DNA of 64,000 bases from Defluviicoccus sp. (GTDB taxonomy: Bacteria > Pseudomonadota > Alphaproteobacteria > MPNO01), in NCBI GenBank assembly GCA_028821395.1, contig JAPPGP010000141.1, positions 17,491 through 81,490 of the forward strand. The letters are read 5' to 3'. The position numbers and the translations under genes were made by a program. A model generated the notes under the pieces. That model did not search any database. It was given only the letters and a program-made list of their open reading frames with translations, and was not told where the DNA came from. Shown here piece by piece: positions 1-64,000 of this stretch (positions are counted from its first letter, which is position 1; every line of letters starts with the position of its first letter).

Positions 1-630
1 GACCGCCTTGCGGCCCATCTTGTCGATCTCCCGTATCTCCGCCGTCGCGCGGTCGAAATCGGCGAAGAACAGGCTGAGCCCGGCGGCAGGCTCCTCTTCG
101 CGGCGCGGCGCGGTGCGCGCGAGCAGCATGATCTTGTCGGCGACCTGCGCGGTCGAGGTCCAGATCTTGCGCCCGCGCAGGACGTAGTCCGCACCGTCGC
201 GCTCGGCGCGCGTGGCGATCCTCGTGGTGTCGAGCCCGGCATCGGGCTCGGTGACCGCGATGCACATCTTGGACCGGCCTTCGATCAGCGGCGGCAGCCA
301 GCGGCGCTTCTGGGCCTCGCTGCCATGGGCGACGATGGCGTGCGGTCCGAAGATGTTCATGTGGATGCTCGATGCCGCCGCCATGGCGCCGCCCGAGGCG
401 GCGACGCGCGCCATCATGAGCGCCGCCTCGGTCACGCCCAGCCCGGCGCCGCCATAGGCGTCCGGCAGCGCGATGCCGAGCCAGCCGCCCGCCGCCATCG
501 CCGCGTGGAAGGCGTGCGGGAACTCCCCGTCGCGGTCGCGCGCGAGCCAGTAGGCGTCGTCGAAGGCCGCGACCGTGCGGCCGACGCCGTCGACGATCGC
601 CTGCTGGTCGCCGCTCAGCGCGAAATCCAT
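1..630 (-). CDS. acyl-CoA dehydrogenase family protein (N-terminal 210 codons; gene runs off the left edge)
   Basis: Reverse-strand translation from the ATG at 630-628 reads MDFALSGDQQAIVDGVGRTV...AMAAGGWLGIALPDAYGGAGLGVTEAALMM...CIAVTEPDAGLDTT...LRGRKIWTSTAQVADK. This is the typical ACAD N-terminal/middle-domain pattern. The frame is open to position 1. It is absent from the ORF track, presumably because it is edge-truncated. Confidence 0.8.
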   Translation of the reverse strand, partial: MDFALSGDQQAIVDGVGRTVAAFDDAYWLARDRDGEFPHAFHAAMAAGGWLGIALPDAYGGAGLGVTEAALMMARVAASGGAMAAASSIHMNIFGPHAIVAHGSEAQKRRWLPPLIEGRSKMCIAVTEPDAGLDTTRIATRAERDGADYVLRGRKIWTSTAQVADKIMLLARTAPRREEEPAAGLSLFFADFDRATAEIREIDKMGRKAV

Positions 631-751
631 GGCCGTTCCGTTCCGCTCGCCACCGCGTCATCGTGCCCGGCCCCCGGCCGCGGGGGAAGGCCCGGCGGGG
701 GTTTCGCCGCCCGGGCGGCGAAAATAGAGTGCCCTGGCGGGGGAACAGTCC

Positions 752-1729
752 ATGACGAGATGCATCCGATTCCACGAGACCGGCGGGCCCTGGGTGCTGC
801 GCCTCGAAGACATCGCCCTGCCCCCGCCCGGCGCCGGCGAGGTGCTGATCCGCCAGACCGCGATCGGGGTGAACTACCGCGACATCTACCGCAGGGAGGG
901 AAGGCACGCGGTCGAGGGCTTCCCGGCCGCTCTCGGCGTCGAGGGGGCGGGCGTCGTCGAGGCCCTCGGCGAGGGCGTCGACTGGCTCGCGGTCGGACAG
1001 CCCGTCGTCGCCCAGGGCGGCGGCGACGGCGCCTATGCCGAGGCGCGCATCGTCCCGGCATGGCGCTGCCTGGCGCTGCCCGGGGGGCTCTCCGAGCGGA
1101 CCGCCGCGGCGATGATGGTCAAGGGCATGACGGCGAGCTACCTGCTGCGCCGGACCCTGGAAATCGAGGCGGGCGACACCGTGCTGGTGCACGCCGCCGC
1201 CGGCGGGGTCGGGCTGATCCTCTGCCAGTGGGCGAAGCATCTCGGCGCCAGGGTGATCGGCACCGTCGGCACCGACGCCAAGGCGGCGCTCGCCGCCGCC
1301 AACGGATGCGACCATCCGATCGTCTACACCAGGGAGGACTTCGCCGCCCGGGTGCGCGAGATCACCGGCGGCGAGGGCGCAAGGGCGGTCTACGATTCGG
1401 TCGGCGCGGCGACCTTCGAGGGCTCGCTCGCGTGCCTTGCGACGCGCGGCGTGCTGGCGCAGTTCGGCGAGGCGTCCGGCGATCCCCCGCCGGTCGACCC
1501 GCGCCGGCTCGGACCGCTGGGATCGGTGTTCCTCACCCATCCCAGCCTCGGCCACTACACCCGCACCCGCGAGGAGTTCTTGGACCTCGCTGGCTCGCTG
1601 CTGGACGTCGTGCTGCCGGGGGCGGTGAAGATCGCAATCGGCCATGTCTACCCGCTCGCGGACGCCGCGGAGGCGCATCGCGCCATGGCGGCCAGGGAGA
1701 CCACCGGCTCGGTGATCCTGGTGCCTTAG
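752..1729 (+). CDS. NADPH:quinone oxidoreductase-like protein (medium-chain dehydrogenase/reductase superfamily)
   Basis: 325-aa ORF. N-terminal GroES-like region (GEVLIRQTAIGVNYRDIYRREG) and a Rossmann motif (VHAAAGGVGLILCQWAKHLGARVIGTVG), typical of Qor-type MDR enzymes. Confidence 0.85.
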   Translation: MTRCIRFHETGGPWVLRLEDIALPPPGAGEVLIRQTAIGVNYRDIYRREGRHAVEGFPAALGVEGAGVVEALGEGVDWLAVGQPVVAQGGGDGAYAEARIVPAWRCLALPGGLSERTAAAMMVKGMTASYLLRRTLEIEAGDTVLVHAAAGGVGLILCQWAKHLGARVIGTVGTDAKAALAAANGCDHPIVYTREDFAARVREITGGEGARAVYDSVGAATFEGSLACLATRGVLAQFGEASGDPPPVDPRRLGPLGSVFLTHPSLGHYTRTREEFLDLAGSLLDVVLPGAVKIAIGHVYPLADAAEAHRAMAARETTGSVILVP

Positions 1730-1835
1730 CCCTGACCGTAGCCTCGCCGCAACCGCTGCAACAACTGGACCGCCCCCCGGTTTCCGCCTAGTTTCAACGG
1801 GGCTGCCATGACCACACCCCGACGGAGCGGCCACC

Positions 1836-2093
1836 GTGCAACCGCCACCCAAACAACGCCTGCACCGACTGATCGACGAGCTGCCCGACGAGCAGGTCCA
1901 AGCAGCCGAACGCTACCTCCACTCACTGTGCCGCGACCTACACCCCGTCGTGCGCGCCATGCGCTCCGCACCGATCGACGACGAGCCCCTCACGGACGAA
2001 GACCGCGCAGCGATCCGGGAAGGCCGACGTGAAATCGCTGCCGGCCACGGCATCCCCAATGAGCGGATTCGCCGGCGCGACGCGGCCTACTAA
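1836..2093 (+). CDS. small antitoxin-like protein (orphan; family not confirmed)
   Basis: 85-aa ORF with a GTG start. The LIDELPDEQVQAAERYLHSL ... DDEPLTDEDRAAIREGRREIAAG layout resembles small type II antitoxin / DUF2281-like proteins. No toxin ORF is adjacent. Confidence 0.4.
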   Translation: MQPPPKQRLHRLIDELPDEQVQAAERYLHSLCRDLHPVVRAMRSAPIDDEPLTDEDRAAIREGRREIAAGHGIPNERIRRRDAAY

Positions 2094-2317
2094 CCGCGCT
2101 CCGTTGCCTTGCCCGATCGGGCCATGGCACCGCTCTTTGCCACCCTCAGCTCGACGCGGTCTCCCAATCTCCATTCACCTGCACGCCGCTTTTCCCGCAA
2201 CTGCCCGCGACCTCCCACTCCGGCCGACCCCGCACACATGGCCACGCCTTTCGGCCCGCGCCTGGCGGATCGAACGCCTGCGCGCGACGCGGGACGCGAC
2301 CCTGGTGAGAAGTGCGA

Positions 2318-3577
2318 TCAGCCCGGCATGCCTTGGGCGATCGGCGACGGGGCGCCGAGCGCCGCCCGGACCAGCTCGGCCGCGACGACGGCGCCCAGGC
2401 GGAGCTCGTCCGCGCTCACCCGCTCGGCCGTGTCGGCCTCGGTCAGGAGGTAGCGGGCGCCGGCGTCCGGGTCGCCGAACCCGGCGATCAGGCGCAGCGC
2501 CGGGATACCGCGCTCGGCGAAGTTGAAATGATCGGAGTTCCGCAGCAGCTCTCGCCACGTCGCGATGTCGAGCCCGCGCGCGGCCGCGACCCGCGCGACG
2601 AACCCGTCGAGCGCGGCGAACCCGCTGGTGAGGCAGGTGAAGTCCGGGCTCCCGCCGAGCGTGTCGAGATTGACGACGACGGCGACCGCGCGGCGCTCCG
2701 CCTCCTCGAGCGAGTCGACATAGAGCCTGGAGCCCAGCAGCCCGGTCTCCTCGGCGGTGAACAGGATCACCCGCAGCCCGCGCGGCATCGATGCGACGTG
2801 GGGCGCGAAGCGGCGCAGAATCTCGAGCGCGGCGGCGACCCCGGTCGCGTTGTCGAGCGCGCTGTGGGCCAGGTCGTGGCCGTCGTAATGGGCACACAGC
2901 ACGACCCATTCCGGGGTCAGGCCGGGGATCTCGGCGATCAGGTTGCGGCCGACATCCGCCTCGCGCCGGTTGTCGACCGCGAGACGGATCCGGGCGCCGG
3001 CGATCGCCTGCGCGGTCGCATGGTCGACGCCGATCGCGGGCATGTTGGGCCCGGTCTCCTGCCAGACGCCGCCGGTCACCAGCCCGGCCTCCGGCATCGG
3101 GTTGGCCACGATGAACCCCGCCGCGCCGCCTTCCAGCGCGTGGCGGAACTTGATCCGCCGGTGGATGGTGTCGCGGGAGAACGGGTATTCGTGGCGCACC
3201 AGGGCGAAGTTGCCCCGCACCCGTTCGCCGAGGCGCCGAAAATCCTCTGCCGCGCCGCGGCCGAGATCGACCGCCTCGCCGTCCACGCCCGCCGTTCCCT
3301 CCGAGCCGACCAGCGGGTGGCACGGGAGATCCAGCGCCGGTCCGGGAGATATCCGCGCGAGCGCGTAGCCGAGATTGGTCCAGCGCGTGTAGCCGAACTC
3401 GTGCGCCGAGACGGCGGCGCCGGGGATTGCGGCCAGACGGGCCTCCAGCAGGCGCGCCGCCGTCTTCTCGCCGTCCGAGCCGACGAGGCGCCCGCCGCAG
3501 GCGGTGAGCGCCGCGAAATCCTCGACGATCGCGTCCGAGCGGCGGATTTCGTCGACGATCGCTTCGCGGAAATCCAT
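2318..3577 (-). CDS. M28 family metallopeptidase (aminopeptidase-like, with a PA-type insert)
   Basis: 419-aa ORF. Carries VVLCAHYDGHDLAHSALDNATGVAAALEILR and ILFTAEETGLLGSRLYV plus a NSDHFNF motif, the M28 zinc-ligand pattern. Last gene of a minus-strand operon. Confidence 0.75.
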   Translation of the reverse strand: MDFREAIVDEIRRSDAIVEDFAALTACGGRLVGSDGEKTAARLLEARLAAIPGAAVSAHEFGYTRWTNLGYALARISPGPALDLPCHPLVGSEGTAGVDGEAVDLGRGAAEDFRRLGERVRGNFALVRHEYPFSRDTIHRRIKFRHALEGGAAGFIVANPMPEAGLVTGGVWQETGPNMPAIGVDHATAQAIAGARIRLAVDNRREADVGRNLIAEIPGLTPEWVVLCAHYDGHDLAHSALDNATGVAAALEILRRFAPHVASMPRGLRVILFTAEETGLLGSRLYVDSLEEAERRAVAVVVNLDTLGGSPDFTCLTSGFAALDGFVARVAAARGLDIATWRELLRNSDHFNFAERGIPALRLIAGFGDPDAGARYLLTEADTAERVSADELRLGAVVAAELVRAALGAPSPIAQGMPG

Positions 3578-3582
3578 CGGCG

Positions 3583-4599
3583 CTAACGCGGCACGCCGAG
3601 CTGGACCACGCGCTCGCCGGTGGTCACCGTGGGCAGAGTCGCGATGCGCACCACCGGGCCGCCGCGCGGAGCGACGATCCGCTCGACCGGCTCGTCGAAC
3701 GGATCGGTGACCGTGGCCACGTGCTGGCCCGGCGCGACCTCGTCGTTGAGCTCGACATGGAGCGTCAGCACGCCGGCCCGGCGCGCGCGGATCACGTCCA
3801 TGGTACGGATCACCAGGTTGCGCCCCGACTGCCAGACCGCACCGTCCAGCATGCCCACCTTGCGCAGCACGTTGGCGATGCCGCGCACCCCGAGCGCGAC
3901 TTCGGCGCCGTCGATGCGCCCGCCCTCGCCGATCTCGATGCCGAAGGCCGGGATGCCGCGCTCGCCCAGCACGACATGCGGGTTCCGGTCGCCGACATAC
4001 ATGCCCCTGTCGTTGGCGAGGATGTAGTCGGCGCCGAAGGCGCGGGCGAGCGCCTCGGCCTCGCCGACCACAGCGCTGCAGCGCGTCGGCGGCAGGAAGG
4101 CGAACGGCGCGTAGCGCCCGCCGGTGGTCGGCGTGTGCACGTCGATCATGAAATCCGCGTGGCGCATCAGCCGGTGGTAGATCGCGTGCGCGATCGCCGA
4201 GGCGGTGTTGCCGTCGGCGTCGCCCGGGAAGGCGGCCCAGGGGTCGGCCGGGTTCTGGTCCATCGGCGATTTCAGCATGTGGCCGACGAAGAAGCGGTGC
4301 TGGACCTGGAAGGCGAGCGGGTTCTGCACCGGCACCGCGATGAGCGTGCCGCGCAGCGCCGCCGGGTCGAGACCGCGCGCGAAGCGGCCGACGATCTGCG
4401 TGCCGGCGATCTCGTCGCCGTGGAAGGCCGCGCCGACATAGAACACCGGGCCCGGCTCGGCGCCCCGGACGACCGACGCCCGAATCTCGACCCAGCTCCC
4501 GTCGGCGAGCTCGACGGTGCGAAACCGGGTGTGCGAGCTTGTGCCGCGTTCGAGCGCGAGCCCCTCGATCGCGAGGTCCCGGTCGTCCCCGCCCGTCAT
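3583..4599 (-). CDS. succinylglutamate desuccinylase/aspartoacylase family (M14-like) deacylase
   Basis: 338-aa ORF. GPVFYVGAAFHGDEIAGTQIV and ADFMIDVHTP motifs are characteristic of the AstE/AspA family. Starts 2 nt after the stop of the upstream Rieske gene. Confidence 0.75.
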   Translation of the reverse strand: MTGGDDRDLAIEGLALERGTSSHTRFRTVELADGSWVEIRASVVRGAEPGPVFYVGAAFHGDEIAGTQIVGRFARGLDPAALRGTLIAVPVQNPLAFQVQHRFFVGHMLKSPMDQNPADPWAAFPGDADGNTASAIAHAIYHRLMRHADFMIDVHTPTTGGRYAPFAFLPPTRCSAVVGEAEALARAFGADYILANDRGMYVGDRNPHVVLGERGIPAFGIEIGEGGRIDGAEVALGVRGIANVLRKVGMLDGAVWQSGRNLVIRTMDVIRARRAGVLTLHVELNDEVAPGQHVATVTDPFDEPVERIVAPRGGPVVRIATLPTVTTGERVVQLGVPR

Positions 4600-4600
4600 G

Positions 4601-5740
4601 TCAGCGCGCGAGCCGGTCGCGGGCGTCGGCGAACAGCCGGCGCATGCGGACGATGCCGAGATCCGACTGGGCCAGGAACTCGCCGTCGAGCGCGGCGCGG
4701 TTGCGCTGCGAGGCGAGCGCCGCCTCGTCCCCGTCGAGCACGTCGTACATCTTGCGGCGCAGCCGGAGATGCCAGAGGGTCCACCAGATCCACCACTTCC
4801 AGCCGGTGATCCGGCGCTTGCGCACCATGTAGATCTGGGTCGCCCCGGCGTCGATCGGGGTGACGAAGACCAGCACCCGCATCGCCCCGCCGGGTCCCGC
4901 CGACCAGGGATAGGGCACGTCGACCTCGCACCAGTTGGGGAAGTGATAGGTGCTGTAGTCGAAGCTCACCAGCTCCTGGCCCTCGCGCTTGACGAACAGC
5001 CCGTCGTCCCGGTCCTCGACCGCGATCACGTCCTGCAGCGCGCCATGCCCCATGGTGTAGGTGCCAGCGTGCAGGAACGGCGCGTGAATCGGGTCGACCA
5101 GGTTCTCCAGCACGCGGAACCAGCCGACGCCCTGCCATTCATGCGGCACGATGAAGCCGCTCCATTCCGGGCTTTCGAGCTCCGCCGGGTTGGGGCAAGC
5201 GCGGTCGGGCGGCCGCCCGTCGCCGTCGAACCAGGCGAACACCACCCCGCCATGCTCCTCGACGGGGTAGGCGCGCACGCTTGCCTCCCGCGCGAGCTCG
5301 CAGGCGCCGCCCTCGGACGGGATCGCGACGCACTGGCCGGTGCCGTCATAGGCCCAGCCGTGATAGCGGCAGCACAGCCGGTCCCCGACCACTGCGCCGA
5401 GCGACAGCCGGGCGCCCCGGTGCGCGCAGCGATCGGCGAACAAATGAAGCCCGCCCTGGGCGTCGCGCCACAAGACGAGGTCCTCGCCCATGCGGCGCAG
5501 CGGCAACGGGTTGGCGTCGGCCAGCTCGCTCGCCGGCGCGACCGCGTACCAGTGGTTCCTGAGCCCGGACTCGAAGTCCTCCTCGACCGCGCGCCACCGC
5601 CCGCGCTCCGAGTCCCGCCGGCGCTTCTCGCGCAGGCGCTCGACATCGCGGGCTTCGACCGGTTGCGTCCCTGGCTGCGTCATGATCCGGGGATGGTGCC
5701 CCGATTCCGCCCGGCGCACAACGCGGCTCGTCGCCGGCAT
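4601..5740 (-). CDS. Rieske [2Fe-2S] aromatic ring-hydroxylating oxygenase, alpha-type subunit
   Basis: 379-aa ORF. Rieske motif CAHRGARLSLG...CCRYHGWAYDGTG, followed by a catalytic domain with NLVDPIHAPFLH. The start is uncertain; an alternative ATG lies at 5683. Confidence 0.85.
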   Translation of the reverse strand: MPATSRVVRRAESGHHPRIMTQPGTQPVEARDVERLREKRRRDSERGRWRAVEEDFESGLRNHWYAVAPASELADANPLPLRRMGEDLVLWRDAQGGLHLFADRCAHRGARLSLGAVVGDRLCCRYHGWAYDGTGQCVAIPSEGGACELAREASVRAYPVEEHGGVVFAWFDGDGRPPDRACPNPAELESPEWSGFIVPHEWQGVGWFRVLENLVDPIHAPFLHAGTYTMGHGALQDVIAVEDRDDGLFVKREGQELVSFDYSTYHFPNWCEVDVPYPWSAGPGGAMRVLVFVTPIDAGATQIYMVRKRRITGWKWWIWWTLWHLRLRRKMYDVLDGDEAALASQRNRAALDGEFLAQSDLGIVRMRRLFADARDRLAR

Positions 5741-5774
5741 CCGCGGGCGTTGTGTATGGAAGGCGCTCTGTGGC

Positions 5775-5780
5775 TATAAT
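5775..5780 (+). promoter_or_regulatory. perfect TATAAT hexamer in the divergent Rieske/TRAP intergenic region (possible -10 element)
   Basis: TATAAT lies 43 nt upstream of the TRAP binding-protein ATG (5823). No good -35 element at 17 bp spacing, so this is only a candidate. Confidence 0.25.
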
Positions 5781-5822
5781 CGGCCCGGATACGTATCCAC
5801 TTGACATGGGGAGGAACCCGGG

Positions 5823-6887
5823 ATGATCGGTTTCAGGCATCTGACGGTTGCCGTCGGAGCGGTCGCGCTCGCGTTGGGCGTTTCGGCGGGCGCCGCGCAG
5901 GCCCAGAAATACGAGTTCAAGATGACGTCCTACGTCTCGGCCAAGGGCGGCTTCTGGAACAACTACCACAAGAAATTCATCGATGCGGTCGAGCTGTTCA
6001 CCAACGGCGAGGTCAAGATCAAGGGCTTCAGCGTCGGCGTGATCGCAGGCGCCTTCGACGGGTTGAAGGCGGTGCAGAAGGGCACGGCGGACATCTCCTA
6101 CAACTATCCCGGCTACCAGGTGAACGAGGACCCGGCGAACGGCGTGTTCGGCAACGTGCCGGGCGGCATGCCGATGGAACAGTTCATGCACTGGTACATC
6201 GCCGGCGACGGCACCAAGCTGCTGGAGGAGTTCCGCCGCAAGACGCAGCAGCTTCATCCGGTGCTGACCGGCATGGGTTCGTCCGAGTTCCTGCTGCATT
6301 CGCACAAGCGGGTGCAGAACATCGCCGACCTCAAGGGCATGAAGATCCGCACCGCCGGACCGTGGGCCGAGATCCTCAAGTCGCTCGGAGCCTCGGCGAC
6401 GGTGATTCCCGGACCGGAAATCTACACCGCGCTGGAGCGCCGGGTGGTCGACGCGACGGAGTTCGTCACCCCCGCGACCAACATCAAGCTCGGTTTCCAC
6501 AAGGTCGCCAAGTACATCATCATGCCGGGTCTGCACAGCCCGTCGCACATGAACGAAGCGGTCTTCAGGCTGGAAACCTGGAACAAGATGTCCAAGCGGA
6601 CCAGGGACCTGATTAGCGCCGCGGGCGAGCTCTCGGCCTTCCAGACGGCCATGTCCATGGGTGCGCAGGACTTCGACGCGATGGAGAAGCTGCTCGCCGG
6701 CAAGAACGAGTTCATCACCCTCACGCCCGAAGCTCAGGCCAAGATCGAGGAGCTGGGCCGCGCCTGGTGTGCCGAGCAGGCCAAGAAGCAGAAGGCCAAG
6801 GGCAACGACTGGATGGAGCGGATCTCGGGCAATTACTGGGCGTTCTACGACCGCTACAAGAAGTACGGCGTCTACCGGCATAACTAG
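5823..6887 (+). CDS. TRAP transporter substrate-binding protein (DctP-type)
   Basis: 354-aa ORF with a signal peptide (MIGFRHLTVAVGAVALALGVSAGAAQA). Followed directly by TRAP small and large permease genes. GGAGG-like RBS upstream. Confidence 0.85.
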   Translation: MIGFRHLTVAVGAVALALGVSAGAAQAQKYEFKMTSYVSAKGGFWNNYHKKFIDAVELFTNGEVKIKGFSVGVIAGAFDGLKAVQKGTADISYNYPGYQVNEDPANGVFGNVPGGMPMEQFMHWYIAGDGTKLLEEFRRKTQQLHPVLTGMGSSEFLLHSHKRVQNIADLKGMKIRTAGPWAEILKSLGASATVIPGPEIYTALERRVVDATEFVTPATNIKLGFHKVAKYIIMPGLHSPSHMNEAVFRLETWNKMSKRTRDLISAAGELSAFQTAMSMGAQDFDAMEKLLAGKNEFITLTPEAQAKIEELGRAWCAEQAKKQKAKGNDWMERISGNYWAFYDRYKKYGVYRHN

Positions 6888-6955
6888 GCCGAGAGACCGC
6901 TGGAACGCGCGGGGCGGGCCCCCGTCCCGCGCGACCCTGCGACCGCGGATTCCCG

Positions 6956-7492
6956 ATGACCTCGTTCCTGCGCGCGATCGATCGCGTCAACGATCTCCTC
7001 GCCGCCATCGCGATGGCGTTTCTCTTCGTGATGATCGCGGACATGCTGTACGAGGTGATCTCGCGCCGCGTGTTCGGGGCGCCGACGCTGTGGGCCTATG
7101 ACATCGCCTACATGCTGAACGGCGTCGGCTTTCTGTTTGCCGCCGGCTACACGCTGCGCCGCAACGGCCACATCCGGATCGACTTCCTGTCGACCCGGCT
7201 GCCGCGCCGGAACCAGGACCTGATCAACCTGTTCGTTTACCTGCTGCTGGTGTTCCCTGCGCTCGCCTGCCTGATCCTGGGCGCCTTCAACGGGTGGCTG
7301 GAGGCCTATCTGACGGACGCGCTCGAACCGGTCAGCCCGTGGAAGCCGCTGATCTGGCCGCTCTATGGCGGCATCCTGATCGGCTTCGTCTCGCTGATAT
7401 TCCAGTGTCTCGCGGAGTTCATCCGCCACTGGCGCAGCCTCATGGGGCTGGAGCCCTCGCCGCTCGAACACGCCGACGACGTGACGGCGTAG
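6956..7492 (+). CDS. TRAP transporter small permease (DctQ-type)
   Basis: 178-aa, four hydrophobic segments, positioned between the DctP-like and DctM-like genes. Confidence 0.8.
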   Translation: MTSFLRAIDRVNDLLAAIAMAFLFVMIADMLYEVISRRVFGAPTLWAYDIAYMLNGVGFLFAAGYTLRRNGHIRIDFLSTRLPRRNQDLINLFVYLLLVFPALACLILGAFNGWLEAYLTDALEPVSPWKPLIWPLYGGILIGFVSLIFQCLAEFIRHWRSLMGLEPSPLEHADDVTA

Positions 7493-7496
7493 GCGC

Positions 7497-8816
7497 ATGG
7501 ACATCTCGCTCGCCGTCTTCATGTTCCCGGCTTTGTTCGTCCTGGTGTTCGCCGGGATACCGGTGGCGTTCAGCCTGATCGCGACGGCCTTCGTGTTCGG
7601 CATCTTCGCCTACGGGATGAACCTGCCCATCCAGTTCCACAGCCGGCTGTACGACGTCACCTCGAACTTCGTGCTCGCGGCGATCCCGCTATTTGTGTTC
7701 ATGGGCGCGATGCTGGAGCGCTCCGGCATCGCGGCAAAGCTGTTCGACGCCATCAAGGTCTGGTTCGGCGGCTTCCGCGGCGGGCTCGCGATCACCACCA
7801 TCGTCATGTGCGGCATCTTCGCCGCGTCTTCCGGCGTGGTCGGCGCGGTCGAGATCGTGGTCGGGCTGATGGCCGTGCCGGCGATGATGGCCACCGGATA
7901 CCGCAAGGACCTCGCCGCCGGCACGGTGTGCGCAGGCGGCTCGCTCGGCACCACGATCCCGCCTTCGGTGGTAATCATCGTCTACGCCTCGATCACCGAG
8001 ATGTCGGTCGGCGACCTGTTCGCCGGGATCATGATTCCCGCCGGGGTGATGGTGGCGCTGTTCCTGCTCTATATCGTCGGGCGCTGCGCGATCCAGCGCG
8101 ATGCCGGTCCCGGGGTCGACCCCTCGGAGATCGACGCGACGCTGGGCGAGAAGCTGTGGCTCCTGCTGACCGCGCTGGTCCCGGCGGCGCTTCTGGTCCT
8201 CGCCGTGCTCGGCAGCATCTTCGCCGGCATCGCGGCGCCCACCGAGGCGGCCGCGGTGGGGGCGACGGGCTCGGTGCTGCTCAGCATCGCCTACAGGCAG
8301 TTCTCCTTCGACATCCTCGCCAAGGCGCTGGCGCAGACCATCAAGATCACCTCCATGGTCATGCTGATCGTCATCGGCGGCGTGCTGTTCGCCAGCATCT
8401 TCATCATCCATGGCGGCGACGAGCTGGTCGCCGAGCTCATCGAGGGCCACCGGCTCGGCCAGCTCGAGATCATCCTCCTGTTCCTGCTGGTGGTCTTCAT
8501 CCTCGGCTTCGTGCTCGACTGGATCTCGGTGCTGATCATCGTGCTGCCGATCTCCGACCCGATCATCCGCGCCTCCGAGATCGACCCGCTGTGGTTCGGG
8601 GTGATGGTCTGCATCGTGCTGCAGACCTCCTATCTCACCCCGCCGATGGCGCCCTCGATCTTCTACCTGCGATCGATCGCGCCGCGCGAGATGACCTATG
8701 GCGACATGTACAAGGGGGTGGCGCCGTTCGTGGCGGCGCAGCTGCTGACGCTGCTGATGGTGGCGTTCTACCCGGTCACGGCGACCTGGCTGCCCGAAAT
8801 CCTGTTCGGATTCTGA
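7497..8816 (+). CDS. TRAP transporter large permease (DctM-type)
   Basis: 439-aa polytopic membrane protein. Its pattern (MGAMLERSGIAAKLFD..., SGVVGAVEIVVG, PPSVVIIVYA) is typical of the DctM family. Confidence 0.9.
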   Translation: MDISLAVFMFPALFVLVFAGIPVAFSLIATAFVFGIFAYGMNLPIQFHSRLYDVTSNFVLAAIPLFVFMGAMLERSGIAAKLFDAIKVWFGGFRGGLAITTIVMCGIFAASSGVVGAVEIVVGLMAVPAMMATGYRKDLAAGTVCAGGSLGTTIPPSVVIIVYASITEMSVGDLFAGIMIPAGVMVALFLLYIVGRCAIQRDAGPGVDPSEIDATLGEKLWLLLTALVPAALLVLAVLGSIFAGIAAPTEAAAVGATGSVLLSIAYRQFSFDILAKALAQTIKITSMVMLIVIGGVLFASIFIIHGGDELVAELIEGHRLGQLEIILLFLLVVFILGFVLDWISVLIIVLPISDPIIRASEIDPLWFGVMVCIVLQTSYLTPPMAPSIFYLRSIAPREMTYGDMYKGVAPFVAAQLLTLLMVAFYPVTATWLPEILFGF

Positions 8817-8834
8817 CCCCGACCGGCGGAGCAT

Positions 8835-8852
8835 TGGACAGCGCGCGCGGCC
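8835..8852 (+). promoter_or_regulatory. conserved upstream motif TGGACAGCGCGCGCGGCC (copy 1 of 2)
   Basis: Ends 45 nt upstream of the ATG at 8898. A near-identical motif lies at 11404-11419, 42 nt upstream of the ATG at 11462. Confidence 0.3.
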
Positions 8853-8897
8853 GGGTGCAGTCTTCCAGCCGGGCAGGGGGCAGGGAGGCAGCGAGCC

Positions 8898-10097
8898 ATG
8901 GACGCGCAACCGGACCGCTCCTTTGCGGGTCTCAGGCAGGCGGCGATCGACCTGCTGCCGGCGATCGAGGCCGATGCCGACGAAGCCGAGCGGCTCTACC
9001 ACCAGACCGACCGGGTGGCCGAGGCGATGCGGGCGCAGGGGCTCTACTCCTTCCTGATCCCCAAGGCGGCCGGCGGGGCGGAGCTTCCCTTCGTCGAGGC
9101 GATGGAGATCGTCGAGCTGGTCTCCCGCGTCGAGGGCTCGGCCGGCTGGTGCCTGATGGTCAACGGCGTGATGGGCGCATCCGCCGGCCCGTTCCTGCCC
9201 GACGCGGGGGTGGAGATCGTCTACCCCGGCGGCCGCAACTCCACGATGGCCGGGCAGGGGGTGCCGCGTGGCTATGCGCGCGAGGCGGATGGCGGCTACG
9301 TGATCTGGGGCAATTGGGGGTATGCGAGCGGCATCCAGCACGCCGACTGGGTGCATTCGGGTTGCTTCCTCACGGACGGCGGCGAGATGCGCATCGACGA
9401 GCACGGCCACCCCGACATCGTGCTCTGCCATCACCCCAAGGACACGATCGAGCTCACCGGCAACTGGGACGTGCACGGGCTCAGGGGCACCGGCAGCTTC
9501 GACTACACGCTGAAGGAGGACGAGCTCTTCGTGCCGGCGGCGTGCTGCTACAAGTTCGACAACCCGACCCAGCGGCGCGGCGGGCCGCAATACGGCGCCG
9601 GTCTGGTGGCCTCGACCACCTGGGGCCACACCAGCTGGGCGCTCGGCGTCGGCAGGCGCGCGCTCGACGAGATCGCGGCGCTCGCGCGCAGCCGCGTCGA
9701 CGCCTTCGGCCGCATGCAGGACGGGGCGGGCTTCCAGCACGCCTATGGCGAGGCCGAGGCGAAGTACCGCGCCGCCCGCGCCCTGGTCTACCAGGCCTGG
9801 GAGGACCTGTCGGAGAGCTTCGCCCGCAACCGCCAGGGCAGTATCGAGCAGATCGCCCTGATCCGGCTCGCCATGCGCCACATCCACGACGTGATCTCCG
9901 ATCTCTCGACCTTCGCCCACCGCGCCTCGCGCGGGGTGTCGCTCAGGCGGAGCGACTTGCAGCGCTGCTACCGCGACATCCACTCGGGCACCCAGCACAT
10001 CCTGCTCGCCGACGAGATCGCCCAGGCCTGCGGCAAGGTGCTGATGGGCGCCGCCGGCGAGGACGCGCAGTGGAACGTGCTCGGCCTCAGCGAGTGA
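8898..10097 (+). CDS. acyl-CoA-dehydrogenase-fold flavin-dependent monooxygenase (oxygenase component of a two-component system, predicted)
   Basis: 399-aa ORF. N-terminal LYHQTDRVAEAMRAQGLYSFLIPKAAGGAELPF and a C-terminal helical domain, as in HsaA/DszC/GraA-like ACAD type-2 proteins. GGGAGG RBS upstream. Confidence 0.75.
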   Translation: MDAQPDRSFAGLRQAAIDLLPAIEADADEAERLYHQTDRVAEAMRAQGLYSFLIPKAAGGAELPFVEAMEIVELVSRVEGSAGWCLMVNGVMGASAGPFLPDAGVEIVYPGGRNSTMAGQGVPRGYAREADGGYVIWGNWGYASGIQHADWVHSGCFLTDGGEMRIDEHGHPDIVLCHHPKDTIELTGNWDVHGLRGTGSFDYTLKEDELFVPAACCYKFDNPTQRRGGPQYGAGLVASTTWGHTSWALGVGRRALDEIAALARSRVDAFGRMQDGAGFQHAYGEAEAKYRAARALVYQAWEDLSESFARNRQGSIEQIALIRLAMRHIHDVISDLSTFAHRASRGVSLRRSDLQRCYRDIHSGTQHILLADEIAQACGKVLMGAAGEDAQWNVLGLSE

Positions 10098-10639
10098 GCC
10101 GGCACAGCCCCATCGTCGGGCGCCTCGTCGCCAGGGCGTGGTCGGACCCTGTCTTCGCCGACCGGCTGGTCGCCGATGCGACGGCGATGCTGGGCTCACT
10201 CGGCATCGCCCTGCCGGCGGGAAAGACCGTGGCTGCGGTCCAGAACACCGATACCGTCACCCACCTCGTCCTGCCGTCGCCGCGCTACGCCGAGACGGCG
10301 TCCCCCTACGCCGAGATCAAGGCGTTCGGCGAGACCTATGGCGATCCGCGCTACGCCCCGCTCGACTGGATCTCGCGCGACCCGGTGTTCATGGCGCGGT
10401 TCGAGGCCGCTCCCGCGCCGATGCTGCGAAGCTGGGGGATCGTCGTGGCGGACGGCATAACAATCTCCACGGTCCGCAACACGCCCGCGCGGGTCTGGCT
10501 GGTCCTGCCCGTCCCGCCCGGCGCCGGCGACCTGACGGACGAGTTGCTCGACGAGATTGCCGCCGGGTGGTTGCCGCCGGCGCTCCGCTACGTCTCCATC
10601 GAGGGGAAGGTGCGGCTCGATCGGTTCGCGCGGCGATGA
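10094..10639 (+). CDS. tandem nitrile-hydratase-alpha/NHLP-like repeat protein, Cys-free (function unknown)
   Basis: In-frame GTG at 10094 overlaps the upstream stop (GTGA), and its own stop overlaps the next ATG (ATGA). 181 aa. Two copies of the NHase-alpha/NHLP signature: ARAWSDPVFADRLVADATAMLGSLGIALPAGKTVAAVQNTDTVTHLVLP and DWISRDPVFMARFEAAPAPMLRSWGIVVADGITISTVRNTPARVWLVLP. No CTLCSC metal motif and no Cys at all. Confidence 0.6.
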   Translation: MSRHSPIVGRLVARAWSDPVFADRLVADATAMLGSLGIALPAGKTVAAVQNTDTVTHLVLPSPRYAETASPYAEIKAFGETYGDPRYAPLDWISRDPVFMARFEAAPAPMLRSWGIVVADGITISTVRNTPARVWLVLPVPPGAGDLTDELLDEIAAGWLPPALRYVSIEGKVRLDRFARR

Positions 10640-11391
10640 CGGAACACGCGATGGAAACCGTCGTCTACGGCTACGTCCACGGCGCATCGCTGCTCGCCGA
10701 CATCGCCCGGCCGGAGGCGGAGGGCAGGCTGCCCGTCGTCCTCTCGATCCATGGCGGGCGCTGGTATTTCGGGACGCGGCACGACACCGGCGCCATCGAT
10801 GTCCGGCAATGGGCCGGTTTCGGGTTCTTCGCGATGAGCATCGACTACCGGCTGGTCACCTGCTCGCCGGCGCCGGCGGCGTACCAGGACGTGCTCTGCG
10901 CAATCCGCTGGGTCCACGCCAATGCCGACAGATACGGCCTCGACCCGGGCAGGATCTTTCTCATCGGCATGTCGTCCGGCGGGCATCTCGCCTCGCTCGC
11001 GGCGACGCTCGGCGAGGGCCGATTTCCCAAGACCGGCGGCTGGGACGACTACCCCGCGAGCTTCCGGGCCGCGGTCTCGGTGTCGGGCGCCTACGATATC
11101 GTGAGCCTCGACTGGGGCGCGGGCTGGGCGCCGCCCGGCGAGCCCTTCCCGGACGCGCGCGAATACGCCTCCCCCATCCGCCATGTGGCGCCCGACAACG
11201 CGCCGCAGCTCATCCTCCATTCGGACGACGACCCCTCGATCCCCATCGAGCAGGTGCTGCGCATGGCCGATGCGCTGGAGGCGGCGGGCGCGCCCTATCG
11301 CTTCCGCCGCTACGCCGACCGCGGCCACATGTTCATCACCGACGAGGTGATCGCCGAGGCGCGCGACTTCATCGCCGAGCACACGGGCTAG
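10636..11391 (+). CDS. alpha/beta hydrolase (esterase/lipase-like)
   Basis: 251 aa from an internal ATG of the 10138 ORF. Oxyanion motif LSIHGGRW, nucleophile elbow GMSSGGH, C-terminal HSDDDPSIP...RGHMF. Confidence 0.8.
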   Translation: MTEHAMETVVYGYVHGASLLADIARPEAEGRLPVVLSIHGGRWYFGTRHDTGAIDVRQWAGFGFFAMSIDYRLVTCSPAPAAYQDVLCAIRWVHANADRYGLDPGRIFLIGMSSGGHLASLAATLGEGRFPKTGGWDDYPASFRAAVSVSGAYDIVSLDWGAGWAPPGEPFPDAREYASPIRHVAPDNAPQLILHSDDDPSIPIEQVLRMADALEAAGAPYRFRRYADRGHMFITDEVIAEARDFIAEHTG

Positions 11392-11403
11392 CCCCGCCCG
11401 CTG

Positions 11404-11419
11404 TGGACAGCGCGCGGCC
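11404..11419 (+). promoter_or_regulatory. conserved upstream motif TGGACAGCGCGCGGCC (copy 2 of 2)
   Basis: See 8835-8852. This copy has GG-N10-GC spacing compatible with a sigma-54 -24/-12 element, but the flanking bases match the consensus poorly. Confidence 0.3.
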
Positions 11420-11461
11420 CGCAGATCACAGTGTGGCCGCACTGCCCGACCCGGAGGATCC

Positions 11462-11863
11462 ATGCCCCAGACCATCCGCAAATCCGTCATGGCGCTGGTC
11501 GCCGAGGCCGACGCCCAGGTCGACAAGCTGGAAGTCGACGACGCGCTCGCGCTGCACGGCAAGGACGACGTGGTGTTCGTCGACCTCCGCGATATAAGGG
11601 AACTCGCGAAGACCGGCCGGATCGCCGGCGCGCGGCATGTCCCGCGCGGCATGCTGGAGTTCTGGATCGACCCCGAGAGCCCCTATCACAAGCCGTTCTT
11701 CGCCGAGGACAGGACCTTCGTGTTCTACTGCGCCGGCGCCTGGCGGTCGGCGCTGGCGGCCAAGACCGCCGACGACATGGGGCTCGCCCCGGTCGCCCAT
11801 CTCGCGGGCGGCATCCAGGCCTGGATCGACGCCGGCGGTCCGATCGACCCGCCGAAGAGCTGA
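11462..11863 (+). CDS. rhodanese-domain sulfurtransferase
   Basis: 133-aa ORF. Active-site loop FYCAGAWRSALAA (CxxxxxR), a single rhodanese domain, GGAGG RBS. Confidence 0.85.
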   Translation: MPQTIRKSVMALVAEADAQVDKLEVDDALALHGKDDVVFVDLRDIRELAKTGRIAGARHVPRGMLEFWIDPESPYHKPFFAEDRTFVFYCAGAWRSALAAKTADDMGLAPVAHLAGGIQAWIDAGGPIDPPKS

Positions 11864-11871
11864 AGCGGTCC

Positions 11872-12948
11872 ATGGAATTCGGCATCTTCTCCAACGGCAT
11901 CCGGCCGCATACCAGCGCCGCCCGGACCTATGACGAGGACATCCGCGAGATCGTGCTTGCCGACAGGCTCGGCTTCGGCGTCGCGTATATCAGCGAGCAT
12001 CACGGCGAGCCGCCCTATATCGGCCGCATCGACACCATCCCCGCGCCCGATCTGATGATGTGCAAGGCGGCCGGGCTCACCAGCCGCATCCGCATGGGCG
12101 CGGCGGTGAAGCTGATCCACCTGCACCACCCCGTCGACGTGGCGATCCAGGCGGCGGTGACCGACCACCTGACCGGCGGGCGCTACATCTTCGGCTTCGG
12201 CTCCGGCTTCCCGCTGCCGCTGTTCTCGGAAGAGCGCGGGCTGAGCTTCGAGGACCGCCACGAGCGCTTGCATGAGGCCCTCGACTTCGTCCTGAAATGC
12301 TGGGCGACCGACGAGCCCTTCGACTGGGACGGCAGGTACTGGCGGGGGAGAGGCGTGGTCGCGCTGCCCAAGCCCTTCGCCGGCCGGGGCATGCCGATGG
12401 CGACGGCGACCGACTCGGAGGACATGCTCGGCATCGCCGGGGCGCGCGGCTACACGCTGATCTCCGCCTTTCTCGAATCGGCGGAGCGCTTGAAGCCGAA
12501 GGCCGACCTCTACGCGGCGGCGGCAGAGGCGGCCGGCTTGCGCGACTCCCGCCGCAACATCGCGGCGTCCCGCATCGTCTACATCGCCGACAGCGAGCGC
12601 CAGGCGATCGAGGACCTGCGCCCCGCCGTGACGCACGAGATCGGCTTCCAGGCCGAGCGCGGCTTCCTCAGGATGCTCGACAAGGTCTATGGCCTCCACG
12701 TTCCCAACAACGAGCACGGCATCGAGGCGCTGGTCGAGGCCGGGTTCTACTTTCTGGGCGACGCCGATTCGGTCGCCGAGAAGATCGCGCGGTTCCACGA
12801 CGGGTCGGGCGGCTTCGGCACCTTCCTGATCGTCACCGGCAAGGATTGGGCGACCCGCGCGCATCGCGAGCGCTCGATGCGGCTGTTCATGGAGCGGGTC
12901 GCGCCGCAGCTCCGCCACCTGGCGCCCGCCGAGCCCGCGCCGGCCTGA
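11872..12948 (+). CDS. LLM-class (luciferase-like) flavin-dependent oxidoreductase
   Basis: 358 aa from the in-frame ATG at 11872. MEFGIFSNG...YISEHHGEP...GGRYIFGFGSG is typical of bacterial luciferase-like monooxygenases. Confidence 0.85.
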   Translation: MEFGIFSNGIRPHTSAARTYDEDIREIVLADRLGFGVAYISEHHGEPPYIGRIDTIPAPDLMMCKAAGLTSRIRMGAAVKLIHLHHPVDVAIQAAVTDHLTGGRYIFGFGSGFPLPLFSEERGLSFEDRHERLHEALDFVLKCWATDEPFDWDGRYWRGRGVVALPKPFAGRGMPMATATDSEDMLGIAGARGYTLISAFLESAERLKPKADLYAAAAEAAGLRDSRRNIAASRIVYIADSERQAIEDLRPAVTHEIGFQAERGFLRMLDKVYGLHVPNNEHGIEALVEAGFYFLGDADSVAEKIARFHDGSGGFGTFLIVTGKDWATRAHRERSMRLFMERVAPQLRHLAPAEPAPA

Positions 12949-12951
12949 CCG

Positions 12952-15249
12952 ATGGCGCAGCGCCTGATCGGCGAACGCATCCCGCGCCGGGAAGACCGCC
13001 GGCTGCTGACCGGCGGGGGCCGTTTCAGCGACGACGTTAATGCCCTCGGACAGGCCCATGCAGCGTTCCTGCGCTCGCCGCACGCCCATGCCGATATCCG
13101 GGGGATCGATTGCGCCGGGGCCGCGACCTTGCCGGGCGTGCTCGCGGTGCTGACCGGGCGGGACTACGCGGCGGACGGGCTTTTGCCGCTGCTCCAGTTC
13201 CACACCCCGGTCGACCACCTCGATCCCACCCGGCCGGGGCTGACGGAAGAGCAGCTTTCGCCGCTGCCCGGGCCGCCGCCGATCGCTGCCGACCGGGTGC
13301 GCCATGTCGGCCAGATCGTGGCCGTCGCGGTGGCCGAGACGAGCGCGGCCGCGCTCGATGCGCTGGAGCGGATCGCTGTCGACTACGAGCCCCTGAAGGC
13401 GGTGACCGACGCGCTCGCCGCCGCGGGGCCCGACGCGCCCCGGCTGTGGGACGGCGGCAATGTCTGCCTCCGCGCCGAGGCGGGCGACGCCCGGGCGTGC
13501 GAGGCGGCATTCCGGGCGGCCCGCCGCACCGTCTGGCTCGTGCTGCACAACCACCGGATCTACGGCTGCCCGATGGAGCCCAAATCCGCGCTCGGCGAGT
13601 TCGATCCCGGGTCGGGACGCTATACGCTGCATGTGCCGAGCCAGGGCGTCCACCGCTTCCAGCGCTCGATCGCCGCCGCCTTCGGCGTCGGCCGGGAGCG
13701 CGTCCGCATCGTCTCCGGCGATGTCGGCGGCGGCTACGGCGTGCGGTCGGCCTGCGGCAACGAGTATCCGCTGCTGCTCTGGGCGGCGCGGCGCGCGGCC
13801 CGCCCGGTCAAGTGGACCGCGAGCCGGGGCGAGACCTTCCTCTCCGACTACCACGCGCGCGACATCCGCACCGAAGGCGCGCTGGCGCTCGACGCCGAGG
13901 GCAGGATCGCGGGGCTCAGGATCGACTATCTCGGCAATGTCGGGGCGTACCCGATCTCCTTCGCGGTCCTCTCCAACCTGCTCAAGATGGCCGGGCCGCC
14001 GTACGACATCCCGGCGATGCACGTCACGGTGCAGGGCGTGTTCACCAACACCATCCCGGTCTCGGTCTATCGCGGCGCCGGGCGGCCGGAGGTGACGCAG
14101 ATCGTCGAGCGCCTGATCGACCTCGCCGCCGACGAGGCGGGGATGGACCGGGCGGCGCTGCGCCGGCGCAACCTGATCGCCCCGTCCGCGCTGCCCTACC
14201 GCTCCGGGCTCGGGCTCGACTATGACTCGGGTGCGTTCGGCGAGAATTTCGAGGCGGCGCTGCGGGACATCGACTGGGACGGTTTCCCGGCCAGGCGCGA
14301 AGCCGCTTCCGCGCGCGGCAGGCGGGCCGGGATCGGCGCCGTCGCCTATCTCGAATCGCCCGGCGCCGCGCCCTATGAGCGGACCGATGTCGCGGTCCGG
14401 CCGGACGGCAGGGTCGAGGCGGCGATCGGCACCCAGGCCTCCGGCCAGGGGCACGAGACCAGCTTCGCCCAGGTGGTCGCGGAGACGCTGGAGATTCCCA
14501 TAGAGAGCGTCGGGATCGTGTTCGGCGACACCGACCGGGCGGTCGACGGCTCGGGCTCCCACGCCGACCGGTCAATGCGGCTCGGCGGCACCATACTCTA
14601 CCGGGCCGCGCGGCGGATCGTGGACGAGGGGCGCGAGGCGGCGGCGCGCGTCCTGGAGGCCGCCACCGCCGATATCGGCTATGCCGGGGGCCGGTTCACC
14701 GTGCTCGGCACCGACCGTTCCATCGGGCTGTTCGATCTCGCCGCCGAGGCGCCGCTCGCCGCCACCGAGGAGGTCGCGTCCCGGCTGCACGCCCACCCCA
14801 ACGGCGCGGCGGCCTGCGAGGTCGAGATCGACCCCGAGACCGGGGCTCTGTCCGTGATCCGCTACGCCACCGTCGACGATGTCGGGCGCGTCATCAACCC
14901 GGCGATCGTCGAGGGCCAGGTGCATGGCGGCATCGCCCAGGGCATCGGCCAAGCGCTGTTCGAACGCACCGTCCACGACCCTGCCTCCGGGCAGCTACTC
15001 ACCGGCTCGCTCATGGATTACTGCCTGCCGCGCGCCGACGACCTGCCATCGTTCTCGGGAACCGTCGACGGGCGTCCGACGGAGAGCAACCCGCTCGGCG
15101 TCAAGGGGGCGGGCGAGACCGGAACCACCCCGGCGACGGCGGCGATCCTGAGCGCCGCCACCGACGCGCTCCGCGAGTACGGCGTGGCGCATCTTGAAAT
15201 GCCGCTGACCCCGGAGCGCATCTGGCGCGCGATCCGGGCCGCGGGCTGA
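12952..15249 (+). CDS. xanthine dehydrogenase/CO-dehydrogenase family molybdopterin-binding large subunit
   Basis: 765-aa ORF. N-terminal IPRREDRRLLTGGGRFSDDV, a SVYRGAGRPE active-site-loop region and C-terminal NPLGVKGAGETGT. No adjacent FeS or FAD subunit genes. Confidence 0.9.
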   Translation: MAQRLIGERIPRREDRRLLTGGGRFSDDVNALGQAHAAFLRSPHAHADIRGIDCAGAATLPGVLAVLTGRDYAADGLLPLLQFHTPVDHLDPTRPGLTEEQLSPLPGPPPIAADRVRHVGQIVAVAVAETSAAALDALERIAVDYEPLKAVTDALAAAGPDAPRLWDGGNVCLRAEAGDARACEAAFRAARRTVWLVLHNHRIYGCPMEPKSALGEFDPGSGRYTLHVPSQGVHRFQRSIAAAFGVGRERVRIVSGDVGGGYGVRSACGNEYPLLLWAARRAARPVKWTASRGETFLSDYHARDIRTEGALALDAEGRIAGLRIDYLGNVGAYPISFAVLSNLLKMAGPPYDIPAMHVTVQGVFTNTIPVSVYRGAGRPEVTQIVERLIDLAADEAGMDRAALRRRNLIAPSALPYRSGLGLDYDSGAFGENFEAALRDIDWDGFPARREAASARGRRAGIGAVAYLESPGAAPYERTDVAVRPDGRVEAAIGTQASGQGHETSFAQVVAETLEIPIESVGIVFGDTDRAVDGSGSHADRSMRLGGTILYRAARRIVDEGREAAARVLEAATADIGYAGGRFTVLGTDRSIGLFDLAAEAPLAATEEVASRLHAHPNGAAACEVEIDPETGALSVIRYATVDDVGRVINPAIVEGQVHGGIAQGIGQALFERTVHDPASGQLLTGSLMDYCLPRADDLPSFSGTVDGRPTESNPLGVKGAGETGTTPATAAILSAATDALREYGVAHLEMPLTPERIWRAIRAAG

Positions 15250-15257
15250 CTCTCCCT

Positions 15258-16238
15258 TTACTCCCCGATCTTGAACAGCCGGACCGCGTTGGTGCGGCCG
15301 ATCTTGCGCCGGTCGGCCTCCGAGATCGTCACCTCGTCGAACCACTTCGCCCCGCCGTCGACGTTTTCGAACGGCCAATCGACGGAGAACATGATGCGGT
15401 CCGACCCCAGCTCCAGCATGGTGTCCACCAGGCTCTGGGTGCGGAAATTGCCGGAGGTCGTGATGTAAAAGTTCTCCTGCAGGTACTCGGCGAGCTTGCG
15501 CTTGGCCGGGTAGGCGGGGGGCGCGTTGGTCCAGCTGTTGCGGTTGTCGCAGCGCCAGATGCTGAACGGCAGGCCCTCGCCCATATGCCCGAGCACGATC
15601 TGGATGCCGGGGTGTTCGTCGAACAGGCCGGATGCCATGAGCCGCAGCGCATGCACGGCGGTCTCCTGGCCGAACGCCCAGGTCGGGCCGAGCAGCCAGG
15701 GATGGCCCTCGTAGATCTGCGCCATGCTGGGCAGCGGGTTGCGCGGATGCAGGTAGAACGGCGCGTCGAGCGCCTCGACCGTGGCCCAGAAATCGCGGTA
15801 TTGGGGCAGGTCGTAATAGACCGCCGTGTCGGGCTCGTCGACCTGGGAAAAGCCGTTCACGTTGGCGCCCACGAAGCCGAGCTCCGTCACGCAGCGCTCC
15901 AGCTCCCGCGCCGCGGCGCCGGGGTCCTGCATCGGCAGCGCGGCGAAGCCGAGGAACCGGTCGGGGCGCTTGGCGACCGCCTCCGCAAGGAAGTCGTTCG
16001 CTTTCCCGGCGAGCGCGACGGCCTCGGCGCGGTCGTGGATACCCTGAATCGCCGGCGCGTTGAGCGACAGGATCATGATCTCGATCCCGTGCGCGTCCAT
16101 CTCCCGGACGCGCCGGTCGTGGATGTCCAAGAGCCGGCCGCTTAGCTCCTCCCAGGTATCCGGCGGCAGGTAGCCCGCCGAGTCGCTCAACGTATCCTGG
16201 ATCGCGAAATGCTCCTCGAGCGCGATCTTGCCGTCCAT
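15258..16238 (-). CDS. amidohydrolase_2 family non-oxidative decarboxylase (gamma-resorcylate / 2,3-dihydroxybenzoate / ACMSD type)
   Basis: 326-aa ORF. MDGKIALEEHFAI...MDAHGIEIMILSLNAPAIQ closely follows my recollection of the N-terminus of gamma-resorcylate decarboxylases. Confidence 0.85.
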   Translation of the reverse strand: MDGKIALEEHFAIQDTLSDSAGYLPPDTWEELSGRLLDIHDRRVREMDAHGIEIMILSLNAPAIQGIHDRAEAVALAGKANDFLAEAVAKRPDRFLGFAALPMQDPGAAARELERCVTELGFVGANVNGFSQVDEPDTAVYYDLPQYRDFWATVEALDAPFYLHPRNPLPSMAQIYEGHPWLLGPTWAFGQETAVHALRLMASGLFDEHPGIQIVLGHMGEGLPFSIWRCDNRNSWTNAPPAYPAKRKLAEYLQENFYITTSGNFRTQSLVDTMLELGSDRIMFSVDWPFENVDGGAKWFDEVTISEADRRKIGRTNAVRLFKIGE

Positions 16239-16279
16239 CCTTCTTCCCTCCGTGCCTGTGCCGCGGAATCGGCCCGAAT

Positions 16280-17584
16280 ATGCACGAATTGCCGGGTCGA
16301 AAGAACGCCGGGCGCTTGACCTCGGCGAGCGCGCGGCGGATCGTTCGAGGACGCCCTTCGAGGAGCAGGAACTTGGCGACGCGACAGTCAGTCTTCCAGC
16401 CCATACCCGACCGCGACGAGATCAACGCCCGCATAGCGGCGATGCTGCCCTTGGTGCGCGAGAACGCGCTCGCCGGCGAGCGCGACCGCAAGATCGCCGA
16501 CGAGGTGATCGAGGCGTTCAAGGACACCGGCATCCACCTCGCTTTGCAGCCCCGGCGCTATGGCGGCTGGGAGCACGGCTACGAGACGGTGATCGACGTG
16601 AGTTCGGCGCTGGGCGCCGCCTGCGCCTCGACCGCCTGGGTGTGCGGTCTCTACATGATCCACAACTGGGCGCTCACCCTGTTCCCCGAGGAGTTCCAGG
16701 ACGAGATCTGGAGCGAGTCCCGAGCGGTCGCCATTTCGGGGTCCTACGCGCCGGCCGGAACCGCGACCGCGGTGGATGGCGGGTTTCGTCTCTCCGGACG
16801 GTTCAGGTTTTCCAGCGGCTGCCCGCATGCCGACTGGAATTTGTGCGGCGCCTCGCTCCCGACCGCCTCGGGCGACGGAACGGCGCCCGCCTTCGTCCTG
16901 ATCCCCAGCAGCGACTATCGCATCGACTGGGAGAGCTGGGACAATGTCGGCCTCGCCGCGACCGGGAGCTACGACGTGCTGGTCGACGATGCGTTCGTGC
17001 CGGCGCGCCGCGTGCTCCCCTTCGCCGCGGCGATGGCGGGGAACGCGCCCGGGCTGCCGGCGCACGACAACCCGATCTACCGCATCCCCATGCTGGCCTG
17101 CGTGCCCTACGCGCTGGCGGTGCCGCCGGTGGGCGCCGCGCGGGGCGCCATCGACCTGTTCGTCGACCAGAACCGCGCCCGCCAGACCCGCGGCGCCGTG
17201 ATCGCCGGCGGCAACAGGGTCTCGGACTACCAGACCGTCCAGAAACGCGTGGGCGAGGCCGAGGCGCTGGTCGATTCCTGCCTCGTCGTCGCCTATCGCG
17301 ATATCGCCGAGACCCAGCAGGAGGCCGCCGCCAACGGCGCGGTGTCCCTGGAGACCCGCATGCGCAACCGGCGCAGCCAGTCCTTCATGACCCATCAGGC
17401 GGTGGCCGCGATCGACCTGATCCTCGCCGCCGCCGGCGGGCGGTCGATGCAGGCAAGCCACCCCATCCCGCGCGCCTGGCGGGACATCCACAGCGCGGCG
17501 GCGCATATCAGCCTCAACCACGACGCGGTAATGTCGATGATCGGCCAGTACCGCTTCGGGCTGGAGCCGCACGGCCAGTATTGA
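16280..17584 (+). CDS. acyl-CoA-dehydrogenase-fold flavin-dependent monooxygenase (second paralog)
   Basis: 434-aa ORF. ...ERDRKIADEVIEAFKDTGIHLALQPRRYGGWEHGY..., HsaA/GraA-like. The true start is probably downstream of 16280; the first ~35 codons are Arg-rich and there is no clear RBS. Confidence 0.75.
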   Translation: MHELPGRKNAGRLTSASARRIVRGRPSRSRNLATRQSVFQPIPDRDEINARIAAMLPLVRENALAGERDRKIADEVIEAFKDTGIHLALQPRRYGGWEHGYETVIDVSSALGAACASTAWVCGLYMIHNWALTLFPEEFQDEIWSESRAVAISGSYAPAGTATAVDGGFRLSGRFRFSSGCPHADWNLCGASLPTASGDGTAPAFVLIPSSDYRIDWESWDNVGLAATGSYDVLVDDAFVPARRVLPFAAAMAGNAPGLPAHDNPIYRIPMLACVPYALAVPPVGAARGAIDLFVDQNRARQTRGAVIAGGNRVSDYQTVQKRVGEAEALVDSCLVVAYRDIAETQQEAAANGAVSLETRMRNRRSQSFMTHQAVAAIDLILAAAGGRSMQASHPIPRAWRDIHSAAAHISLNHDAVMSMIGQYRFGLEPHGQY

Positions 17585-17604
17585 CGCGCTGCCGGGCTCT
17601 CCCT

Positions 17605-18459
17605 CTAGGAAGAGCCGCGCCGCAGGAGAGCGATGTAGATCAACGCGGTGGCGAACATGATCAGGCTGTAGGTCGCCGCCGGCACAGTCGCCAGCCCGCC
17701 GCCGAACAGCAGCACCGCGACGGCGATGGCGAGCGTCCCGTTCTGCAGCCCGCATTCGATGGCGATCGCGACGCGCTGGGTGGGGCCGGTGGCGAACATC
17801 CGCGCGAGCCCCCAGGCGATGGCCATCATCGCGAGGTTGAGCACCAGGGTGACCAGACCGGCCTCCGCGAAATAGGGAACGATGTTGGCCCGTTCCTGGA
17901 TTATCGCGCCGGCCAGCACCAGCACGAACAGCACCGCCGATACTTTCCGCGCCGACGGCTCCACGCGAAGCGCGAAGCCCTCGGCGAAGCGGCGGATCAT
18001 GAGGCCGATCAGCACCGGCACGGCGACGATCAGGAACACGCCGATGGCGGTCCCGGCGACCGAGATGTCCTTGGCCGCCTGCTCCCCAAGGAACCGCGCG
18101 TAGGAGAAGACCACGATGACCGGGATGGTGATCACGCTCAGCAGGCTGATCACCGCGGTCAGCGAGATCGAGAGCGCGACGTCGCCGCGGGCGAACGCGG
18201 TCAGGATGTTCGACGTCACCCCGCCCGGCGCGGCGGCGATAATCATCAGCCCGAGCGCGAGCTCCGGCGCCATCGGCCAGATGCTGGCCAGCGCGAAGGC
18301 GACCGCTGGGAGCACGACGATCTGGCACACCGCGCCGAGCGCGAAGTCTCGCGGACGGCGCACCACCCGGGCGAAGTCGTCGAAGGTGAGCCCGAGCCCG
18401 AGCGCCAGCATGATGAAGGCGAGCGCCAGCGGCAGCACGACATCGACCATGAAACCCAT
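17605..18459 (-). CDS. bile acid:sodium symporter (BASS) family transporter
   Basis: 284-aa polytopic protein. LALGLGLTFDDF..., LGLMIIAAAPGGVTSN and ECGLQNG motifs are typical of BASS/SBF transporters. Confidence 0.85.
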   Translation of the reverse strand: MGFMVDVVLPLALAFIMLALGLGLTFDDFARVVRRPRDFALGAVCQIVVLPAVAFALASIWPMAPELALGLMIIAAAPGGVTSNILTAFARGDVALSISLTAVISLLSVITIPVIVVFSYARFLGEQAAKDISVAGTAIGVFLIVAVPVLIGLMIRRFAEGFALRVEPSARKVSAVLFVLVLAGAIIQERANIVPYFAEAGLVTLVLNLAMMAIAWGLARMFATGPTQRVAIAIECGLQNGTLAIAVAVLLFGGGLATVPAATYSLIMFATALIYIALLRRGSS

Positions 18460-18550
18460 GACATCCCTCCGGATCCGGCCGGCCTAGGCAAACCGACCGG
18501 CAGGGCTATAGTGCATTGTGAAACGGCGCGGACGGTGGGGGAACCAGAGA

Positions 18551-19414
18551 ATGACCCAGACGATGCAGGCCGACCCGGTTGGCGCCGACGTGGTGGCGCC
18601 GCTCACCTTCATCGTGCCGCAGGACGCCAAGCCGGTCTTCCACTCGGCGGCGCTGACCGGCGGCGTGCAGAAGCTGTTCTTCGAGACCGAGGCGGTCGCC
18701 GTCCCCATCGCCGACATGCGCCCGCTCGCCGGCGAATTGTCGGTCGACCGCGAGGGGTTCGAGCTGCATCGCCACGCGACGGCGGTCGCCGATCTCTACG
18801 ACGACAGGGCGATCGAGACCCGCTACTACATGGAGATCGAGGCGTTGCTCAACGAGCGCTTCGACACCGACCGGACCGTGGTGTTCGACGCCACGAGGCG
18901 GTCGGACAGCGAGACCGGCGCCGCCAACCCGGACGGGCTGCGCGGCCCCGCCATCCGCGTCCATGTCGACTACACGGTGAAGAGCGGCCCGCAGCGCGTC
19001 GCCGACATACTGGGCGAGGACGAAGCGAAGCGGCTCGCCGACAGCGGGGCGCATGTCGTCCAGGTCAATGTGTGGCGGCCGATATCGGGGCCGGTGCGGC
19101 GCTCGCCGCTGGCGGTCGCCGACGCGTCCTCCGTCGCGCCCGCGCAGCTCCTCGCCACCGACCAGGTCTTCCCCGACCGGGTCGGCGAGATCTACCAGCT
19201 CGCCCACGCGCCGGGGCAGCGCTGGTACTACGCGCCGGAGATGACGCCCGACGAGGTCCTGCTGATCAAGGGCTGGGACAGCATCGACGACGGCCGCGCG
19301 CGCTTCACACCGCACGGCGCGTTCTCCTACGCCGAGACGCCGCCCGACGCGCCGCCGCGCGAGAGCATCGAGGTGCGCGCGCTGGTGGTGATCGAGAGCG
19401 CAAGAGCCGCGTAG
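18551..19414 (+). CDS. CmcJ/NvfI-family oxidoreductase-like protein
   Basis: Preferred ATG is at 18551 (the ORF opens at 18518). Motifs RVHVDYT, VNVWRPISGPV..SPLAVAD, GEIYQLAHAPGQRWYY and PRESIEVRALV match my recollection of the CmcJ/NvfI family. Confidence 0.6.
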   Translation: MTQTMQADPVGADVVAPLTFIVPQDAKPVFHSAALTGGVQKLFFETEAVAVPIADMRPLAGELSVDREGFELHRHATAVADLYDDRAIETRYYMEIEALLNERFDTDRTVVFDATRRSDSETGAANPDGLRGPAIRVHVDYTVKSGPQRVADILGEDEAKRLADSGAHVVQVNVWRPISGPVRRSPLAVADASSVAPAQLLATDQVFPDRVGEIYQLAHAPGQRWYYAPEMTPDEVLLIKGWDSIDDGRARFTPHGAFSYAETPPDAPPRESIEVRALVVIESARAA

Positions 19415-19422
19415 GGGTCCGG

Positions 19423-19497
19423 TGGTGGGCGCGGCTGGGATTGAACCAGCGACCTCTCGCGTGTGAGGCGAGCGCTCTCCCGCTGAGCTACGCGCCC
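19423..19497 (-). tRNA. tRNA-Val (anticodon CAC)
   Basis: The reverse complement GGGCGCGTAGCTCAGCGGGAGAGCGCTCGCCTCACACGCGAGAGGTCGCTGGTTCAATCCCAGCCGCGCCCACCA folds as a cloverleaf: 7-bp acceptor, D arm GCTC/GAGC, anticodon stem CTCGC/GCGAG with loop CTCACAC, T arm GCTGG/CCAGC, encoded CCA. Confidence 0.95.
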
Positions 19498-19629
19498 CGG
19501 GGACGGGCGGGTATAGGGCCGGCCGCTCCGCGGTGTCAAGAAACTGCGCGACTCCGGGGGTTGCGCGCCGGTCGTTCGCGGTCCAGTTTCCGCTCTGGAA
19601 GAGCAAGTGGCGCGAGTGCAGACCGATCC

Positions 19630-20469
19630 ATGAATCTACTCAGGCGTGTGACACAGGCGTTGCTGCTGGCGGCTGCCGTCGCGGCGCCGGCAACCGCGAA
19701 AGAGTGTCCCGACCCGTCGGCCGGCAGGACGGTTCACCTGGTCTATGCGGTCTATCTCGGCGGGATCCACGCGGTCGACCTCAATATCGACCTCGCGCTC
19801 GGCTGCGACGGCTACCGGCTCGACCTGTCGAGCAAGGTGGAAGGCCTGATGCGCTATATCCTGCCCTGGTCCCTCCGCGTCCGCTCCGAGGGTCGGGTGC
19901 GGGAGGCGGGGCTGGTACCGGAGCGGGCGCACACGGAGAGCAGCTGGCGCGGCAAGCGGCGCTGGACCACGCTCGAATTCCCGGATGGCCGTCCGGTGAT
20001 CGTGAGCGCCCAGCCCAGCCGCAAACCCCCCGACGTGCCGCCGGAAGAGATGCAGGGCGCCATCGACATCGCGTCCGGCGTGCTCAGCGCCGCGCGCGCG
20101 GTAACCCGGCCCGGGTCCTGCGCGGTTAGGCTGCCGGTATTCGACGGCCGCAGGCGCTTCGACGCCGTCTTCGAGGCGCTCGGCGAGGGCGAGCTGCCGC
20201 GCTCCAGGCTCTCCGCCTATTCCGGCAAGGCGACGGTCTGCGACCTCAGCATCGAGAACCTGCTTGGCCGCCGGAAGCAGACCGATTATGGCGGGCTGGC
20301 GAGCGGCGAGAGGACCATGACCTTCTGGTTCGCGCCGCTGTTCGACGGCATCCACCCGCTGCCGGTGCGGATCCAGCAGGACACCGATCTCGGCGGGGCG
20401 ATCGGGCATCTGACCAGCGCCAGAATCGACGGCGACGGCGAGCAGCCGGCCTACGCCCTGCCGCCTTGA
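19630..20469 (+). CDS. secreted DUF3108-like protein
   Basis: 279 aa from the in-frame ATG at 19630. Signal peptide MNLLRRVTQALLLAAAVAAPATA. Located directly upstream of glmU-glmS. The family assignment is from memory of this conserved neighbourhood. Confidence 0.55.
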   Translation: MNLLRRVTQALLLAAAVAAPATAKECPDPSAGRTVHLVYAVYLGGIHAVDLNIDLALGCDGYRLDLSSKVEGLMRYILPWSLRVRSEGRVREAGLVPERAHTESSWRGKRRWTTLEFPDGRPVIVSAQPSRKPPDVPPEEMQGAIDIASGVLSAARAVTRPGSCAVRLPVFDGRRRFDAVFEALGEGELPRSRLSAYSGKATVCDLSIENLLGRRKQTDYGGLASGERTMTFWFAPLFDGIHPLPVRIQQDTDLGGAIGHLTSARIDGDGEQPAYALPP

Positions 20470-20574
20470 TCGCGCCGTCGCCCGGGCGGGGCTCGCGGCA
20501 AAGCCCGTGGCGTCCGCCCCGGCTTTATGGCAGTTTTCCGCGCCAGTCGATCAACCTCTGCCGGTGCTCGCCAC

Positions 20575-21933
20575 ATGAGTGACAGTCGAGCCGCTGCCCT
20601 GGTGCTGGCCGCCGGCAAGGGCACGCGCATGAAGTCGGCCCTGCCCAAGACGCTGCACGAGATCGCCGGCCGGTCGATGATCGGGCACGTGCTCGACCGG
20701 CTGGCCGAGACCGGCATCGACCGCGTCGCCGTGGTCATCGGCGCCGGCGCCGGGGCGGTGGCAAGGGCGGTGGCGCCGGTCCCGACGGTGGTCCAGGACC
20801 CGCCGCTCGGCACCGCCCACGCGGTGCTGGCGGCGCGGGATTTCCTCGCCGATTTCGACGGCGACGTGCTGATCCTGTTCGGCGACACGCCGCTGCTGAG
20901 GGCCGACACGATTCGCCACATGCTCGAGACTCGCCGCTCGCCGGCCGACCCGGCCGTGGTCGTGCTCGGCTTCCGGCCGGACGACACGGCAGAGTACGGG
21001 CGGCTGGTCACCGACCGGGACGGCCGGCTGCTCGCCATCGTCGAACACCGCGACGCGGACGCGGAGACCCGCCGGATCGGCTTCTGCAACGCCGGCATCA
21101 TGGCGGCCGACGGGCGTCACCTCTTGTCGCTGCTCGACGAGGTGGGCAACGACAATGCCAAGGGCGAGTATTCGATCACCGACATCGTCGCCATCGCCCG
21201 GTCGCGCGGGCTCGCCTGCGCGGTCACCGAGGCCGCGGATGCGGACGAGGTGATGGGCGTCAACGCGCGGTCCGAGCTCGCCGTCGCCGAGCGCGTGCTC
21301 CAGCACAGGCTGCGCGCGCGGGCGATGGCCGACGGCGCGACGCTGACCGATCCCGACAGCGTCTGGTTCTGCCACGACACCAGGCTCGGCCGCGACGTGA
21401 CGATCGGCCCGCAGGTGGTCTTCGGACCCGGGGTTGCGGTCGGCGACGGCGTGACGATCGAGGCGTTCTGCCATATCGAGGGGGCCGAGATCGCCGAGGG
21501 CGCGGCGGTCGGCCCGTTCGCGCGGCTGCGCCCCGGCGCCCGCATCGGGGGCCGGGCGCGGGTCGGCAATTTCGTCGAGATCAAGGCCTCTTCGCTCGGC
21601 GCCGGCGCCAAGGTGAACCATCTGAGCTATGTCGGCGACAGCCGGGTCGGAGCCGAGGCCAATATCGGCGCCGGCACGATTACCTGCAACTATGACGGGT
21701 TCGACAAGGCGGAGACCGAGATCGGGGCGGGTGCCTTCATCGGCTCCAACGCGGCCCTGGTCGCCCCGGTCACCATCGGCGAGGGCGCCATCGTCGGCGC
21801 CGGCAGCGTGATCGCCAAGGACGTGCCGCCGGGCGCGCTCGCCGTCGAGCGCGGCGCGCAAACCGTCAAGGCGGGCTGGGCCGAGGACTTCCGGGTTCGC
21901 CGCCGGGCTTCCAGCCCGCGCTCGGGATCGTAG
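20575..21933 (+). CDS. glmU: bifunctional UDP-N-acetylglucosamine diphosphorylase / glucosamine-1-phosphate N-acetyltransferase
   Basis: LVLAAGKGTRMKSALPKTLH N-terminal motif and a C-terminal left-handed beta-helix with hexapeptide repeats. Followed by glmS. Preferred ATG at 20575. Confidence 0.95.
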   Translation: MSDSRAAALVLAAGKGTRMKSALPKTLHEIAGRSMIGHVLDRLAETGIDRVAVVIGAGAGAVARAVAPVPTVVQDPPLGTAHAVLAARDFLADFDGDVLILFGDTPLLRADTIRHMLETRRSPADPAVVVLGFRPDDTAEYGRLVTDRDGRLLAIVEHRDADAETRRIGFCNAGIMAADGRHLLSLLDEVGNDNAKGEYSITDIVAIARSRGLACAVTEAADADEVMGVNARSELAVAERVLQHRLRARAMADGATLTDPDSVWFCHDTRLGRDVTIGPQVVFGPGVAVGDGVTIEAFCHIEGAEIAEGAAVGPFARLRPGARIGGRARVGNFVEIKASSLGAGAKVNHLSYVGDSRVGAEANIGAGTITCNYDGFDKAETEIGAGAFIGSNAALVAPVTIGEGAIVGAGSVIAKDVPPGALAVERGAQTVKAGWAEDFRVRRRASSPRSGS

Positions 21934-21942
21934 GGCCGCCTT

Positions 21943-23766
<1,824 letters not shown>

Positions 23767-23772
23767 CGCCGC

Positions 23773-24525
23773 TCAGATCGCCCGCTCCACCGGGACGCCG
23801 CGCACGTCCATCTCGTATTCCAGCCCCTCGACCGGCGGCCGCGCGTAGTGCCAGGTCAGCCCGGCCGGCGCCGCGCCGCGCGCGACGATCTCATCGGCGA
23901 GGAACGGGTGCGGGTCGTGCACGGTGTAGAGCTGGGTCGCCGTCGAATCGCCCCACCCCGCGCCGAGCGCCCGCATCCGCGTCTCCAGCTCGGCGAGGAC
24001 GAAGCGCGCCTTCTCGCGCATCGCGTCCGGCGATGTCTCGCCGCGGCGCACGATATGGTCGCGGTAGTTGGCCTTGCCCTCGGGCACGTCCGCCCCGCCG
24101 GCCGCGACGAACCCGCCCGAGACCCCGCCCGCCGCCTCGACGGTGTAGGCGAAGGCGTGGAACACGGGCTCGGGCGGCGGGTCGATCGCCGGGCACACGT
24201 TGGAGCGCGCGACCGGGTTGTCGCCATCCCGGAAGATGTCCCAGCGCTCCAGCGTCCCGACATAGACCCGGTTGAAGGCAGCGAAACCATCCTCGGTAAA
24301 GGGCGCGGGCGATCTCAGCTCGCAGGCGCAGAACGCGGTCGGCGGCCGGCCCAGCGTGGCGAGATGGGCCTCGATCGCCGCGAAGCCCTCCTCCAGCGGG
24401 AGCGGGCGCCGGAAGCGCGCGCGCTCGATGGCGAACCCGGACTCGGCCGCGACCCCGCCCGAATACTGGAACACGCCCGGCATGTAGCGATAGCCGCCCG
24501 CCTCGAAGATCAGTGTCTCCGTCAT
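23773..24525 (-). CDS. conserved hypothetical protein (possibly a CnbZ-like deaminase family member; weak recollection)
   Basis: 250 aa from an in-frame ATG (MTETLIFEAGGYRYMPGVFQYSGGV...). Non-biased composition. 4-nt overlap with the upstream DMT gene. Confidence 0.5.
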   Translation of the reverse strand: MTETLIFEAGGYRYMPGVFQYSGGVAAESGFAIERARFRRPLPLEEGFAAIEAHLATLGRPPTAFCACELRSPAPFTEDGFAAFNRVYVGTLERWDIFRDGDNPVARSNVCPAIDPPPEPVFHAFAYTVEAAGGVSGGFVAAGGADVPEGKANYRDHIVRRGETSPDAMREKARFVLAELETRMRALGAGWGDSTATQLYTVHDPHPFLADEIVARGAAPAGLTWHYARPPVEGLEYEMDVRGVPVERAI

Positions 24526-25496
24526 CCGCCTCTCTCCCCTCTCGCCTCGGCCCGGGCGATATAGTAGGTGCTGCCGACGATGATGGCAGCCCCGAGCACC
24601 GTCCACGCCGAGGGGATCTCGGCGAACAGCAGGAAGCCCAGGGCCGCGGCATAGATCAGGCGCAGGTTCTCGGCCGGGCCGACCGCGTTGGCCTCGCCGA
24701 TGGAGAACGCCCGGAAGTAGCAGAACATGCCCCCGGTGGTCAGCACGCCGATGGCGAGCAGCAGCAGCCATTCGATCCCCACCGGGGCATGCCCGGCCCA
24801 GAGCGTCGGGCCGGCGAACACCGCCACCCCGCCGATGTGGTAGTAGAACAGCATCCGGGCGGTCGGCTCGGTCGCGGCCAGGATGCGGATCAGCACATTG
24901 GCGATGGCAAACAGCAGCGCGGTGCCGACGGCGATCAGCGCCACCGGGTCGATGCCCGCCGCGCCCGGGCGCATCATCACCAGCACGCCGAGGAAGCCCA
25001 CGGCCGTCGCGACCCAGCGCCGGGCCCTCACCAGCTCCGACAGCACGATCACCGCCACCAGGGTGGTGAACAGCGGCTTGGAGAACATGAACGCCGTCGC
25101 GTCGGCGAGCGGCAAGTGGATGATGGTGTAGAACACGCCGAGCTGGGCGAGAAAGGCGAGCCCCATGCGCAGCCCGTGCATTCCGATGCGCGCGGTCCTG
25201 AGCCCGCTCCACCCCAGCCGGAAGAAGAGCGGGGTGAGCACGACCATTCCCGTCATGTAGCGATAGAAGGACAGCTCGTGCGGCGCGAACTTGGCGCCCA
25301 GCGCCTTGACCAGGACGTCCGAGCTGGTCAGCAGGAAGGCGCCGCCCGCGAGCAGCAGGATGCCGCGAAAATTGGCCGGCAGGGCGAGCCACAGGTCGCC
25401 GAGCCGCGCCACGGCGCCCGGGGCCGCCGCAGTCTTGCTAGCTTCGCGCGGCCGATCCAACGACGCCTCTCGATGCGACACAAGCGGCGCCATCAT
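24522..25496 (-). CDS. DMT superfamily (EamA-like) transporter
   Basis: The C-terminal 324 codons of the 1087-aa track ORF form ten hydrophobic segments in two EamA-like repeats. The upstream part of that ORF is a shadow of the plus-strand gene at 25578. Confidence 0.85.
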   Translation of the reverse strand: MMAPLVSHREASLDRPREASKTAAAPGAVARLGDLWLALPANFRGILLLAGGAFLLTSSDVLVKALGAKFAPHELSFYRYMTGMVVLTPLFFRLGWSGLRTARIGMHGLRMGLAFLAQLGVFYTIIHLPLADATAFMFSKPLFTTLVAVIVLSELVRARRWVATAVGFLGVLVMMRPGAAGIDPVALIAVGTALLFAIANVLIRILAATEPTARMLFYYHIGGVAVFAGPTLWAGHAPVGIEWLLLLAIGVLTTGGMFCYFRAFSIGEANAVGPAENLRLIYAAALGFLLFAEIPSAWTVLGAAIIVGSTYYIARAEARGERGG

Positions 25497-25577
25497 GGCG
25501 GGGCGCGGGCCCGGCGCCAATAGCGGGCCCACGGTTGAGGCGCCGCGCGATCCGTGGCTTGATGGGCCCGATCGAAG

Positions 25578-27965
25578 ATGAGGGGTGCGGCGGAGAGGCG
25601 TTTGACGGAGCCGGTTCTCGAAGGCGGCGCGATCGGCAGTTCCGCGCCTCGCATCGCCGCCCGGCGGCTCGCGCACGGGCGCGGCCGCTATACCGACGAC
25701 ATCGTGCTGCCCCGGATGCTGCACGCGGCCTTCGTGCGCAGCCCGCACGCGCATGCGCGGATCGTCCGCGTCGACGGCGCGGAGGCGGCCCGCCGGCCTG
25801 GCGTGTTCCGCGTGGTGACGGGCGCCGACCTTGCCGACATCTGCCGGCCCATGCTGGCGATCGCGGCCCATCGGCCGGGCCACAAATCCGCGCCCCAGCC
25901 GGCGATGGCGCAGGATGTCGCCTACTGGCAGGGCCAGCCCGTGGCCGCGCTGGTGGCCGAGAGCCGCGCGGCGGCCGAGGACGCGGCCGAGCTGGTGGAA
26001 GTCGAGTACGAGCCGCTCGATCCCGTTGCCGACCCGGCGGAGGCGCTCGCTCCCGGGAGTCCGGCGATCCATCCTTCGCTCGGCGACAACCTGGCGTTTG
26101 CGCACAGGATCGAGGTCGGCGATGTCGACGCCGCCTTCGACTCGGCCGCCACGGTGGTGGAGCACGATTTCGACTTCGGCCGCCACACCGCGGTCACGCT
26201 GGAGCCCCGGGTGACCATCGCCGATTACCGGCCCGCCGACGGCACGCTGGTGGTCCACCAGTCGCACCAGTCGCCTTATCAGATGCAGGAGGTCTATGCC
26301 GCCCTGCTCGGCATCGACGATCACCGCGTGCGGGTGATCTGCCCCGACGTGGGGGGCGGGTTCGGGCTCAAGATCAACGTTCACGACGACGAGATCGCGA
26401 CGGCGGCGATCGCGAGGCTCCTGGGCCGGCCGGTCAAGTTCTGCGCCGACCGCCTGGAAGCCTTCGGTGCCGACGCGCATAGCCGCGATCACACGGTGCG
26501 CGGGCGCATCGCGGTGTCGGAGGGCGGCGAGATCCTCGCCATGGAGGTCGACGACCTGTCCGCGATCGGGGCGTATACCGCCTTCATCCGCTTCGGCATC
26601 GCCGAGGGCATGATGACGATCACCAATGCCGGCGCGCCCTATTGCGTGCCGGCCTATCGCGGCGCGATGCGGGCGGCCTATGTCAACAAGCCGATCGTCG
26701 GCATGTATCGCGGCGTCGGCGTGCCGATCGCCTGCGCGGTGACCGAGCAGCTCTGCGACCTGGCCGCGCACGCAATCGGCATGGACCCGGTCGCATTCCG
26801 CCGGATCAACTACCTCGATCCCGATACCCTGCCGGGCGCTTCCGTGGGCGGCATCCAGCTCCCGCGTATCGAATTCTCGCGCGCGCTCGACCGGCTGGTC
26901 GAGACCATGGGTTATGACGCGCTCCGCGCCGAGCAGGCCGCGCTGCGCGAGCGCGGCATACATCGCGGCATCGGAGTCGCCACCTTCATTGAGCCCACCG
27001 CCTACGGCCCCGGCTATTACGGCCCGTCCGAGGCGCCGGTCTCGACCCAGGAGGGAACCACCGTCAAGCTCGAGCCGTCGGGCAGGATCCGCTGCATCAC
27101 CAGCGTCACCGACCAGGGTCAGGGCACGCTCACCGCGATCGCCCAGATCGTCGCCGACCAGCTCGGCCTCGGCATCGACGAGATCGACGTGATCGCCGGC
27201 GACAGCGCGGTCACCCCGTTCGGCGGCGGCGCCTGGGCATCGCGCGGGCTGGCGATGGGCGGCGAGGCATCGCTTGAGGCGGCGCTCGCTCTCAAGGAGA
27301 ACGTGCTCGCGATCGCCGGGCCCATGCTGCAGGCCGATCCGGCGAGCCTCGACCTGAAGCGCGGCACGGTGGTCGACCGGGACGGCGGCACGCCCCGGCT
27401 CTCGCTCGGCGAAGTCGCCCGCATCGGCCACTTCCGCCAGGACACCCTGCCCGCCGATCTCCAGCCGGAGCTCGCCGTCACCCGCCACCACGTGCCCAAC
27501 CGGGCGCATTACTACGTCGCCTACGGCGTCCTCGGCTGCCATCTCGAGCTCGACCCGGAGACCGGCTCGATAGAGCTGCTCGGGGTCTGGGTGGCCGATG
27601 AGTGTGGCCGCATCGTCAACCCGCTCCTGGTCGACGAGCAGCTGCGGGGCGGGGTCGTCCAGGGGCTCGGCGCGGCGTTCTTCGAGGAATGCGTCTATGA
27701 CGGCAGCGGGCAGCTTCTCAACGGCACGCTCGCCGACTACCTGGTGCCAATGGCGACCGACATACCCGACATCGCGACCGCCCATATCGACGGGCTGGAA
27801 AAGACCACCAGGCTCGGTGCCAAGGGGGTGGGCGAGGGGGGGACCATCGGCGCCACTGCCGCCGCCTGGCTCGCGGTCAACGATGCGCTGGCGCCCTTCG
27901 GGAAAACGGTCTCGGCGCAGCCCTTCACCCCGGAACGCATCCTCGCGGCGATCGAGGGAAGGTGA
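25578..27965 (+). CDS. xanthine dehydrogenase family molybdopterin-binding large subunit (paralog A of a tandem pair)
   Basis: 795 aa. RRLAHGRGRYTDDIVLPRMLHAAFVRSPHAHARI, GMYRGVGVP loop, C-terminal RLGAKGVGEGGTIG. Confidence 0.9.
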   Translation: MRGAAERRLTEPVLEGGAIGSSAPRIAARRLAHGRGRYTDDIVLPRMLHAAFVRSPHAHARIVRVDGAEAARRPGVFRVVTGADLADICRPMLAIAAHRPGHKSAPQPAMAQDVAYWQGQPVAALVAESRAAAEDAAELVEVEYEPLDPVADPAEALAPGSPAIHPSLGDNLAFAHRIEVGDVDAAFDSAATVVEHDFDFGRHTAVTLEPRVTIADYRPADGTLVVHQSHQSPYQMQEVYAALLGIDDHRVRVICPDVGGGFGLKINVHDDEIATAAIARLLGRPVKFCADRLEAFGADAHSRDHTVRGRIAVSEGGEILAMEVDDLSAIGAYTAFIRFGIAEGMMTITNAGAPYCVPAYRGAMRAAYVNKPIVGMYRGVGVPIACAVTEQLCDLAAHAIGMDPVAFRRINYLDPDTLPGASVGGIQLPRIEFSRALDRLVETMGYDALRAEQAALRERGIHRGIGVATFIEPTAYGPGYYGPSEAPVSTQEGTTVKLEPSGRIRCITSVTDQGQGTLTAIAQIVADQLGLGIDEIDVIAGDSAVTPFGGGAWASRGLAMGGEASLEAALALKENVLAIAGPMLQADPASLDLKRGTVVDRDGGTPRLSLGEVARIGHFRQDTLPADLQPELAVTRHHVPNRAHYYVAYGVLGCHLELDPETGSIELLGVWVADECGRIVNPLLVDEQLRGGVVQGLGAAFFEECVYDGSGQLLNGTLADYLVPMATDIPDIATAHIDGLEKTTRLGAKGVGEGGTIGATAAAWLAVNDALAPFGKTVSAQPFTPERILAAIEGR

Positions 27966-30307
27966 TGAGCGGAGCCGCGATCGGGCGTTCCGTGGCGCGC
28001 CCCAACGCGCGGCGCGCGGCCTCGGGCCGCGGCCGTCACGTCGCCGATCTCGGATTCAATCGGCTGGTCGATGTCGCCTTCGTCCGCAGCCCCTACGCTC
28101 ATGCCCGGATCGTGTCGATCGACACGGAAGAGGCGGCGGGCCAGCCGGGCGTGGTGGCGGTGCTCACCGGGGCGGAGCTCGCCGAGCGGAGCCGGCCGTG
28201 GCTGGGCACGATGAAGAACGCGCCTTCTCTCCTCTCCGTTCCGCAATACGGCATGGCGGTCGATTGCGCGCGCTGGCAGGGCGAGCCCGTCGCCGCGGTC
28301 GTCGCCGAGGGCCGGGCACGCGCCGAGGACGCGGCGGAGCGCGTCGCCATCGTCTGGGAGGAGCTTGAGGCCGTCGCCGACGTGGAGACCGCGCTCGAAG
28401 AGGGCGCCCCGATCCTGCATCCCTCGCTCGGCACCAACCGGCTGTATGAGCGCGTTGTCGACACCGGAGATGCCGCTTCCGCCTTCGCCGCCGCGGATGT
28501 CGTCGTCGAAGGCGAGTTCCGCTTCGGCCGCCATACCGGCGTGCCGCTGGAGGCGCGCGCGATCGTCGCCGATTACGACCCGGGCGACCGCAGGCTCACC
28601 CTGCACTATGGCGGGCAGGCGCCGCACATGACGCAAATCCTGTTCGCCCGGCATCTCGGGCTCGCGGAACGCGACGTCCGGGTGATCGCCTACGATGTCG
28701 GCGGCGGGTACGGCATCAAGAGCCATCACTACGGCGACGAGTTCACCGCCGCCGCGCTGGCGATGCTGCTCGCCCGCCCGGTGCGGTACTGGGCCGACCG
28801 GCTGGAGTCCTTCGTCTCCGACGTCCATGCGCGGGACCACACGGTCCGGGGCCGGCTCGCGGTGGAGAAGGACGGCCGGATCGCGGCGCTGGAGATCGAC
28901 GACCTGGTCGGCGCCGGCGCCTATTCGTCCTACCCGCGCACCAGCTCGGTCGAGGCCAACCAGGTCCTCAACGTCTCCGGCGGACCCTACGCGATCGCGA
29001 ACTATCGTGGACGCACCCGGGTCGTGTTCCAGAACAAGGTGCCGATCTCGCAATATCGCGGGGTCGGCCATCCGATCGCCATCCTGACGGTCGAGGCCCT
29101 GATCGACCGGGCCGCGACCGCGCTCGGCACCGACCCGGCGGAGCTGCGGCGGCGGAACTTCGTGCCCGACGATGCGTACCCCGTTCGCGCGCCGTCCGGC
29201 GTCGGGCTCGACGACCTGTCGCACCAGGCGTGCTTCGAAGAGCTGCTGAGGCTGATGGATTACGACACGCTCCGCGCCGACCGGGACGAGAAGCGCAGCC
29301 AGGGCGTGCTCTGCGGCATCGGGCTCGCCTCGTTCATCAAGGGCACCAACCCGGGGCCGCAGATCTACGGACCCGCGGGCGTGCCCATCTCGGCGCAGGA
29401 CGGGTGCACCGTGCGCCTCGAGCCGTCCGGCGCGGTGACCTGCCTCGCCGGCGTCACCGAGCAGGGGCAGGGCACCGAGACCATCCTCGCCCAGGTGGTC
29501 GCCCAGTCGGTCGGCGTGCCCTTCGAGGCGGTCACCGTGATCACCGGCGACACCGATGCGGTGCCCTATGGCGGCGGCACCTACGGCTCGCGCGGCGGCG
29601 GGATCGGCGGCGAGTCGGCGCGGCGCGCGGGCGAGGCGCTGCGCGACGAGATCCTCGACCTCGCGGGCGCGCTGCTCCAGGCCGAGCCCGGATCGCTCGC
29701 CCTGCGCGACGGCGCCGTGGTCGAGCGCGCCGGCGGCACCCGGCGCATGACCCTCGCCGAGCTGGGAGATCTCGCCTTCTTCCGCTGCGGCGAGTTGCCC
29801 GACGGGGTTTATCCGTCGCTCACCCAGACCCGCCGCTTCCGGGTGCCGGAATACGTGTTCACCAACGGTGCCCACGGCGCCCAAATCGAGGTCGATCCCG
29901 AGACCGGGGAGGTCCGCATTCTCGGCTACTGGGCGGTCGAGGACGGCGGGCGGCTGATCAACCCCCTGCTCGCGGAAGAGCAGCTGCGCGGCGCCATCGT
30001 CCAGGGGCTCGGCGACGCGCTCTACGAGCACAGCCTGTACGACCGCGACGGCCAGCTTCTCAACGGCACCATGGTCGACTACCTGGTGCCGATGGCGGCC
30101 GAGATGCCCGATATCGTGCTCGCCCATGTCGAGACCCCGACATCGGTCTCCGGCCTCGGCGCCAAGGGGGTGGGCGAGTCCGGCACCGCCGCCGCGCCCG
30201 GCACGGTGTTCAACGCGGTTAACGACGCGCTGGCGCCGCTCGGCGCCGCCGTGGAGGCGATTCCGATCACCCCCGAATCGGTCCTCGCCGCGCTCGGCCG
30301 CGCCTGA
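27962..30307 (+). CDS. xanthine dehydrogenase family molybdopterin-binding large subunit (paralog B of a tandem pair)
   Basis: 781 aa. The start (GTG 27962 or ATG 27965) overlaps the stop of paralog A. SQYRGVGHP loop, C-terminal GLGAKGVGESGTA. Confidence 0.9.
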   Translation: MMSGAAIGRSVARPNARRAASGRGRHVADLGFNRLVDVAFVRSPYAHARIVSIDTEEAAGQPGVVAVLTGAELAERSRPWLGTMKNAPSLLSVPQYGMAVDCARWQGEPVAAVVAEGRARAEDAAERVAIVWEELEAVADVETALEEGAPILHPSLGTNRLYERVVDTGDAASAFAAADVVVEGEFRFGRHTGVPLEARAIVADYDPGDRRLTLHYGGQAPHMTQILFARHLGLAERDVRVIAYDVGGGYGIKSHHYGDEFTAAALAMLLARPVRYWADRLESFVSDVHARDHTVRGRLAVEKDGRIAALEIDDLVGAGAYSSYPRTSSVEANQVLNVSGGPYAIANYRGRTRVVFQNKVPISQYRGVGHPIAILTVEALIDRAATALGTDPAELRRRNFVPDDAYPVRAPSGVGLDDLSHQACFEELLRLMDYDTLRADRDEKRSQGVLCGIGLASFIKGTNPGPQIYGPAGVPISAQDGCTVRLEPSGAVTCLAGVTEQGQGTETILAQVVAQSVGVPFEAVTVITGDTDAVPYGGGTYGSRGGGIGGESARRAGEALRDEILDLAGALLQAEPGSLALRDGAVVERAGGTRRMTLAELGDLAFFRCGELPDGVYPSLTQTRRFRVPEYVFTNGAHGAQIEVDPETGEVRILGYWAVEDGGRLINPLLAEEQLRGAIVQGLGDALYEHSLYDRDGQLLNGTMVDYLVPMAAEMPDIVLAHVETPTSVSGLGAKGVGESGTAAAPGTVFNAVNDALAPLGAAVEAIPITPESVLAALGRA

Positions 30308-31866
30308 TGGCGGATCCGCGCTACGGCAATCTCGGCTATTTCAACCGCGAAGCGGCGGCCGTCCATCGCGACCGGACGGCGATCGTCGATCTGTCGCGCA
30401 TGCCGGCAAGGGAAATCGCGCATGGCGAGCTGGATGCGCGGATGGACCGCGTCGCCGCCGCGCTTTGCGCGCGCGGTCTCGCGCCGGGCGACCGCGTGCT
30501 GCTCGCCATGGCCAACCGGTCCGAGTTCGTCGAGGCGTTCTTCGGGGCGATGCGGGCGGGGCTGGTGCCGGTGCCGCTCAATGTCAGGCTGGGCGCGGAT
30601 ACCGTCCGCTTCGTGGTGGAAGACGCCGGCTGCAAGGCGGCCATCGTCTCCCCCGGCGCGCATGCCGAGATCGAGGCGATCTGCGCCGCCGCCGGGCTCG
30701 CGCCGCGAATCGCGACCGCGCCTGCCCCGGCCGGGTGGGAGGCGTACGAATCCGTGCTCGCCGAGGCGGAGGGGCGCGGCTTCGCCCCGCCGCCTATCGC
30801 CCCCCGGCAGGTCGCTTTCCTGCCCTACACCTCGGGCTCCACCGGCCGCCCCAAGGGCGTGCTGCTCTCCCATGACGGCATGCTCTGGGGGATCCGCTCG
30901 TCGCAGCGCCACTGGCCCGCCGCGCCCGACGACCGGGCGCTGATCGCCGGCCCGCTCTACCACAAGAACGCGATGCGGGTGTCGGTGAAGCCCAAGCTCC
31001 ATGCCGGGGCTTCGGTGGTCATCCTGCCGCGCTTCGAGCCGCGGGATTTCCTCCTTGCGCTCAGCGCGTATCGCTGCACCGAGGCCGGCGGCGTGCCCGC
31101 CATGTACCGCATGATGCTGGCCGAACGGGAGCTGATCGAAAGCCTCGATTTCTCCGCGCTCGCGGTGCTGGAGATGGGCTCGGCGGTGGTCGGGGCCGAG
31201 CTGATCGCCGCCGTGGAGCGGGCCTTCGGGGCGACGGTGATCGAAGCCTATGGTCTGACCGAAGGCGGCGGGCCGCTGCGCGAGGCGGCCGACGGAAGGC
31301 CCGCGCCGCGCGGTAGCTGCGGGCGGGCGGCGCCGGAGGTCGGGATCCGGCTGGTGGACGAGAGCGGCGCGGCGGGGGAGGAGGGCGAGCTCTGGGTGCG
31401 CTCGCCCGCGGTGCTCGTCGGCTACAACAACCGGCCCGATCTCGACGCCGCGCGCATCCGCGACGGCTGGCTCCGCACCGGAGACCTGTTCCGCCGCGAT
31501 GCCGGGGGTTTCTTCTACTTCCAGGGCCGGACCGACGACCAGTTCTCCTGCGGCGGCGAGAACATCAACCCCAAGGAGGTCGAGCTCCTGCTGGTGCAGC
31601 ACCCGGCGGTGATCGACGCCGCGGTCGCGCCGGTGCCGCACGCGCTCAAGGATCTGGCGCCGGCGGCGCTGGTCACGCTGCGCCCCGGCCGGGACGCGGA
31701 CGAGGCGGCGCTCAAGGCGTTCGCGTTGGAACGCGGCCCGGCCTACGCCCATCCGCGGCGCATCTTCGCGGTCGATGCGCTGCCGGTCGGCGGCACCGGC
31801 AAGATCGACCGCCGGGCGGTGCGCGAGCGCCTGCTCGCCCTGATCGCCGGAAACAGGGCGCCATGA
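30307..31866 (+). CDS. AMP-dependent synthetase/ligase (acyl- or aryl-CoA ligase)
   Basis: 519 aa. AMP-binding motif LPYTSGSTGRPKGV, YGLTEGG, C-terminal GKIDRR. The ATG overlaps the upstream stop by 1 nt. Confidence 0.9.
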   Translation: MADPRYGNLGYFNREAAAVHRDRTAIVDLSRMPAREIAHGELDARMDRVAAALCARGLAPGDRVLLAMANRSEFVEAFFGAMRAGLVPVPLNVRLGADTVRFVVEDAGCKAAIVSPGAHAEIEAICAAAGLAPRIATAPAPAGWEAYESVLAEAEGRGFAPPPIAPRQVAFLPYTSGSTGRPKGVLLSHDGMLWGIRSSQRHWPAAPDDRALIAGPLYHKNAMRVSVKPKLHAGASVVILPRFEPRDFLLALSAYRCTEAGGVPAMYRMMLAERELIESLDFSALAVLEMGSAVVGAELIAAVERAFGATVIEAYGLTEGGGPLREAADGRPAPRGSCGRAAPEVGIRLVDESGAAGEEGELWVRSPAVLVGYNNRPDLDAARIRDGWLRTGDLFRRDAGGFFYFQGRTDDQFSCGGENINPKEVELLLVQHPAVIDAAVAPVPHALKDLAPAALVTLRPGRDADEAALKAFALERGPAYAHPRRIFAVDALPVGGTGKIDRRAVRERLLALIAGNRAP

Positions 31867-32840
31867 CGGTTTTGGTCACCGGCGCGGCGGGGTTCATCGG
31901 CTACCACGTGAGCGCCTTCCTGCTCGAGCGCGGGGAGACCGTGGTCGGTCTGGACGCGGTCACCGACTACTACGACGTCGGGCTCAAGGAAGCCCGCATC
32001 GCCCGGCTCGAGCGCCACGGTCGGTTCAGACTGCTCAGATGCGATCTTGCGGACCGGGACGCCGCCTTCGCCGCGCTCGGCGCGGTGGCGGACATCGACC
32101 GGGCGGTGCATCTCGCCGCGCAGGCCGGCGTGCGCCATTCGCGCGAACGCCCGTTCGCGTATGTCGAGTCGAACCTCGTCGGCCACGTGACGGTGCTCGA
32201 ATTCTGCCGCCATCTGCCGGGGCTCAGGCATCTCGTCTATGCCAGCTCGAGCTCGGTCTATGGCGGCAATACCAAGCTGCCGTTCGCGGTCGGGGACCGG
32301 ACCGATTCGCCGGTCTCGCTCTACGCCGCGACCAAGCGGGCGAACGAGCATATGAGCCACTGCTACAGCCATCTCTACGGCATGCCGCAGACCGGACTGC
32401 GCTTGTTCACCGTCTACGGGCCGTGGGGCCGCCCCGACATGGCGCTCTACAAGTTCACCCGGGCGATCCTCGAAGGCCGTCCCATCGAGGCGTTCAACGA
32501 CGGCGACATGAAGCGCGACTTCACCTATGTCGACGACATCGTCCGGGGCGTCGTCGCCGCGCTCGACAACCCGCCGGATGCGGCGACGGGCGTGCCGCAC
32601 CGGCTCTACAATCTCGGCAACGACCGCCCCGAGCCCCTGATGCGCCTGATCGCGGTGCTGGAGGAGAGCCTCGGACGCGGGGCGGAGGTCGAGTTCCGCC
32701 CCCTGCAGCCCGGCGACGTCGAGGAGACCTGGGCCGACATCTCGGCGACCCGCCGCGATCTCGGCTTCGCGCCCGGCACGCCGATCGAGGTCGGGGTTCC
32801 ACGCTTCGTCGAGTGGTACAGGCGCTACCACGGCGTCTGA
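31863..32840 (+). CDS. NAD-dependent epimerase/dehydratase (UDP-glucuronate 4-epimerase-like extended SDR)
   Basis: 325 aa. VTGAAGFIGYHV Rossmann motif, catalytic YAATKRANE (YxxxK). ATGA overlap with the ligase gene. Confidence 0.9.
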   Translation: MTVLVTGAAGFIGYHVSAFLLERGETVVGLDAVTDYYDVGLKEARIARLERHGRFRLLRCDLADRDAAFAALGAVADIDRAVHLAAQAGVRHSRERPFAYVESNLVGHVTVLEFCRHLPGLRHLVYASSSSVYGGNTKLPFAVGDRTDSPVSLYAATKRANEHMSHCYSHLYGMPQTGLRLFTVYGPWGRPDMALYKFTRAILEGRPIEAFNDGDMKRDFTYVDDIVRGVVAALDNPPDAATGVPHRLYNLGNDRPEPLMRLIAVLEESLGRGAEVEFRPLQPGDVEETWADISATRRDLGFAPGTPIEVGVPRFVEWYRRYHGV

Positions 32841-32856
32841 GCGCCCGGCGGGCGGC

Positions 32857-32933
32857 TGGCGCGCCCGGCAGGATTCGAACCTGCGACCCCGGGATTAGGA
32901 ATCCCGTGCTCTATCCTGCTGAGCTACGGGCGC
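32857..32933 (-). tRNA. tRNA-Arg (anticodon CCT)
   Basis: The reverse complement GCGCCCGTAGCTCAGCAGGATAGAGCACGGGATTCCTAATCCCGGGGTCGCAGGTTCGAATCCTGCCGGGCGCGCCA folds as a cloverleaf. Anticodon stem CGGGA/TCCCG with loop TTCCTAA. Encoded CCA. Confidence 0.95.
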
Positions 32934-32969
32934 GTCGGGCGAGCTATAGCAGAACCCCGGCCCCGCCAT

Positions 32970-35066
32970 CTACTGATGGTGGTGCAGCACCTCCGAGTAG
33001 GTCGGGAACGGCCACGCGCGGCCGTCCACCAGGAGCTCCAGCTTGTCCGCCACGTCGCGCGCCGATTGCATGCACGGCTTCAGGGCCTCGTGCGCGTATG
33101 ACGCCGCCTCTCCGGGATCGTCGTGCGGGAAGGCGTCGTACGCATCGGCGAGCTTTTCGGTCTCCGAAAGCAGCTCTTCGACGAGCCCGCGCTTCCTGTC
33201 GAACATCGGCGACTGGAACCCGGAGTCGCGGTCGGCGCGGGTGTCCTCGATGGCGACCGGAAGCACCTGGGTCCTGAGGATGCGCAAGAGCGCGCGCGCC
33301 TCGATGTGGAGCTCGGTGGCGTAAGCCTCCTGCAGCACGCTCTGGCGCGCGGCCAGCTCGTGCTCGTTGAGGATGCCGAGCTCGCCCATCAGCTTGACGT
33401 TCTTCTCCGCCGTCAGGGCCTGGTAGGCTTCCGGGCTGCTCCTGAGGTGGATCAGGGCGTGCTTCTCGGCGTGCTCGTAGAGCGCGTCGGAGTAGCCGTC
33501 CCCGCTGAACAGGGCGCCCTGGTTCTCCTGGATGGTCTCGCGAATCACCTGATCGACGGGCTTGCCGGCGTCGACGTCGTCGCACATGTGCTTCAGGCTG
33601 TCGGCGAGCGCCGCGTTCACCATGGTCAGCGGGAACGCGATGTGCTGGTTGCCGCCGACGGCGCGGAACTCGAAGCGGTTGCCGCACCACGGGAACGGCG
33701 CGGTGCGGTTGCGGTCCTCCAGGTTGGCCCGCACGTCGGCGACCGGGGCCACGATCTCGATCTCCTTGCGCTCGTTTCCGTAGCCCGCGAAGTCGCCGCC
33801 CTCGGCGACCGCCTTCACATGGGCTTCCAGGCGCTCGCCCAGATGCAGCGTGATGATCGCGGGCGGCGCCTCCTGGGCGCCCAGCCGGTGGTCGTTGCCG
33901 GCGGTCGACACGCCGCAGCGCAGCAGGTCGCCGTGCCGGTTGACCCCGCGCAGCAGCGCCGCGACGAAGGCGATGAAACGCCGGTTCTCTTCCGCCGTGT
34001 CCCCCGGCACGAACAGGTTGGCGCCGGTGTCGGTATTGAGCCCCCAGTTGTTGTGCTTGCCGGTGCCGTTGATCCCGGCGAAGGGCTTCTCGTGGAACAG
34101 GATGGTGAATTCGTGGTCGAAGGCGAGGTCGCGAAGCACGTCCATGGCGAGCACGTTGGTGTCCGCCGCCAGGTTCGCGAGGCCGAAGACCGGCGAAATC
34201 TCGTGCTGTGCGGGGGCGACCTCGTTGTGCGTGCAATGGATCGAGATTCCGAGCTCCCACATCTTGTCGCGCGCCTCCGCCATGTAGCGGTTCACCCGGG
34301 GCGACAGCTTGGAGAAATAGTTGCCGTCCATCTCCTGTCCGCGCAGCGGCGCCGCACCCAGCAGCGTGCGCCCGGCGGCCACCAGGTCGGGCCGCGCCAG
34401 GTACTTCTCCCGGTCGATCAGAAAGAATTCCTGCTCCCATCCCACATTGCACACCACCTCCCTGGTCGAGCTGTCGCCGAGCAGCGAGAGCAGCCGCACG
34501 CTCTGCTCGTTGACCGCCATGTCGGCCCGCAGAAGCGGGGTCTTCTGGTCGAGGGCCTCGCCGTTCCAGGTGACGAAGGCGGACGGGATGTAGAGCGTCT
34601 GCCGGTAGACGAAAGGCGGCGATCCGGTGTCCCAGCCGATATAGGCCGCCGCCCGATGGGTCTCGCGCAGCCCGCCATTGGGGAAGGAGGAGCCGTCGGT
34701 CTCGGTCTGGAACAGCTCCGAGCCCGTCAGGTTGATGATCAGGCGATCGGTGGCGAAGTCCACCCCGACGAAGGTCTCCAGCTTCTCGCCATGGATCGCG
34801 CCCCGCATCGGCGAGAACCAGTGCGAATAGCCGATGCAGCCCTTCGACTGGGCCCACTCCCGTATCGACTTGGCCAGCGCGTTGGCGAAATCCCGATCCA
34901 TCGGGACCCCCGTCGCGCGGCACTGGGCGAGTGCGTAATAGACGTCCGGATCGACCAGCTTCTTCAGGATCGCGTCGTCCAGCACATTGCTGTTGATCAT
35001 CGCCAAGGCCGGCGGGAGGGCTACCTCCTGGGTCGGAGCCTCGTGCGTGGAGTGCGTGATTGCCAT
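32970..35066 (-). CDS. glnT: type III glutamine synthetase (GSIII)
   Basis: 698 aa, a size typical of GSIII. N-terminal ...YYALAQCRATGVPMD...SHWFSPMRG and a catalytic region (EQEFFLID, NEVAPAQHEISPVF, HEKPFAGINGTGKHNNW) match GS signatures in the GSIII arrangement. Confidence 0.85.
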   Translation of the reverse strand: MAITHSTHEAPTQEVALPPALAMINSNVLDDAILKKLVDPDVYYALAQCRATGVPMDRDFANALAKSIREWAQSKGCIGYSHWFSPMRGAIHGEKLETFVGVDFATDRLIINLTGSELFQTETDGSSFPNGGLRETHRAAAYIGWDTGSPPFVYRQTLYIPSAFVTWNGEALDQKTPLLRADMAVNEQSVRLLSLLGDSSTREVVCNVGWEQEFFLIDREKYLARPDLVAAGRTLLGAAPLRGQEMDGNYFSKLSPRVNRYMAEARDKMWELGISIHCTHNEVAPAQHEISPVFGLANLAADTNVLAMDVLRDLAFDHEFTILFHEKPFAGINGTGKHNNWGLNTDTGANLFVPGDTAEENRRFIAFVAALLRGVNRHGDLLRCGVSTAGNDHRLGAQEAPPAIITLHLGERLEAHVKAVAEGGDFAGYGNERKEIEIVAPVADVRANLEDRNRTAPFPWCGNRFEFRAVGGNQHIAFPLTMVNAALADSLKHMCDDVDAGKPVDQVIRETIQENQGALFSGDGYSDALYEHAEKHALIHLRSSPEAYQALTAEKNVKLMGELGILNEHELAARQSVLQEAYATELHIEARALLRILRTQVLPVAIEDTRADRDSGFQSPMFDRKRGLVEELLSETEKLADAYDAFPHDDPGEAASYAHEALKPCMQSARDVADKLELLVDGRAWPFPTYSEVLHHHQ

Positions 35067-35313
35067 GACGGTCCTTCCGCGAGAGCCATTTCCGGGAAGG
35101 GAAAGCTAATGCATGCGCGCGAGGTTCACCAAGAAAAACCGCGACCCGCAGCGGCGAAAGCAAGATTGCAATTCATTTGACCTGTTCGGCGAAAATGGAA
35201 AACTATTGAGCACAAGTGCGGCTCGGGATTCCGGCGCGAACGTCGTTGCGCAGGCACGAAACAGGCCACCACAACCGTGGGCCGCCTTTCTGGGAAGGTC
35301 TATAGAACACGCC

Positions 35314-35739
35314 GTGCTCCATCTATCGCTGAACAATGACTTGCGAGAACTTGCCGTCGCCGCGGAGAGAGTCGACGCGTTCTGCGCCGAACACGGCGTG
35401 TCGCCGGATATCGCATTCGCCGTCAACGTGTCGGTCGACGAGCTGCTGACCAACACCATCAGCTACGGTTTCGACGACGGCGATTCGCACCGGATCGAAA
35501 TGACCGTCCGCTTGCAGGACGGCGTGCTGGTGGTCGAGCTGGTGGATGACGCCACGCCCTACGATCCGACCCGGGCGCCGCATCCCGACATCGACGCATC
35601 GATCGAGGACCGCCCGATAGGCGGGCTCGGCGTCCACTTCGTTCGCGCGCTGATGGACGGGTTTCGCTATCGGCGCAGCGACGGGCGCAATATCGTGACC
35701 CTGACCAAGCGAGCGGAAGTCCGCCCGGCGGAGGGCTAG
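35314..35739 (+). CDS. RsbW/SpoIIAB-like anti-sigma-type serine protein kinase (HATPase_c_2)
   Basis: 141 aa from an in-frame GTG at 35314 (the track ORF opens at 35113). N-box VDELLTNTISYG, G1 DDATPYD, G2 GGLGVHFVRALMD. Convergent with the PP2C fusion gene. Confidence 0.75.
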   Translation: MLHLSLNNDLRELAVAAERVDAFCAEHGVSPDIAFAVNVSVDELLTNTISYGFDDGDSHRIEMTVRLQDGVLVVELVDDATPYDPTRAPHPDIDASIEDRPIGGLGVHFVRALMDGFRYRRSDGRNIVTLTKRAEVRPAEG

Positions 35740-35747
35740 CCCGGCGT

Positions 35748-38315
35748 TCACACGTCCTTGCCGTTGTAGCGCAACACGAGACAGGTGATGTCGTCCGACT
35801 GCTCGGCGTCGCCGACGAACTCGCCGACGGCCAGGGTGACGTTGCCGATCACCGTGTCCACCGGCGCTCCCGGGCCGATCGAGAGCGCGCTCTCGAGGCG
35901 GCTCTCGTCGAAGGTTTCGCCCTGAATGTTCATCGCCTCTGAGATGCCGTCGGTATAGAGAAACAGCGTATCGCCGACGCCGAGCGTCACCCGGTTCTCG
36001 TCGTATTCCAGCTCCGGCAGCACACCCACGGCGACGCCGCCGGTCAATGGCAGCGTCTCGATGGCGCCGGTGGTTCGGATGAGGAAGGGCGCGTTGTGAC
36101 CGGCATTGGCGTAGGTAAGAATCCCCGTCTTCGGGTCCAGGATGCCGTAGAACAGGGTCACGAACAGGTCGTGCGGGTTCTCCGACGAGATCCGGTCGTT
36201 GACCACGCGCATGCAGGCGCCGGCCTGGCCGATCTCCTGGGCGCTCGCGCGCATGACAGTCCGCGTGATCGCCATGAAGAACGCCGCGGCCACGCCCTTG
36301 CCGGAGACATCGGCGATCACCAGGCCGAGCCGGCCGTCCGGCAAGCTGAAATAGTCGTAGAAATCGCCGGCCATCTCGCGCGCCGGCGTCATCACCGCGT
36401 CGCCGGAATAGGCGTTATCGGGCGGCAGGGTCTTGGGCAGGATCGCGTGTTGCAGGGAGTGCGCGACCGCGAGCTCGTCTTCCATCCGGCGGTTGGCCTC
36501 GTCGAGCAGGGCGTTCTTGTTCGCCAGGTCGAGCGTGCGCTCGGCGACCAGGGCCTCGAGGTGCTCCCGCCGGGCCTGAACCTCGCGCGCCATGGTCTGG
36601 AAGGTGTGGATCAGCCGTCCGAGCTCGTCGCGCCGGTCGCGGAAGGGGTCGAGCGAGTCGGGCTCGAAGCTGCCCTGGTCCATTTCACCCGCGGCCTGGG
36701 TGAGCGCCGTGACCGGCCGCGTGATCCGGCGGGCCGACATGATCGCGGTCACCGCCCCGATCAGGAAGGCGGCGAGAGTGATCGCGAGTCCGAAATCGAT
36801 GTAGTCGCCCAGCAATTCGTCCAGATGGTCGCGCGGCATGTGGATCACCGCGACGCCGGTGGCGACGCCGCCGCGATCCAGGATGGGCGCCGCGACATGC
36901 AGCGCGTCGTCGCTGATGAAGGACTGCGTGGCCCCCTGGACGGCTCGGCCGGCGAGCGACCTGTCGGACGATCCGAACACCGGGCGCGGTCCGTGGTGCC
37001 CGGCGCCGGCGGCGACCGCGGCGGTGACCTTGAGGGATTCGTCGACCACCCAGATCGCCCGTATGCCGGGCTGAGCGGCCAGCGAGTCGAGCGCCGCGGC
37101 GAGGCCGATGGTCTCGCGCAGGCCCGTCGTCTTGTTGGCCACGCTGCCCACCAGAACGGTCCGCCCTTGACGGGAGCGAACCCCGAGATAGCGCAGCGGC
37201 AGCTCCAGGCCGTCCCTGGGCACGGACTTGAACGAGACCGAGAAGCGCCGCCCGGAGATCAGGGTCTGGAGGACCGGTCCATCCATTTCCCCGAGCGAAA
37301 TGTCGACGCCGGCCTGGCCGATCCCGTTGGTCGCGCGCACCGACGGCGTTCCCTCGGCGTCCAGCACCCAGACATCGTCGACGGCGGTGTTCGCCGTGAT
37401 TTCCGCGAGCTCGATGGAGAGCGCGCGGTCGTCGTCCCCCAGAATGTCGGCAAGTTGGCCCACCGCGATGGCTTGCGCCTCGTTCTCCGACACGATCACG
37501 CGGTCGATCTCGTCCGCGATCACCCCGACCCGGTTGGCTTCGCTCGCGATCAGCCCCGCGACCATCCGGGCCTGGTTTTCCGCCTGGTCGATCAGCGTGT
37601 CGCGCGCCAGCAATCCCAGCGCCACCGCGACGCTGAGAATGGCGATACCCACCGATCCCGTGACGATCAGGATCAGATGCCGCGACAGGCTGATGCTGGT
37701 ATCGCGGCGGCGCACATGGGCGAACCGCATCACCAGGGCGACGAGGCCGGCGAAACCGAGGAACCACCCCATCGCGTAGAGGTAGATCCAGAAAGAGAGC
37801 TGCGGTCGGGCGAGCGCGGCGATCACCGTGTCGACCCGGAACACCATCTCGGGGACGCCGATGACGGAGGCGGTGGCCGACGCCATCACGATGATCAGGA
37901 AGTAGTTGGTCCACGACGGCAGGAACAGCAGCGCCTCGGTGGTCTGGCCCCGCCTGAGATGCCGCAGCGCGGCGAGCGCGTTGTCGGAGACAAATCCCGC
38001 GACCGCGATCGAGAGCGCCAGCGACGCCTTGAGCCATACCGGCACGGTGAACGCGATGCCGAAGACCACGAAGCTGCCCGGGACCATATAGGCGAGGTAG
38101 AACAGCATGACGAAGGTCGGCGCGCTGGCTGCGACCAGCGTCAGCGCGCTGGCGCCCTGGCTCACGCGGCGAATGCGGCCGCCGCGCAATGCCGCGAGCG
38201 CCGCCCCGAGAACCGTGCCGATCGCCATCGCGACCAGCGAAACCAGCATGTTCCAGCCGAATCCGACCGCCAGATACGGCGTCCAGGTAATCAGGACGTC
38301 GACGACGTTGGGCAT
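35748..38315 (-). CDS. fusion protein: polar-amino-acid ABC permease-type TMD + TM-flanked periplasmic sensor domain + HAMP + PP2C/SpoIIE (RsbU-like) phosphatase
   Basis: 855 aa. Residues 1-200 align by eye with HisM/GlnP-type permeases (...LPSWTNYFLIIVMASATASVIGVPEM versus [26 protein letters not shown]). TM helices lie near 213-236 and 507-527 and flank a ~270-aa hydrophilic domain. HAMP (RRITRPVTALTQAAGEMDQGSF...ELGRLIHTFQTMA). PP2C motifs MAGDFYDYF, IADVSGKGVAAAFF, LYTDGISEA, QSDDITCLV. Confidence 0.85.
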   Translation of the reverse strand: MPNVVDVLITWTPYLAVGFGWNMLVSLVAMAIGTVLGAALAALRGGRIRRVSQGASALTLVAASAPTFVMLFYLAYMVPGSFVVFGIAFTVPVWLKASLALSIAVAGFVSDNALAALRHLRRGQTTEALLFLPSWTNYFLIIVMASATASVIGVPEMVFRVDTVIAALARPQLSFWIYLYAMGWFLGFAGLVALVMRFAHVRRRDTSISLSRHLILIVTGSVGIAILSVAVALGLLARDTLIDQAENQARMVAGLIASEANRVGVIADEIDRVIVSENEAQAIAVGQLADILGDDDRALSIELAEITANTAVDDVWVLDAEGTPSVRATNGIGQAGVDISLGEMDGPVLQTLISGRRFSVSFKSVPRDGLELPLRYLGVRSRQGRTVLVGSVANKTTGLRETIGLAAALDSLAAQPGIRAIWVVDESLKVTAAVAAGAGHHGPRPVFGSSDRSLAGRAVQGATQSFISDDALHVAAPILDRGGVATGVAVIHMPRDHLDELLGDYIDFGLAITLAAFLIGAVTAIMSARRITRPVTALTQAAGEMDQGSFEPDSLDPFRDRRDELGRLIHTFQTMAREVQARREHLEALVAERTLDLANKNALLDEANRRMEDELAVAHSLQHAILPKTLPPDNAYSGDAVMTPAREMAGDFYDYFSLPDGRLGLVIADVSGKGVAAAFFMAITRTVMRASAQEIGQAGACMRVVNDRISSENPHDLFVTLFYGILDPKTGILTYANAGHNAPFLIRTTGAIETLPLTGGVAVGVLPELEYDENRVTLGVGDTLFLYTDGISEAMNIQGETFDESRLESALSIGPGAPVDTVIGNVTLAVGEFVGDAEQSDDITCLVLRYNGKDV

Positions 38316-38317
38316 CG

Positions 38318-39925
38318 CTACGTCCCGTGCGCCCTACGTTCCCAGCCGCGGAGCGCCCACACCGTGGCGAAGACCAGCAGGAAGTAGCACAGCAGCAGCA
38401 GGTTCATCATCACGACGTCATTGCCCTTCTCGGCGACGATCGCCGTGCTGGCGTGCACCAGCTCCGGCAAGGCGAGCGTGCTCGCCATCCCGGTTGCCTT
38501 GACGATGTTGACGGAATTGCCCGCCACGGCGGCGTGGCACAGATCCAGCGCCCGGCGGAACTCGCCCACGGAGAACCCCAGCCTGCCGCCGGGACCGGCC
38601 GCCACGTCCGCGGCAAGGGAGAACGACACGGCGTTGCTGGCCGCGGCGTAGAGCGACAGCACTGCGGCGGCAAGCGAGAACGCATCGAGCGTGAAGCCGT
38701 AAGCGAACAGGATGCCGCCGATCCCGAAGAAGAAGACGTATAGCTGAAGCAACGGGGGCGTCATCCGGAGCACCGCGCACAGCCCCTGCAGGCACGGCGC
38801 CACGACGACGGTCCGGCGATGCAGGATCCAGCCGAAGAGGGCGCCCAGCACGATGCTTCCCACGACCGTCGCGACGGAGAGCGCGACCGTCAGGAACAGG
38901 CCGTGGAGAAATACGTTGCGGTCGAGCGGATCGTAGACCGGGCTCACGTCGAGACCCGTCGATTCCTTGAACGCCATGGATATCGCCGACAGGCCGCCCA
39001 GCTCCTGGCTGGTGACGAGCGCGCGTTCCCGGCAGGCCAGCGGCCAGCTTCCCACATCGTCGCGACGGCATACGAATTCGCCGGATTCGTCGGTCTCCCG
39101 CCAGGTCTCGCGCGCTTTCCGCAAGTAGGGCGAGGGGGGCAGGTTCCACAGCTTCTCCAGCTCCTGGAGGAACCCCTCGCGGTGCCACTTCGCCAGGGTG
39201 TCGCCGAGCAGACGGTCGAGCGGTCCGCCCCCCTCCTCCTTCCTGATCGCGATCGCCCAGGGCGCCACGAAGCGCGTCGGCAGCGACACCGCAAACCCGT
39301 CCCACTCCCCGCTCGCCAGGGCGCTCAACAGGTTGACCTCGTCGTACAACCAGCCGACGCAGTGACCGTTTCGCAAGGCGAGCGCGGCTTCGCGGGTGGA
39401 GTTGAGGGAGATGGTGGTGACGAGGAGGCGTTGGGCGGCCAGGCGGTTCCATATCGAGCCCTGGACGCTGCACAGCGTCCGACCGCGCAGGTCCTCCCAC
39501 GAGGAGATTCCCGAGTCTTCCCGCATCAGCACGTTGGCGCCGTCGCCGTAATACTGCGGTTCCACCATGTGGACCAGCCGCCGGCGGGCGAGGTTGTCGC
39601 CCAGCGTCGCGACGACGACATCGATCTCGCCCCGCGCCAGCTTCTGCAGCCGGTTCGCGCTGGTCACCGGGGTCAGCCGCACCGGCACGCCGACGGCCTC
39701 CGCCAGGCCGCCCGCGACGTCGACGTCATAGCCCACCAGCTTGCCGGACTCGTTGCGCTCCCCGAAGGGGTGGTAGTCCGCCTTCACGCCGACGATCAGG
39801 TGGCCCCGCGCCCGTATTTCGTCGAGCCGGTCGGCCGCCGCCGGGCCCGCGCCCAGCAACCAGGCGGTGCTCAACAGGAGCACATGAACGAGAAGCGAAA
39901 ATCGCCGGAGCGAACCTTTCGTCAT
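38318..39925 (-). CDS. fusion protein: SBP_bac_3-type periplasmic amino-acid-binding domain + polar-amino-acid ABC permease-type TMD
   Basis: Preferred ATG is at 39925, giving a signal peptide MTKGSLRRFSLLVHVLLLSTAWLLGAGPAAA. An in-frame GTG at 39946 is the alternative. SBP region: RGHLIVGVKADYHPFGERNESGKLVGYDVDVAGGLA. C-terminal TMD: VLRMTPPLLQLYVFFFG ... AGNSVNIVKATGMASTLALPEL. The stop lies 2 nt before the start of the next gene. Confidence 0.85.
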   Translation of the reverse strand: MTKGSLRRFSLLVHVLLLSTAWLLGAGPAAADRLDEIRARGHLIVGVKADYHPFGERNESGKLVGYDVDVAGGLAEAVGVPVRLTPVTSANRLQKLARGEIDVVVATLGDNLARRRLVHMVEPQYYGDGANVLMREDSGISSWEDLRGRTLCSVQGSIWNRLAAQRLLVTTISLNSTREAALALRNGHCVGWLYDEVNLLSALASGEWDGFAVSLPTRFVAPWAIAIRKEEGGGPLDRLLGDTLAKWHREGFLQELEKLWNLPPSPYLRKARETWRETDESGEFVCRRDDVGSWPLACRERALVTSQELGGLSAISMAFKESTGLDVSPVYDPLDRNVFLHGLFLTVALSVATVVGSIVLGALFGWILHRRTVVVAPCLQGLCAVLRMTPPLLQLYVFFFGIGGILFAYGFTLDAFSLAAAVLSLYAAASNAVSFSLAADVAAGPGGRLGFSVGEFRRALDLCHAAVAGNSVNIVKATGMASTLALPELVHASTAIVAEKGNDVVMMNLLLLCYFLLVFATVWALRGWERRAHGT

Positions 39926-39942
39926 CGTGAAACAGGCACCGA

Positions 39943-40701
39943 TCACGGCCGCGCCACGATCAGAAAACCGTAGCCGACCGCCGCCGGGGCGACTGCGCAG
40001 GCCAGATCGTCCAGCTTACCCAGCAGGGAGTTGCCGACCACCGCGGTCTCCGGCAGCAGGCTTTCCGCCTCGACGCTCTCGATTCGGAAGCCGGCGGTCG
40101 ACAATTCATCGCGTGCCTCGGCGGGCGAGAACAGGTGATAGAACATCTCGATACTACCAGCCTCGGAACGGCGCGCGTACAAAACATCGCCGGGCTCCAG
40201 ATCGCCGTCCCGCACCATCGGGGCTGCGGCGCGCTGTTCCGCGTGGAACCTGCGTCGCGCATTGGGCAGGCTGAGCACCAGAACGCCGTCCGGCTTCAGG
40301 ATTTCCCGGATCGAGGCGAGCACAGCCGCGCGCTCCTTCCGCCCCGCTATATGGGCCAGGACGCCGAATGCGAGCAGCGCGAGGTCGAATCCGCGCGGAA
40401 ACGACTTGGCCAGGGCCGCCGCGTCGGCGTTGCGCACCGAGAGACGTTCGCCGCCGATGAAGGTCGCCAGACGCTCCGACAGCATGCGGCAGGCGGTCGG
40501 GCAGACGTCGTAAGCCACGCCCGTCGCGCTTGTGTGTTGCAGGAGGGGCAGGGTGTAGCGCCCCGTCCCCGCGCCGAAATCGACAAAGCGGCCGTCCGCC
40601 GGCATCAGGCGCAGCACCCTCCGCAACGTGCGCCGGTTCGGGGCCGGATAACGGCGGTCGTAGAGCCCCGATGCCAGATACTCATCGTAGCTGTGGGACA
40701 T
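39943..40701 (-). CDS. class I SAM-dependent methyltransferase
   Basis: 252 aa from the ATG at 40701 (alternative upstream ATG at 40809). SAM motif I VDFGAGTGRYTLPL and post-I/II motifs DLALLAFGVLAHI, LKPDGVLVLS. First gene of the minus-strand operon. Confidence 0.75.
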   Translation of the reverse strand: MSHSYDEYLASGLYDRRYPAPNRRTLRRVLRLMPADGRFVDFGAGTGRYTLPLLQHTSATGVAYDVCPTACRMLSERLATFIGGERLSVRNADAAALAKSFPRGFDLALLAFGVLAHIAGRKERAAVLASIREILKPDGVLVLSLPNARRRFHAEQRAAAPMVRDGDLEPGDVLYARRSEAGSIEMFYHLFSPAEARDELSTAGFRIESVEAESLLPETAVVGNSLLGKLDDLACAVAPAAVGYGFLIVARP

Positions 40702-40918
40702 GTCCGGCGCGATCGCCTGAGATTCGGCCACGCCGGCGGCCACGCAATCCTTGATGCCGCTGGGTGAGATGTTGGCGTCTCCGCTGGCCCCATCGAGATG
40801 CCGACGCATCACGTGGAGATATGAAATACGGGTCGCGCCGCCCGGTAGCGGAGAGCGGTGCTCAAATTCTCTCGAACTCGGATAAATTCTGCCCGGGCTC
40901 GAGATTGTCGCTGCCTCC

Positions 40919-40930
40919 ATTGTTGACAAT
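40919..40930 (+). promoter_or_regulatory. palindrome ATTGTTGACAAT containing a TTGACA -35-like hexamer; related half-sites at 40904-40909 (ATTGTC) and 40968-40973 (GACAAT)
   Basis: Read directly in the unusually AT-richer 368-bp divergent intergenic region between the methyltransferase/sensor operon and the SBP-amt genes. AATAGT/ATAGTA lies 18-19 nt downstream of TTGACA. Confidence 0.3.
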
Positions 40931-41069
40931 TTTGGTCCCAGGTTCAAATAGTAAGTCCAGACCCCTCGACAATCCAAGCCGGGTTGCGACGTTCTGACGC
41001 AGGGATGGTGGGTCGGTGCCGCGTTGTGAGCGGCATCCCGGATCGGTCGGTCAGGAGGAGCAAGGAAGG

Positions 41070-41978
41070 GTGAAGCTGCGACGAGCGGGCCGGTTGAGCG
41101 TCCCGAGGACGGCGGTAGCGCTGATCGGTGCGGTGCTGACGACGGTCGGCGTCGCGGCGACGGCGGCGGCAGAGAGCGTGCTGAGCCGAATCGCCGAGGA
41201 CGGATTGCTCCGCGCCGGCACCCGGGCCAGCGCCGCACCGTTCGCCCAGAGAATGCCGACCGGAGAATTTCGCGGATTCTCCGTCGATCTTCTGCAGGAG
41301 ATTCGGGCCGCGGTGCAGCGCGAGGTGGGCCGCCCGGTGCGCATCGAGCTTCATGAAGTCACGCCGAGCGACCGTCTGCAGCGGGTCGCCCGGGGCGAGC
41401 TCGATATCGTCTGCGGCATCACCACGCCGACCTGGGACAGGGAGGCGACCGTCGATTTTTCGCTTCCCTTCTTCCGCGACGGTACCCGGGTGATGGTGTA
41501 CCGGCGCGGCGCCGGAGAGACCGTCGATGTCGCGAAGCTCAATATCGGCGTCGTCAAGGGCACCACGACCGTCGACGTTCTCAAGGACAGCCTCCCGGGG
41601 ACGCGGCTCAGCGAATTCCCCAACATGGCCGCGGCGATGAGCGGGTTCGAGAAAGGCGAGGTCGACGGGGTCGCCAATGTCGGCGTCGTGCTGCTCGGTC
41701 TTGCCGAGCGCAGCGAGCCACGGCGCAGCGTCGTGCTGCTGCCGAGGACCCGAGCCCTGGCGACGGAAAGCCTCGCCTGTGTGCTGCCGCAGAACGACAG
41801 CCGCTGGCGGGATCTGGTCAACCGAACCCTGGTCGGCATGTTCGGCAACGTGCAGCAGTTCAGGGGACGCTACGAAGAAGTCTACAATCGTTGGTTCGGG
41901 CGGGACGGCGCGTTGTTCTACCCGCTCGATCGCGCGACCCGCGACTATCTCGCCGACGTGTCCATCTGGGCCAAGTGA
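41070..41978 (+). CDS. periplasmic amino-acid-binding protein (SBP_bac_3 family), free-standing
   Basis: Preferred GTG is at 41070, just downstream of AGGAGG and GGAAGG RBS-like elements (the track ORF opens at 41016). Signal peptide (..TAVALIGAVLTTVGVAATAAA). LRAGTRASAAPFAQ...FRGFSVDLLQEI...GELDIVCG is typical of the family. Confidence 0.8.
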   Translation: MKLRRAGRLSVPRTAVALIGAVLTTVGVAATAAAESVLSRIAEDGLLRAGTRASAAPFAQRMPTGEFRGFSVDLLQEIRAAVQREVGRPVRIELHEVTPSDRLQRVARGELDIVCGITTPTWDREATVDFSLPFFRDGTRVMVYRRGAGETVDVAKLNIGVVKGTTTVDVLKDSLPGTRLSEFPNMAAAMSGFEKGEVDGVANVGVVLLGLAERSEPRRSVVLLPRTRALATESLACVLPQNDSRWRDLVNRTLVGMFGNVQQFRGRYEEVYNRWFGRDGALFYPLDRATRDYLADVSIWAK

Positions 41979-42109
41979 TCGCCGGGTTTTCTCCGCACCC
42001 GCGGCGCGGCCCGACAGACTCCGGCGGCGCGGCAAACCCATCGAGGTTGATTGCCGCCCCGTTCGCGGCCTATAAGAATGGCATTCCCTGAACCGTAGTT
42101 TCTGTTCGC

Positions 42110-43666
42110 GTGACTTCCCGAGAACGGCTGGATGGCTGCGCCGTGAGCGCCAATGCGAACCGGAGGGCATGTAATATCATGTCGCACATCGCGAATTCGA
42201 TCGGATCGATGGCCACCGAACGCAGGCCGGGGGGTGGATCGACCCCGTCAGGCGCCACGCGGTTCGATGCGGGACACCGCGACGGCGCTCGGGACGACGG
42301 CGTCTCGCCAGGATGGCGGCGCGCCGCCCCGCTCGGCCTCGCCGTCGCTGCCCTGCTGCTGCTTCCGGCGGGCGCGCATGCGGCGGTGGCCGACGAGACG
42401 CAATTCGTCCTGAACAGCTTCTCGTTCCTGATCTGGGGCGCGCTGGTGATGTGGATGTGCGCCGGTTTCACCATGCTCGAATCGGGCTCGGTGCGCACCA
42501 AGAACGCCTCGGTCATCTGCCTCAAGAATATCGGCCTCTATTCGATCGCCGGGTTGATGTTCTACCTCGTCGGCTACAACATCATGTATGTCGGGGTCCC
42601 CGAAGGCGGCTGGTTCGGCACGCTGACGCTGTTCTACGGCACCACCGGCGAAGAAATGGCGCTGCTCGGCGGCGGCGACGACGCGGCCAAGGCGGGCGCC
42701 GCGGTGGTCAAGAACGGCTACTCGACGATGTCCGACTGGTTCTTCCAGATGGTGTTCGTCGCCACCACCGCCTCGATCGTCTCCGGCACGCTGGCCGAGC
42801 GGGTCAAGCTCTGGTCCTTCCTGCTGTTCATCACCGTGCTCACGGCGATCATCTACCCGGTCATCGGGTCGTGGACCTGGGGCGGCGGCTGGCTGTCGGA
42901 GATGGGCTTCCAGGACTTCGCCGGTTCGACGATCGTCCACTCGACGGGCGGCTGGGCGGCGCTCGCCGGGGCGCTGGTGGTCGGCGCGCGGAAGAACAAG
43001 TTCCGCGCCGACGGCAGCGTGAAAGTCACCCCGCCATCCAACGTGCCCGCGGTGACGCTGGGCGTGTTCATTCTCTGGCTCGGCTGGTTCGGGTTCAACG
43101 GCGGCTCGCAGCTCGCGCTCGGCGGCGCCGCCGATGCGGTGGCGATCAGCAATATCCTCGCCAACACCAATCTCGCCGCGGCCGCGGGCGTGATCGCCGC
43201 GATGGCGCTGTCGCGTCCGGTTCTCGGGCGCGTCGATCTTCTCGCCAGCCTGAACGGCGCGATCGGCGGCCTGGTGGCGATCACCGCGGGGCCCGACATC
43301 GTCCAGCACTACTGGGCGGTGATAATCGGCGCGGTCGGCGGCTGCATCGTGGTCCTCGGGATCAAGCTGCTCGACCGGCTCAAGGTCGACGACGTGGTCG
43401 GGGCGGTTCCGGCGCATCTGTTCGCCGGCGTCTGGGGCACGCTCGCGGTGTGCATCGCCGCGGGCGGCGATATAGGTGTGCAGATCACCGGCATCCTGGC
43501 CATCGGGGCGTTCGTGTTCGCCGCCTCCTGGGTGGTATGGTGGGCGATCGATGCGACCATCGGCGCCCGCGTCACGCCGATAACGGAAGAGCTGGGGCAG
43601 GATGTCGCGGAGCTGGGAATCGAAGCCTATCCGGAATTCGTCGTCGTCCCCGACATGGACGACTGA
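42110..43666 (+). CDS. amt: ammonium transporter (Amt family)
   Basis: The core from ...FLIWGALVMWMCAGFTMLESGSVRTKN to ...DVAELGIEAYPEF shows Amt signatures (FAGSTIVHSTGGWAALAGALVVG, WFGFNGGS). The start is uncertain (ATGs at 42110, 42179, 42209). A cleavable signal-like segment LGLAVAALLLLPAGAHA is present. Confidence 0.9.
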   Translation: MTSRERLDGCAVSANANRRACNIMSHIANSIGSMATERRPGGGSTPSGATRFDAGHRDGARDDGVSPGWRRAAPLGLAVAALLLLPAGAHAAVADETQFVLNSFSFLIWGALVMWMCAGFTMLESGSVRTKNASVICLKNIGLYSIAGLMFYLVGYNIMYVGVPEGGWFGTLTLFYGTTGEEMALLGGGDDAAKAGAAVVKNGYSTMSDWFFQMVFVATTASIVSGTLAERVKLWSFLLFITVLTAIIYPVIGSWTWGGGWLSEMGFQDFAGSTIVHSTGGWAALAGALVVGARKNKFRADGSVKVTPPSNVPAVTLGVFILWLGWFGFNGGSQLALGGAADAVAISNILANTNLAAAAGVIAAMALSRPVLGRVDLLASLNGAIGGLVAITAGPDIVQHYWAVIIGAVGGCIVVLGIKLLDRLKVDDVVGAVPAHLFAGVWGTLAVCIAAGGDIGVQITGILAIGAFVFAASWVVWWAIDATIGARVTPITEELGQDVAELGIEAYPEFVVVPDMDD

Positions 43667-43767
43667 GGGATGGCCTGCCTGCCCCGGCGGCCCGCATTCG
43701 GGTACAATGGGGCGCGACACCGGCCGAAGGCGTGCGTTCATGGAATCAGCCGCAGGACACGAAGACG

Positions 43768-44106
43768 ATGGATTTGACGACTGAACGAAGCGAAAACGTC
43801 GTGTGCGTGGACGTGAAGGGGCGAATCGACGGATCCACCGCCGTCGCCTTCGAGGAGTCCGTGCGCAACGCACTGGAGGAATCCGACCGCGCCATGATCA
43901 TGGATTTCCGGGAGCTCGCCTATATCAGCAGCGCCGGGCTCCGGGTGATCCTGCTGACGGCGAAGTCGCTGCAGAGCCAGGACGCGAAGCTGGTGCTGTG
44001 CTCGCTCTCCGATCAGATTCGCGAAGTGTTCAAGATCAGCGGCTTCGACAAGCTTCTGCCGATTCACGAGACCAGGGAAGAGGCGCGCGCATCCCTCGGC
44101 GCCTGA
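43768..44106 (+). CDS. STAS-domain anti-sigma-factor-antagonist-like protein (RsbV/SpoIIAA type)
   Basis: 112 aa from the in-frame ATG at 43768. Single STAS domain with a conserved phospho-acceptor context, DFRELAYISSAGLRVILL, and C-terminal FKISGFDKLLPIH. Confidence 0.85.
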   Translation: MDLTTERSENVVCVDVKGRIDGSTAVAFEESVRNALEESDRAMIMDFRELAYISSAGLRVILLTAKSLQSQDAKLVLCSLSDQIREVFKISGFDKLLPIHETREEARASLGA

Positions 44107-44191
44107 CCGGCCCGCGCGCGTCCGACCGGCGGCTGCCCGAGCCGCGCCCCGCCCGACCGGGCGGGCTCTCCGTTGTCGGGAGGCATCGTAG

Positions 44192-44896
44192 ATGGACGGA
44201 CGGAAGGTTGCGATCGTCACCGCCGGCGGCAGGGGGATGGGGGAAGCGATCGCCCGGGCCCTTGCCGAGCGGGACCACGCGCTGGTCCTGATGTCGCCCG
44301 GCGGGTCGGCCGAGGCGCTGGCCGAAGAGCTCGGCGCGATCGGCGTGAACGGCTCCGTCACCCGGGCAGAGGACCTCGAAGCGGCGGTTGCGGCCGCGAT
44401 GGAGGCGCACGGCCGCGTCGACGCGGTGGCCAACAATGCCGGCTTCCCGCCCAAGGGGGAGCTGCTCGACATCCCCGACGAGGACTGGCGTGACGGCCTC
44501 GACATGGTGCTGTTGAACGTCATCCGCATGGCGCGCCTGGTGACGCCGATCATGGTCGCGCAGGGCGGCGGCGCGATCGTCAACATATCCACCTACGCCG
44601 CCGTCGAGCCCAGCCCGGCCTATCCGGTCTCCGCGACGTTCCGGGCCGGGCTCTCCGCCTTTGCCAAGCTGTATGCGGACCGCTACGCCGCCGACGGCAT
44701 CCGCATGAACAACATCCTGCCCGGCTTCATCGACACCCACGGGGTCGATGAAGGGGTGGCCGCGGGAATTCCCGCGCGGCGCTACGGAACCCCGCAGGAG
44801 GTGGGCGAGACCGCGGCCTTCCTGCTGTCGGACGGGGCCGGCTACATCACCGGCCAGAACCTCCGCATCGACGGCGGGCTCACCCGCTCCGTCTAG
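44192..44896 (+). CDS. short-chain dehydrogenase/reductase (SDR)
   Basis: 234 aa. TAGGRGMGEAIA glycine motif, NNAG, and a catalytic-region STYAA..P (YxxxK-like). GGAGG RBS. Confidence 0.9.
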   Translation: MDGRKVAIVTAGGRGMGEAIARALAERDHALVLMSPGGSAEALAEELGAIGVNGSVTRAEDLEAAVAAAMEAHGRVDAVANNAGFPPKGELLDIPDEDWRDGLDMVLLNVIRMARLVTPIMVAQGGGAIVNISTYAAVEPSPAYPVSATFRAGLSAFAKLYADRYAADGIRMNNILPGFIDTHGVDEGVAAGIPARRYGTPQEVGETAAFLLSDGAGYITGQNLRIDGGLTRSV

Positions 44897-44906
44897 CCCG
44901 CATCCC

Positions 44907-46013
44907 TCAGGGGTGCAGCGAGATGCAGATCGCCTCCTCGCCCGGGATCTCCCCGCCGAGCATCCGGATCGCGCGCTCGGCGTCCTCCAGCTTCATCTCG
45001 TGGGTGTGCATCGGCGCCAGTCTTTCCAGCTTGCGGGCGAGCAGGTCGATGCCGGCGCGGTACATGTCGGCGCCCTGGGTGAACACCGCCTTCAGCGTGA
45101 TCTCCTTGTAGACCATGCGGTCGGTATCGAGCGTCGCCACGCTGTTGCCGCCCTTGACCCCGGCGACGACGATGGTCCCGCCCGAGCGCACCACCTCGAC
45201 GGCGTGGCCGATCACCGCGGTGTCCGCCGGGACCACGTCGACCGCGATGTCGACGCCCCGCCCGCCGGTGATCTCCATGACCCGGGCGACGGTGTCTTCC
45301 TCGTCGGCGACGATGGTGTGGGTAGCGCCGAAGGCGCGCGCCAGCTCCAGCTTGAAGGCGTCGCGCGCGAGCCCGGTGACGATGATCTCGGAGACCCCGG
45401 CGGAACTGAGCGCGACCACCGAGGCGAGCCCGCGCTGCCCGCACCCCATCACCAGCACGGTGTCGGAGAAGCTCGCCCCCGGCACCGCGACCGCCCACCG
45501 GATGCCGGCGGCCAGCGCCTGGTACATCGTCGCCATCTCGTCGGGCACAAGGTCGGGCAGCCTGTGCATCAGGGTGCGCTCGTGCAGGTGGATGTACTCG
45601 CCGTAGCCGCCCCACAAACCGTGACCGATCGTGGTCGGCAGATAGCCATAGGCGGGCGAGGCCATCTGGAACATGCCCTTGCACAGGTGATGCGCGCCGG
45701 CGAGGCAGTCGACGCAGCGGCCGCAGGAGATAACCGGCTGCAGCGCCACCCGGTCGCCCACGCTGACGCCCCATCTGGCCGCGGCCTCGGCGCCGAGCTC
45801 CTCGATCACCCCCACCGGCTCGTGGCCCGGGATGACCGGGTAGACGGCGAGCCCCTTTTCCGCGAAGTGGCCGCGATACTGCTCGACGTCGCTGCCGCAC
45901 AGCCCGCAGGCCGTGACGCGCAGCAAGCCTTCCGACGCGCCGACGACGGGGACCTCGAACTCCTGCATTTCCAGCCGCCGGGCGGCGACCTGCACCATCG
46001 CGCGCGCCTTCAT
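44907..46013 (-). CDS. zinc-dependent alcohol dehydrogenase family protein
   Basis: 368 aa from an in-frame ATG (MKARAMVQVAARRLEMQEF...). Catalytic CGLCGSDVEQ...GHEPVG and structural zinc C..C..C (CGRCVDCLAGAHHLC). The coordinate is derived from the frame of the track ORF. Confidence 0.85.
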   Translation of the reverse strand: MKARAMVQVAARRLEMQEFEVPVVGASEGLLRVTACGLCGSDVEQYRGHFAEKGLAVYPVIPGHEPVGVIEELGAEAAARWGVSVGDRVALQPVISCGRCVDCLAGAHHLCKGMFQMASPAYGYLPTTIGHGLWGGYGEYIHLHERTLMHRLPDLVPDEMATMYQALAAGIRWAVAVPGASFSDTVLVMGCGQRGLASVVALSSAGVSEIIVTGLARDAFKLELARAFGATHTIVADEEDTVARVMEITGGRGVDIAVDVVPADTAVIGHAVEVVRSGGTIVVAGVKGGNSVATLDTDRMVYKEITLKAVFTQGADMYRAGIDLLARKLERLAPMHTHEMKLEDAERAIRMLGGEIPGEEAICISLHP

Positions 46014-46093
46014 CGAACCCGTCTCCCCGCTGCACGGTGAAGATTGCCAAGCAAGGATTGTCGCAGCGCCCGCCGGCGGGTCAACCGGGCGGG

Positions 46094-46981
46094 CTACGTC
46101 TCCTTCGCCGAGATGATCGCCGTGGTCATCGAGCGCGGGTCGCGCATCTCCCAGCGCCCGGCCTCGACCCGCGCCATGAAGTCGCCGCAGACCTGGTTGT
46201 AGAGCGCGGGCTCCTCCAGATTGCACAGATGCCCGGTGCGCGGCAGCAGCACCAGCGCCGAGGACCGGATGGCGCGCTTCATCAGCAGCCCGGCGTCGAG
46301 GCACGGGTCGTCCTCGTCGCCATTGACCACCAGGGTGGGGACGGTCAGCGCGCGCATCCGGTCCTCCAAGTCGAACAGCGACGGCCGGCGGCGCTGCACG
46401 CCGCGCATGGTGTTGGCCGAGCCCAGGCTCGAATGCTCGCAGAGCCGGTCGGCGAATTCCTGCCAGCCGCGCGGGTCCTTGTTCTGGTACTGCACCCGGG
46501 TCGGCCCCAGCGCGTAGACCCTGCCGAACACCGCCATGGTCTCGTCCTCCATGCGCTGGGCGGCTTCCGTTGTCTCCCGCTGGAACTGCTCGCGCGCATC
46601 CGCCCTGGCGCCGTAGCCGCAGCCGGCCACCACCAGGGACAGCGCCCGATCGGGGTATTGGAAACCGAAGTGAAGCGTCGCGAAGCCGCCCATCGACAGC
46701 CCGTTGACATGCGCCCGCTCGATCCCGAGCCCGTCCAGCACCGCGAGAATGTCGTCGCGCGCGCGGTCCTGGCTGTACATCTCCGGGTCCTCGGGAACGT
46801 CGGACGGCGGGTATCCGCGCGCGTTGAAGGCGATGCAGCGATGGCTGCGCGAGAAATGGCGCAGCTGCGGCTCCCAGGCCCGGCAGTCGCCGGCGAACTC
46901 GTGCACGAAGACGATCGGCCGGCCGCTGCCCGCCTCCTCGTAGTAGAGCCTGACCCCGTCATCGGTCGTGACATGCGGCAT
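46094..46981 (-). CDS. alpha/beta hydrolase
   Basis: 295 aa. VFVHEFAGD, nucleophile elbow GLSMGGF, C-terminal GHLCNLEEP. Confidence 0.85.
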   Translation of the reverse strand: MPHVTTDDGVRLYYEEAGSGRPIVFVHEFAGDCRAWEPQLRHFSRSHRCIAFNARGYPPSDVPEDPEMYSQDRARDDILAVLDGLGIERAHVNGLSMGGFATLHFGFQYPDRALSLVVAGCGYGARADAREQFQRETTEAAQRMEDETMAVFGRVYALGPTRVQYQNKDPRGWQEFADRLCEHSSLGSANTMRGVQRRRPSLFDLEDRMRALTVPTLVVNGDEDDPCLDAGLLMKRAIRSSALVLLPRTGHLCNLEEPALYNQVCGDFMARVEAGRWEMRDPRSMTTAIISAKET

Positions 46982-47145
46982 GGCGGCCTCCCCCTTCTGT
47001 CCGATCCCGGCGCCTGCTTACCCGCGGCGCGGCGAGGCGGCAAGCCGGCCGGCCGGGGAGCGCCACGGTTGACTCGGCGCCGCCATGCCGGGACCGTATC
47101 GGCCGAACGGTCGAGAGGGGGTGCCGGGATGGAGAGCCGCTCGTC

Positions 47146-48336
47146 ATGAGTGCCGGTCTGCGAAACGCACGAGGCGTCACCCACTACGAGCCTGGACGCA
47201 CCCATGACGGCTATACGCTGTTCGCGCCGATGTACGGTCGCAACGTCTGGCTGATCGACATGTGGGGCACCATCGTGCACCGCTGGCCGACCGAGACCCT
47301 GCCCGGCAATTACGGCGAGCTGCTGGCCAACGGGAATCTGCTGTTCGCCGGCCGCAGGACGCCGGCGATCCCCGACTTCGCGGGCAATGGCGGCGAGCTG
47401 GTGGAGTACGACTGGCAGGGCGAGATCGTCTGGGAGTATCGCGACCCCTATCTCAGCCACTGCTTCGCGCCGCTCGCCAACGGCAATTTGCTGGTCAACA
47501 AGTGGCGGCGCGTGCCCGCCGCGATCGCCCGCCGGGTCAAGGGCGGCCAGAAGGGCACCGAGCGCGACGGCGAGATGTACGGCGAGGCGGTGCAGGAGAT
47601 CGACCGCGCCGGCAACGCGGTCTGGGAATGGCTGACCTTCGAGCACCTCGATCCCGAGATCGACGTTATCGGCCCGATGCATCCGCGCGACCGCTGGACC
47701 AATCTCAACGCGCTGCACGAGATGCCCGACGGACGCGTCCTGATGAGCTTCCGCTTCACCGACACGATCGCCATCGTCGACCCCGCGAGCGGCGACATCG
47801 ACTGGCGCTGGGGCCCCGGCCGGCTGGCCGGTCCGCACGACCCGACATGGCTCGAGGGCGGCACCGTCCTGGTGTTCGACAACGGCGCGCACCGGACCCA
47901 CACGACGATCGACTACTCGCGCGTGGTCGAAATCGACCCGGCGACCGGCGAGATCGTGTGGGAGTACAAGGAGAACCCGGTCTACGACTTCTCCAGCTTC
48001 ATCTGCTCGGGCGCCCAGCGGCTCGCCAACGGCAACACGCTGATCTGCGAATGCACCAAGGGCCGGCTGTTCGAGGTGACCCGCGAGGGCGACCTGGTGT
48101 GGGAGTTCGTCAGCCCGTTCTATTACGAGCACCCGATCTTCGGGACCAACAACATGGTGTTCCGCTGCATGCGCTACGACGCCGACGACCCGCGCTTCGC
48201 CGGCGCGCCGCTGGATGCCGCGGACAATGTCGACTTCAACGCCATGATGCCGCGCCCGTTCGTACGCAGCCCCAACAGCGCCACGCCGCTGGGCACGAGC
48301 TACGCGACGGGGACGGTCCTGCGCGGCGGGCACTGA
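47146..48336 (+). CDS. arylsulfotransferase (ASST)-family beta-propeller protein, apparently without a signal peptide
   Basis: 396 aa. Repeated ...ANGNLL..., WEY/WEW/WEF blades and NGNTLICE are typical of ASST-like propellers. The N-terminus MSAGLRNARGVTHYEPGR is hydrophilic. Confidence 0.65.
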   Translation: MSAGLRNARGVTHYEPGRTHDGYTLFAPMYGRNVWLIDMWGTIVHRWPTETLPGNYGELLANGNLLFAGRRTPAIPDFAGNGGELVEYDWQGEIVWEYRDPYLSHCFAPLANGNLLVNKWRRVPAAIARRVKGGQKGTERDGEMYGEAVQEIDRAGNAVWEWLTFEHLDPEIDVIGPMHPRDRWTNLNALHEMPDGRVLMSFRFTDTIAIVDPASGDIDWRWGPGRLAGPHDPTWLEGGTVLVFDNGAHRTHTTIDYSRVVEIDPATGEIVWEYKENPVYDFSSFICSGAQRLANGNTLICECTKGRLFEVTREGDLVWEFVSPFYYEHPIFGTNNMVFRCMRYDADDPRFAGAPLDAADNVDFNAMMPRPFVRSPNSATPLGTSYATGTVLRGGH

Positions 48337-48385
48337 AACAGGCGCGGGCGGGCCGGGTGGCGGGCGTCGATTGGAGACCGCGCGG

Positions 48386-49600
48386 ATGACACCGAGCGAT
48401 ACCTCGCCCCGCCGGGGTGACGGCGATGCGCTGATCGCCGCCGCGCGGGCGCTGGCGCCGACGATCAGGGACGACGCCGAGAGCGCGGAGAAGGCGTGCA
48501 GGGTCTCCCCGCCGGTCTATGCGGCGATCAGAGACGCCGGATTTCTCCGCATCCTCCTGCCCCGCCGTTTCGGCGGCTACGAGCTCGACCTCGAGACCGC
48601 GATCCGCGTGATCCTCGAGCTGTCCGCGGCCTGCGGGTCGACCGGCTGGGTGGCGAGCTGCGGCATCTCGCACCAGTGGATGGTGGCGCAGTTCCCGCTC
48701 GCCTGTCAGGAGGAGATCTGGGCCGACGGCCCCGACAAGCTGGTCGTGACGTCCTTTCCCGCGACCGGCGCCTGCGAGCGGGTCGATGGCGGCTTTCGGA
48801 TCGACGGGAGGTGGCGCTATGCCAGCGGCTGCGACTATGCCGATGTCGCGCTGCTCGGCGTCGCGCTGCCACCGGCGCGGGAAGGCGACGCCGCGGTCCC
48901 GGGGTTCGTCGTGGTGCCGATGTCCGATTGCGCGATGGAAGAAGACTGGGACACGATGGGGCTTGCCGCGACCGGCAGCCATGCGGTCGTCGCCGAGAAC
49001 GTCTTCGTACCGGAATATCGGAGCCTGCCGGCGGACGTCTTCGTCTCGGCCGACACGCCGGGCGAGGTCGCCTTCGAGACCAATCTCGGCCGCTATCCGG
49101 TCTTTTCGCTCGGCGCGCACGGCCTGTCCGCGACCGCGGTCGGATGCCTCCAGGGCGCGCTCGACCACTTCGTCGCGCTGCTGGCCGACTGGCGGGTCCG
49201 CGGCAGCGGGGTCGGCGCGGGCGCCAGGGTCGCGGAGTTTCCCGCAATCCAGATGCGGGTCGGGCAGGCTGCGATCGCACTCAAGGCGGCGAAGGCGCTG
49301 ATGTTCTCGCAGATCGAGGACACGCGGCGCGCCGTCATCGACCGGGGCGCGCTGCTGGACCGCGGCGAGCGTCTGGAGAACCGGGTCGTTCAGGCCTATG
49401 TCGTCCAGCTCGCCTTGCAGGGGCTCGACGCCCTGTGGGGCGCGACGGGCGCCACCGGCATTCATCGCGTCGAGCCGGTCCAGCGCGCCTGGCGCGACGC
49501 GCACGCCGTGTCCCACCACGCGTTCTTCAACTGGGACGTCCACGCGGCGATGTACGGCCAGGCCCGGCTCGGCATCGAGCCTCGCGGCGCGCCCTATTGA
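48386..49600 (+). CDS. acyl-CoA-dehydrogenase-fold flavin-dependent monooxygenase (third paralog)
   Basis: Preferred ATG is at 48386, with GGAG 9-10 nt upstream (the track ORF opens at TTG 48371). ...AAIRDAGFLRILLPRRFGGYELDL...GGFRIDGRWRYASGCDYAD is parallel to the 8898 and 16280 proteins. Confidence 0.75.
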   Translation: MTPSDTSPRRGDGDALIAAARALAPTIRDDAESAEKACRVSPPVYAAIRDAGFLRILLPRRFGGYELDLETAIRVILELSAACGSTGWVASCGISHQWMVAQFPLACQEEIWADGPDKLVVTSFPATGACERVDGGFRIDGRWRYASGCDYADVALLGVALPPAREGDAAVPGFVVVPMSDCAMEEDWDTMGLAATGSHAVVAENVFVPEYRSLPADVFVSADTPGEVAFETNLGRYPVFSLGAHGLSATAVGCLQGALDHFVALLADWRVRGSGVGAGARVAEFPAIQMRVGQAAIALKAAKALMFSQIEDTRRAVIDRGALLDRGERLENRVVQAYVVQLALQGLDALWGATGATGIHRVEPVQRAWRDAHAVSHHAFFNWDVHAAMYGQARLGIEPRGAPY

Positions 49601-49646
49601 CCGCGCCGGCCGCGAGCATGCAGCGCACAACAGTGGGGAGAAGACG

Positions 49647-50732
49647 ATGACCGAAATCAGGGCGGCGGTATTCCGCGATACCAGTCTGAAGCCTTCCATC
49701 GAGACCCTGGAGATGTCCGGACCGGGCGCCGGCGAGGTGCTGGTCAAGCTGACCGCGACCGGCGTCTGTCACACCGATCTGAAGACCGCCGGAACCGACC
49801 GCTCGCCCCGCCCCGTGGTGCTCGGGCACGAGGGCGCGGGCGTCGTCGAGGCGGTCGGCAGCGGCGTTGCCGATCTGGAGCCCGGCGATCACGTCGTGAT
49901 GACCTTCACCTGGTGCGGGCACTGCCCGAGCTGCCAGACCGCCCGGCCGGCCTATTGCTACAACACCAACCACTTCGCCTGCACCCGTCCCGACGGGAGC
50001 TACTACCTGCGCGGAGAAGACGGGCCGGTACATGGCGACTTCTTCAACCAGTCGTCCTTCGCCACCCATGCCCTGGGACGCCGGACCGGCGTGGTCAAGG
50101 TGCGCAAGGATGCGCCCCTGAACATCCTGGGACCGCTCGGCTGCGGGATTCAGACCGGGGCGGGCGCGGTGCTCAACGTGTTCCGCATGAAGCCCGGGCA
50201 GACGCTCGCCGTCTTCGGCGCGGGCTCCCTCGGTCTCTCCGCGGTGATGGCGGCGAGGATCGCAGGCGCATCGGAGGTGGTCGCCGTCGACCTCCATCCC
50301 AACCGTCTGCAGCTCGCGGCCGAGCTCGGCGCCGACCACGCGATCCGCGCCGATGGCGGCCCGGTGCACGACCGGATCCGCGACCTGATCCCCGACGGGG
50401 TCGATTTCGCGCTGGATACCACCACCATCGGCCCGGTGATGCTGGACGCGATCGCGAGCCTCGCGCCGCATGGCAGCTTCGGCTTCGTGGCCCCGACCGA
50501 GACCGGGGAGCTCACCGTCCCGCTGCGGCCGTTGATGATGAACCGCAGGGTTCTCGGCATCATGGAGGGGAACAGCAACCCCGACGTCTTCATCCCCCAG
50601 CTTGTGGATTTCCACATGCGGGGCACCTTCCCCTTCGACCGGCTGGTCCGGTTCTACCCGTTCGACGACATCGAGCAGGCCTTCCACGACAGCGAGGCGG
50701 GCTCGACGGTCAAGCCGATCCTCGAAATGTGA
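49647..50732 (+). CDS. zinc-dependent (aryl-)alcohol dehydrogenase
   Basis: 361 aa from the in-frame ATG at 49647. GVCHTDL, GHEGAGVVEAVG, structural zinc CGHCPSCQTARPAYC, Rossmann VFGAGSLGLS. XylB-like. Confidence 0.85.
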   Translation: MTEIRAAVFRDTSLKPSIETLEMSGPGAGEVLVKLTATGVCHTDLKTAGTDRSPRPVVLGHEGAGVVEAVGSGVADLEPGDHVVMTFTWCGHCPSCQTARPAYCYNTNHFACTRPDGSYYLRGEDGPVHGDFFNQSSFATHALGRRTGVVKVRKDAPLNILGPLGCGIQTGAGAVLNVFRMKPGQTLAVFGAGSLGLSAVMAARIAGASEVVAVDLHPNRLQLAAELGADHAIRADGGPVHDRIRDLIPDGVDFALDTTTIGPVMLDAIASLAPHGSFGFVAPTETGELTVPLRPLMMNRRVLGIMEGNSNPDVFIPQLVDFHMRGTFPFDRLVRFYPFDDIEQAFHDSEAGSTVKPILEM

Positions 50733-50783
50733 CCGCCGGGTGTATACAAGTGAGGGGAGACACCGCCACGGAGGAACAGGCCG

Positions 50784-52298
50784 ATGACACTTCAGGGTCC
50801 CAGCGCATCGGAGCTACAGGACCTCGCCCGATCTCTGGGCTTCGGGCTGACCGACGCGGAAGCCGGGGAATACAGCGCGCTGCTCGCTCCGCTGGTGGGC
50901 ATGGCCGACGCCCAGCAGAAAATGCCCGACTGCCTGCCAGAGGTGAAGTACCCGCGGACTTCCGGCTACCGGCCCGAGGGCGATGAGAACAAGTACAACG
51001 CCTGGTACTACAAGAGCCGCATCGAGGGCGCGCCGGAGGGCAAGCTGAAGGGCAAGACGGTCGCGCTCAAGGACAACGTGATGCTGGCCGGCGTGCCGAT
51101 GATGAACGGCACCTCGATCCTGGAGGGCTACGTCCCCGAGGTGGACGCCACGATCGCGACGCGTCTCCTCGATGCCGGCGCGACGATCCTCGGCAAGGCC
51201 CATTGCGAGAACTACTGCCTCTCGGGCAGCAGCCATACCAACGCGACCGGCCCCTGCCACAACCCGCACCGGATGGGCTACAGCGCCGGCGGCTCGTCAT
51301 CCGGCAGCGCCGCGCTGGTGGCCGCCGGCGAGGTCGACATGGCGATCGGCGGCGACCAGGGCGGGTCGATCCGCATGCCGGCCGCGTTCTGCGGCGTCTA
51401 CGGGCTGAAGCCCACCTACGGCCTGGTGCCCTATACCGGGGTGCTCGGCATCGAGGCCGCGATCGACCATGTCGGGCCGATGACGGCGAGTGTGGCGGAC
51501 AACGCCCTGATGCTGGAGGCCATCGCCGGTCCTGACGGCATCGACGGGCGGCAGCGCGACGTGGTCACCCATCCGTATTCGGAGATGCTGGAGGGCGGGG
51601 TTGCGGGGCTCAGGATCGCGGTGATCGAGGACGGGTTCGACCACCCCGGCTCCCAGGCCGAGTCGGACGCCGTGGTGCGCGCCGCCTGCGCCAGGTTCGG
51701 CGAGCTCGGCGCCGAGGTCGAGACCATCGCCTTCCCGCTGCATCGCGAGGCGGCGGTGATGTACATGCCCGCGCTCGCCGAGGGGCTCGCCCGCGAGATG
51801 ATGCTGCAGGGCGGCGTGTTCTACGGCCTGCCCGGGCTCTATGTCCGCGGCGCGCTCGAACGCTGCAACGGCTGGACCGAGCGCGCGCACGAGCTGCCCC
51901 CGACCGTCCGCGTCTTCACCCTGCTCGGGGCCTGGTACATGGAGACCCTGGGCGGGCGGGTATACGCCAAGGGGATGAATTTGCAACGCAAGGCGAAGGC
52001 CGGGTTCGCGCGGCTGATGGAGGACTTCGACGTCCTGCTGATGCCGACCGTGCCGCTGGTGGCGCAGCCGTTTCCGCCGGCCGACGCCTCGATCGCCGAG
52101 TACTGCGGCCACGCCTGGAACATGCTCGCCAACTGCCCGACCTACAACTACACCGGCCAGCCTTCGATGTCGGTGCCCTGCGGCACGGTCGACGGGCTCC
52201 CGGTCGGGCTGATGATCACCGGGCGCTGGTGGGACGAGCCGACCGTCTACCGGGCCGCGGCGGCGTTCGAGGCGAATTTCGACTGGCGTTCGCTCTGA
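50784..52298 (+). CDS. amidase (amidase-signature family)
   Basis: 504 aa. AS signature GGSSSGSAALVAAGEVDMAIGGDQGGSIRMPAAFCGVYGLKPTYG. GGAGG RBS. Confidence 0.9.
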   Translation: MTLQGPSASELQDLARSLGFGLTDAEAGEYSALLAPLVGMADAQQKMPDCLPEVKYPRTSGYRPEGDENKYNAWYYKSRIEGAPEGKLKGKTVALKDNVMLAGVPMMNGTSILEGYVPEVDATIATRLLDAGATILGKAHCENYCLSGSSHTNATGPCHNPHRMGYSAGGSSSGSAALVAAGEVDMAIGGDQGGSIRMPAAFCGVYGLKPTYGLVPYTGVLGIEAAIDHVGPMTASVADNALMLEAIAGPDGIDGRQRDVVTHPYSEMLEGGVAGLRIAVIEDGFDHPGSQAESDAVVRAACARFGELGAEVETIAFPLHREAAVMYMPALAEGLAREMMLQGGVFYGLPGLYVRGALERCNGWTERAHELPPTVRVFTLLGAWYMETLGGRVYAKGMNLQRKAKAGFARLMEDFDVLLMPTVPLVAQPFPPADASIAEYCGHAWNMLANCPTYNYTGQPSMSVPCGTVDGLPVGLMITGRWWDEPTVYRAAAAFEANFDWRSL

Positions 52299-52371
52299 CG
52301 GGGCAGGTTTGACAGCTTGCGGGCCGGTACCCAGTATCGGCCGGCCAACCGACCATAGCGCCGAGGAGATC

Positions 52372-52752
52372 ATGGGGTTCGAAGTCGTCGAGACGCCCGG
52401 CCTGCCGACGCCGGGACAGTTTTCACACGTTGTCAGGAAGGGACAGTTCGTCTTCATCTCGGGACAGACGGCGACCGTCGCCGCGGGGGAGGGGAACCTC
52501 GACCCCGAGGACCAGGCGCGGGAGATCTTCGGCTATCTGAGGACGGCGATCGAGTCGGCGGGCGGCACGATGGCCGACATCTGCAAGATCAACCTGTTCC
52601 TCACCGACGGCTCGCAGATCCCGGCGATCCTGGAGCTCCGGCCGCAGTTCTTCCAAGAGCCCTATCCCGCGGCCACCCTGGTCATGGTCAACGGCCTGTT
52701 CCGGCGCGAGCTCGTGATGGAGATCGAGGCGACGGCCATCCTGGACGGCTGA
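52372..52752 (+). CDS. RidA/YjgF family reactive-intermediate (enamine/imine) deaminase
   Basis: 126 aa from the ATG at 52372, preceded by GAGGAG. FSHVVRKGQFVFISGQ ... EIEATAI is typical of RidA. Confidence 0.85.
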   Translation: MGFEVVETPGLPTPGQFSHVVRKGQFVFISGQTATVAAGEGNLDPEDQAREIFGYLRTAIESAGGTMADICKINLFLTDGSQIPAILELRPQFFQEPYPAATLVMVNGLFRRELVMEIEATAILDG

Positions 52753-52771
52753 ACCGCCCGGAGGGCCCGCC

Positions 52772-53770
52772 ATGTCCGCCGAGGGCCCGCTCTTCGTCTC
52801 CTACCGCGATACGCTTGACCTGCTCTCGGCCGCCGAGGCGCTGGAGGTCGTCGAGCGGGTCTACGGCATGCACGCAAAGGGCTCGGTGCAGTGGTCCGAC
52901 CCGCCGAGCTTTCACATGGACGACGAGGGGCTGCACAACCACTGGCACGTCAAGGCATGCCTGCTGAAGGACATCCCGATCGCCGGGGTGCGCATGTACG
53001 GCTATTTCGAGGACAGCGAACGCTCCACCGTCGGCACCCTCGATTCGACGCGGCTCGTCGTCATCAGCGATCCCGCGACCAGCGTGCCGCTGGCGATCGT
53101 CGACGAGCACTGGAACTTCTCGATCCGCAGCACGGCTGCCGCCTGCATCGCCTGCAAGTGGATGACCAACCCCGATCCCAGGGTGCTCGGCCTCGTCGGG
53201 GTGGGCTCGATGGGGCGGACCGCGCTGCAATGCCTGTCGTCGATGTACGCCTTCGAGGAGATCCGCTGCACGTCGCGGCGGCCGGAGACCCGCGAGGCGT
53301 TCGCCGAGGAATGGTCGGCGGCGCTCGGCATTCCGGTGATTCCGGTGGCAACGCCGGAGGAGACCGTCACCGGCGCCGACATCGCGGTCGGCGGCACCAC
53401 GTCGGCAGATGTCGTCTCGCGCGTCGAATGGCTGAAGCCGGGCTCGACCTTCATCTCCCTCGCGCGGCGCGAGCTCGATCCCGCCGGCTGGCCCAGGATG
53501 GACAAGGTCGTGATCGACGATTTCCAGCTCAACATGCTGAGCCCGGTATTCCGGGAGACGGTGGAACGCGGCTATCTGTCGCGCGAGACCCTCCATGCCG
53601 AGATCTGGGAGCTGGTCGCGGGACGAAAGCCCGGCCGCGAGCATCCCGACGAGCGCGTGCTGATCCACACCGTCGGGCTGGTGTCGCAGGACGTCGCGCT
53701 CGCCGAATTCGTCTACCGCAAGGCGATCGAGAAGGGCGTCGGCATCCGCCTCCCGGCGGCTCATTCCTGA
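52772..53770 (+). CDS. ornithine cyclodeaminase / mu-crystallin family protein
   Basis: 332 aa. Rossmann GLVGVGSMGRTAL and the overall OCD layout. Confidence 0.8.
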   Translation: MSAEGPLFVSYRDTLDLLSAAEALEVVERVYGMHAKGSVQWSDPPSFHMDDEGLHNHWHVKACLLKDIPIAGVRMYGYFEDSERSTVGTLDSTRLVVISDPATSVPLAIVDEHWNFSIRSTAAACIACKWMTNPDPRVLGLVGVGSMGRTALQCLSSMYAFEEIRCTSRRPETREAFAEEWSAALGIPVIPVATPEETVTGADIAVGGTTSADVVSRVEWLKPGSTFISLARRELDPAGWPRMDKVVIDDFQLNMLSPVFRETVERGYLSRETLHAEIWELVAGRKPGREHPDERVLIHTVGLVSQDVALAEFVYRKAIEKGVGIRLPAAHS

Positions 53771-53832
53771 CCTTCGGGCCGGACGCGCGCTTGACCGGCC
53801 GCGGGGGCGGAGACAGAATTTCGCCGCCCGCG

Positions 53833-55167
53833 ATGCGATGCAGCACGATGACCGACGATCGCCTCCGATCCATGGCCAACGCCGCGGCGGCGACGCTGGT
53901 GCCCGGCGAGACGCTGCGACTCGCGGCGCGGATGGTGGATATCCCGAGCCCGTCGGGCCGCGAGCGCGAGCTGGCGGAGATGCTTTCGGGCTTCATGGCG
54001 GATAACGGCCTCGACGGGCGGTGCCAGGCGGTGGACGGCGAGCTGTGCAACGCCCTCGGCCGGCTGCGCGGCTCGGGCGGAGGCGCCGAGCTGATGCTGT
54101 TCTCTCCCCTCGACACCGCCTTCGCCGGAACCCCCGAAGCCGACGGGCCGTTCCTCGGCAGGCCGATGCGCGACGACCAGATCGCCGCCGCCCGCATCGA
54201 GGGCGAGGTCCTGACCGGGCTCGGCGCGCACAACCCCAAGGGCCACGCCGCCGCAGCCATCATGGCCGCAATCTGCCTCGCGCGCGCCGGCGCGGCGCTT
54301 CCGGGCGATGTCGTCGTCGCGCTCGCGGGCGGCGGCATGCCGACCAATATCCCGGCGGGAGACGGACGGGCCGGGCGGCGAATCGGTCACGGCGCCGGCT
54401 GCGCGTTCCTGCTCGAGCAGGGCACCCGCCCGGACCATGCCATCGTCGTCAAGCCGGGCCCTCCGGCCTGGGAGGAGGTCGGCCTCTGCTGGTTTCGCGT
54501 CTCGGTGCGCGGGCTGCTCGGCTATGCCGGTACGCGGCACGTGGTGGCGCACGCCAACCCGATCCTCGCGGCGGCCAAGGTGATCGAGGGGCTGGAGGCT
54601 TGGTTCTCCGAGTACTCGGAAGCCAACGCGTCCGGCACATTGCGCCCGCAGGGCTCGATCGGCTGTATCCGCGCGGGCTGGGCCGAGAAGCCGACCTTCA
54701 TCCCCGAGATCTGCGAGATCTACCTCGATCTGCGCAGCACGCCCCGCACCGGCCCGGCCGAGGTGCGCCGACAATTCGCCGCCGCGATCGAGTCCATCCG
54801 CGCGGCCCATGCCGGCCTCGATCTGGATTGGGAGATGATTCTCGCCGTGCCCGCCTCCCATACCGACCCGGAGAGCTGGATCGTGGGCGCGGCGATCCGC
54901 GCCTGGGAGCGCATGACGGGCCGCCGGTTCGTCCCCGGGAGCGACGGCAGCGGCGCCACCGAGGCGAACGTGATCCGCAATTGGGGGATCCCGACGGCGC
55001 GCTTCGGGCTGCCGCCGCCGCCCGCGCCGCTGCCGCGCTCGGGGCAATTCTCGATGGGGGAGGTCCATACCGACAGCCTCGATGCGCTGGTGCGCGCGCT
55101 GATCGATGCCGCGGTCGACACCTGCGGCCGGCCTGTGGCGGAGCTGGAGCGAGGCCCCCGATGTTGA
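53833..55167 (+). CDS. M20 family metallohydrolase (ArgE/DapE/ACY1-like deacylase)
   Basis: In-frame ATGs at 53833 and 53848. ...MVDIPSPSGRERELAEML..., LFSPLDTAF, GATEANV are consistent with M20 peptidases. The call is less certain than for neighbouring genes. Confidence 0.7.
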   Translation: MRCSTMTDDRLRSMANAAAATLVPGETLRLAARMVDIPSPSGRERELAEMLSGFMADNGLDGRCQAVDGELCNALGRLRGSGGGAELMLFSPLDTAFAGTPEADGPFLGRPMRDDQIAAARIEGEVLTGLGAHNPKGHAAAAIMAAICLARAGAALPGDVVVALAGGGMPTNIPAGDGRAGRRIGHGAGCAFLLEQGTRPDHAIVVKPGPPAWEEVGLCWFRVSVRGLLGYAGTRHVVAHANPILAAAKVIEGLEAWFSEYSEANASGTLRPQGSIGCIRAGWAEKPTFIPEICEIYLDLRSTPRTGPAEVRRQFAAAIESIRAAHAGLDLDWEMILAVPASHTDPESWIVGAAIRAWERMTGRRFVPGSDGSGATEANVIRNWGIPTARFGLPPPPAPLPRSGQFSMGEVHTDSLDALVRALIDAAVDTCGRPVAELERGPRC

Positions 55168-56315
55168 TGCCCAAGCCGACCGGCGTGCCGCGCAACCTCT
55201 CCGAACAGATCACCGGGCGGGAGCAGGGGGCGTCGCGCTTCCGCATCTATGACAGCCACCCGCTCGGCCTGCCCGAATACTGGTATCCGGTACTCTGGTC
55301 CAAGAGCCTGAAACCGCGCCGGGGCATCGGGCTCACGCTGCTCGGCAAGGAGGTCGCGCTGTTCCGCGAGGGCGGCAAGGCCTACGCCCTCGACAACCGC
55401 TGCCCGCATCGCGGCGTTCCGCTCGACAACGCGCAGTGCGATTTCGCCGGCACCCGCACCTGCCCCTATCACGGCTGGGTCTTCGAGCTGGAGACGGGCA
55501 GGCTGCGCGCCGCGCTCACCGACGGGCCGGACTCTCCGATCGTGAAGAAGGGCAGCGTCCGGGTGCGCACCTATCCCGTCGAGGAGCGCTGCGGGCTGAT
55601 CTGGATCTATCTCGGGGAAGACGAGCCGCCGCCGGTCGAGGACGACATCCCCGACGAGTGGCTGCTGCCCACGGCGATCGTCACCGGGCGCATCTCCGAG
55701 CGCGCCGGCGACTGGCGTTACGCCGTCGAGAACGGCTATGACGAGGGTCACGTCAAGTACCTCCACCGCCGCGGCGTCTGGACCTTCTGGCGGCGCGCGC
55801 CCGGCTGGGGATGGTCGGAGCCGCGCATCTCGGAGGACGGCAAGTGGTTGACCCGCGAGACCAGGGAGCTCGGCTTCAGCGCCGAGTTTCCCGGGCTCGG
55901 CGCGTGGCCGCCGCAGAAATGGTACAAGTGGCGCCCGGGCGCGCGCGGCATCAAGTTCCGCCTGCCCTGCACGCTCCGCGTGGCGTACCGGGCGTGGGCG
56001 CATTTCGAGTGGTACGTGCCGACCGAGCGGGGGCATCACCGCTATCTCCAGTTCATCTGCAAGCACGCAAGCGGACTTCCGGCGCTCTGGCACCGGATCA
56101 AGTACCTGCTCTACGTCCGCCCGTTCTTCCATAACCAGTTCAACGACCAGGACGCCTGGATGGTGGAGAACATGGTGACGCCGCCGGAGATCCTCTACCG
56201 GCCCGACGGCGCCATGCAGTCGGTGCGCCAGTACTACGAGGACACCGCGCGCGGCTTCGGTCGGGAGCCCGTCGAGCGGTATCCGAGGGAAGACAGCGGG
56301 CCGGGCGCCAGCTAG
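55161..56315 (+). CDS. Rieske [2Fe-2S] oxygenase, alpha-type subunit
   Basis: 384 aa. The ATG at 55161 overlaps the upstream stop. Rieske motif CPHRGVPLDN...CPYHGWVFELETG. Catalytic-domain motif ENGYDEGHVKYLH. Confidence 0.85.
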   Translation: MLMPKPTGVPRNLSEQITGREQGASRFRIYDSHPLGLPEYWYPVLWSKSLKPRRGIGLTLLGKEVALFREGGKAYALDNRCPHRGVPLDNAQCDFAGTRTCPYHGWVFELETGRLRAALTDGPDSPIVKKGSVRVRTYPVEERCGLIWIYLGEDEPPPVEDDIPDEWLLPTAIVTGRISERAGDWRYAVENGYDEGHVKYLHRRGVWTFWRRAPGWGWSEPRISEDGKWLTRETRELGFSAEFPGLGAWPPQKWYKWRPGARGIKFRLPCTLRVAYRAWAHFEWYVPTERGHHRYLQFICKHASGLPALWHRIKYLLYVRPFFHNQFNDQDAWMVENMVTPPEILYRPDGAMQSVRQYYEDTARGFGREPVERYPREDSGPGAS

Positions 56316-56332
56316 GACGCAGAGGGGCGAGC

Positions 56333-57157
56333 ATGGCGGAGAACGGCGGCAGATTCGTCCGCATCGACGGACACCGCATCCATATCGACGAGGCGGGCGA
56401 GGGCTACCCCGTGATCTGCCTGCACGGCGGCGGGCCCGGCGCCGGCGGCCGCAGCAACTTCCGCTACAACGTGGATGCGCTCTCGGCGCGCTACCGCACG
56501 ATCCTCATGGACATGCCGAATTTCGGCAAGTCCGACATGATCGTCTCCGACAAGGGCCGGCTCAGCCTGTGCGCCGACACGATCCGGGGGCTGATGGACG
56601 CCCTCGGCATCCCCAAGGCCCACTTCATCGGCAACTCGATGGGCGCCCAGAGCGTGTTCAAGTTCGCCCTCGACCATCCGGACCGCATCGACCGCTTCGT
56701 CGCCATCGGCAACACCACCTACACGCGCACCTTCTTCCAGCCGCGCCCGGCGGAGGGCATCAGGTTGATCGCCGAGTACTATCGCGGCGAAGGCCCGACC
56801 GAAGAGAAGATGCGCGCCCTCTTGACCGCCATCGTCTACGACCCGTCCTTCATCACCGACCAGATCGTGAAGGAGCGATTCGAGGCGAGCGCCGAGCCCC
56901 GGGTGGTCGAGCTCTGGTCGAACAACCCGCCGAAGCCCGAGGACATCGGCGACCGGCTGCACGAGGTGCGCTGCCCGGTGCTGCTGATGTGGGGGTCGCA
57001 GGACCGTTTCTCGTCGCTCGATTCCGGCCTCTCCATGGTCAATATTCTCGCCGACGCGCGCATGCACATCTTCCCGCGCTGCGGCCATTGGGTGCAGGTG
57101 GAATGGGCCGAGGAGTTCAACGAGCTCGCGCTCGCCTTCCTCGCCCGCGAGTCGTGA
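56333..57157 (+). CDS. alpha/beta hydrolase of the meta-cleavage-product (C-C bond) hydrolase type
   Basis: 274 aa. ICLHGGGPGAGG, nucleophile GNSMGA, C-terminal CGHWVQVEWAEEF. BphD/MhpC-like. Sits directly upstream of LigAB-type dioxygenase genes. Confidence 0.8.
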   Translation: MAENGGRFVRIDGHRIHIDEAGEGYPVICLHGGGPGAGGRSNFRYNVDALSARYRTILMDMPNFGKSDMIVSDKGRLSLCADTIRGLMDALGIPKAHFIGNSMGAQSVFKFALDHPDRIDRFVAIGNTTYTRTFFQPRPAEGIRLIAEYYRGEGPTEEKMRALLTAIVYDPSFITDQIVKERFEASAEPRVVELWSNNPPKPEDIGDRLHEVRCPVLLMWGSQDRFSSLDSGLSMVNILADARMHIFPRCGHWVQVEWAEEFNELALAFLARES

Positions 57158-57167
57158 GAGCGGGCAG

Positions 57168-57419
57168 GTGAGCCGCTACGAGCTCAACCGGGCGATGTAC
57201 GAGGGCACGCGCGACCGGTCGATCGCCGACAAATCGGAATTTCTCGCGGCCTACGCGCTCGACGAGGCGGAGCGGCGGGCGCTGGCTGTGCCCAACTTCG
57301 CGGCGATCCTCGATCTCGGCGGTCTGCCCAACCTGGTCTACCGGTACTACCGGGCGCACGGGCTTGCGTTCGAGGCGTTCTCCGGGCGTCTCGGCCGCGA
57401 CCGCGCGGAGCTCGGCTAG
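57168..57419 (+). CDS. LigA-like small subunit of a class III extradiol dioxygenase
   Basis: 83 aa, GTG start. MSRYELNRAMYE...FLAAYALDEAERRAL resembles the LigA-subunit domain. The next gene begins at the nucleotide immediately after its stop. Confidence 0.65.
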   Translation: MSRYELNRAMYEGTRDRSIADKSEFLAAYALDEAERRALAVPNFAAILDLGGLPNLVYRYYRAHGLAFEAFSGRLGRDRAELG

Positions 57420-58259
57420 ATGGCGCGCCTCGTCCTCGGCATCGCGACCACCCATATCGCCGCCATCGCGCGGACCCCGCAGATCGCCTCGCCGGAGGAG
57501 GCGGCGCGGTTTCGGGCGGGCTTCGAAACCCTCGCCGATGCGCTCGCGCGGGCCGCGCCCGACGTGCTCGTCGTGATCTCGCCCGATCACGTCAACCGCT
57601 TCTTTCTCGACAACATGCCCGCCTTCTGTATCGGGCTGAGGGACAGCTTCGAGGGGCCTGCGGAGGAGGGTACGGGGATTCCGCGCCGGCTCGTCGCCGG
57701 CCACGCGCCGCTCGCAACCGGTATTCTGGAACACGGGCTGGCGCACGGTATCGACTGGTCCCGCGCCGAGGACTGGGTGCTCGACCACGGCTTCATGGTC
57801 CCGCTGCACATGCTCGACCCCGAGGGGCGCATTCCGGTGGTGCCGGTAAACGTCAACTGCGCCGCCCCGCCGCTGCCGGGCATCGCGCGCTGTCACGCGG
57901 TCGGCGCGCTCTTGGGCGAGGCAATCCGGGCGGCCGAAGACGATCTCCGCGTCGCCGTCGTCGCCGCCGGCGGGCTCTCGCACTCCCCGGGCGACGAGCG
58001 CATGGGTCTTATCGATACCGGATTCGACGAACGCTTTCTCGGGCTTCTCGAGGCGGGGGCGACCGCCGACATCCTCGCGCTGACCGATGCCGAGATCGAC
58101 GCCGCCGGGTCCTCGACCGCCGAGATCAGGAGCTGGATCGTGCTTTACGGCGCGTTCGGAAACCGGCCCTTCCGCCGGGTCCATTACCAGGCGATCGCCG
58201 CCTACGGCACCGGCTGCGGCCAGTGCCTGGTGGAGCCCGCGGCCGGAAATCCCGGATAG
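57420..58259 (+). CDS. class III extradiol ring-cleavage dioxygenase, catalytic LigB-type subunit
   Basis: 279 aa. GIATTHI, VVISPDHVNRFF and LDHGFMVPL motifs (LigB family metal ligands). Confidence 0.85.
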   Translation: MARLVLGIATTHIAAIARTPQIASPEEAARFRAGFETLADALARAAPDVLVVISPDHVNRFFLDNMPAFCIGLRDSFEGPAEEGTGIPRRLVAGHAPLATGILEHGLAHGIDWSRAEDWVLDHGFMVPLHMLDPEGRIPVVPVNVNCAAPPLPGIARCHAVGALLGEAIRAAEDDLRVAVVAAGGLSHSPGDERMGLIDTGFDERFLGLLEAGATADILALTDAEIDAAGSSTAEIRSWIVLYGAFGNRPFRRVHYQAIAAYGTGCGQCLVEPAAGNPG

Positions 58260-58373
58260 GCGGCGATGCCGGCACCCGCCGGATGCTGATCGAATCGACG
58301 TTGACAACTTCTTGCCATTTCCTTACATGCAATGCTGAGGTGCAAGCGCGCTTGCGTGCTTGCCTTCGATTCC

Positions 58374-58408
58374 GAGACCCGCACTTCGGTGCGGGTCTTC
58401 GCGTTTCT
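58374..58408 (+). terminator. rho-independent terminator downstream of the LigB-type gene
   Basis: Hairpin GACCCGCAC-TTCG-GTGCGGGTC (58376-58397) followed by the T-rich tail TTCGCGTTTCT. It lies inside the 5' part of the 58332 track ORF. Confidence 0.55.
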
Positions 58409-58418
58409 GAGAGGGGCC

Positions 58419-59210
58419 GTGACCCACTTCGTCTATCTTGACGAATTCGGCCATGTCGGTCCCTACATCAGCCGCACCGACTCCCGTCACAATGCCAGTC
58501 CCGTGTTCGGTCTCGCCGGCTTTGCTTTGCCGTCCCATCAGGTCCGTGGATTTGCGACGTGGTTCTACCAGAGGAAATGCGAGCTTCTTGGACCTGAAAT
58601 CGAGCGTTCGACCAAAATCCCGGCCGTCTGGGAAAAGAAGGGGTCGAGGCTCTACACGGTGGCCAATGTGAAGGGATATCGCAGCCTGCGGACCTTCACG
58701 AATCGTCTGTTCATCCGCATTACCGGTCTTGGCGGCTTTGTATTCTACGTCGGGATCAGGAAGACTTTCGCACCGGACGAGCACAACGGAAATCGCCTCT
58801 ACGTCGGAATTCTTCGCGAAGCAATCAAGCGGCTCGACCAATATTGCAGCGAGGATTGTTCTCCGGCGAGCCACTTCATTTTGGCGCTCGATGAGCACCC
58901 GCGACGTTCGGAGTTGGTCACGGCAGCATCCCAGAGCATGTTTGGCGGGGATGAACCGCGCCGACGGCTCATCGAGCCACCATTTCACTTGGAAAGTCAC
59001 CGCTATCAGACCATCCAGGCTGCGGACTGGATTGCCGCGTTGGTAGGGCGCCTGGGGGCGTACTGGGAAGATCCCGACGCCTATCCCGAGAACGAGGCGT
59101 TCCTCAAGTACTTCGGGGCGCGGCTCAACCGAGCAAGCCGTCGCAGTGGGATCAGAAGCCGCCCGCGCGGGACCCGCAACTCGCCTCGGGCCTCCGGCGG
59201 CCCGCCCTAG
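58419..59210 (+). CDS. DUF3800-like protein in a lower-GC islet
   Basis: Preferred GTG is at 58419, after the terminator and a GAGAGGGG RBS-like element. The N-terminus then reads THFVYLDEFGHVGP, and the C-terminal part carries YQTIQAADWIAAL. Both resemble DUF3800 motifs as I recall them. The gene is visibly less GC-rich than its neighbours. Confidence 0.55.
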   Translation: MTHFVYLDEFGHVGPYISRTDSRHNASPVFGLAGFALPSHQVRGFATWFYQRKCELLGPEIERSTKIPAVWEKKGSRLYTVANVKGYRSLRTFTNRLFIRITGLGGFVFYVGIRKTFAPDEHNGNRLYVGILREAIKRLDQYCSEDCSPASHFILALDEHPRRSELVTAASQSMFGGDEPRRRLIEPPFHLESHRYQTIQAADWIAALVGRLGAYWEDPDAYPENEAFLKYFGARLNRASRRSGIRSRPRGTRNSPRASGGPP

Positions 59211-59514
59211 CGCGCACCGTCAGAGTGCGACGCTCCATCTTCCCCCAGCCGTACTATCCATTCCAGATCCCGCGGCGTGCCGGAGGGGACCGCAGCCATC
59301 GCTGGCGAACCACCGATGCTCAAGCGGATCCGGACCAAATCGCAGTGCCCGAAATAAAGGGCGAGCATGTGGCAGCGATTGCCGACCCTGCGGCCGGTTT
59401 CTTGTCCGCCGCGGGGGGCGGTGATACCGTGATCCGGGCGGGGTATTGCGGCCGTCGGCCCGGAAACGCGCCTGCCCGCTCTCGCTTGAGGTTGCAACTT
59501 CGGGGACAGGGACG

Positions 59515-59928
59515 ATGGCCGAAGCAAGGCCCTTCTTCACCAACTTTCACCAGGCGCCGACCCGGAACATGAAGCTGGGGCGGGGCACCGGAATCAAGCT
59601 GATCAACCCCGAGATGGGCTGCCGGAAGGTCGACGTCCACATCAACGTCATCAACGACGACTCAGGCCCGGGCGAGGTCCATTTCCACCAGAACGCCGAC
59701 AACGTCTACATCGTCCTCGAAGGCGTGCTCGAGGTCGTGGTCGAAGGCGAGCGCCATCTCCTGCACAAGGACGATGTCGGCTACATCCCGGCGGGGGTGG
59801 TGCACACCGCCGGAAGCGCCGGCGGGCACGGCCCGACGCGCGTCATCGAGATCTACGCGCCCGGCGGCTACGACTTTCACGAAGTCGAGAGCTTCGACAA
59901 CCCCGTCGAGATCGCGCCGTCGTCCTGA
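59515..59928 (+). CDS. cupin-domain protein
   Basis: 137 aa from the in-frame ATG at 59515. Cupin motifs GEVHFHQNADNVYIVLEG and GYIPAGVVH. Confidence 0.8.
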   Translation: MAEARPFFTNFHQAPTRNMKLGRGTGIKLINPEMGCRKVDVHINVINDDSGPGEVHFHQNADNVYIVLEGVLEVVVEGERHLLHKDDVGYIPAGVVHTAGSAGGHGPTRVIEIYAPGGYDFHEVESFDNPVEIAPSS

Positions 59929-59947
59929 TCGCCCCCGGAGGACGCCG

Positions 59948-60805
59948 ATGACGGAAATCTCCACCGTCTTCGTCGAGGGGACGCCGCGGCTTGCCCTCGA
60001 CCGGGCCGGGTCGGGGCCGCTGGTGCTTTTCCTGCACGGCATCGGCGGCAACCGGAGCAACTGGACCGCGCAGATCGAAGCCCTCTGCGACTCCTTCCAC
60101 GCCGTCGCCTGGGACGCGCGCGGCTACGGCGAGTCGGACGACTACGAGGGCAAGCTCGATTTCGGGGATTTCGCGCGCGACGCGCTCCGGGTGCTCGACC
60201 GCTTCGGCGCCGAGACGGCGCATTTCGTCGGGCTCTCGATGGGCGGGCGGATCGCCCAGGACTTTTGCGCCCGTTACCCCGACCGGGTGGCGACGCTGGT
60301 GCTGTGCGACACGATGTCGGATTTCCGCGACTCCATGACGCCCGAGAAGCGCGCCGAGTTCATCCGGCTGCGCCAGGCGCCGCTCAAGGCGGGCAAGGAG
60401 CCGCGCGACATCGCCGACGCGCTGGTCGACAGCCTGGCCGGGCCCGGCGCCGACGAGCCCGCCCGCCGGCGGCTCTGGGACAGCATCGCCGCGCTCCACA
60501 AGGAGTCGTACCTCAAGACCATCGAGGCCTCGCTCTCCTTCGACCGGTCGGCGGAGATCGACCGGATCTCGGTTCCGACGCTGCTGATCTACGGCGAGCA
60601 CGACCGGCTGACACCGCCTTCCATCGGAGAGGCTTTGCACCGACGCATCGCCGGCTCCGAGCTCGCGGTGATCGAGGATGCCGGACATCTTTCCAACATC
60701 GAACGGCCCGAGGCCTTCAACGCGGCGCTGCTCGCCTTTCTCTCGAAACACCGCGACCGCGCCGTCGCGCGCCGCACGGAATCCGCAGGGAGGACCGCAG
60801 AATGA
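59948..60805 (+). CDS. alpha/beta hydrolase
   Basis: 285 aa from the ATG at 59948, preceded by GGAGGA. LFLHGIGGN, GLSMGG, C-terminal AGHLSNIERPEAF. Confidence 0.85.
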   Translation: MTEISTVFVEGTPRLALDRAGSGPLVLFLHGIGGNRSNWTAQIEALCDSFHAVAWDARGYGESDDYEGKLDFGDFARDALRVLDRFGAETAHFVGLSMGGRIAQDFCARYPDRVATLVLCDTMSDFRDSMTPEKRAEFIRLRQAPLKAGKEPRDIADALVDSLAGPGADEPARRRLWDSIAALHKESYLKTIEASLSFDRSAEIDRISVPTLLIYGEHDRLTPPSIGEALHRRIAGSELAVIEDAGHLSNIERPEAFNAALLAFLSKHRDRAVARRTESAGRTAE

Positions 60806-62958
60806 ACCCCGATCTCCTCGTTCCCGACGCGACCGGTGGATGCACCGCCTTGCGCGCGGCGGGCGGGACCGACGGCCTCGCGGTCGGCGCTCTGGTCGAC
60901 CCCCACGAGACGCCGACGCCGCTCGCCCGGCGTCTCGACGGCGCCGCCATCCGGGTCCGGGGCTATCTCGCGCCCTCGCTCAGCCCCCGGGCGGGACGCT
61001 TTCTGCTCACCGAGGCCTCGCTTGCGCCCTGCCATCTCTGCGGCAACATCCACGGCGTTGCTGTCGGCCTCGCCGTCGAGCCGTCCGCGCCGATCGCGGC
61101 GGATATCGCGATGCACGAGGCGGTGGAGGTCGCGGGCGTGCTTTCCCTCTCCGCGCCCGAGGCGGACGGCCCGGTGCGCGACTTCGCGCTCCGCGACTGC
61201 ACCGTCGTCCGGCTGCCGCGCCCCGACTCCGCCGCGGGGTCGGAGGCGAAAGCGTGGCTCCGCCGCTTCCTCGACGAGCGCTCCGACCCGGTCGCGCGGA
61301 CCCGCCCGATGCGCCCGGCGCGCCCGGTGACCGGTGCCGGTCCCGCCGACACCGTGCTCACCAACGGCCATATCCGGACCGTCGACCGGCTCTCGACGAC
61401 CGCCGAGGCGGTCGCCATACGCGGCGGCCGCTTCATCGCGGTGGGCGATGCGGATGAGGTCGCGACCCATGCGGGGCCGGATACCGAGATCCTCGACCTG
61501 GCGGGAAGGACCGCGGTGCCGGGGCTGATCGATTCCCACATCCACCAGTTCTATCTCGGCCTCAACCTGCCGACGGTGCAGCTACTCGACGCGCGGTCGG
61601 TCGCCGACGTCCAGGCGCGGATCGCCGAGCGGGCCGCCGCGACGCCGGACGGCGAATGGATCGTCGGCACCTCCGGCTGGCACGAGAGCCTGCTTGCCGA
61701 GGGGCGCATGCCCACCCGCTGGGAGCTCGACGAGGCCGCGCCCGACAACCCGGTGATCGTCCCGCGCGGCGGCCATGTGGTGACCGTCAACTCGAAGGCG
61801 CTGGAACGCGCCGGGATCGCCGACGACACGCCCGATCCGGTCGGCGGCGTGATCGTCCGCGATCCGGCGAGCGGCGCGGCCACTGGCGTGCTGCTCGAGA
61901 GCGCCGCCTATTTCGCCCGCCGCGTGGCGCCCCTGATCCCGCCCGAGGACGAGATGGCGGATCTCCTGAAGGCGGCGATGAAGGAGCTGAATTCCTACGG
62001 AGTCGTCAGCGTGACCGACCCGGTGATCGACGAGACCAGCATGGCGGTCTACCGCCGGCTGCGCGACGAGGACGCGATCACCGTCCGCAGCGAGCTGCTC
62101 TACAAGGCCGCCGACAGGGCGGGCACCGAGCGCGGCATCGCCGCCATGCAGGCAGAGACCGGCGACGACATGCTCTGCTTCCCCGGCATCAAGTTCATGC
62201 TCGACGGCGGCGTCGAGGGGGCGAGGCTCGCCGAGCCCTACCGCATCGTGCCGGGAGAACAGCCGCACGCCGATTACCGTGGCCTGCTGATGACCCCGCC
62301 CGGCGGCGAGGAGGAGTTCGTCGAGTGCCTGAAGCTGGTGGCCGAGGCCGGTATGCAGGCCCAGACCCATGGCGTGGGCGACGAGGCGATCGACGTCATC
62401 ATTCGCTGCTACGCGGCGGTGGCCGAGCAGACCCCCATCGCCGATCTGCGCTGGACTTTGATGCACGTCTTCCTGCCGACAGACGAGGCGATCGAGACCA
62501 TGCGCCGCATCGGCGTGCTGGCGACCGTCCAGGACCATCCCGTCCTGCTCGGCCACAACCAGCGCCGCTGGTGGGGGGACGAGAGGGCGGCGGCGGCGAT
62601 CCCGATCCGCAGGCTGATCGATTCCGGCCTCCTGGTCGGCGGCGGCACCGACGGCCCCGTGGTACCGGTCGATCCGTTCCTGTCGATGTGGTGGATGGTC
62701 ACGCGTGGGACGCTGCTGGGCTATACGCTCGGCGAGGACCAGGCGATCTCCGCCGCCGAGGCGCTTGAGCTCTACACCGTCAACAACGCGCGGATCATGG
62801 GCGTGGAAGACGAGCGCGGCTCGATCGAGCCCGGCAAGCAGGCCGACCTCGCGGTCCTGTCGCAGGACATCGTCGAAATCGAGGCGGACGAGATCCGCAA
62901 TACCCGCGCTTTGCTCACCCTGGTCGGCGGCAAGGTGGTCCATCGCGACGGCATGTGA
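60802..62958 (+). CDS. amidohydrolase-3 (YtcJ-like metal-dependent hydrolase) with a ~180-aa N-terminal extension
   Basis: 718 aa. The ATG at 60802 overlaps the upstream stop (ATGA). From ~aa 180 onward: TVLTNGHIRTVD...VPGLIDSHIHQ...QTHGVGDEAID...GGTDGPV...EPGKQADLAVL, typical of Amidohydro_3. An internal ATG at 61309 could be an alternative start. Confidence 0.8.
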   Translation: MNPDLLVPDATGGCTALRAAGGTDGLAVGALVDPHETPTPLARRLDGAAIRVRGYLAPSLSPRAGRFLLTEASLAPCHLCGNIHGVAVGLAVEPSAPIAADIAMHEAVEVAGVLSLSAPEADGPVRDFALRDCTVVRLPRPDSAAGSEAKAWLRRFLDERSDPVARTRPMRPARPVTGAGPADTVLTNGHIRTVDRLSTTAEAVAIRGGRFIAVGDADEVATHAGPDTEILDLAGRTAVPGLIDSHIHQFYLGLNLPTVQLLDARSVADVQARIAERAAATPDGEWIVGTSGWHESLLAEGRMPTRWELDEAAPDNPVIVPRGGHVVTVNSKALERAGIADDTPDPVGGVIVRDPASGAATGVLLESAAYFARRVAPLIPPEDEMADLLKAAMKELNSYGVVSVTDPVIDETSMAVYRRLRDEDAITVRSELLYKAADRAGTERGIAAMQAETGDDMLCFPGIKFMLDGGVEGARLAEPYRIVPGEQPHADYRGLLMTPPGGEEEFVECLKLVAEAGMQAQTHGVGDEAIDVIIRCYAAVAEQTPIADLRWTLMHVFLPTDEAIETMRRIGVLATVQDHPVLLGHNQRRWWGDERAAAAIPIRRLIDSGLLVGGGTDGPVVPVDPFLSMWWMVTRGTLLGYTLGEDQAISAAEALELYTVNNARIMGVEDERGSIEPGKQADLAVLSQDIVEIEADEIRNTRALLTLVGGKVVHRDGM

Positions 62959-63036
62959 GGCCGTGTGAAGCGGCCCCGCTTGTGCCGGCGGCGGCGGGGT
63001 GGAACACTTGGCCGCCATGCAATCGGGCGCGGACAG

Positions 63037-63834
63037 TTGACGGAGAGCGTCATCGCCTTTCGCGGGGTCGAGGTCGGGTTCGCCGCCGAGACGATCTATG
63101 ACGACCTCAGCTTCGATGTCCGGGAAGGCGAGTTCTTCTGCATTCTCGGCCCGTCGGGCTGCGGCAAGTCGACCTCGCTCAGGGTGATGGGCGATCTGCT
63201 CCGCGCATCCGGCGGCGCCGTCCTGGTGGACGGGCGCCCGCCCGACGAGGCCTGGCAGGAGATCGCCTATATCTTCCAGTCGCCCCGCCTGGTGCCTTGG
63301 CGGGACGCGCTCGGCAACGTCGTGCTCGGCATGGAGCTGCGCTTCGACCGCATGTCGAAGGCCGCGATGGAGGAACGGGCGCGCGACCTGCTCGCCCTGG
63401 TCGGGCTCGCCGCCGACATGCACAAATTTCCGTCGATGCTGTCCGGCGGGGAGCGCCAGCGCGTCGCGATCGCCCGCGCCCTCTCGGTCGATCCGAAGAT
63501 CGTGCTGATGGACGAGCCGTTCTCGGCGCTCGATCTGAACACCCGGCGGCGCCTGCGCGAAGAGATCGTCTCGATCTGGCAGACGACCGGAAAGACCATC
63601 GTGTTCGTCACCCATGACATCGACGAGGCGCTGGTGCTGGCGGACCGGGTATTGCTGCTCTCCAACAAGCCGACCCGCATTCTCGACACCATCGAGATCG
63701 CCGAGGCGAGGCCGCGCACGATCGAGGGCTCCGCCGGTCTCAGGTCGCACAAGGCGCATCTTCACGCGCTCTTCCGCACGCTCGCACCCGAAGCGGCGGA
63801 ACAAGTCGAACACCAGATGGAGGCAAGACCATGA
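63037..63834 (+). CDS. ABC transporter ATP-binding protein (NitT/TauT aliphatic sulfonate/nitrate type)
   Basis: Walker A GPSGCGKST, signature LSGGERQRVAIARAL, Walker B VLMDEPFSALD. The track ORF opens at 62965. A TTG at 63037 gives a typical N-terminus; the start is uncertain. Confidence 0.85.
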   Translation: MTESVIAFRGVEVGFAAETIYDDLSFDVREGEFFCILGPSGCGKSTSLRVMGDLLRASGGAVLVDGRPPDEAWQEIAYIFQSPRLVPWRDALGNVVLGMELRFDRMSKAAMEERARDLLALVGLAADMHKFPSMLSGGERQRVAIARALSVDPKIVLMDEPFSALDLNTRRRLREEIVSIWQTTGKTIVFVTHDIDEALVLADRVLLLSNKPTRILDTIEIAEARPRTIEGSAGLRSHKAHLHALFRTLAPEAAEQVEHQMEARP

Positions 63835-64000
63835 AGCGGTTGCTGCTCGGAACGCTCGCCGCCCTCGCGCTCGGCGCGACGGCGGGGGCCGGGGCGAAGG
63901 AGAAGATCACCTACGCCTATCTGATCGAACCGGCGATGGAGGGCGTGCTCTACGGGATCAAGAGCGGGGTCGTGAAATCCGACACGATCGAGATCGAGAT
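63831..64000 (+). CDS. ABC transporter substrate-binding protein (NMT1/THI5-like), N-terminal fragment running off the right edge
   Basis: The ATG at 63831 overlaps the upstream stop (ATGA). Signal peptide MKRLLLGTLAALALGATAGAGA, then KEKITYAYLIEPAMEGVLYGIKSG. Confidence 0.65.
   Translation, partial: MKRLLLGTLAALALGATAGAGAKEKITYAYLIEPAMEGVLYGIKSGVVKSDTIEIE

Follow-up and report, generated by a model that had tools for sequence, protein, structure and literature searches.

A cysteine-free protein with a predicted nitrile hydratase alpha fold, encoded immediately upstream of an acetyl-esterase family gene in Defluviicoccus sp.

The 64,000-nucleotide stretch of Defluviicoccus sp. DNA analysed here (the window; contig JAPPGP010000141.1) encodes a small protein, referred to below as NHL, that is modelled with the core fold of the alpha subunit of nitrile hydratase (NHase), has lost the NHase metal site and is followed in every locus examined by a gene for an alpha/beta-hydrolase belonging to one esterase clade. 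The two known roles of NHase alpha are those of a metalloenzyme subunit and, in truncated form, of the NHLP leader of RiPP precursors. A different role is proposed tentatively for NHL, namely that of a non-catalytic accessory subunit of the downstream esterase, a reading which we hold to be possible and slightly short of an even chance. The features of the locus are as follows.

8898 to 10097, + strand: ACAD-fold flavin monooxygenase (group D, HsaA/HpaB-like; Pfam Acyl-CoA_dh_2/_1/_N)
10094 to 10639, + strand: NHL, a cysteine-free protein of 181 aa with a predicted NHase-alpha fold
10118 to 10279, + strand: repeat 1 (residues 9-62), aligned to ~56-108 of NHase alpha and matched by the NHLP model
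10280 to 10369, + strand: replaced linker (residues 63-92, PRYAETASPYAEIKAFGETYGDPRYAPLDW), two predicted helices in place of the CTLCSC metal claw
10370 to 10519, + strand: repeat 2 (residues 93-142), matching NHase alpha residues ~123-175
10520 to 10636, + strand: C-terminal helix DLTDELLDEIAAG and conserved 22-aa tail, corresponding to NHase motif 2 and to the end of NHLP leaders
10636 to 10639, + strand: ATGA overlap of NHL stop and esterase start (11/11 genus-g1 loci, a count that leaves out G011)
10636 to 11391, + strand: esterase, an alpha/beta-hydrolase of 251 aa (BD-FAE / Abhydrolase_3 acetyl-esterase family, PF20434) and conserved partner of NHL

Coding sequence, fold and family of NHL

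The NHL reading frame is confirmed as real. Its translation contains neither internal stops nor cysteine, its GTG start shares bases with the TGA that ends the monooxygenase gene (GTGA), its GC3 of 0.91 is similar to that of the neighbouring genes, and NHL is under purifying selection, with dN/dS values of 0.26-0.56 against 12 orthologues, all below 0.6. Translation, junctions, GC3 and dN/dS thus bear out the frame, with its GTGA and ATGA overlaps, that the initial annotation had described. About 32 close homologues were detected, most of them also of 181 aa, the frame is intact across lineages down to ~30% identity, and the gene is single-copy in its genome. A second in-frame start is present at GTG 10070, but the shorter form is favoured because a search for nearby starts in loci L020 and L023 turned up only that of the short form. 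In one RNA library (X1), three small contigs were found, two on the monooxygenase gene (9396-9724), one a 41-base match in a rhodanese gene and none on NHL, these being Logan contigs, which cannot show absence.

In its AlphaFold model (pLDDT 90.7, pTM 0.86), NHL shows the globular core fold of NHase alpha. The model has 39 Foldseek matches at E <= 0.001, each of them to an NHase alpha or a thiocyanate hydrolase gamma chain (E 6e-7 and TM 0.5-0.6 for NHase alpha). VIA comparison gives Z scores of 10.5-12.3 for 35 of the 36 listed entries, with 136-154 of the 181 residues aligned, the top match having Z 12.3 and rmsd 3.5 over 153 aligned residues. Identity in the structural alignments is 21-26%, and the VIA match to the NHLP structure 8tb1 is weak (Z 2.5).

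Profile searches place NHL in the same family. Residues 9-155 match positions 41-174 of the 184 in Pfam NHase_alpha (PF02979; E 3.5e-15, 56.3 bits, cut-off 27.2), and two stretches match NCBIfam TIGR03793 for NHLP, a 'domain'-type model (72.1 bits, cut-off 50.9); with both scores above cut-off, the double homology that had been read from the sequence signature is upheld. TIGR04351 also matches, and scores against the equivalog models for NHase alpha (TIGR01323; 53 bits, cut-off 249.85, matching residues 7-60 only) and thiocyanate hydrolase gamma (TIGR03887; 26.3 bits, cut-off 291.45) lie far below threshold. TIGR03795 (NHLP-Burk) was absent among the NCBIfam matches at E <= 0.01, Protein Atlas returned only low-score NHLP-like clusters, and cluster look-ups gave just the uninformative name 'hypothetical protein'.

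The two halves of NHL are 46% identical over 46 residues (pairwise E 6e-10). Repeat 1 ends in 'HLVLPS' at the position of NHase 'HNVVVCT' ('LVLPS' aligning to 'VVVCT'), and a profile of the NHL family matches the same two stretches in solved NHase alpha chains, for example 56-108 and 123-185 in 7qop_A, the metal motif CTLCSC of these chains sitting between them. The tandem signature of the initial annotation is therefore present, but it does not represent a new duplication, a possibility that was rejected since the repeat pair is equally matched in genuine NHase alpha chains. Because both repeats are shared with solved NHase alpha chains, NHL is best described as an ordinary NHase-alpha core in which the metal 'claw' has been swapped out.

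Loss of the metal site and comparison with NHase and NHLP proteins

The 14-residue claw of NHase is replaced in NHL by a cysteine-free insert of ~28 residues, in which the AlphaFold model predicts helices at 71-80 and 85-95. Judged from its sequence, what is new in NHL is this exchange of the linker for a longer segment free of cysteine. Residues 61-100 have the highest conservation of the whole protein (mean column conservation 0.90-0.94); R64, E67, S70, E80, D84, R86, W92, R95 and D96 are invariant in the close family, and S70, E80, Y82, R95, D96 and R102 are kept in at least 90% of a wider alignment reaching 30% identity. The N-terminal arm of ~40-55 residues that embraces the beta subunit is missing, the Pfam match beginning at profile position 41 and the structural matches at chain residues 41-63. 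At the other end of the protein, DLTDELLDEIAAG stands where NHLP leaders have their end motif ELSDEQLDAVAGG and NHase has GLSEEQLAALVTR, both given in Haft 2010 (PMC2887384). Conservation of residues 161-170 is 0.91. The blocks covering residues 151-170 are modelled at pLDDT 92 and 90 and the remaining C-terminal ones at 62 and 38, so the tail is partly structured in the model. NHL contains no Gly-Gly or Gly-Ala cleavage motif with a following core, the homologous position reading 'IAAG|W', and its translation likewise agrees with the earlier statement that CTLCSC, any cysteine, Gly-Gly and a Cys/Ser/Thr-rich core are all absent.

NHL shares with NHase alpha and thiocyanate hydrolase gamma the core fold, both repeats and the C-terminal 'LS/TDExL' helix, whereas it lacks the CxLCSC ligands and the N-terminal arm of NHase alpha, carries the two-helix insert in place of the claw, and is encoded beside an alpha/beta-hydrolase gene rather than a beta-subunit gene. 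A PF02211 search of the genome detected two NHase beta genes, on contigs C34 and C89 beside two genuine CTLCSC alpha genes, and none on the window's contig. The metal site of NHase has been lost, and NHL most likely no longer hydrates nitriles; the absent cysteine ligands, the score of 53 against 249.85 bits and the lack of a nearby beta gene accord with the view in the initial annotation that it is not a catalytic NHase alpha subunit.

Each NHL repeat matches TIGR03793 and a leader-end-like motif is present, but NHLP (proteusin) precursors carry a single leader of ~80 aa, whereas NHL comprises two repeats plus the insert in what is predicted to be a complete NHase-alpha-like globule, and it lacks Gly-Gly, a variable core, paralogue expansion and genes for maturases or exporters. 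Pfam annotation of the neighbouring genes, both in the window (1-33 kb) and at loci L023, L024, L026, L045 and L046, showed no C39/ABC exporter, YcaO, LanM or radical-SAM maturase. With Gly-Gly, core and such neighbours all missing, the earlier conclusion that NHL is not a canonical NHLP precursor stands. The fused tandem NHLP-Burk peptides (TIGR03795) of Delftia and Acidovorax, as described in Haft 2010 (PMC2887384), resemble NHL in having two NHase-related leader-like units in one polypeptide, but according to the same text they have a terminal Cys and are found alongside cyclodehydratase/docking fusion genes, neither of which applies to NHL. From its 72.1-bit score, NHL would probably be named 'RiPP precursor' under the TIGR03793 rule of NCBI, a label that is not supported by the evidence here.

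The esterase and its linkage to NHL

The downstream gene product matches PF20434 with 126.5 bits (cut-off 26.8) and PF07859 with 74 bits, and also matches Peptidase_S9 (E 6.6e-16). Like BD-FAE and the hormone-sensitive-lipase-like acetyl esterases of these two families, it has an HGG oxyanion motif, a GxSxG nucleophile motif (GMSSG) and conserved Asp and His residues, with a DDD run and a DRGH His. Across 65 sequences there is no variation at H39-G40-G41, S113, D199 or H231, the last three being the putative catalytic triad. Its top matches are carbohydrate and lipid esterases, with no solved relative closer than E 1e-16, and a model built from a shallow alignment (A4) has an unusably low pLDDT of 44.8. 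The family is large (985 matches at E <= 1e-40), evolves slowly and extends to other phyla, where proteins of 58-66% identity occur and some seem to carry a signal peptide. NHL was not seen with these 58-66%-identity proteins, so the esterase fold needs no NHL in general. The NHL-linked clade is set apart from other esterases of the family by a long stem, a cytoplasmic-looking sequence and a length of 246-260 aa; in a quick tree, all six NHL-adjacent esterases fall within one clade of 26 rows (SH-aLRT 100, stem 0.37). Literature available in part through a search reports no partner protein of BD-FAE.

NHL shows strict adjacency to, and co-occurrence with, this one esterase clade. The esterase gene lies immediately 3' of NHL in 16 of the 16 loci examined, which span at least four lineages whose flanking genes otherwise differ: this holds for all 12 fetched loci (two genera), for G217 of another family and for a metagenome locus, L046, where an NHL relative from a ~36%-identical group is paired with an esterase that is 76% identical. 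Four more distant loci have a gap of 13-93 nt between the two genes and no ATGA. Within a 401-genome sample of the class, G000 and G217 are the only genomes with strong NHL matches (E <= 1e-70), and close esterase matches are confined to the same two, the next-best esterase being 36% identical. The esterase was found in one of 401 genomes in a sample of the phylum (G000), and NHL in one of 81 genomes of G217 relatives (G217 itself). A metagenome scan for the distant NHL subgroup confirmed one of 72 pattern matches, and in four NHL-like/esterase pairs the two members agree in source and in the length of their longest contig (10677, 2762, 9610 and 15060 bp), which is circumstantial. A search for longer proteins found no NHL-esterase fusion among 6692 candidates, itself weak evidence.

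The upstream linkage is less constant. The monooxygenase, which scores 101 bits against the HsaA-like NCBIfam model (below cut-off), adjoins NHL in 10/10 genus-g1 loci, with -4 to +14 nt between its stop and the NHL start, and in 0/2 genus-g5 loci, and is likewise missing in G217 and L046. Of the two neighbours to which NHL was first proposed to be coupled, the esterase is invariant, but the monooxygenase link is confined to the window's genus, and the 'oxidative catabolic operon' in which the gene had been placed is not conserved, its flanks differing in every lineage.

Possible roles of NHL and their significance

In the role proposed here, NHL would be a metal-free derivative of the NHase alpha core, retaining both NHLP-like repeats and the C-terminal helix, that serves as a specificity, lid or regulatory subunit of the esterase; the two genes would form a translationally coupled pair, yielding both proteins together and passing between genomes as one unit. 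In this role NHL would bind the esterase physically, and the functional surface may comprise the conserved insert (residues 61-100) and residues 161-170. The fold with its lost catalytic centre, the adjacency, the ATGA overlap, the co-occurrence and the single esterase clade all argue for such a subunit. Gene adjacency alone is a poor predictor of binding, however, and the failure to find a fused form and the size of the esterase family, whose fold needs no NHL in general, also count against it, as does the rate of NHL evolution, which is ~3 times that of the esterase (dN/dS 0.26-0.56 for NHL against 0.08-0.15). Furthermore, only 7 of 251 esterase positions (8, 51, 171, 172, 200, 209 and 233) are specific to the NHL-linked clade, so an obvious docking patch is absent. 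A precedent is provided by NHLP domains, which are described as folded, protein-like modules that engage enzymes (PMC12537861).

It is unlikely that NHL instead acts autonomously, as a small-molecule binder or new enzyme with the insert as a new site, handling the esterase's substrate or its product within one pathway, with no stable complex between the two proteins. The most conserved segment (61-100) does fall exactly at the position of the NHase active site, the invariant residues of the close family are polar apart from W92, those kept at >=90% persist in the wider alignment, and the protein is modelled as a compact, self-contained globule. However, no cofactor or ligand motif was recognized by Pfam or NCBIfam, dN/dS is above typical enzyme expectation, the conserved residues of 61-100 would fit a protein interface equally well, and the portability of the two genes does not discriminate this reading from a subunit. 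Loss of the catalytic residues and the relaxed constraint relative to neighbouring genes could also mark NHL as a decaying NHase alpha relic, a functionless passenger of the esterase, but this is hardly credible given dN/dS below 0.6 in 12/12 comparisons, the constant length in most of the 32 close homologues, the intact frame to ~30% identity, the highly conserved insert and the confident fold prediction.

Another reading, which is judged quite improbable, treats NHL as a proteusin-like protein substrate, with a double-NHLP 'leader' and a conserved tail after 'AAG', where the alpha/beta-hydrolase would cleave or would add an acyl or ester modification to the tail in a RiPP-like manner. The matches to TIGR03793 and TIGR04351 are consistent with this, as are the alignment of DLTDELLDEIAAG to the leader-end motif, the Peptidase_S9 match of the hydrolase, the position of a fast-evolving gene upstream of a slowly evolving enzyme, and distant matches (P0045, P0050 and P0063, for example) that combine a pair of NHLP domains with GG and a Cys-rich core. 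NHL itself, however, lacks Gly-Gly as well as a core rich in Cys or Ser/Thr; its tail is about as conserved across the family as the remainder of the protein, the model places residues 161-170 within the globule with confidence, the gene is single-copy, its annotated neighbours include none of the exporters or maturases listed above, and the best matches of the hydrolase are carbohydrate and lipid esterases. If true, this reading would make a whole NHase-alpha-like globule the leader and an alpha/beta-hydrolase the sole maturase.

No description of the NHL-esterase pairing was found in the literature searched, nor a described function for NHL, in keeping with the initial annotation, and the findings suggest that NHL and the esterase represent an undescribed two-protein hydrolase. 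If NHL is a subunit, the product would be a heteromeric esterase in which an NHase-alpha pseudoenzyme contributes the substrate pocket or the regulation in trans. NHL would then be a third fate of the NHase alpha fold, in which the metal centre has given way to a conserved insert and an esterase takes the place of the beta subunit. Should the two proteins bind, they would clearly exemplify the recruitment of an enzyme subunit as pseudoenzyme partner to an unrelated hydrolase, and a widespread acetyl-esterase family would gain a new accessory factor specific to one of its clades.

Reading frame and fold of NHL

The gene for NHL, a protein resembling the alpha subunit of nitrile hydratase (NHase), shares its borders with both neighbors.

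8898-10097 (+), ACAD-fold monooxygenase gene, its stop sharing GTGA with the GTG start of NHL
10094-10639 (+), NHL frame of 181 uninterrupted codons with zero cysteine
10636-11391 (+), esterase (alpha/beta-hydrolase) gene, its ATG sharing ATGA with the stop of NHL

The cysteine-free 181-codon frame and the two junctions, described in the initial annotation, were re-read from the sequence and are all correct. GC3 is 0.91 for NHL and 0.92-0.95 for neighboring genes. The dN/dS values of 0.26-0.56 against 12 orthologues place the frame under purifying selection, though the esterase (0.08-0.15) and monooxygenase (0.11-0.22) are more strongly constrained. An alternative in-frame start at 10070 (region 10070-10093), with an equivalent site in nine of the ten same-genus loci examined, would add 'ERARPxRR...' residues, a beginning annotated in three database homologues (192-aa forms), and would overlap the monooxygenase 3′ end by ∼30 nt. 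The short form starting at 10094 is favored, since the sole nearby start found at two NHL loci (L020 and L023) yields this form alone.

Pfam NHase_alpha matches NHL residues 9-155 (profile 41-174 of 184; E 3.5e-15; 56.3 bits, cut-off 27.2), and NCBIfam TIGR03793, the model for nitrile-hydratase-type leader peptides (NHLP) of RiPP precursors, matches in two stretches (72.1 bits, cut-off 50.9). Scores for the NHase-alpha equivalog TIGR01323 (53 bits vs 249.85) and the thiocyanate hydrolase gamma model (26 vs 291) lie below their cut-offs. The halves of NHL are 46% identical across 46 residues (pairwise E 6e-10). These matches and the internal repeat bear out the two signature copies and the NHase-alpha/NHLP homology read initially from sequence. 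The tandem signature is nevertheless not special to NHL but belongs to the ordinary NHase-alpha core: a profile from the wide NHL-family alignment finds the same pair of stretches in NHase alpha chains of solved structure (residues 56-108 and 123-185 of 7qop_A), where repeat 1 stops at '...VVCT', with which the metal motif begins. Both repeats are thus present in genuine alpha subunits, and CTLCSC lies in the linker that joins them.

NHL has 'LVLPS' at the position of NHase 'VVVCT', and ∼14 linker residues are exchanged for ∼28 (residues 64-91). The AlphaFold2 model predicted from the same alignment (mean pLDDT 90.7, pTM 0.86) consists of a helix-helix-helix-hairpin unit occurring twice and a C-terminal helix, with two extra helices (71-80 and 85-95) in the insert. 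With this model, all 39 Foldseek matches at E ≤ 0.001 were chains of either NHase alpha or thiocyanate hydrolase gamma, and VIA-align gave Z 10.5-12.3 and rmsd 3.5-3.9 over 136-154 residues (35 of the 36 entries listed); these alignments begin at chain residue 41-63, which leaves the alpha subunit's N-terminal arm outside the match. According to Haft et al. (2010; PMC2887384), NHLP is NHase alpha minus the active-site region, and the leader end 'ELSDEQLDAVAGG' corresponds to the NHase motif 'GLSEEQLAALVTR', a position occupied in NHL by 'DLTDELLDEIAAG'. NHL has a longer segment in place of the linker; it shares the core and both repeats with NHase alpha but is without cysteine, metal claw or N-terminal arm. 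NHL is thus an NHase-alpha core that lacks the metal site and the arm and evolves under purifying selection.

Relatives within the genome and beyond

Two genuine alpha genes with CTLCSC occur in the genome containing the window, and exactly two beta genes, each adjoining one of them.

Contig C89 (L002, L051), complete NHase locus, alpha with CTLCSC and adjacent beta
Contig C34 (L003, L050), complete NHase locus, alpha with CTLCSC and adjacent beta

No beta gene lies near NHL. From this placement and the absence of cysteine, NHL is most probably not a working NHase, in agreement with the initial view that NHL is not a catalytic subunit; given two complete loci, it is a third superfamily member rather than a replacement. 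A single-domain NHLP-like frame on contig C29 (L004, ∼1500-1670, minus strand; '...FLVSRAGEDSDFRDRLLANPKETIEEEFGVTLAEGHQIHVHEDTYTATHVVLPP...') matches NHL weakly (E 9.8e-4) and might be a conventional NHLP-type precursor.

A word-indexed search with NHL returned 34 proteins, none carrying a name, 32 of them at 57-99% identity and nearly all of 181 aa. An exhaustive search of 50%-identity representatives gave 1105 matches at E ≤ 0.001, mostly NHLP peptides, with just one at E ≤ 1e-30. The insert signature F/Y..Y.DPRL..L.W is common to 11 of the 150 matches listed (30-46% identity to NHL); this wider insert-bearing family is rare. Many distant matches (P0045-P0086) are metagenomic proteins in which two or three tandem NHLP domains precede 'VAGG' and a Cys-rich or hydrophobic core, and multi-NHLP leaders appear common among RiPP precursors. 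Orthologues were found in all 11 other same-genus genomes, in two of three genomes of a second genus and, among 401 genomes of the class, in one further genome from another family (G217), 80 relatives of which yielded none.

Pairing with the esterase

The esterase directly follows NHL in all 12 loci fetched (10 same-genus, 2 second-genus), in G217 (NHL 48% and esterase 77% identical) and at metagenome locus L046, where an NHL of a distant, ∼36%-identical subgroup precedes an esterase 76% identical over 244 residues. The ACAD-fold monooxygenase precedes NHL in 10/10 same-genus loci but in 0/2 second-genus loci. Of the initially proposed coupling to both neighbors, that to the hydrolase therefore holds, while that to the monooxygenase fails outside the genus. 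The ATGA overlap is kept in 11/11 same-genus loci; at four distant loci the two genes are 13-93 nt apart. The flanks of the pair vary by lineage, and the proposed setting in an oxidative catabolic operon is not conserved.

Window, TRAP transporter, Rieske oxygenase, rhodanese, luciferase-like monooxygenase, Mo-hydroxylase
G019 (another genome), amidase, 2OG oxygenase
G217, M24 peptidase, aminotransferase, amine oxidase, AA_synth
L046, divergent MR/MLE enzyme, CNNM

The 251-aa esterase matches BD-FAE (126.5 bits), Abhydrolase_3 and Peptidase_S9 and carries HGG, GMSSG, a DDD run and DRGH; H39-G41, S113, D199 and H231 do not vary among 65 sequences. The solved structures closest to it are of generic carboxyl or acetyl-xylan esterases (E ≥ 1e-16). 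The family evolves slowly, is large (985 matches at E ≤ 1e-40) and is unusually conserved between phyla (P0188-P0307), alphaproteobacterial proteins being 58-66% identical to homologues named 'acetyl esterase' in MAGs of Latescibacterota and Verrucomicrobia. Cytoplasmic-looking members have ∼250 aa, and those with N-terminal extensions resembling signal peptides ∼290 aa. A quick ML tree of 65 members places all six NHL-adjacent esterases in a single 26-row clade (SH-aLRT 100, stem 0.37), to which only seven positions are specific. Four more NHL-like/esterase pairs of that clade are circumstantial, their longest contigs being equal in source and size (10677, 2762, 9610, and 15060 bp). Close esterase homologues in the 401-genome class sample were confined to the two NHL-bearing genomes (next best 36% identical), and a 401-genome phylum sample contained none outside the window's genome. 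NHL and one esterase clade thus travel as a tightly coupled two-gene module.

Several further genes of the window lie downstream of the esterase.

11462-11863, rhodanese, active-site loop CAGAWRS
11872-12948, luciferase-like monooxygenase
12952-15249, CoxL-like molybdenum hydroxylase large subunit
25578-27965, CoxL-like molybdopterin large-subunit gene
27962-30307, CoxL-like molybdopterin large-subunit gene

The order of the first three is kept within the genus, and genes for a small or medium Mo-hydroxylase subunit were not seen beside them. The last two are in tandem with overlapping ends, followed by an AMP-binding ligase and an NAD-dependent epimerase/dehydratase.

Possible roles of NHL

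NHL is tentatively viewed as a putative non-catalytic accessory subunit of the adjoining esterase, a reading that we put at slightly under even. NHLP domains are described in PMC12537861 as folded modules that engage enzymes through protein-protein contact. Conservation in the close family is maximal at residues 61-100 (0.90-0.94) and 161-170 (0.91), and the insert may serve as a functional surface because it occupies the position of the former NHase active site and alpha-beta interface. Against a subunit role, a search for fusions found no fused NHL-esterase protein, and the esterase family at large has no visible need of NHL.

The same insert could instead serve an autonomous binder or enzyme, which is rather unlikely. 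More doubtful still is a proteusin-like protein substrate, in which the conserved tail after 'AAG' would be processed by the hydrolase. A functionless relic is highly improbable for a frame under purifying selection. The observations of the initial annotation are thus upheld and its interpretation is supported in part, including the absence of a described function: full-text searches of the open literature gave neither a function for NHL nor a description of it or of an NHase-alpha-like/esterase pair. NHL is a variant within a fold family already known, and its conserved genetic partnership with the esterase is undescribed in that literature.

Follow-up and report, generated by a model that had tools for sequence, protein, structure and literature searches.

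The genes between the glutamine synthetase and ammonium transporter genes of a Defluviicoccus MAG raise the question of whether a polar-amino-acid ABC importer has there been converted into a sensor, wired to a phosphatase/kinase/STAS partner switch, as a preliminary description had proposed. We analysed a 64-kb stretch of this genome (the window), checking its gene calls with Pfam and NCBIfam. We think it rather probable that a receptor derived from the relic of such an importer drives the switch, with the ammonium transporter (Amt) and the type III glutamine synthetase (GSIII) as likely clients here.

Gene order at the locus and in its relatives

Every gene listed in the preliminary description is present, at positions that are exact or within a few codons (Table 1); these include the convergent RsbW/SpoIIAB-type kinase, the second, free binding protein (SBP) and the methyltransferase that heads the sensor operon, all recognized by Pfam. 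The kinase and PP2C genes converge with stop codons 8 nt apart. The 2-nt gap claimed between the SBP::TMD1 gene and the downstream 855-aa gene is exact, as a TAG stop is followed by cg and then ATG. The STAS gene starts 101 nt 3' of amt on the same strand, with the phospho-acceptor context ISSAG intact, as described. A promoter-like site was found near the free SBP gene, and no terminator-like site was seen in the gaps between the free SBP, amt and STAS genes; the free SBP gene likely heads an SBP-amt-STAS operon.

Table 1. Features of the locus, with positions in the 64-kb window
Feature	Position	Strand	Basis and remarks
GSIII (type III glutamine synthetase, GlnN)	32970-35066	-	Pfam GSIII_N, Gln-synt_C, Gln-synt_C-ter; divergent from kinase gene
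RsbW/SpoIIAB-type serine kinase, 141 aa	35314-35739	+	Pfam HATPase_c_2, E 2e-25
TMD2::PP2C protein, 855 aa	35748-38315	-	Pfam HAMP, E 2.5e-10; SpoIIE/PP2C, E 1e-47
HAMP, coiled coil and PP2C/SpoIIE, aa 528-855 of 855-aa protein	35748-36733	-	PP2C part ~35766-36410
TM helix, periplasmic double PAS/Cache-like domain, second TM helix	36723-37685	-	aa ~211-531 of 855-aa protein
TMD2, N-terminal 205 aa of 855-aa protein	37701-38315	-	NCBIfam cystine permease; ArtQ alignment
SBP::TMD1 fusion, 535 aa	38318-39925	-	Pfam SBP_bac_3, E 5e-21; alternative GTG start at 39946
TMD1 of SBP::TMD1	~38324-38929	-	Five-helix, ABC-permease-like; after Cys-containing linker
SBP_bac_3 domain of SBP::TMD1	~39098-39829	-	Periplasmic; after signal/anchor helix
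Class I SAM-dependent methyltransferase	39943-40743	-	Pfam Methyltransf_12/23/25/11; first gene of receptor operon
Promoter-like site	40923-40952		Near free SBP gene
Free periplasmic SBP_bac_3 protein	41070-41978	+	Pfam, E 1.7e-20; divergently transcribed
Amt, ammonium transporter	42179-43666	+	Pfam Ammonium_transp, E 2e-94
Single-domain STAS protein, anti-sigma-antagonist type	43768-44106	+	Pfam STAS, E 3e-22; has YISSAGL
Sole ABC ATPase of the window	62965-63834		NitT/TauT-type

Conservation of the gene set, which the preliminary description had proposed as a check, was examined in 120 related loci, 110 of them testable for the order of SBP::TMD1 and TMD2 and 63 with long flanks; some counts and searches covered 54 loci. 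The gene set is indeed conserved across genomes: SBP::TMD1 lies directly upstream of TMD2 in all 110 testable loci, and a sensor PP2C gene is found within 3 kb in 60 of the 63 long-flank loci, across at least five gene orders. The fused architectures fared differently from one another. The SBP is joined to TMD1 in 53/54 loci, whereas the TMD2::PP2C fusion is no family trait but a derived one, specific to the Defluviicoccus clade; most relatives have three separate genes, and the unfused loci show 4-nt stop/start overlaps between genes. The fusions are not assembly artefacts; the 855-aa form recurs in 22 protein clusters and, besides the window, in 13 other species-level genome assemblies. A second fusion, of TMD2 with the kinase domain HATPase_c_2, occurs in the cultured Kaistia soli and Oleomonas cavernae and in two clusters at 50% identity. 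These two different fusions of TMD2 link what is left of the transporter with the switch.

A kinase gene adjoins in 24 of the 63 loci. Other features of the relatives count against the receptor reading. Kinase and STAS genes are apart in many loci. The methyltransferase gene immediately precedes SBP::TMD1 in every clade but the Znu-neighbour clade and stays nearby in Kaistia and Oleomonas; its PDB relatives are generic only, and this co-conserved gene falls outside the model proposed below. The cassette also occurs without PP2C (3/63 loci, namely L020, L050 and L080, and also L052) and may therefore serve some purpose by itself.

The switch, its output and the nitrogen context

The claim of a complete phosphatase/kinase/STAS module holds: all three proteins are present and, as judged from their sequences, retain their catalytic or acceptor motifs. 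The PP2C domain has metal-binding motifs (GDFYD, DVSGKG, TDG and DDIT), and Foldseek matches it to the RsbU domain of Rv1364c, RssB and SiaA. The kinase conserves the N-box (ELLTNTISYG) and the G2 box (GGLGV), with ExxxN and GGLG kept in 37-38 of 40 orthologs; its G1 box is atypical, DDA rather than DxG, a point against the receptor-switch reading. The STAS protein scores 89.9 bits against TIGR00377, above the cut-off of 53.45, and its acceptor serine, which we take to be the position aligning with Ser58 of SpoIIAA, is invariant in 69/69 orthologs.

A classical output for this module, the receptor input being as proposed, is possible though rather unlikely. The RsbW-like kinase would then be the anti-sigma factor for a distal sigma factor, and Amt and GSIII would be either part of the regulon or coincidental. 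The kinase and STAS proteins do match the RsbW/SpoIIAB and anti-sigma-antagonist models of NCBIfam, and in several clades their genes lie away from any transporter. But tblastn with RpoE and SigF queries, a search of limited sensitivity, detected no gene of the sigma-70 family, either in the window, as the preliminary description had said, or in 54 loci. Furthermore, the STAS gene is repeatedly 3' of 'client' genes that vary (amt; glycogen enzymes) or beside NCS2 permease genes, and partner switches without sigma output are known, SiaABCD being one.

The genomic context had been read as pointing to ammonium or glutamine metabolism, which stands for this clade and fails for most others. Among the 20 Amt-containing locus entries, 17 have amt followed by STAS on the same strand at a distance of ~100 nt, an order kept though overall gene order differs between clades, and GSIII is kept beside the cluster in two clades with different gene orders. 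No glnK/PII gene, and hence no AmtB-GlnK pair, was found in the window or in 54 loci; the STAS gene fills the operon position that is normally that of glnK, which makes Amt a likely client. Since only some fifth to quarter of the loci (12 and 15 out of 63) link GSIII and Amt to the cassette, 'nitrogen-linked' is a label for this clade and not for the whole family. Against a nitrogen link, the STAS gene of other clades is beside glcDEF, NCS2 (nucleobase) permease or glycogen enzyme genes.

Membrane domains and binding proteins

The assignment of both TMDs to the polar-amino-acid ABC family proved right as to homology and wrong as to detection by Pfam, in which BPD_transp_1 matches neither TMD1 nor TMD2 even at E<=10. 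Among NCBIfam models, TIGR01726 matches SBP::TMD1 at aa 345-438 (E 2e-8) and the cystine permease model matches TMD2 (E 2e-7), both below cut-off. ArtQ (4YMS_D) is the sole PDB sequence match for either domain. An exhaustive profile search with TMD2 picked up genuine BPD_transp_1 proteins, with E-values of 1e-25 to 1e-31, and hhalign gave 95.7% probability for the TMD1 profile against that of TMD2. On this sequence evidence TMD1 and TMD2 are highly divergent polar-amino-acid ABC permease domains, homologous to HEQRo permeases as in a type I importer.

TMD2 has lost the EAA coupling helix, on which the ATPase docks and which lies between TM3 and TM4 of type I importers, and TMD1 has it in a degenerate form. 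TMD2 aligns to ArtQ residues 8-122 and 145-195, leaving 123-144 without a counterpart; the distance from the AY motif to VIGxxEL is 47 residues, compared with 67 in ArtQ. These ~20 residues are missing from all family members aligned, and in the AF2 model of TMD2 the only helix between TM3 and TM4 is 4 residues long. The corresponding loop of TMD1, which reads PGGRLG, has no EAA glutamate and is conserved less than any other segment of the domain (entropy 2.07 vs 0.7-1.7 elsewhere). It is, however, near normal in length (61 vs 67 residues) and keeps an RLG remnant, and TMD1 might still be served by an ATPase encoded elsewhere, a point against the receptor reading. The AF2 model of SBP::TMD1 has a pLDDT of 83, while that of the 855-aa protein is only moderate (pLDDT 72, pTM 0.36); membrane topology is consistent in every fusion.

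The family-3 SBP of a type I importer is represented twice, by one tethered and one free SBP_bac_3 domain. Foldseek matches the tethered SBP to ArgBP, DEBP, Mtb GlnH and the SBDs of GlnP. Its residues T107, R114/R115 and D195 are invariant; from what is known of GlnH and HisJ, these are presumably the positions that bind amino-acid carboxylate and amine. The free SBP scores 131 bits, below cut-off, against the GrrP-like model of NCBIfam, and in all but two of the 63 loci (61/63) its gene lies no more than 8 kb from TMD2.

That the two TMDs form a working ABC importer, energized by an ATPase from another part of the genome or by one that also serves a different polar-amino-acid system, while the PP2C and kinase sense its flux or conformation in the manner of BceAB-BceS or PstSCAB-PhoU-PhoR, seems unlikely to us. 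The nearly full length of the TMD1 cytoplasmic loop would suit such an importer, as would the strong conservation of the periplasmic/gate-side motifs TPPLLQLY and KATGMAS..PEL in both TMDs and the two SBPs, which look ligand-competent. In other ABC families, importers are known that share an ATPase. However, the coupling helix of TMD2 is gone in every member, and the TMD1 loop, lacking its glutamate, is the most variable segment, the reverse of canonical importers. PAAT operons normally include an ATPase gene, but the neighbourhoods of the 63 long-flank loci contain no cognate ABC_tran ATPase in the operon and no ABC ATPase gene of any kind within 3 kb. The nearest are of the ZnuC, Pot, Dpp, Liv and sugar/nucleoside types, several beside their own permease genes, and in the window the preliminary description was correct that the only nucleotide-binding gene is distant, at ~63 kb, and of another family. 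Moreover, the fusions place a kinase or a TM-sensor-PP2C unit at the C-terminus of TMD2, where the NBD would be.

After TMD2, the AF2 model and Pfam agree with the TM-flanked periplasmic domain, HAMP, coiled coil and PP2C described for the 855-aa protein. AF2 secondary structure suggests a double PAS/Cache-like fold for the periplasmic domain; dCache_1 matches recur in the window protein and its orthologs but are sub-threshold, and a PDB sequence search with the domain gave no match. An SBP gene adjoins that of a sensor with a TM-flanked periplasmic domain, as in SBP-dependent sensors of the TorT/TorS, ScrB/ScrC and GlnH/GlnX type. It is nonetheless very unlikely that the PP2C protein is simply a sensor phosphatase whose own Cache-like domain binds the nearby free SBP (cf. 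ScrB/ScrC, TorT/TorS), with SBP::TMD1 and TMD2 an unrelated neighbour, perhaps acting with the methyltransferase as the PP2C-less methyltransferase-SBP::TMD1-TMD2 cassettes (L050, L052, L080) might suggest, for TMD2 has been fused independently to PP2C and to kinase, PP2C accompanies the cassette through so many gene orders, and stop/start overlaps join the genes.

Proposed receptor and closest known systems

In the receptor that we propose, we infer a TMD heterodimer, the type of ligand, the direction of signalling, the absence of transport and the output. Its parts would be the tethered SBP fused to TMD1, the partner TMD2 and the second, free SBP, the coupling helices having been lost or become degenerate. 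The binding proteins would be loaded with a ligand, which is probably some amino acid or related nitrogen compound, and would then dock on the TMD1/TMD2 heterodimer, perhaps also on the phosphatase's Cache-like periplasmic domain. The resulting conformational change of the membrane complex would set the balance of HAMP-PP2C phosphatase against RsbW-like kinase, and with it the phosphorylation state of STAS at the invariant serine. Unphosphorylated STAS may then sequester the kinase, freeing whatever the kinase holds, or act on a client protein directly; in the Defluviicoccus clade the clients would most likely be the ammonium transporter and/or GSIII.

Several known systems share parts of this design. 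Art(QN)2 (PDB 4YMS) and Lactococcus lactis GlnPQ have the same TMD fold and family, and GlnP is likewise an N-terminal SBP-TMD fusion; unlike them, the locus has no NBD gene, lacks the EAA helix in TMD2 and has a degenerate one in TMD1, and has one TMD fused to signalling domains. Pseudomonas aeruginosa SiaABCD, like the locus, combines a membrane HAMP-PP2C protein, a partner kinase and a phospho-switch protein, its output being not a sigma factor but the diguanylate cyclase SiaD; it differs in having no transporter-like components and in its SiaC, which does not belong to the canonical STAS proteins. SiaA is the best NCBIfam match of the PP2C protein (E 5e-30) and its structure (PDB 6K4E) is among the Foldseek matches, but at 104.8 bits against a SiaA cut-off of 700 the protein is not a SiaA ortholog. 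Transporter homologs serve as sensors in UhpC, yeast Ssy1/Snf3/Rgt2 and Amt-fused sensor kinases, and as co-sensors in BceAB-BceS; to our knowledge none of these stems from an ATPase-less type I ABC TMD pair or feeds a partner switch.

The Rsb system of Chlamydia trachomatis comprises a TM sensor phosphatase (RsbU), the kinase RsbW and the STAS proteins RsbV1 and RsbV2, and senses metabolites, not stress; RsbU binds TCA-cycle intermediates through its own periplasmic domain, and the proposed target is sigma-66 (PMC13463777). It has in common with the locus a periplasmic ligand domain joined to HAMP and PP2C, an RsbW-type kinase, STAS and the lack of a dedicated sigma factor alongside, but is without an ABC-permease-like partner, a tethered or free SBP, or the methyltransferase. 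In the GlnH-GlnX-PknG-GarA/OdhI pathway of actinobacteria, extracellular Asp/Glu acts through a family-3 SBP and a membrane protein on Ser/Thr phospho-signalling that governs the metabolism of glutamate and nitrogen (PMC6069109, PMC9769921; review PMC8050422). The likeness is in SBP input to cytoplasmic phospho-signalling, and Mtb GlnH matches the tethered SBP structurally; however, GlnX forms a four-helix bundle instead of an ABC permease, a Hanks-type kinase acts on an FHA protein, and PP2C, RsbW and STAS are absent.

The preliminary description knew of no system of this composition, and likewise we found no description of such a sensor in the literature searched. Our verdict is that partner switching with this type of input is real, conserved and undescribed, with a function and output that we infer. 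In a group of Alphaproteobacteria, an amino-acid ABC importer with no ATPase gene nearby has apparently become a membrane receptor providing the input to a phosphatase/kinase/STAS switch.

Gene content and its conservation

The window derives from a MAG of Defluviicoccus sp. (Rhodospirillales) with a GC content of ~70%. Pfam and NCBIfam bore out the complete gene list of the preliminary description (see table), and the two transporter-like genes are indeed separated by exactly 2 nt; the convergent junction between the gene for the 855-aa protein, whose N-terminal domain is the permease-like TMD2, and the kinase gene is exactly 8 nt. A protein in GCA_028818945.1 is 100% identical to the 855-aa protein. 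The glmU and glmS genes upstream and the amidase and ornithine cyclodeaminase-family genes downstream add further nitrogen-metabolism content around the locus. The tandem xanthine-dehydrogenase-family genes (795 and 781 aa, with a 4-nt ORF overlap) are followed by acyl-CoA ligase and NAD-dependent epimerase genes.

Genes of the locus and its surroundings (window positions)
Feature	Position	Strand	Source
glmU and glmS (glutamine-dependent amidotransferase)	20527-23766		
Two xanthine-dehydrogenase-family molybdopterin-binding large-subunit genes	25578-30307		
Type III glutamine synthetase (GSIII)	32970-35066	-	Pfam, NCBIfam
HATPase_c_2 kinase	35314-35739	+	Pfam, NCBIfam
855-aa protein, HAMP and SpoIIE/PP2C	35748-38315	-	Pfam, NCBIfam
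SBP_bac_3 fusion protein (SBP::TMD1)	38318-39925	-	Pfam, NCBIfam
Class I methyltransferase (MTase)	39943-40743	-	Pfam, NCBIfam
Free SBP_bac_3 protein	41070-41978	+	Pfam, NCBIfam
Ammonium transporter (Amt)	42179-43666	+	Pfam, NCBIfam
STAS	43768-44106	+	Pfam, NCBIfam
Amidase and ornithine cyclodeaminase-family genes	50784-53770		

Scanning one genome per species with an alignment of SBP::TMD1, in which an SBP_bac_3 domain is fused to the permease-like TMD1, gave 44 related loci, all labeled as alphaproteobacterial MAGs except L042, which carries an Anaerolineae label. A metagenome scan with a TMD2 alignment gave 69 further loci, and context look-ups added more; all were annotated by tblastn and locally built HMMs. 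Closed MAG chromosomes such as OY763326.1 are among the carriers. Conservation of the gene set, proposed earlier as a check, is evident: of the 120 distinct loci that have TMD2, 110 could be tested for its upstream neighbor, which was SBP::TMD1 every time, and a sensor PP2C gene is found within 3 kb of TMD2 in 60 of the 63 well-flanked loci (those with at least 6 kb on both sides). Within 8 kb of TMD2, the same 63 loci contain the free SBP gene in 61 cases, STAS in 44, the kinase in 24, Amt in 15 and GSIII in 12. The cassette (SBP::TMD1 and TMD2) stays associated with PP2C although gene order differs in at least five ways, and this persistence speaks for a functional coupling.

The cassette occurs without PP2C in three of the 63 well-flanked loci and in L052. 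Two copies are found on OZ219856.1; the first (L019) has PP2C and kinase genes with no STAS, and the second (L020, 12326-13225) has the free SBP, SBP::TMD1, TMD2, kinase and STAS with no PP2C. This suggests cross-talk or shared components between paralogous receptors. A PP2C-less cassette in a Stellaceae MAG (L050, 711-7046) is divergently adjacent to genes for a 2111-aa protein with many HAMP repeats and a hybrid histidine kinase, which may be an alternative signaling partner. A second SBP-TMD1-TMD2 set was seen in L110, at 18-20.5 kb. In a long-read MAG (L001), Amt is split into two ORFs (4274-5662) and the kinase was called at only 75 aa (11989-12216), probably through assembly indel errors, so that single-locus absences need cautious reading.

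Permease-like domains and the ATPase interface

The hmmscan check with BPD_transp_1 that had been proposed for the membrane domains would fail, as this Pfam model matched neither isolated TMD1 nor isolated TMD2 even at E ≤ 10. The claimed homology of both to ABC permeases is real by other routes. Among the NCBIfam models, TIGR01726 (HEQRo_perm_3TM) and those for cystine, glutamate and ectoine permeases match residues 2-146 of the 855-aa protein and residues 345-538 of the SBP::TMD1 protein at E 2e-7 to 2e-8, with scores under the curated cut-offs. In the PDB, the sole sequence match for either TMD is the ArtQ subunit of an amino-acid importer, Art(QN)2 (4YMS). When 1.84 billion representative proteins were searched exhaustively with an HMM profile of TMD2, only 1345 representatives matched at E ≤ 1e-3, of which 55 reached E ≤ 1e-30; proteins called BPD_transp_1 by Pfam were reached at E 1e-25 to 1e-31. 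The TMD1 and TMD2 profiles align with each other by hhalign (probability 95.7%, E 1e-8). The TMD2 family is a small branch of the permease family that has diverged strongly. In Foldseek searches with the multidomain models, PP2C and SBP matches filled the top 50, swamping the TMD parts. In three proteins from the profile search (P0447, P0464 and P0498; 645-657 aa), a more distant TMD2-like domain (E 1e-18 to 1e-23) is joined to a binding domain of NMT1_3 type; these may represent another lineage of tethered-SBP permease relics.

In type I importers, the nucleotide-binding domain (NBD) docks on a coupling helix formed by the EAA loop, which lies between TM3 and TM4 and is usually the best-conserved part of the permease. 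ArtQ residues 8-122 and 145-195 align with TMD2, leaving 123-144 unmatched, and the distance from the AY motif to the VIGxxEL motif is 67 residues in ArtQ, 61 in TMD1 and 47 in TMD2. The AF2 model of the 855-aa protein (pLDDT 72) places only a 4-residue helix (125-128) between TM3 (93-121) and TM4 (131-153). This loop deletion is found in all 22 diverse TMD2 family members aligned, and the shortened loop is itself well conserved (SDNALAALRHLRRGxxxEALLFLPSWT). The TMD1 loop retains its length, lacks the EAA glutamate (PGGRLG in the window) and is the least conserved segment of that domain, with a mean column entropy of 2.07 vs. 0.7-1.7 in the helices. In contrast, the motifs TPPLLQLY/PTFVMLFYL and KATGMAS..PEL/MASSTASVIGVPEL are nearly invariant. 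We read the near-invariance of gate-side and periplasmic motifs, together with the loss or variability of the EAA loops, as retention of the periplasmic and gate functions and loss of NBD docking.

No ABC ATPase gene had been noticed near the locus, and the same holds within 3 kb of TMD2 in all 63 well-flanked loci. More remote ATPases (>3 kb) belong to other families (ZnuC, PotA-type, DppD/F-type, LivG/F and tandem-NBD sugar/nucleoside type); the ZnuC gene of L002, for example, adjoins ABC-3 permease and Zur genes. The ATPases near L040, L042, L049, L088, L089 and L074 were rejected as the missing partner, being of PotA (TOBE_2), tandem-NBD sugar/nucleoside or Dpp type; the PotA-type genes of L040 and L049 each lie beside their own SBP_bac_8 gene, and L040 additionally holds two BPD_transp_1 permease genes. 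Two defining features of an ABC importer, the EAA coupling motif and a neighboring cognate ATPase, are lacking, and the system is not classed as one. The most divergent cassette loci (L040 3250-7910, L042, L049 15403-17347 and L088/L089) repeatedly adjoin genes for ABC importers of other solutes, of PotA/PotD type or tandem-NBD sugar/nucleoside type; this proximity to importers of nitrogen-rich solutes may be coincidence or may reflect a functional neighborhood.

Fusions and partner-switch components

The SBP::TMD1 fusion is present in 53 of 54 loci tested. Fusion of TMD2 to PP2C is limited to the Defluviicoccus clade (the window and 13 species-level genomes; 22 protein clusters at 69% identity or more) and is a derived state; outside this clade TMD2 is mostly encoded by its own gene, of 210-225 aa, with a stop codon overlapping the PP2C start codon. 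TMD2 is also found fused to the RsbW-like kinase, in proteins of 368-384 aa. Two cultured species, Kaistia soli (DSM 19436; GCA_900129325.1) and Oleomonas cavernae (GCA_003590945.1), encode such proteins, as do two clusters with mutual identity <50%; in these the shortened loop is present and HATPase_c_2 follows. A TMD2::SBP fusion occurs too (L049 and P0364, the latter from the profile search). Recurrence in many independent assemblies rules out that the fusions are assembly artefacts. Predicted topology is consistent in all of them: five TMD helices would run from N-out to C-in, followed by either a cytoplasmic kinase or by a TM helix, periplasmic domain, second TM helix and cytoplasmic HAMP-PP2C. 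The best support for the transporter relic as the input device of the switch comes from these fusions of TMD2 to both of the opposing switch enzymes.

The switch components keep most of their characteristic motifs. The PP2C domain has GDFYD, DVSGKG, TDG and DDIT, and by Foldseek resembles the Rv1364c RsbU domain, RssB and SiaA. In the kinase, the N box and G2 box are kept and the G1 box is atypical (DDA). The STAS serine is present in every one of 69 orthologs, in the context Y-[IMVL]-[SGA]-S-[AVM]-G-[LF], and we take it to align with SpoIIAA Ser58 and RsbV Ser56. In the tethered SBP, the T...RR and D positions that are usual for family-3 SBPs binding amino acids are retained, and Foldseek matched its model to ArgBP, DEBP, Mtb GlnH and the GlnP SBDs. 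Four cysteines in the periplasmic part of SBP::TMD1 (C152, C189, C286 and C298) are invariant in 51 homologs and probably form disulfides; the CRRxxxGxWPLxCRE motif in the SBP-TMD1 linker includes invariant cysteines. For the periplasmic sensor domain of the 855-aa protein, no PDB sequence relative was found and dCache_1 matches were sub-threshold only. The MTase gene comes first in the operon in most clades and is still nearby in Kaistia and Oleomonas; its product matches only generic small-molecule class I MTases.

The C-terminal 650 residues of the 855-aa protein would work like the transmembrane sensor PP2C proteins Chlamydia RsbU and Pseudomonas SiaA, but are not orthologous to either (105 bits with the SiaA model of NCBIfam vs. 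its cut-off of 700). The GlnH-GlnX-PknG-GarA system follows a parallel logic, from amino-acid SBP through membrane protein and Ser/Thr phospho-signaling to nitrogen metabolism, yet its parts are unrelated. A 2021 review of SBP signaling lists chemoreceptors, sensor kinases, c-di-GMP enzymes and one Ser/Thr kinase, and names no PP2C/partner-switch system and no permease-derived receptor (PMC8050422). Targeted full-text literature searches found nothing relevant on a transporter-derived partner-switch architecture.

Output and the link to nitrogen

The preliminary description reported no sigma factor gene in the window, and tblastn found no sigma-70-family gene there or in 54 loci, although this test is weak. 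The sigma-70 promoter scan told little beyond a single promoter-like site ahead of the free SBP gene; sigma-54 -24/-12 promoters were not enriched in the window (17 vs. 16.7 expected), and none lay in an intergenic region of interest. In transcription direction the free SBP gene, amt and STAS share one strand in the Defluviicoccus clade, and no terminator-like site was found in the gaps between them by a scan that is itself uninformative. STAS follows amt at ~100 nt in 17 of 20 Amt-containing locus entries, and does so also in a second clade, ordered kinase-Amt-STAS-GSIII-SBP and divergent from MTase-SBP::TMD1-TMD2-PP2C. No PII/glnK gene was found in the window or in 54 loci; STAS thus holds the operon position that is usually that of glnK.

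STAS has other neighbors elsewhere, adjoining glcDEF and a LysR gene in one clade and divergent from an NCS2 nucleobase permease gene in another, so the family is not intrinsically nitrogen-linked; the proposed nitrogen link stands for the Defluviicoccus clade and one other, and falls for the family as a whole. Downstream of the cassette and PP2C of L090 (14402-19578; also L087, L095 and L097) come genes for a GlcNAc-2-epimerase-like protein, STAS, an isoamylase/GlgX-like protein, STAS and the kinase, and this interleaving with glycogen-type enzymes hints at variable ‘client’ proteins of the switch. L110 has a SulP transporter with fused STAS and cNMP-binding domains (12348-14603) between the cassette and a STAS-kinase pair.

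The sensor interpretation offered earlier is thus supported, with three refinements: fusion to PP2C is a derived state, the core family is wider than first described, and the link to nitrogen is specific to certain clades. We rate the system as a partner-switching system with an undescribed transporter-derived input, its lack of an ATPase being known at the level of the locus. The varying genes beside STAS suggest direct protein-level outputs. We think it unlikely, though, that the fuller picture holds, with TMD1/TMD2 a true ATPase-free, transceptor-like receptor and STAS directly gating or regulating the protein encoded next to it with no sigma-factor control. In that case the ammonium channel would be the client here, STAS replacing the PII protein GlnK, and NCS2 permeases or glycogen enzymes would be the clients in other clades; it would amount to a modular ‘STAS-client’ control system that acts post-translationally and takes its input from the sensing of extracellular amino acids.

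Partner-switching modules are widespread beyond Firmicutes, and their inputs and non-sigma outputs are mostly unknown. For the transporter-derived switch, a conserved family of ~120 loci provides a proposed input that can be tested, in which two binding proteins of the amino-acid type would dock on a permease pair left over from an ABC importer. To our knowledge, this would be the first case of type I ABC importer membrane domains persisting ATPase-less as a signaling receptor, and because cultured hosts are known (Kaistia soli DSM 19436 and Oleomonas cavernae) the hypothesis is open to genetics. It also suggests that ammonium uptake and GSIII may be controlled independently of PII in Defluviicoccus, a competitor in wastewater phosphorus removal that accumulates glycogen.

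Follow-up and report, generated by a model that had tools for sequence, protein, structure and literature searches.

A PP2C phosphatase fused to a degenerate ABC-importer domain in Defluviicoccus: candidate subunit of an ATPase-less membrane receptor

Can a gene that begins like an amino acid permease and ends like a PP2C phosphatase be taken at face value, and does its product transport, signal or both? The question is raised by one open reading frame in a 64-kb stretch of Defluviicoccus sp. DNA (the window), whose product an earlier note, made from the sequence alone, had described as an ABC permease domain (TMD) with a shortened EAA loop, followed by a periplasmic domain, a HAMP linker and a PP2C domain, and had read as a transceptor. 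The protein is 100% identical to the NCBI entry "MAG: SpoIIE family protein phosphatase [Defluviicoccus sp.]". From sequence comparisons, we lean towards the view that the gene encodes, fused into one chain, two subunits of a complex for membrane signalling, derived from a polar-amino-acid ABC-importer relic and acting as a non-transporting receptor that controls partner switching. The features on which the argument draws are listed in Table 1.

Table 1. Features of the fused gene and its neighbourhood; positions are numbered along the window
Feature	Residues	Positions	Strand	Evidence or remark
Whole fused gene	855 aa	35748-38315	-	TMD, TM6, dCache-like domain, TM7, HAMP, linker, PP2C
Degenerate 5-TM polar-amino-acid ABC-importer TMD	1-205	37701-38315	-	NCBIfam (sub-threshold), ArtQ profile, Foldseek
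EAA/coupling-loop remnant (RGQTTEALL)	122-130	37926-37952	-	20 residues below canonical length
TM6 (in to out)	~210-236	37608-37688	-	Hydropathy peak 2.55; model helix 210-246
Periplasmic dCache-like (double PDC) domain	~237-506	36798-37607	-	AlphaFold and Foldseek fold match
TM7 (out to in)	~507-527	36735-36797	-	Hydropathy 2.28, then ARRITR
HAMP	528-580	36576-36734	-	Pfam PF00672, E=2.5e-10, 40.9 bits, cutoff 25
Linker HAMP to PP2C (putative coiled coil)	581-658	36342-36575	-	Inside SiaA-model alignment 510-850
PP2C/SpoIIE phosphatase domain	659-850	35766-36341	-	Pfam PF07228, E=1.1e-47
SBP-TMD partner gene	542 aa	38318-39946	-	Pfam, NCBIfam, ArtQ alignment; directly upstream of fused gene
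SBP_bac_3 domain of partner	50-267	39146-39799	-	
Second degenerate TMD, in partner	~345-538	38333-38914	-	
Class I SAM-dependent methyltransferase		39946-40788	-	Pfam Methyltransf_12/23/25/11; usually first operon gene
RsbW-like serine kinase (HATPase_c_2)		35293-35739	+	Pfam PF13581, E=2e-25; convergent with fused gene
STAS anti-sigma-factor-antagonist protein		43768-44103	+	tblastn, 69% identity to STAS of locus L001; TIGR00377
Free SBP_bac_3 protein		41016-41978	+	Pfam; divergent from operon
Ammonium transporter		42110-43666	+	Pfam PF00909, E=2.5e-94; syntenic within Rhodospirillales
Type III glutamine synthetase		32970-35066	-	Pfam GSIII_N, Gln-synt_C, Gln-synt_C-ter; syntenic within Rhodospirillales

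The single-polypeptide architecture is borne out by the open reading frame, Pfam, NCBIfam, profile comparison and AlphaFold/Foldseek, and the third-position GC content of the gene (GC3 = 0.90) is similar to that of its neighbours. We surveyed 80 species-level GTDB genomes, taking in up to 9 kb either side of the locus, and found the TMD-phosphatase fusion in 12, which form two clades in the TMD tree and in the phosphatase tree alike; elsewhere, two genes side by side encode the TMD (210-230 aa) and the phosphatase (~650 aa). A phosphatase lies within 9 kb in 73 of the 80 loci, and in four whose flanks are complete the TMD pair is present but no phosphatase is. Where the genes are split they share 4 nt (GTGA/ATGA), and it is exactly at this overlap that the fused forms join the two frames, an arrangement in which a one-base error could produce a fusion; a frameshift or mis-assembly in the Defluviicoccus assembly, which the earlier note had itself raised as a danger to its reading, would thus mimic what we see. 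This origin is effectively refuted, and its probability is negligible: besides the 12 species representatives, 23 protein clusters of 853-855 aa (66-100% identity) carry the fused frame in independent assemblies, some of them with Mb-scale contigs or chromosome-level records, and the linker sequences of the fused forms have diverged after fusion. The proposed single polypeptide is therefore real, with the restriction that most genomes encode its halves separately; judged from these loci, it is confined to certain lineages, in which two adjacent and translationally coupled genes of the operon have fused.

In the split homologues, as comparison across the junction shows, TM6 belongs to the phosphatase as its N-terminal TM helix. 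Hydropathy and the positive-inside rule recover TM6, TM7 and an N-out/C-in TMD, in agreement with the topology suggested before, in which the TMD ends inside, one helix leads out and one leads back to HAMP. The HAMP domain, likewise expected, starts directly after TM7 and scores above the Pfam gathering threshold, and the PP2C domain aligns with model positions 1-191 of 192 (162.9 bits against a cutoff of 25) and contains all of the metal-binding Asp motifs that had been read from the translation (GDFYD, ADVSGKG, YTDG and SDDIT). The nearest solved PP2C structures are those of Rv1364c, RssB and SiaA; orthology with SiaA itself was rejected, since the corresponding model (NF038263) gives 104.8 bits against a cutoff of 700 and aligns over HAMP-PP2C only. 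For the ~270-aa periplasmic domain, Pfam returns no match in the fused protein, dCache_1 included, and a homologue at another locus (L088) matches dCache_1 weakly. The AlphaFold model of this domain (pLDDT 80.5) has the secondary structure of a dCache domain, with a long N-terminal helix and two PDC modules between two TM helices, and Foldseek pairs it with the dCache ligand-binding domains of TlpQ (E 2e-7), vpHK1S-Z8, KinD, PctD, Tlp3 and Mlp24, with probability 1.0 and E-values down to 2e-7, yet with TM-scores of just 0.3-0.45. On the predicted fold we call the domain dCache-like.

The N-terminal domain does not reach the curated thresholds for type I importer permeases: Pfam BPD_transp_1 has no match in the fused protein at E<=0.1, TIGR01726 (HEQRo_perm_3TM) gives 23.5 bits, under its cutoff of 42.2, and precomputed Pfam domains are absent from all members of the TMD family. 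Despite the silence of BPD_transp_1, the alignment by eye of residues 1-200 with HisM/GlnP-type permeases proved sound. NCBIfam reports a cystine permease (E=2e-7), the family profile matches ArtQ (PDB 4YMS_D) over its full length (E=1.1e-8), and the best Foldseek match of the AlphaFold model (pLDDT 78.6) is again ArtQ (E 3e-5, TM 0.64), followed by MetI, DppC, OppB/C and MalF. By profile and predicted structure, residues 1-205 belong with the polar-amino-acid ABC permease domains and have the core 5-TM importer fold, N-out/C-in.

What this domain lacks is most of the EAA loop, with its EAA motif and coupling helices for ATPase docking. The deletion, put at roughly 18 residues in the earlier alignment, comes to 20 in three: phmmer spans ArtQ chain positions 122 to 145 with query positions 128 to 131, the family profile gives ArtQ 8+2+10 additional residues in the EAA region, and MAFFT sets QWEAAxSLAFxRxQTLxxIIxPQCIKRMLPPWMN of the nearest canonical permeases against TTEA-(20)-LLFLPSWTNY. 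In the AlphaFold model, TM3 (93-121) and TM4 (131-149) are connected by nine residues with one helical turn (125-128). The deletion is invariant throughout the TMD family, and the loop remnant is conserved (R121, A128, F131, P133 and W135), so that a cytoplasmic partner may still dock there.

A second TMD is encoded directly upstream, in a gene that is conserved in all loci and whose stop lies 2 nt ahead of the ATG of the fused gene. Its product consists of a signal/anchor, an SBP_bac_3 domain, whose best PDB matches include GlnP substrate-binding domains, a linker and a degenerate TMD homologous to the EAA-deleted one (hhalign 93%). The EAA region of this partner TMD is ~10 residues short, variable in length and among its least conserved segments, with a top-residue frequency of 0.48 vs 0.82 for TM4. 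In both TMDs conservation peaks in TM3 and TM4, a pattern in the alignments that suggests the TMDs are more than a membrane anchor.

Of the components of a complete type I importer, the cognate SBP is thus present, both on the partner TMD and as a free SBP_bac_3 gene, and a cognate ATPase encoded alongside the permeases is found neither in the window nor in the flanks of the 80 loci. Within 25 kb of the fused gene there is no cognate ABC ATPase (ABC_tran) gene; the sole ABC ATPase of the window is 25 kb off, adjoining an amidohydrolase gene. Across the 80 loci no ATPase is a conserved neighbour: ATPase genes do occur in the flanks, at varying positions, and of six sampled for type, one was untyped and five were unrelated (MalK/TOBE, metal-ABC or Opp), which, with their inconsistent positions, led us to reject them as cognate subunits. 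That no such gene lies nearby does not prove that none exists, since some importers share an ATPase encoded at a distance, as with MsiK in actinomycetes.

These observations bear on whether the module is a true transceptor, whose two TMDs would still import an amino acid, powered by a remotely encoded ATPase or in some other way, with the phosphatase reading the flux in the manner of BceS with BceAB. In favour of this, the importer fold is preserved in both TMDs, the highly conserved TM3 and TM4 are the helices that line the pathway in canonical importers, SBPs are retained, and at one locus (L056) the next gene downstream of the free SBP gene, on its strand, is an ABC_tran gene. We nevertheless regard continued transport as quite improbable, given the 20 coupling-loop residues deleted from one TMD, the short and poorly conserved matching region of the other and the lack of a conserved ATPase neighbour. 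Taken together, the deletion, the unconserved second loop and the missing ATPase gene argue for a non-transporting receptor; the loss of loop and ATPase would speak only indirectly against substrate translocation. The part of the transceptor reading that stands is the link to signalling, and the part in doubt is transport.

The fused protein probably does not act alone. The conserved operon runs from a methyltransferase through the SBP-TMD fusion and the EAA-deleted TMD to dCache-HAMP-PP2C, with an RsbW-like kinase, a STAS protein and a free SBP nearby; together with the SBP-TMD partner, these appear to complete the set. The methyltransferase gene, whose stop codon shares nucleotides with the GTG that starts the SBP-TMD gene, is immediately upstream of the latter in most loci and a few kb downstream in the Kaistia/Mesorhizobium group, and among the 80 loci it was undetected in some from Rhodospirillales. 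The kinase is syntenic across loci and matches NCBIfam RsbW/SpoIIAB below threshold; its start codon is uncertain, the frame opening at 35113. The STAS protein scores 89.9 bits with TIGR00377 (cutoff 53.45) and carries the serine motif YISSAGLR, and is presumed to be the substrate of phosphatase and kinase. A complete partner-switching set of the RsbU/RsbV/RsbW type is thus present in the window: a PP2C domain, a HATPase_c_2 kinase and a STAS protein with a candidate serine. No switch target, be it a sigma factor, a diguanylate cyclase or another protein, was found among the Pfam-scanned frames at ~28-46 kb of the window. The free SBP is conserved with the module, and its best NCBIfam match is the orphan SBP GrrP, below cutoff. 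A promoter and terminator scan of the operon gave nothing above shuffled expectation.

In the reading that we favour, the TMD pair would no longer transport. A ligand-loaded SBP, tethered and/or free, would dock on it and shift its conformation, the ligand probably being a polar amino acid or a related nitrogen compound. The change would pass within the membrane to TM6 and TM7 of the phosphatase, and from there through HAMP to the PP2C domain, which would dephosphorylate the STAS protein phosphorylated by the kinase and so throw the partner switch; the dCache-like domain may serve as a second input or as the SBP docking site. For the output, synteny with the ammonium transporter (amt) and type III glutamine synthetase genes points to nitrogen assimilation in Rhodospirillales, where the products of these two genes are candidate targets; in Accumulibacter the candidates are GlgX-linked proteins. 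The genes around the module differ between clades. More tentatively, we propose an ATPase-less type I importer turned dedicated receptor, whose SBP-loaded TMD dimer signals directly to the phosphatase and to a GHKL-type serine kinase sitting at the former ATPase face. Stoichiometry is a difficulty: HAMP and dCache sensors work as homodimers, whereas two different TMDs suggest a heterodimer.

The phosphatase has a dCache-like sensor domain of its own, so the TMD need not be the sole input, and that domain might even do all of the sensing. The TMD pair would then just anchor and assemble phosphatase, kinase and SBPs, or the SBPs would dock on the dCache-like domain as LuxP does on LuxQ, with no signal passing through the TMDs. 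Taken alone, the phosphatase is laid out as TM-sensor-TM-HAMP, the standard arrangement in autonomous receptors, and the fusion partner of the TMD (phosphatase, kinase or SBP) varies with lineage, as might be expected of a scaffold. We consider this alternative unlikely, since a pure anchor would need neither an SBP tethered to one TMD nor two paralogous TMDs with near-invariant TM3/TM4 motifs in three proteobacterial classes.

Separately, each part of the proposed receptor has precedents. PAAT type I importers such as Art(QN)2 (PDB 4YMS) and HisQMP2 share the 5-TM fold, paired TMD genes and SBP_bac_3 receptors, and in GlnPQ of Lactococcus the SBP is fused N-terminally to the TMD of GlnP, as in the SBP-TMD partner; unlike them, the module has no ATPase gene, one EAA loop shortened by 20 aa and the other degenerate, and TMDs below the Pfam/TIGRFAM thresholds that are embedded in a signalling operon. 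Transporter folds serve as receptors in UhpC/UhpB, yeast Ssy1, Snf3/Rgt2, CbrA (an SLC5 domain with a histidine kinase) and Amt-kinase fusions, at times covalently joined to a signalling enzyme. Their ancestors are secondary transporters or channels, and their output goes mostly to histidine kinases, whereas the module combines an ABC importer TMD pair and SBP with PP2C partner switching. In BceAB-BceS and PstSCAB-PhoU-PhoR an ABC membrane complex also informs a membrane signalling protein, but those co-sensors are complete, ATP-hydrolysing transporters whose activity is sensed, and the module is missing ATPase and coupling loop. SiaA (SiaABCD), RsbU-type phosphatases and Rv1364c share the TM-periplasmic domain-TM-HAMP-PP2C layout, with kinase and STAS partners as in the module; association or fusion with an ABC permease relic sets the module apart from them, and neither a diguanylate cyclase nor a sigma factor gene was found beside the fused gene in the window. 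In LuxP-LuxQ, TorT-TorS and ChvE-VirA, a periplasmic binding protein docks directly on the membrane sensor and passes its signal (the periplasmic part of LuxQ has a tandem PAS/PDC fold); unlike the module, they involve no permease-derived TMDs.

A full-text literature search, with most subscription journals outside its coverage, returned nothing on this architecture, and the operon is apparently undescribed. Receptors descended from transporters are known among the secondary transporters (UhpC, Ssy1, Snf3/Rgt2), and ABC co-sensors as complete transporters (BceAB, Pst); an ABC importer relic wired to PP2C partner switching without ATPase and coupling loop would, if our reading is true, be a new way to build a receptor and a class of bacterial transmembrane receptor not described before, with lineage-specific fusions. 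It would also be a natural experiment in which the TMD-SBP part of an importer works without ATP. Fusions have recurred: TMD-phosphatase twice, TMD-SBP, and, in other lineages and independently of the phosphatase fusions, EAA-deleted TMD-kinase, of which one (P0269) is found in two assemblies and another (P0275) lies at a locus that also encodes dCache-SpoIIE, SBP, SBP-TMD and STAS proteins. These fusions predict contacts between the subunits, which makes the hypothesis directly testable.

Loci with the module come from Alpha-, Beta- and Gammaproteobacteria, and cultured strains of Kaistia (Kaistia soli DSM 19436), Zavarzinia (Zavarzinia aquatilis), Mesorhizobium, Aquamicrobium and Oryzicola are among the carriers; complete genomes with it include OY763326.1 and OZ242200.1. 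It is also found in the main phosphorus- and glycogen-accumulating organisms of wastewater (Accumulibacter, Competibacteraceae and Defluviicoccus), where nitrogen-assimilation or glycogen genes adjoin it, so that it may control metabolism relevant to wastewater treatment.

The module around the fused gene is apparently undescribed and would be a transporter-derived receptor; the fused gene is a lineage-specific form of it. Residues 1-205 of the fused protein make up a degenerate membrane domain (TMD) of the ABC importer type; the earlier note had aligned residues 1-200 by eye with HisM/GlnP-type permeases. Pfam matches no domain, BPD_transp_1 included, in residues 1-527, and NCBIfam returns sub-threshold polar-amino-acid permease matches to the N terminus (cystine permease, E=2e-7), with TIGR01726 at 23.5 bits against a cutoff of 42.2. 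In a phmmer search of PDB sequences the sole match is ArtQ (4YMS_D) from the amino-acid importer Art(QN)2, and a 23-member family profile improves this match, which spans the full length, to E=1.1e-8. The AlphaFold model of residues 1-247 (pLDDT 78.6, pTM 0.70) likewise has ArtQ as its best Foldseek match (E 3e-5, TM 0.64), followed by MetI, DppC, OppB/C, and MalF, all type I importer TMDs.

Three alignments agree that the EAA (ATPase-coupling) loop of this TMD is short by 20 residues, close to the roughly 18 first estimated: the phmmer alignment breaks at query residues 128/131, opposite ArtQ residues 122/145, in the profile alignment ArtQ carries 8+2+10 additional residues where the family passes from "EA" to "LPxW", and MAFFT alignment with the nearest canonical permeases, taken from an exhaustive search, opens a single clean gap of 20 columns. 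Canonical relatives read "QWEAAxSLAFxRxQTLxxIIxPQCIKRMLPPWMN" and the window TMD "TTEA-(20)-LLFLPSWTNY"; in the exhaustive search the canonical relatives cover ~20 residues more than the family profile at the same positions, and the deletion is invariant throughout the TMD family. In the 1-247 model, TM3 (93-121) is linked to TM4 (131-149) by nine residues that include one helical turn, too few to accommodate the pair of short coupling helices that canonical importers have in this loop.

The module also has no dedicated neighboring ATPase. The one window gene with Walker A and LSGGQ motifs (62965-63834, within the region 60265-63834, +) is 25 kb off; it follows a large amidohydrolase-family gene and appears unrelated. 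Across 80 homologous loci, covering up to 9 kb of flank on either side, ABC_tran genes are absent or variably placed, and five of the six neighboring ATPase genes that we typed are MalK/TOBE, metal-ABC, or Opp, the other (at locus L023) having no diagnostic accessory domain. Only in Aquamicrobium zhengzhouense (L056), with an ABC_tran gene (5133-6290, -) directly downstream of the free substrate-binding protein (SBP) on the same strand, might the ATPase gene belong to the module. The second TMD, in the partner SBP-TMD protein, shares homology with the EAA-deleted TMD (hhalign, 93%) and, by profile, with ArtQ (E=1.9e-6). The EAA region of this second TMD falls ~10 residues short of that of ArtQ, with a greater shortfall in the Kaistia group, and contains no EAA motif. 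Canonical importers have the EAA loop as their signature conserved motif; in this TMD only one other segment is conserved as poorly (top-residue frequency 0.48, versus up to 0.82 in TM3/TM4 motifs such as "NIVKATGMAS..PEL"). The system falls below ABC importer sequence thresholds and lacks two defining features of a functional importer.

Hydropathy places five TM segments in residues 1-200, TM6 at ~210-236, and TM7 at ~507-527, and together with the K/R-rich loops (43-56, 113-134, 197-214, and 528-545) this fits a TMD that is N-out and C-in, with the middle domain in the periplasm and HAMP in the cytoplasm, in line with the topology of the earlier note. The modeled periplasmic domain (pLDDT 80.5, 81 sequences in the alignment) begins with a long helix and continues with two alpha/beta modules. 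A Foldseek search, suggested in that note, returns dCache-type ligand-binding domains (TlpQ, vpHK1S-Z8, KinD, PctD, Tlp3, Mlp24, and TlpC; probability 1.0, E down to 2e-7) with TM-scores of only 0.3-0.45, and Pfam dCache_1 weakly matches a homologue from another locus. All four acidic PP2C motifs named earlier occur in the translation, which is identical to the NCBI entry "MAG: SpoIIE family protein phosphatase [Defluviicoccus sp.]"; the third-position GC of the gene (0.90) matches that of surrounding genes.

Features of the module in the window (nucleotide positions, or residues of the fused protein)
Feature	Position	Strand	Remarks
Type III glutamine synthetase	32970-35066	-	module's other side
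RsbW-like HATPase_c_2 kinase	35293-35739		converges on operon
Fused gene	35748..38315	-	855-aa ORF
HAMP	residues 528-580		Pfam
SpoIIE/PP2C	residues 659-850		Pfam, full-length, E=1e-47
SBP-TMD	38318-39946	-	542 aa: signal/anchor, SBP_bac_3, second degenerate TMD
SAM methyltransferase, class I	39946-40788	-	usual first operon gene
Free SBP_bac_3	41016-41978	+	diverges from operon
amt, ammonium transporter	42110-43666	+	after free SBP
STAS anti-sigma-antagonist	43768-44103		next to amt; ISSAGLR serine motif

The single polypeptide is a lineage-specific fusion of two neighboring genes. Homologues of its first 530 residues form two classes, one of 23 clusters (853-855 aa, 66-100% identity) and one of ~95 clusters (645-690 aa) matching from residue ~207 onward only, at whose loci a separate 210-230-aa gene directly upstream encodes the EAA-deleted TMD, without a Pfam domain. 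In the closest split relatives the stop codon of the TMD gene and the start codon of the phosphatase gene overlap, as GTGA or ATGA, and it is precisely at this overlap that the reading frames are united in the fused genes. The linker is "...HVRRRDTSISLSRHL" in the clade to which the window belongs and "...RLGGASGSLSRHL" in another. Among the 80 loci, from GTDB species representatives, 12 are fused, 61 split, and 7 without the phosphatase (3 of these being short contigs); the 12 fused loci and the 23 clusters of 853-855 aa exclude an assembly artefact, in line with the single TMD-to-PP2C polypeptide first described. L065, L069, and L084 have no phosphatase within 9 kb, and L059 (record OZ219856.1, which also holds L023) carries the SBP, SBP-TMD, and TMD genes a second time within one genome, followed by kinase and STAS genes, with no phosphatase. 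In neighbor-joining trees of TMD and phosphatase, built without bootstrap, fused forms group in two distinct clades, both with split forms as sisters, suggesting two fusion events or one fusion with reversions.

The EAA-deleted TMD family is small: in exhaustive HMMER searching of 1.84 billion cluster representatives, 52 pass E<=1e-30, and 242 pass E<=1e-10. Among the best matches, P0269 (two independent assemblies: L086 1088-2242, L087 227-1381) and P0275 (L088 7001-8107) join this TMD, in other lineages, to an RsbW-like HATPase_c_2 kinase in place of the phosphatase, the P0275 locus also carrying dCache-SpoIIE, SBP, SBP-TMD, STAS, and GGDEF genes. At the sequence level, the strongest evidence that the three would act as one complex is that the TMD is repeatedly joined covalently to phosphatase or kinase. 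Other fusions are P0273 (TMD and SBP_bac_3) and the more distant P0353, P0363, and P0402 (~650 aa), in which a related TMD (E 1e-18 to 1e-23) precedes a C-terminal NMT1_3 binding-protein-like domain.

We infer that the paired TMDs do not transport and serve as a receptor whose conformation would be altered by SBP docking; the change would pass via TM6/TM7 to HAMP and PP2C, and PP2C and kinase would set the phosphorylation state of STAS. As the SBPs belong to the SBP_bac_3 family, they probably bind a polar amino acid or a compound related to one. HAMP and dCache sensors are homodimers, and the two different TMDs suggest a heterodimer; the assembly could be 2:2 or two separate homodimers. The module resembles GlnPQ or Art(QN)2 minus the ATPase, transporter-like sensors (UhpC, Ssy1, Snf3/Rgt2, and CbrA), the ABC co-sensors BceAB and Pst, and HAMP-PP2C phosphatases such as SiaA; SiaA orthology was rejected (104.8 versus 700 bits). 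Transporter-derived receptors are known as a kind, and what appears to be undescribed is the wider module with its fused form; a full-text literature search of incomplete coverage found no description of this architecture.

The window operon comprises the methyltransferase, SBP-TMD, and fused genes, the methyltransferase stop overlapping the SBP-TMD start and the SBP-TMD stop lying 2 nt ahead of the fused gene's ATG; with its neighbors it holds a complete partner-switching set. The module recurs in Rhodospirillales, Kaistia, Mesorhizobium, Aquamicrobium, Oryzicola, Zavarzinia, Bosea, Competibacteraceae/Contendobacter, and Accumulibacter, in three gene orders (TMD-phosphatase directly; TMD, kinase, phosphatase; TMD, free SBP, phosphatase), and the family as a whole is over-represented in wastewater phosphorus-/glycogen-accumulating organisms (Accumulibacter, Contendobacter, and Defluviicoccus). 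The methyltransferase, which has no specific family assignment or part in the proposed mechanism, lies a few kb downstream in the Kaistia/Mesorhizobium group and was not detected in some Rhodospirillales loci; its mechanical ORF call (39943-41238, 431 aa) probably has an over-extended start. The best NCBIfam match of the free SBP is TIGR04262, the "orphan" extracellular substrate-binding-like protein GrrP (131 bits, below the 190 cutoff).

In Accumulibacter and Competibacteraceae (L071 13353-18524; L072, L075, L077, L082, and L083), STAS, STAS, and kinase genes lie 3-6 kb downstream, interleaved with GlgX-type isoamylase and GlcNAc-2-epimerase-like genes. In Rhodospirillales (L001, L006-L013, L018, L020, L035, and L047-L049), type III glutamine synthetase and ammonium transporter genes repeatedly flank the module, and the STAS gene adjoins amt, a synteny suggesting a nitrogen-related output or input. 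In the window, a tRNA-Arg (anticodon CCT; 32857-32933, -) between the epimerase and type III glutamine synthetase genes accounts for a tRNA-like peptide in a spurious overlapping ORF.
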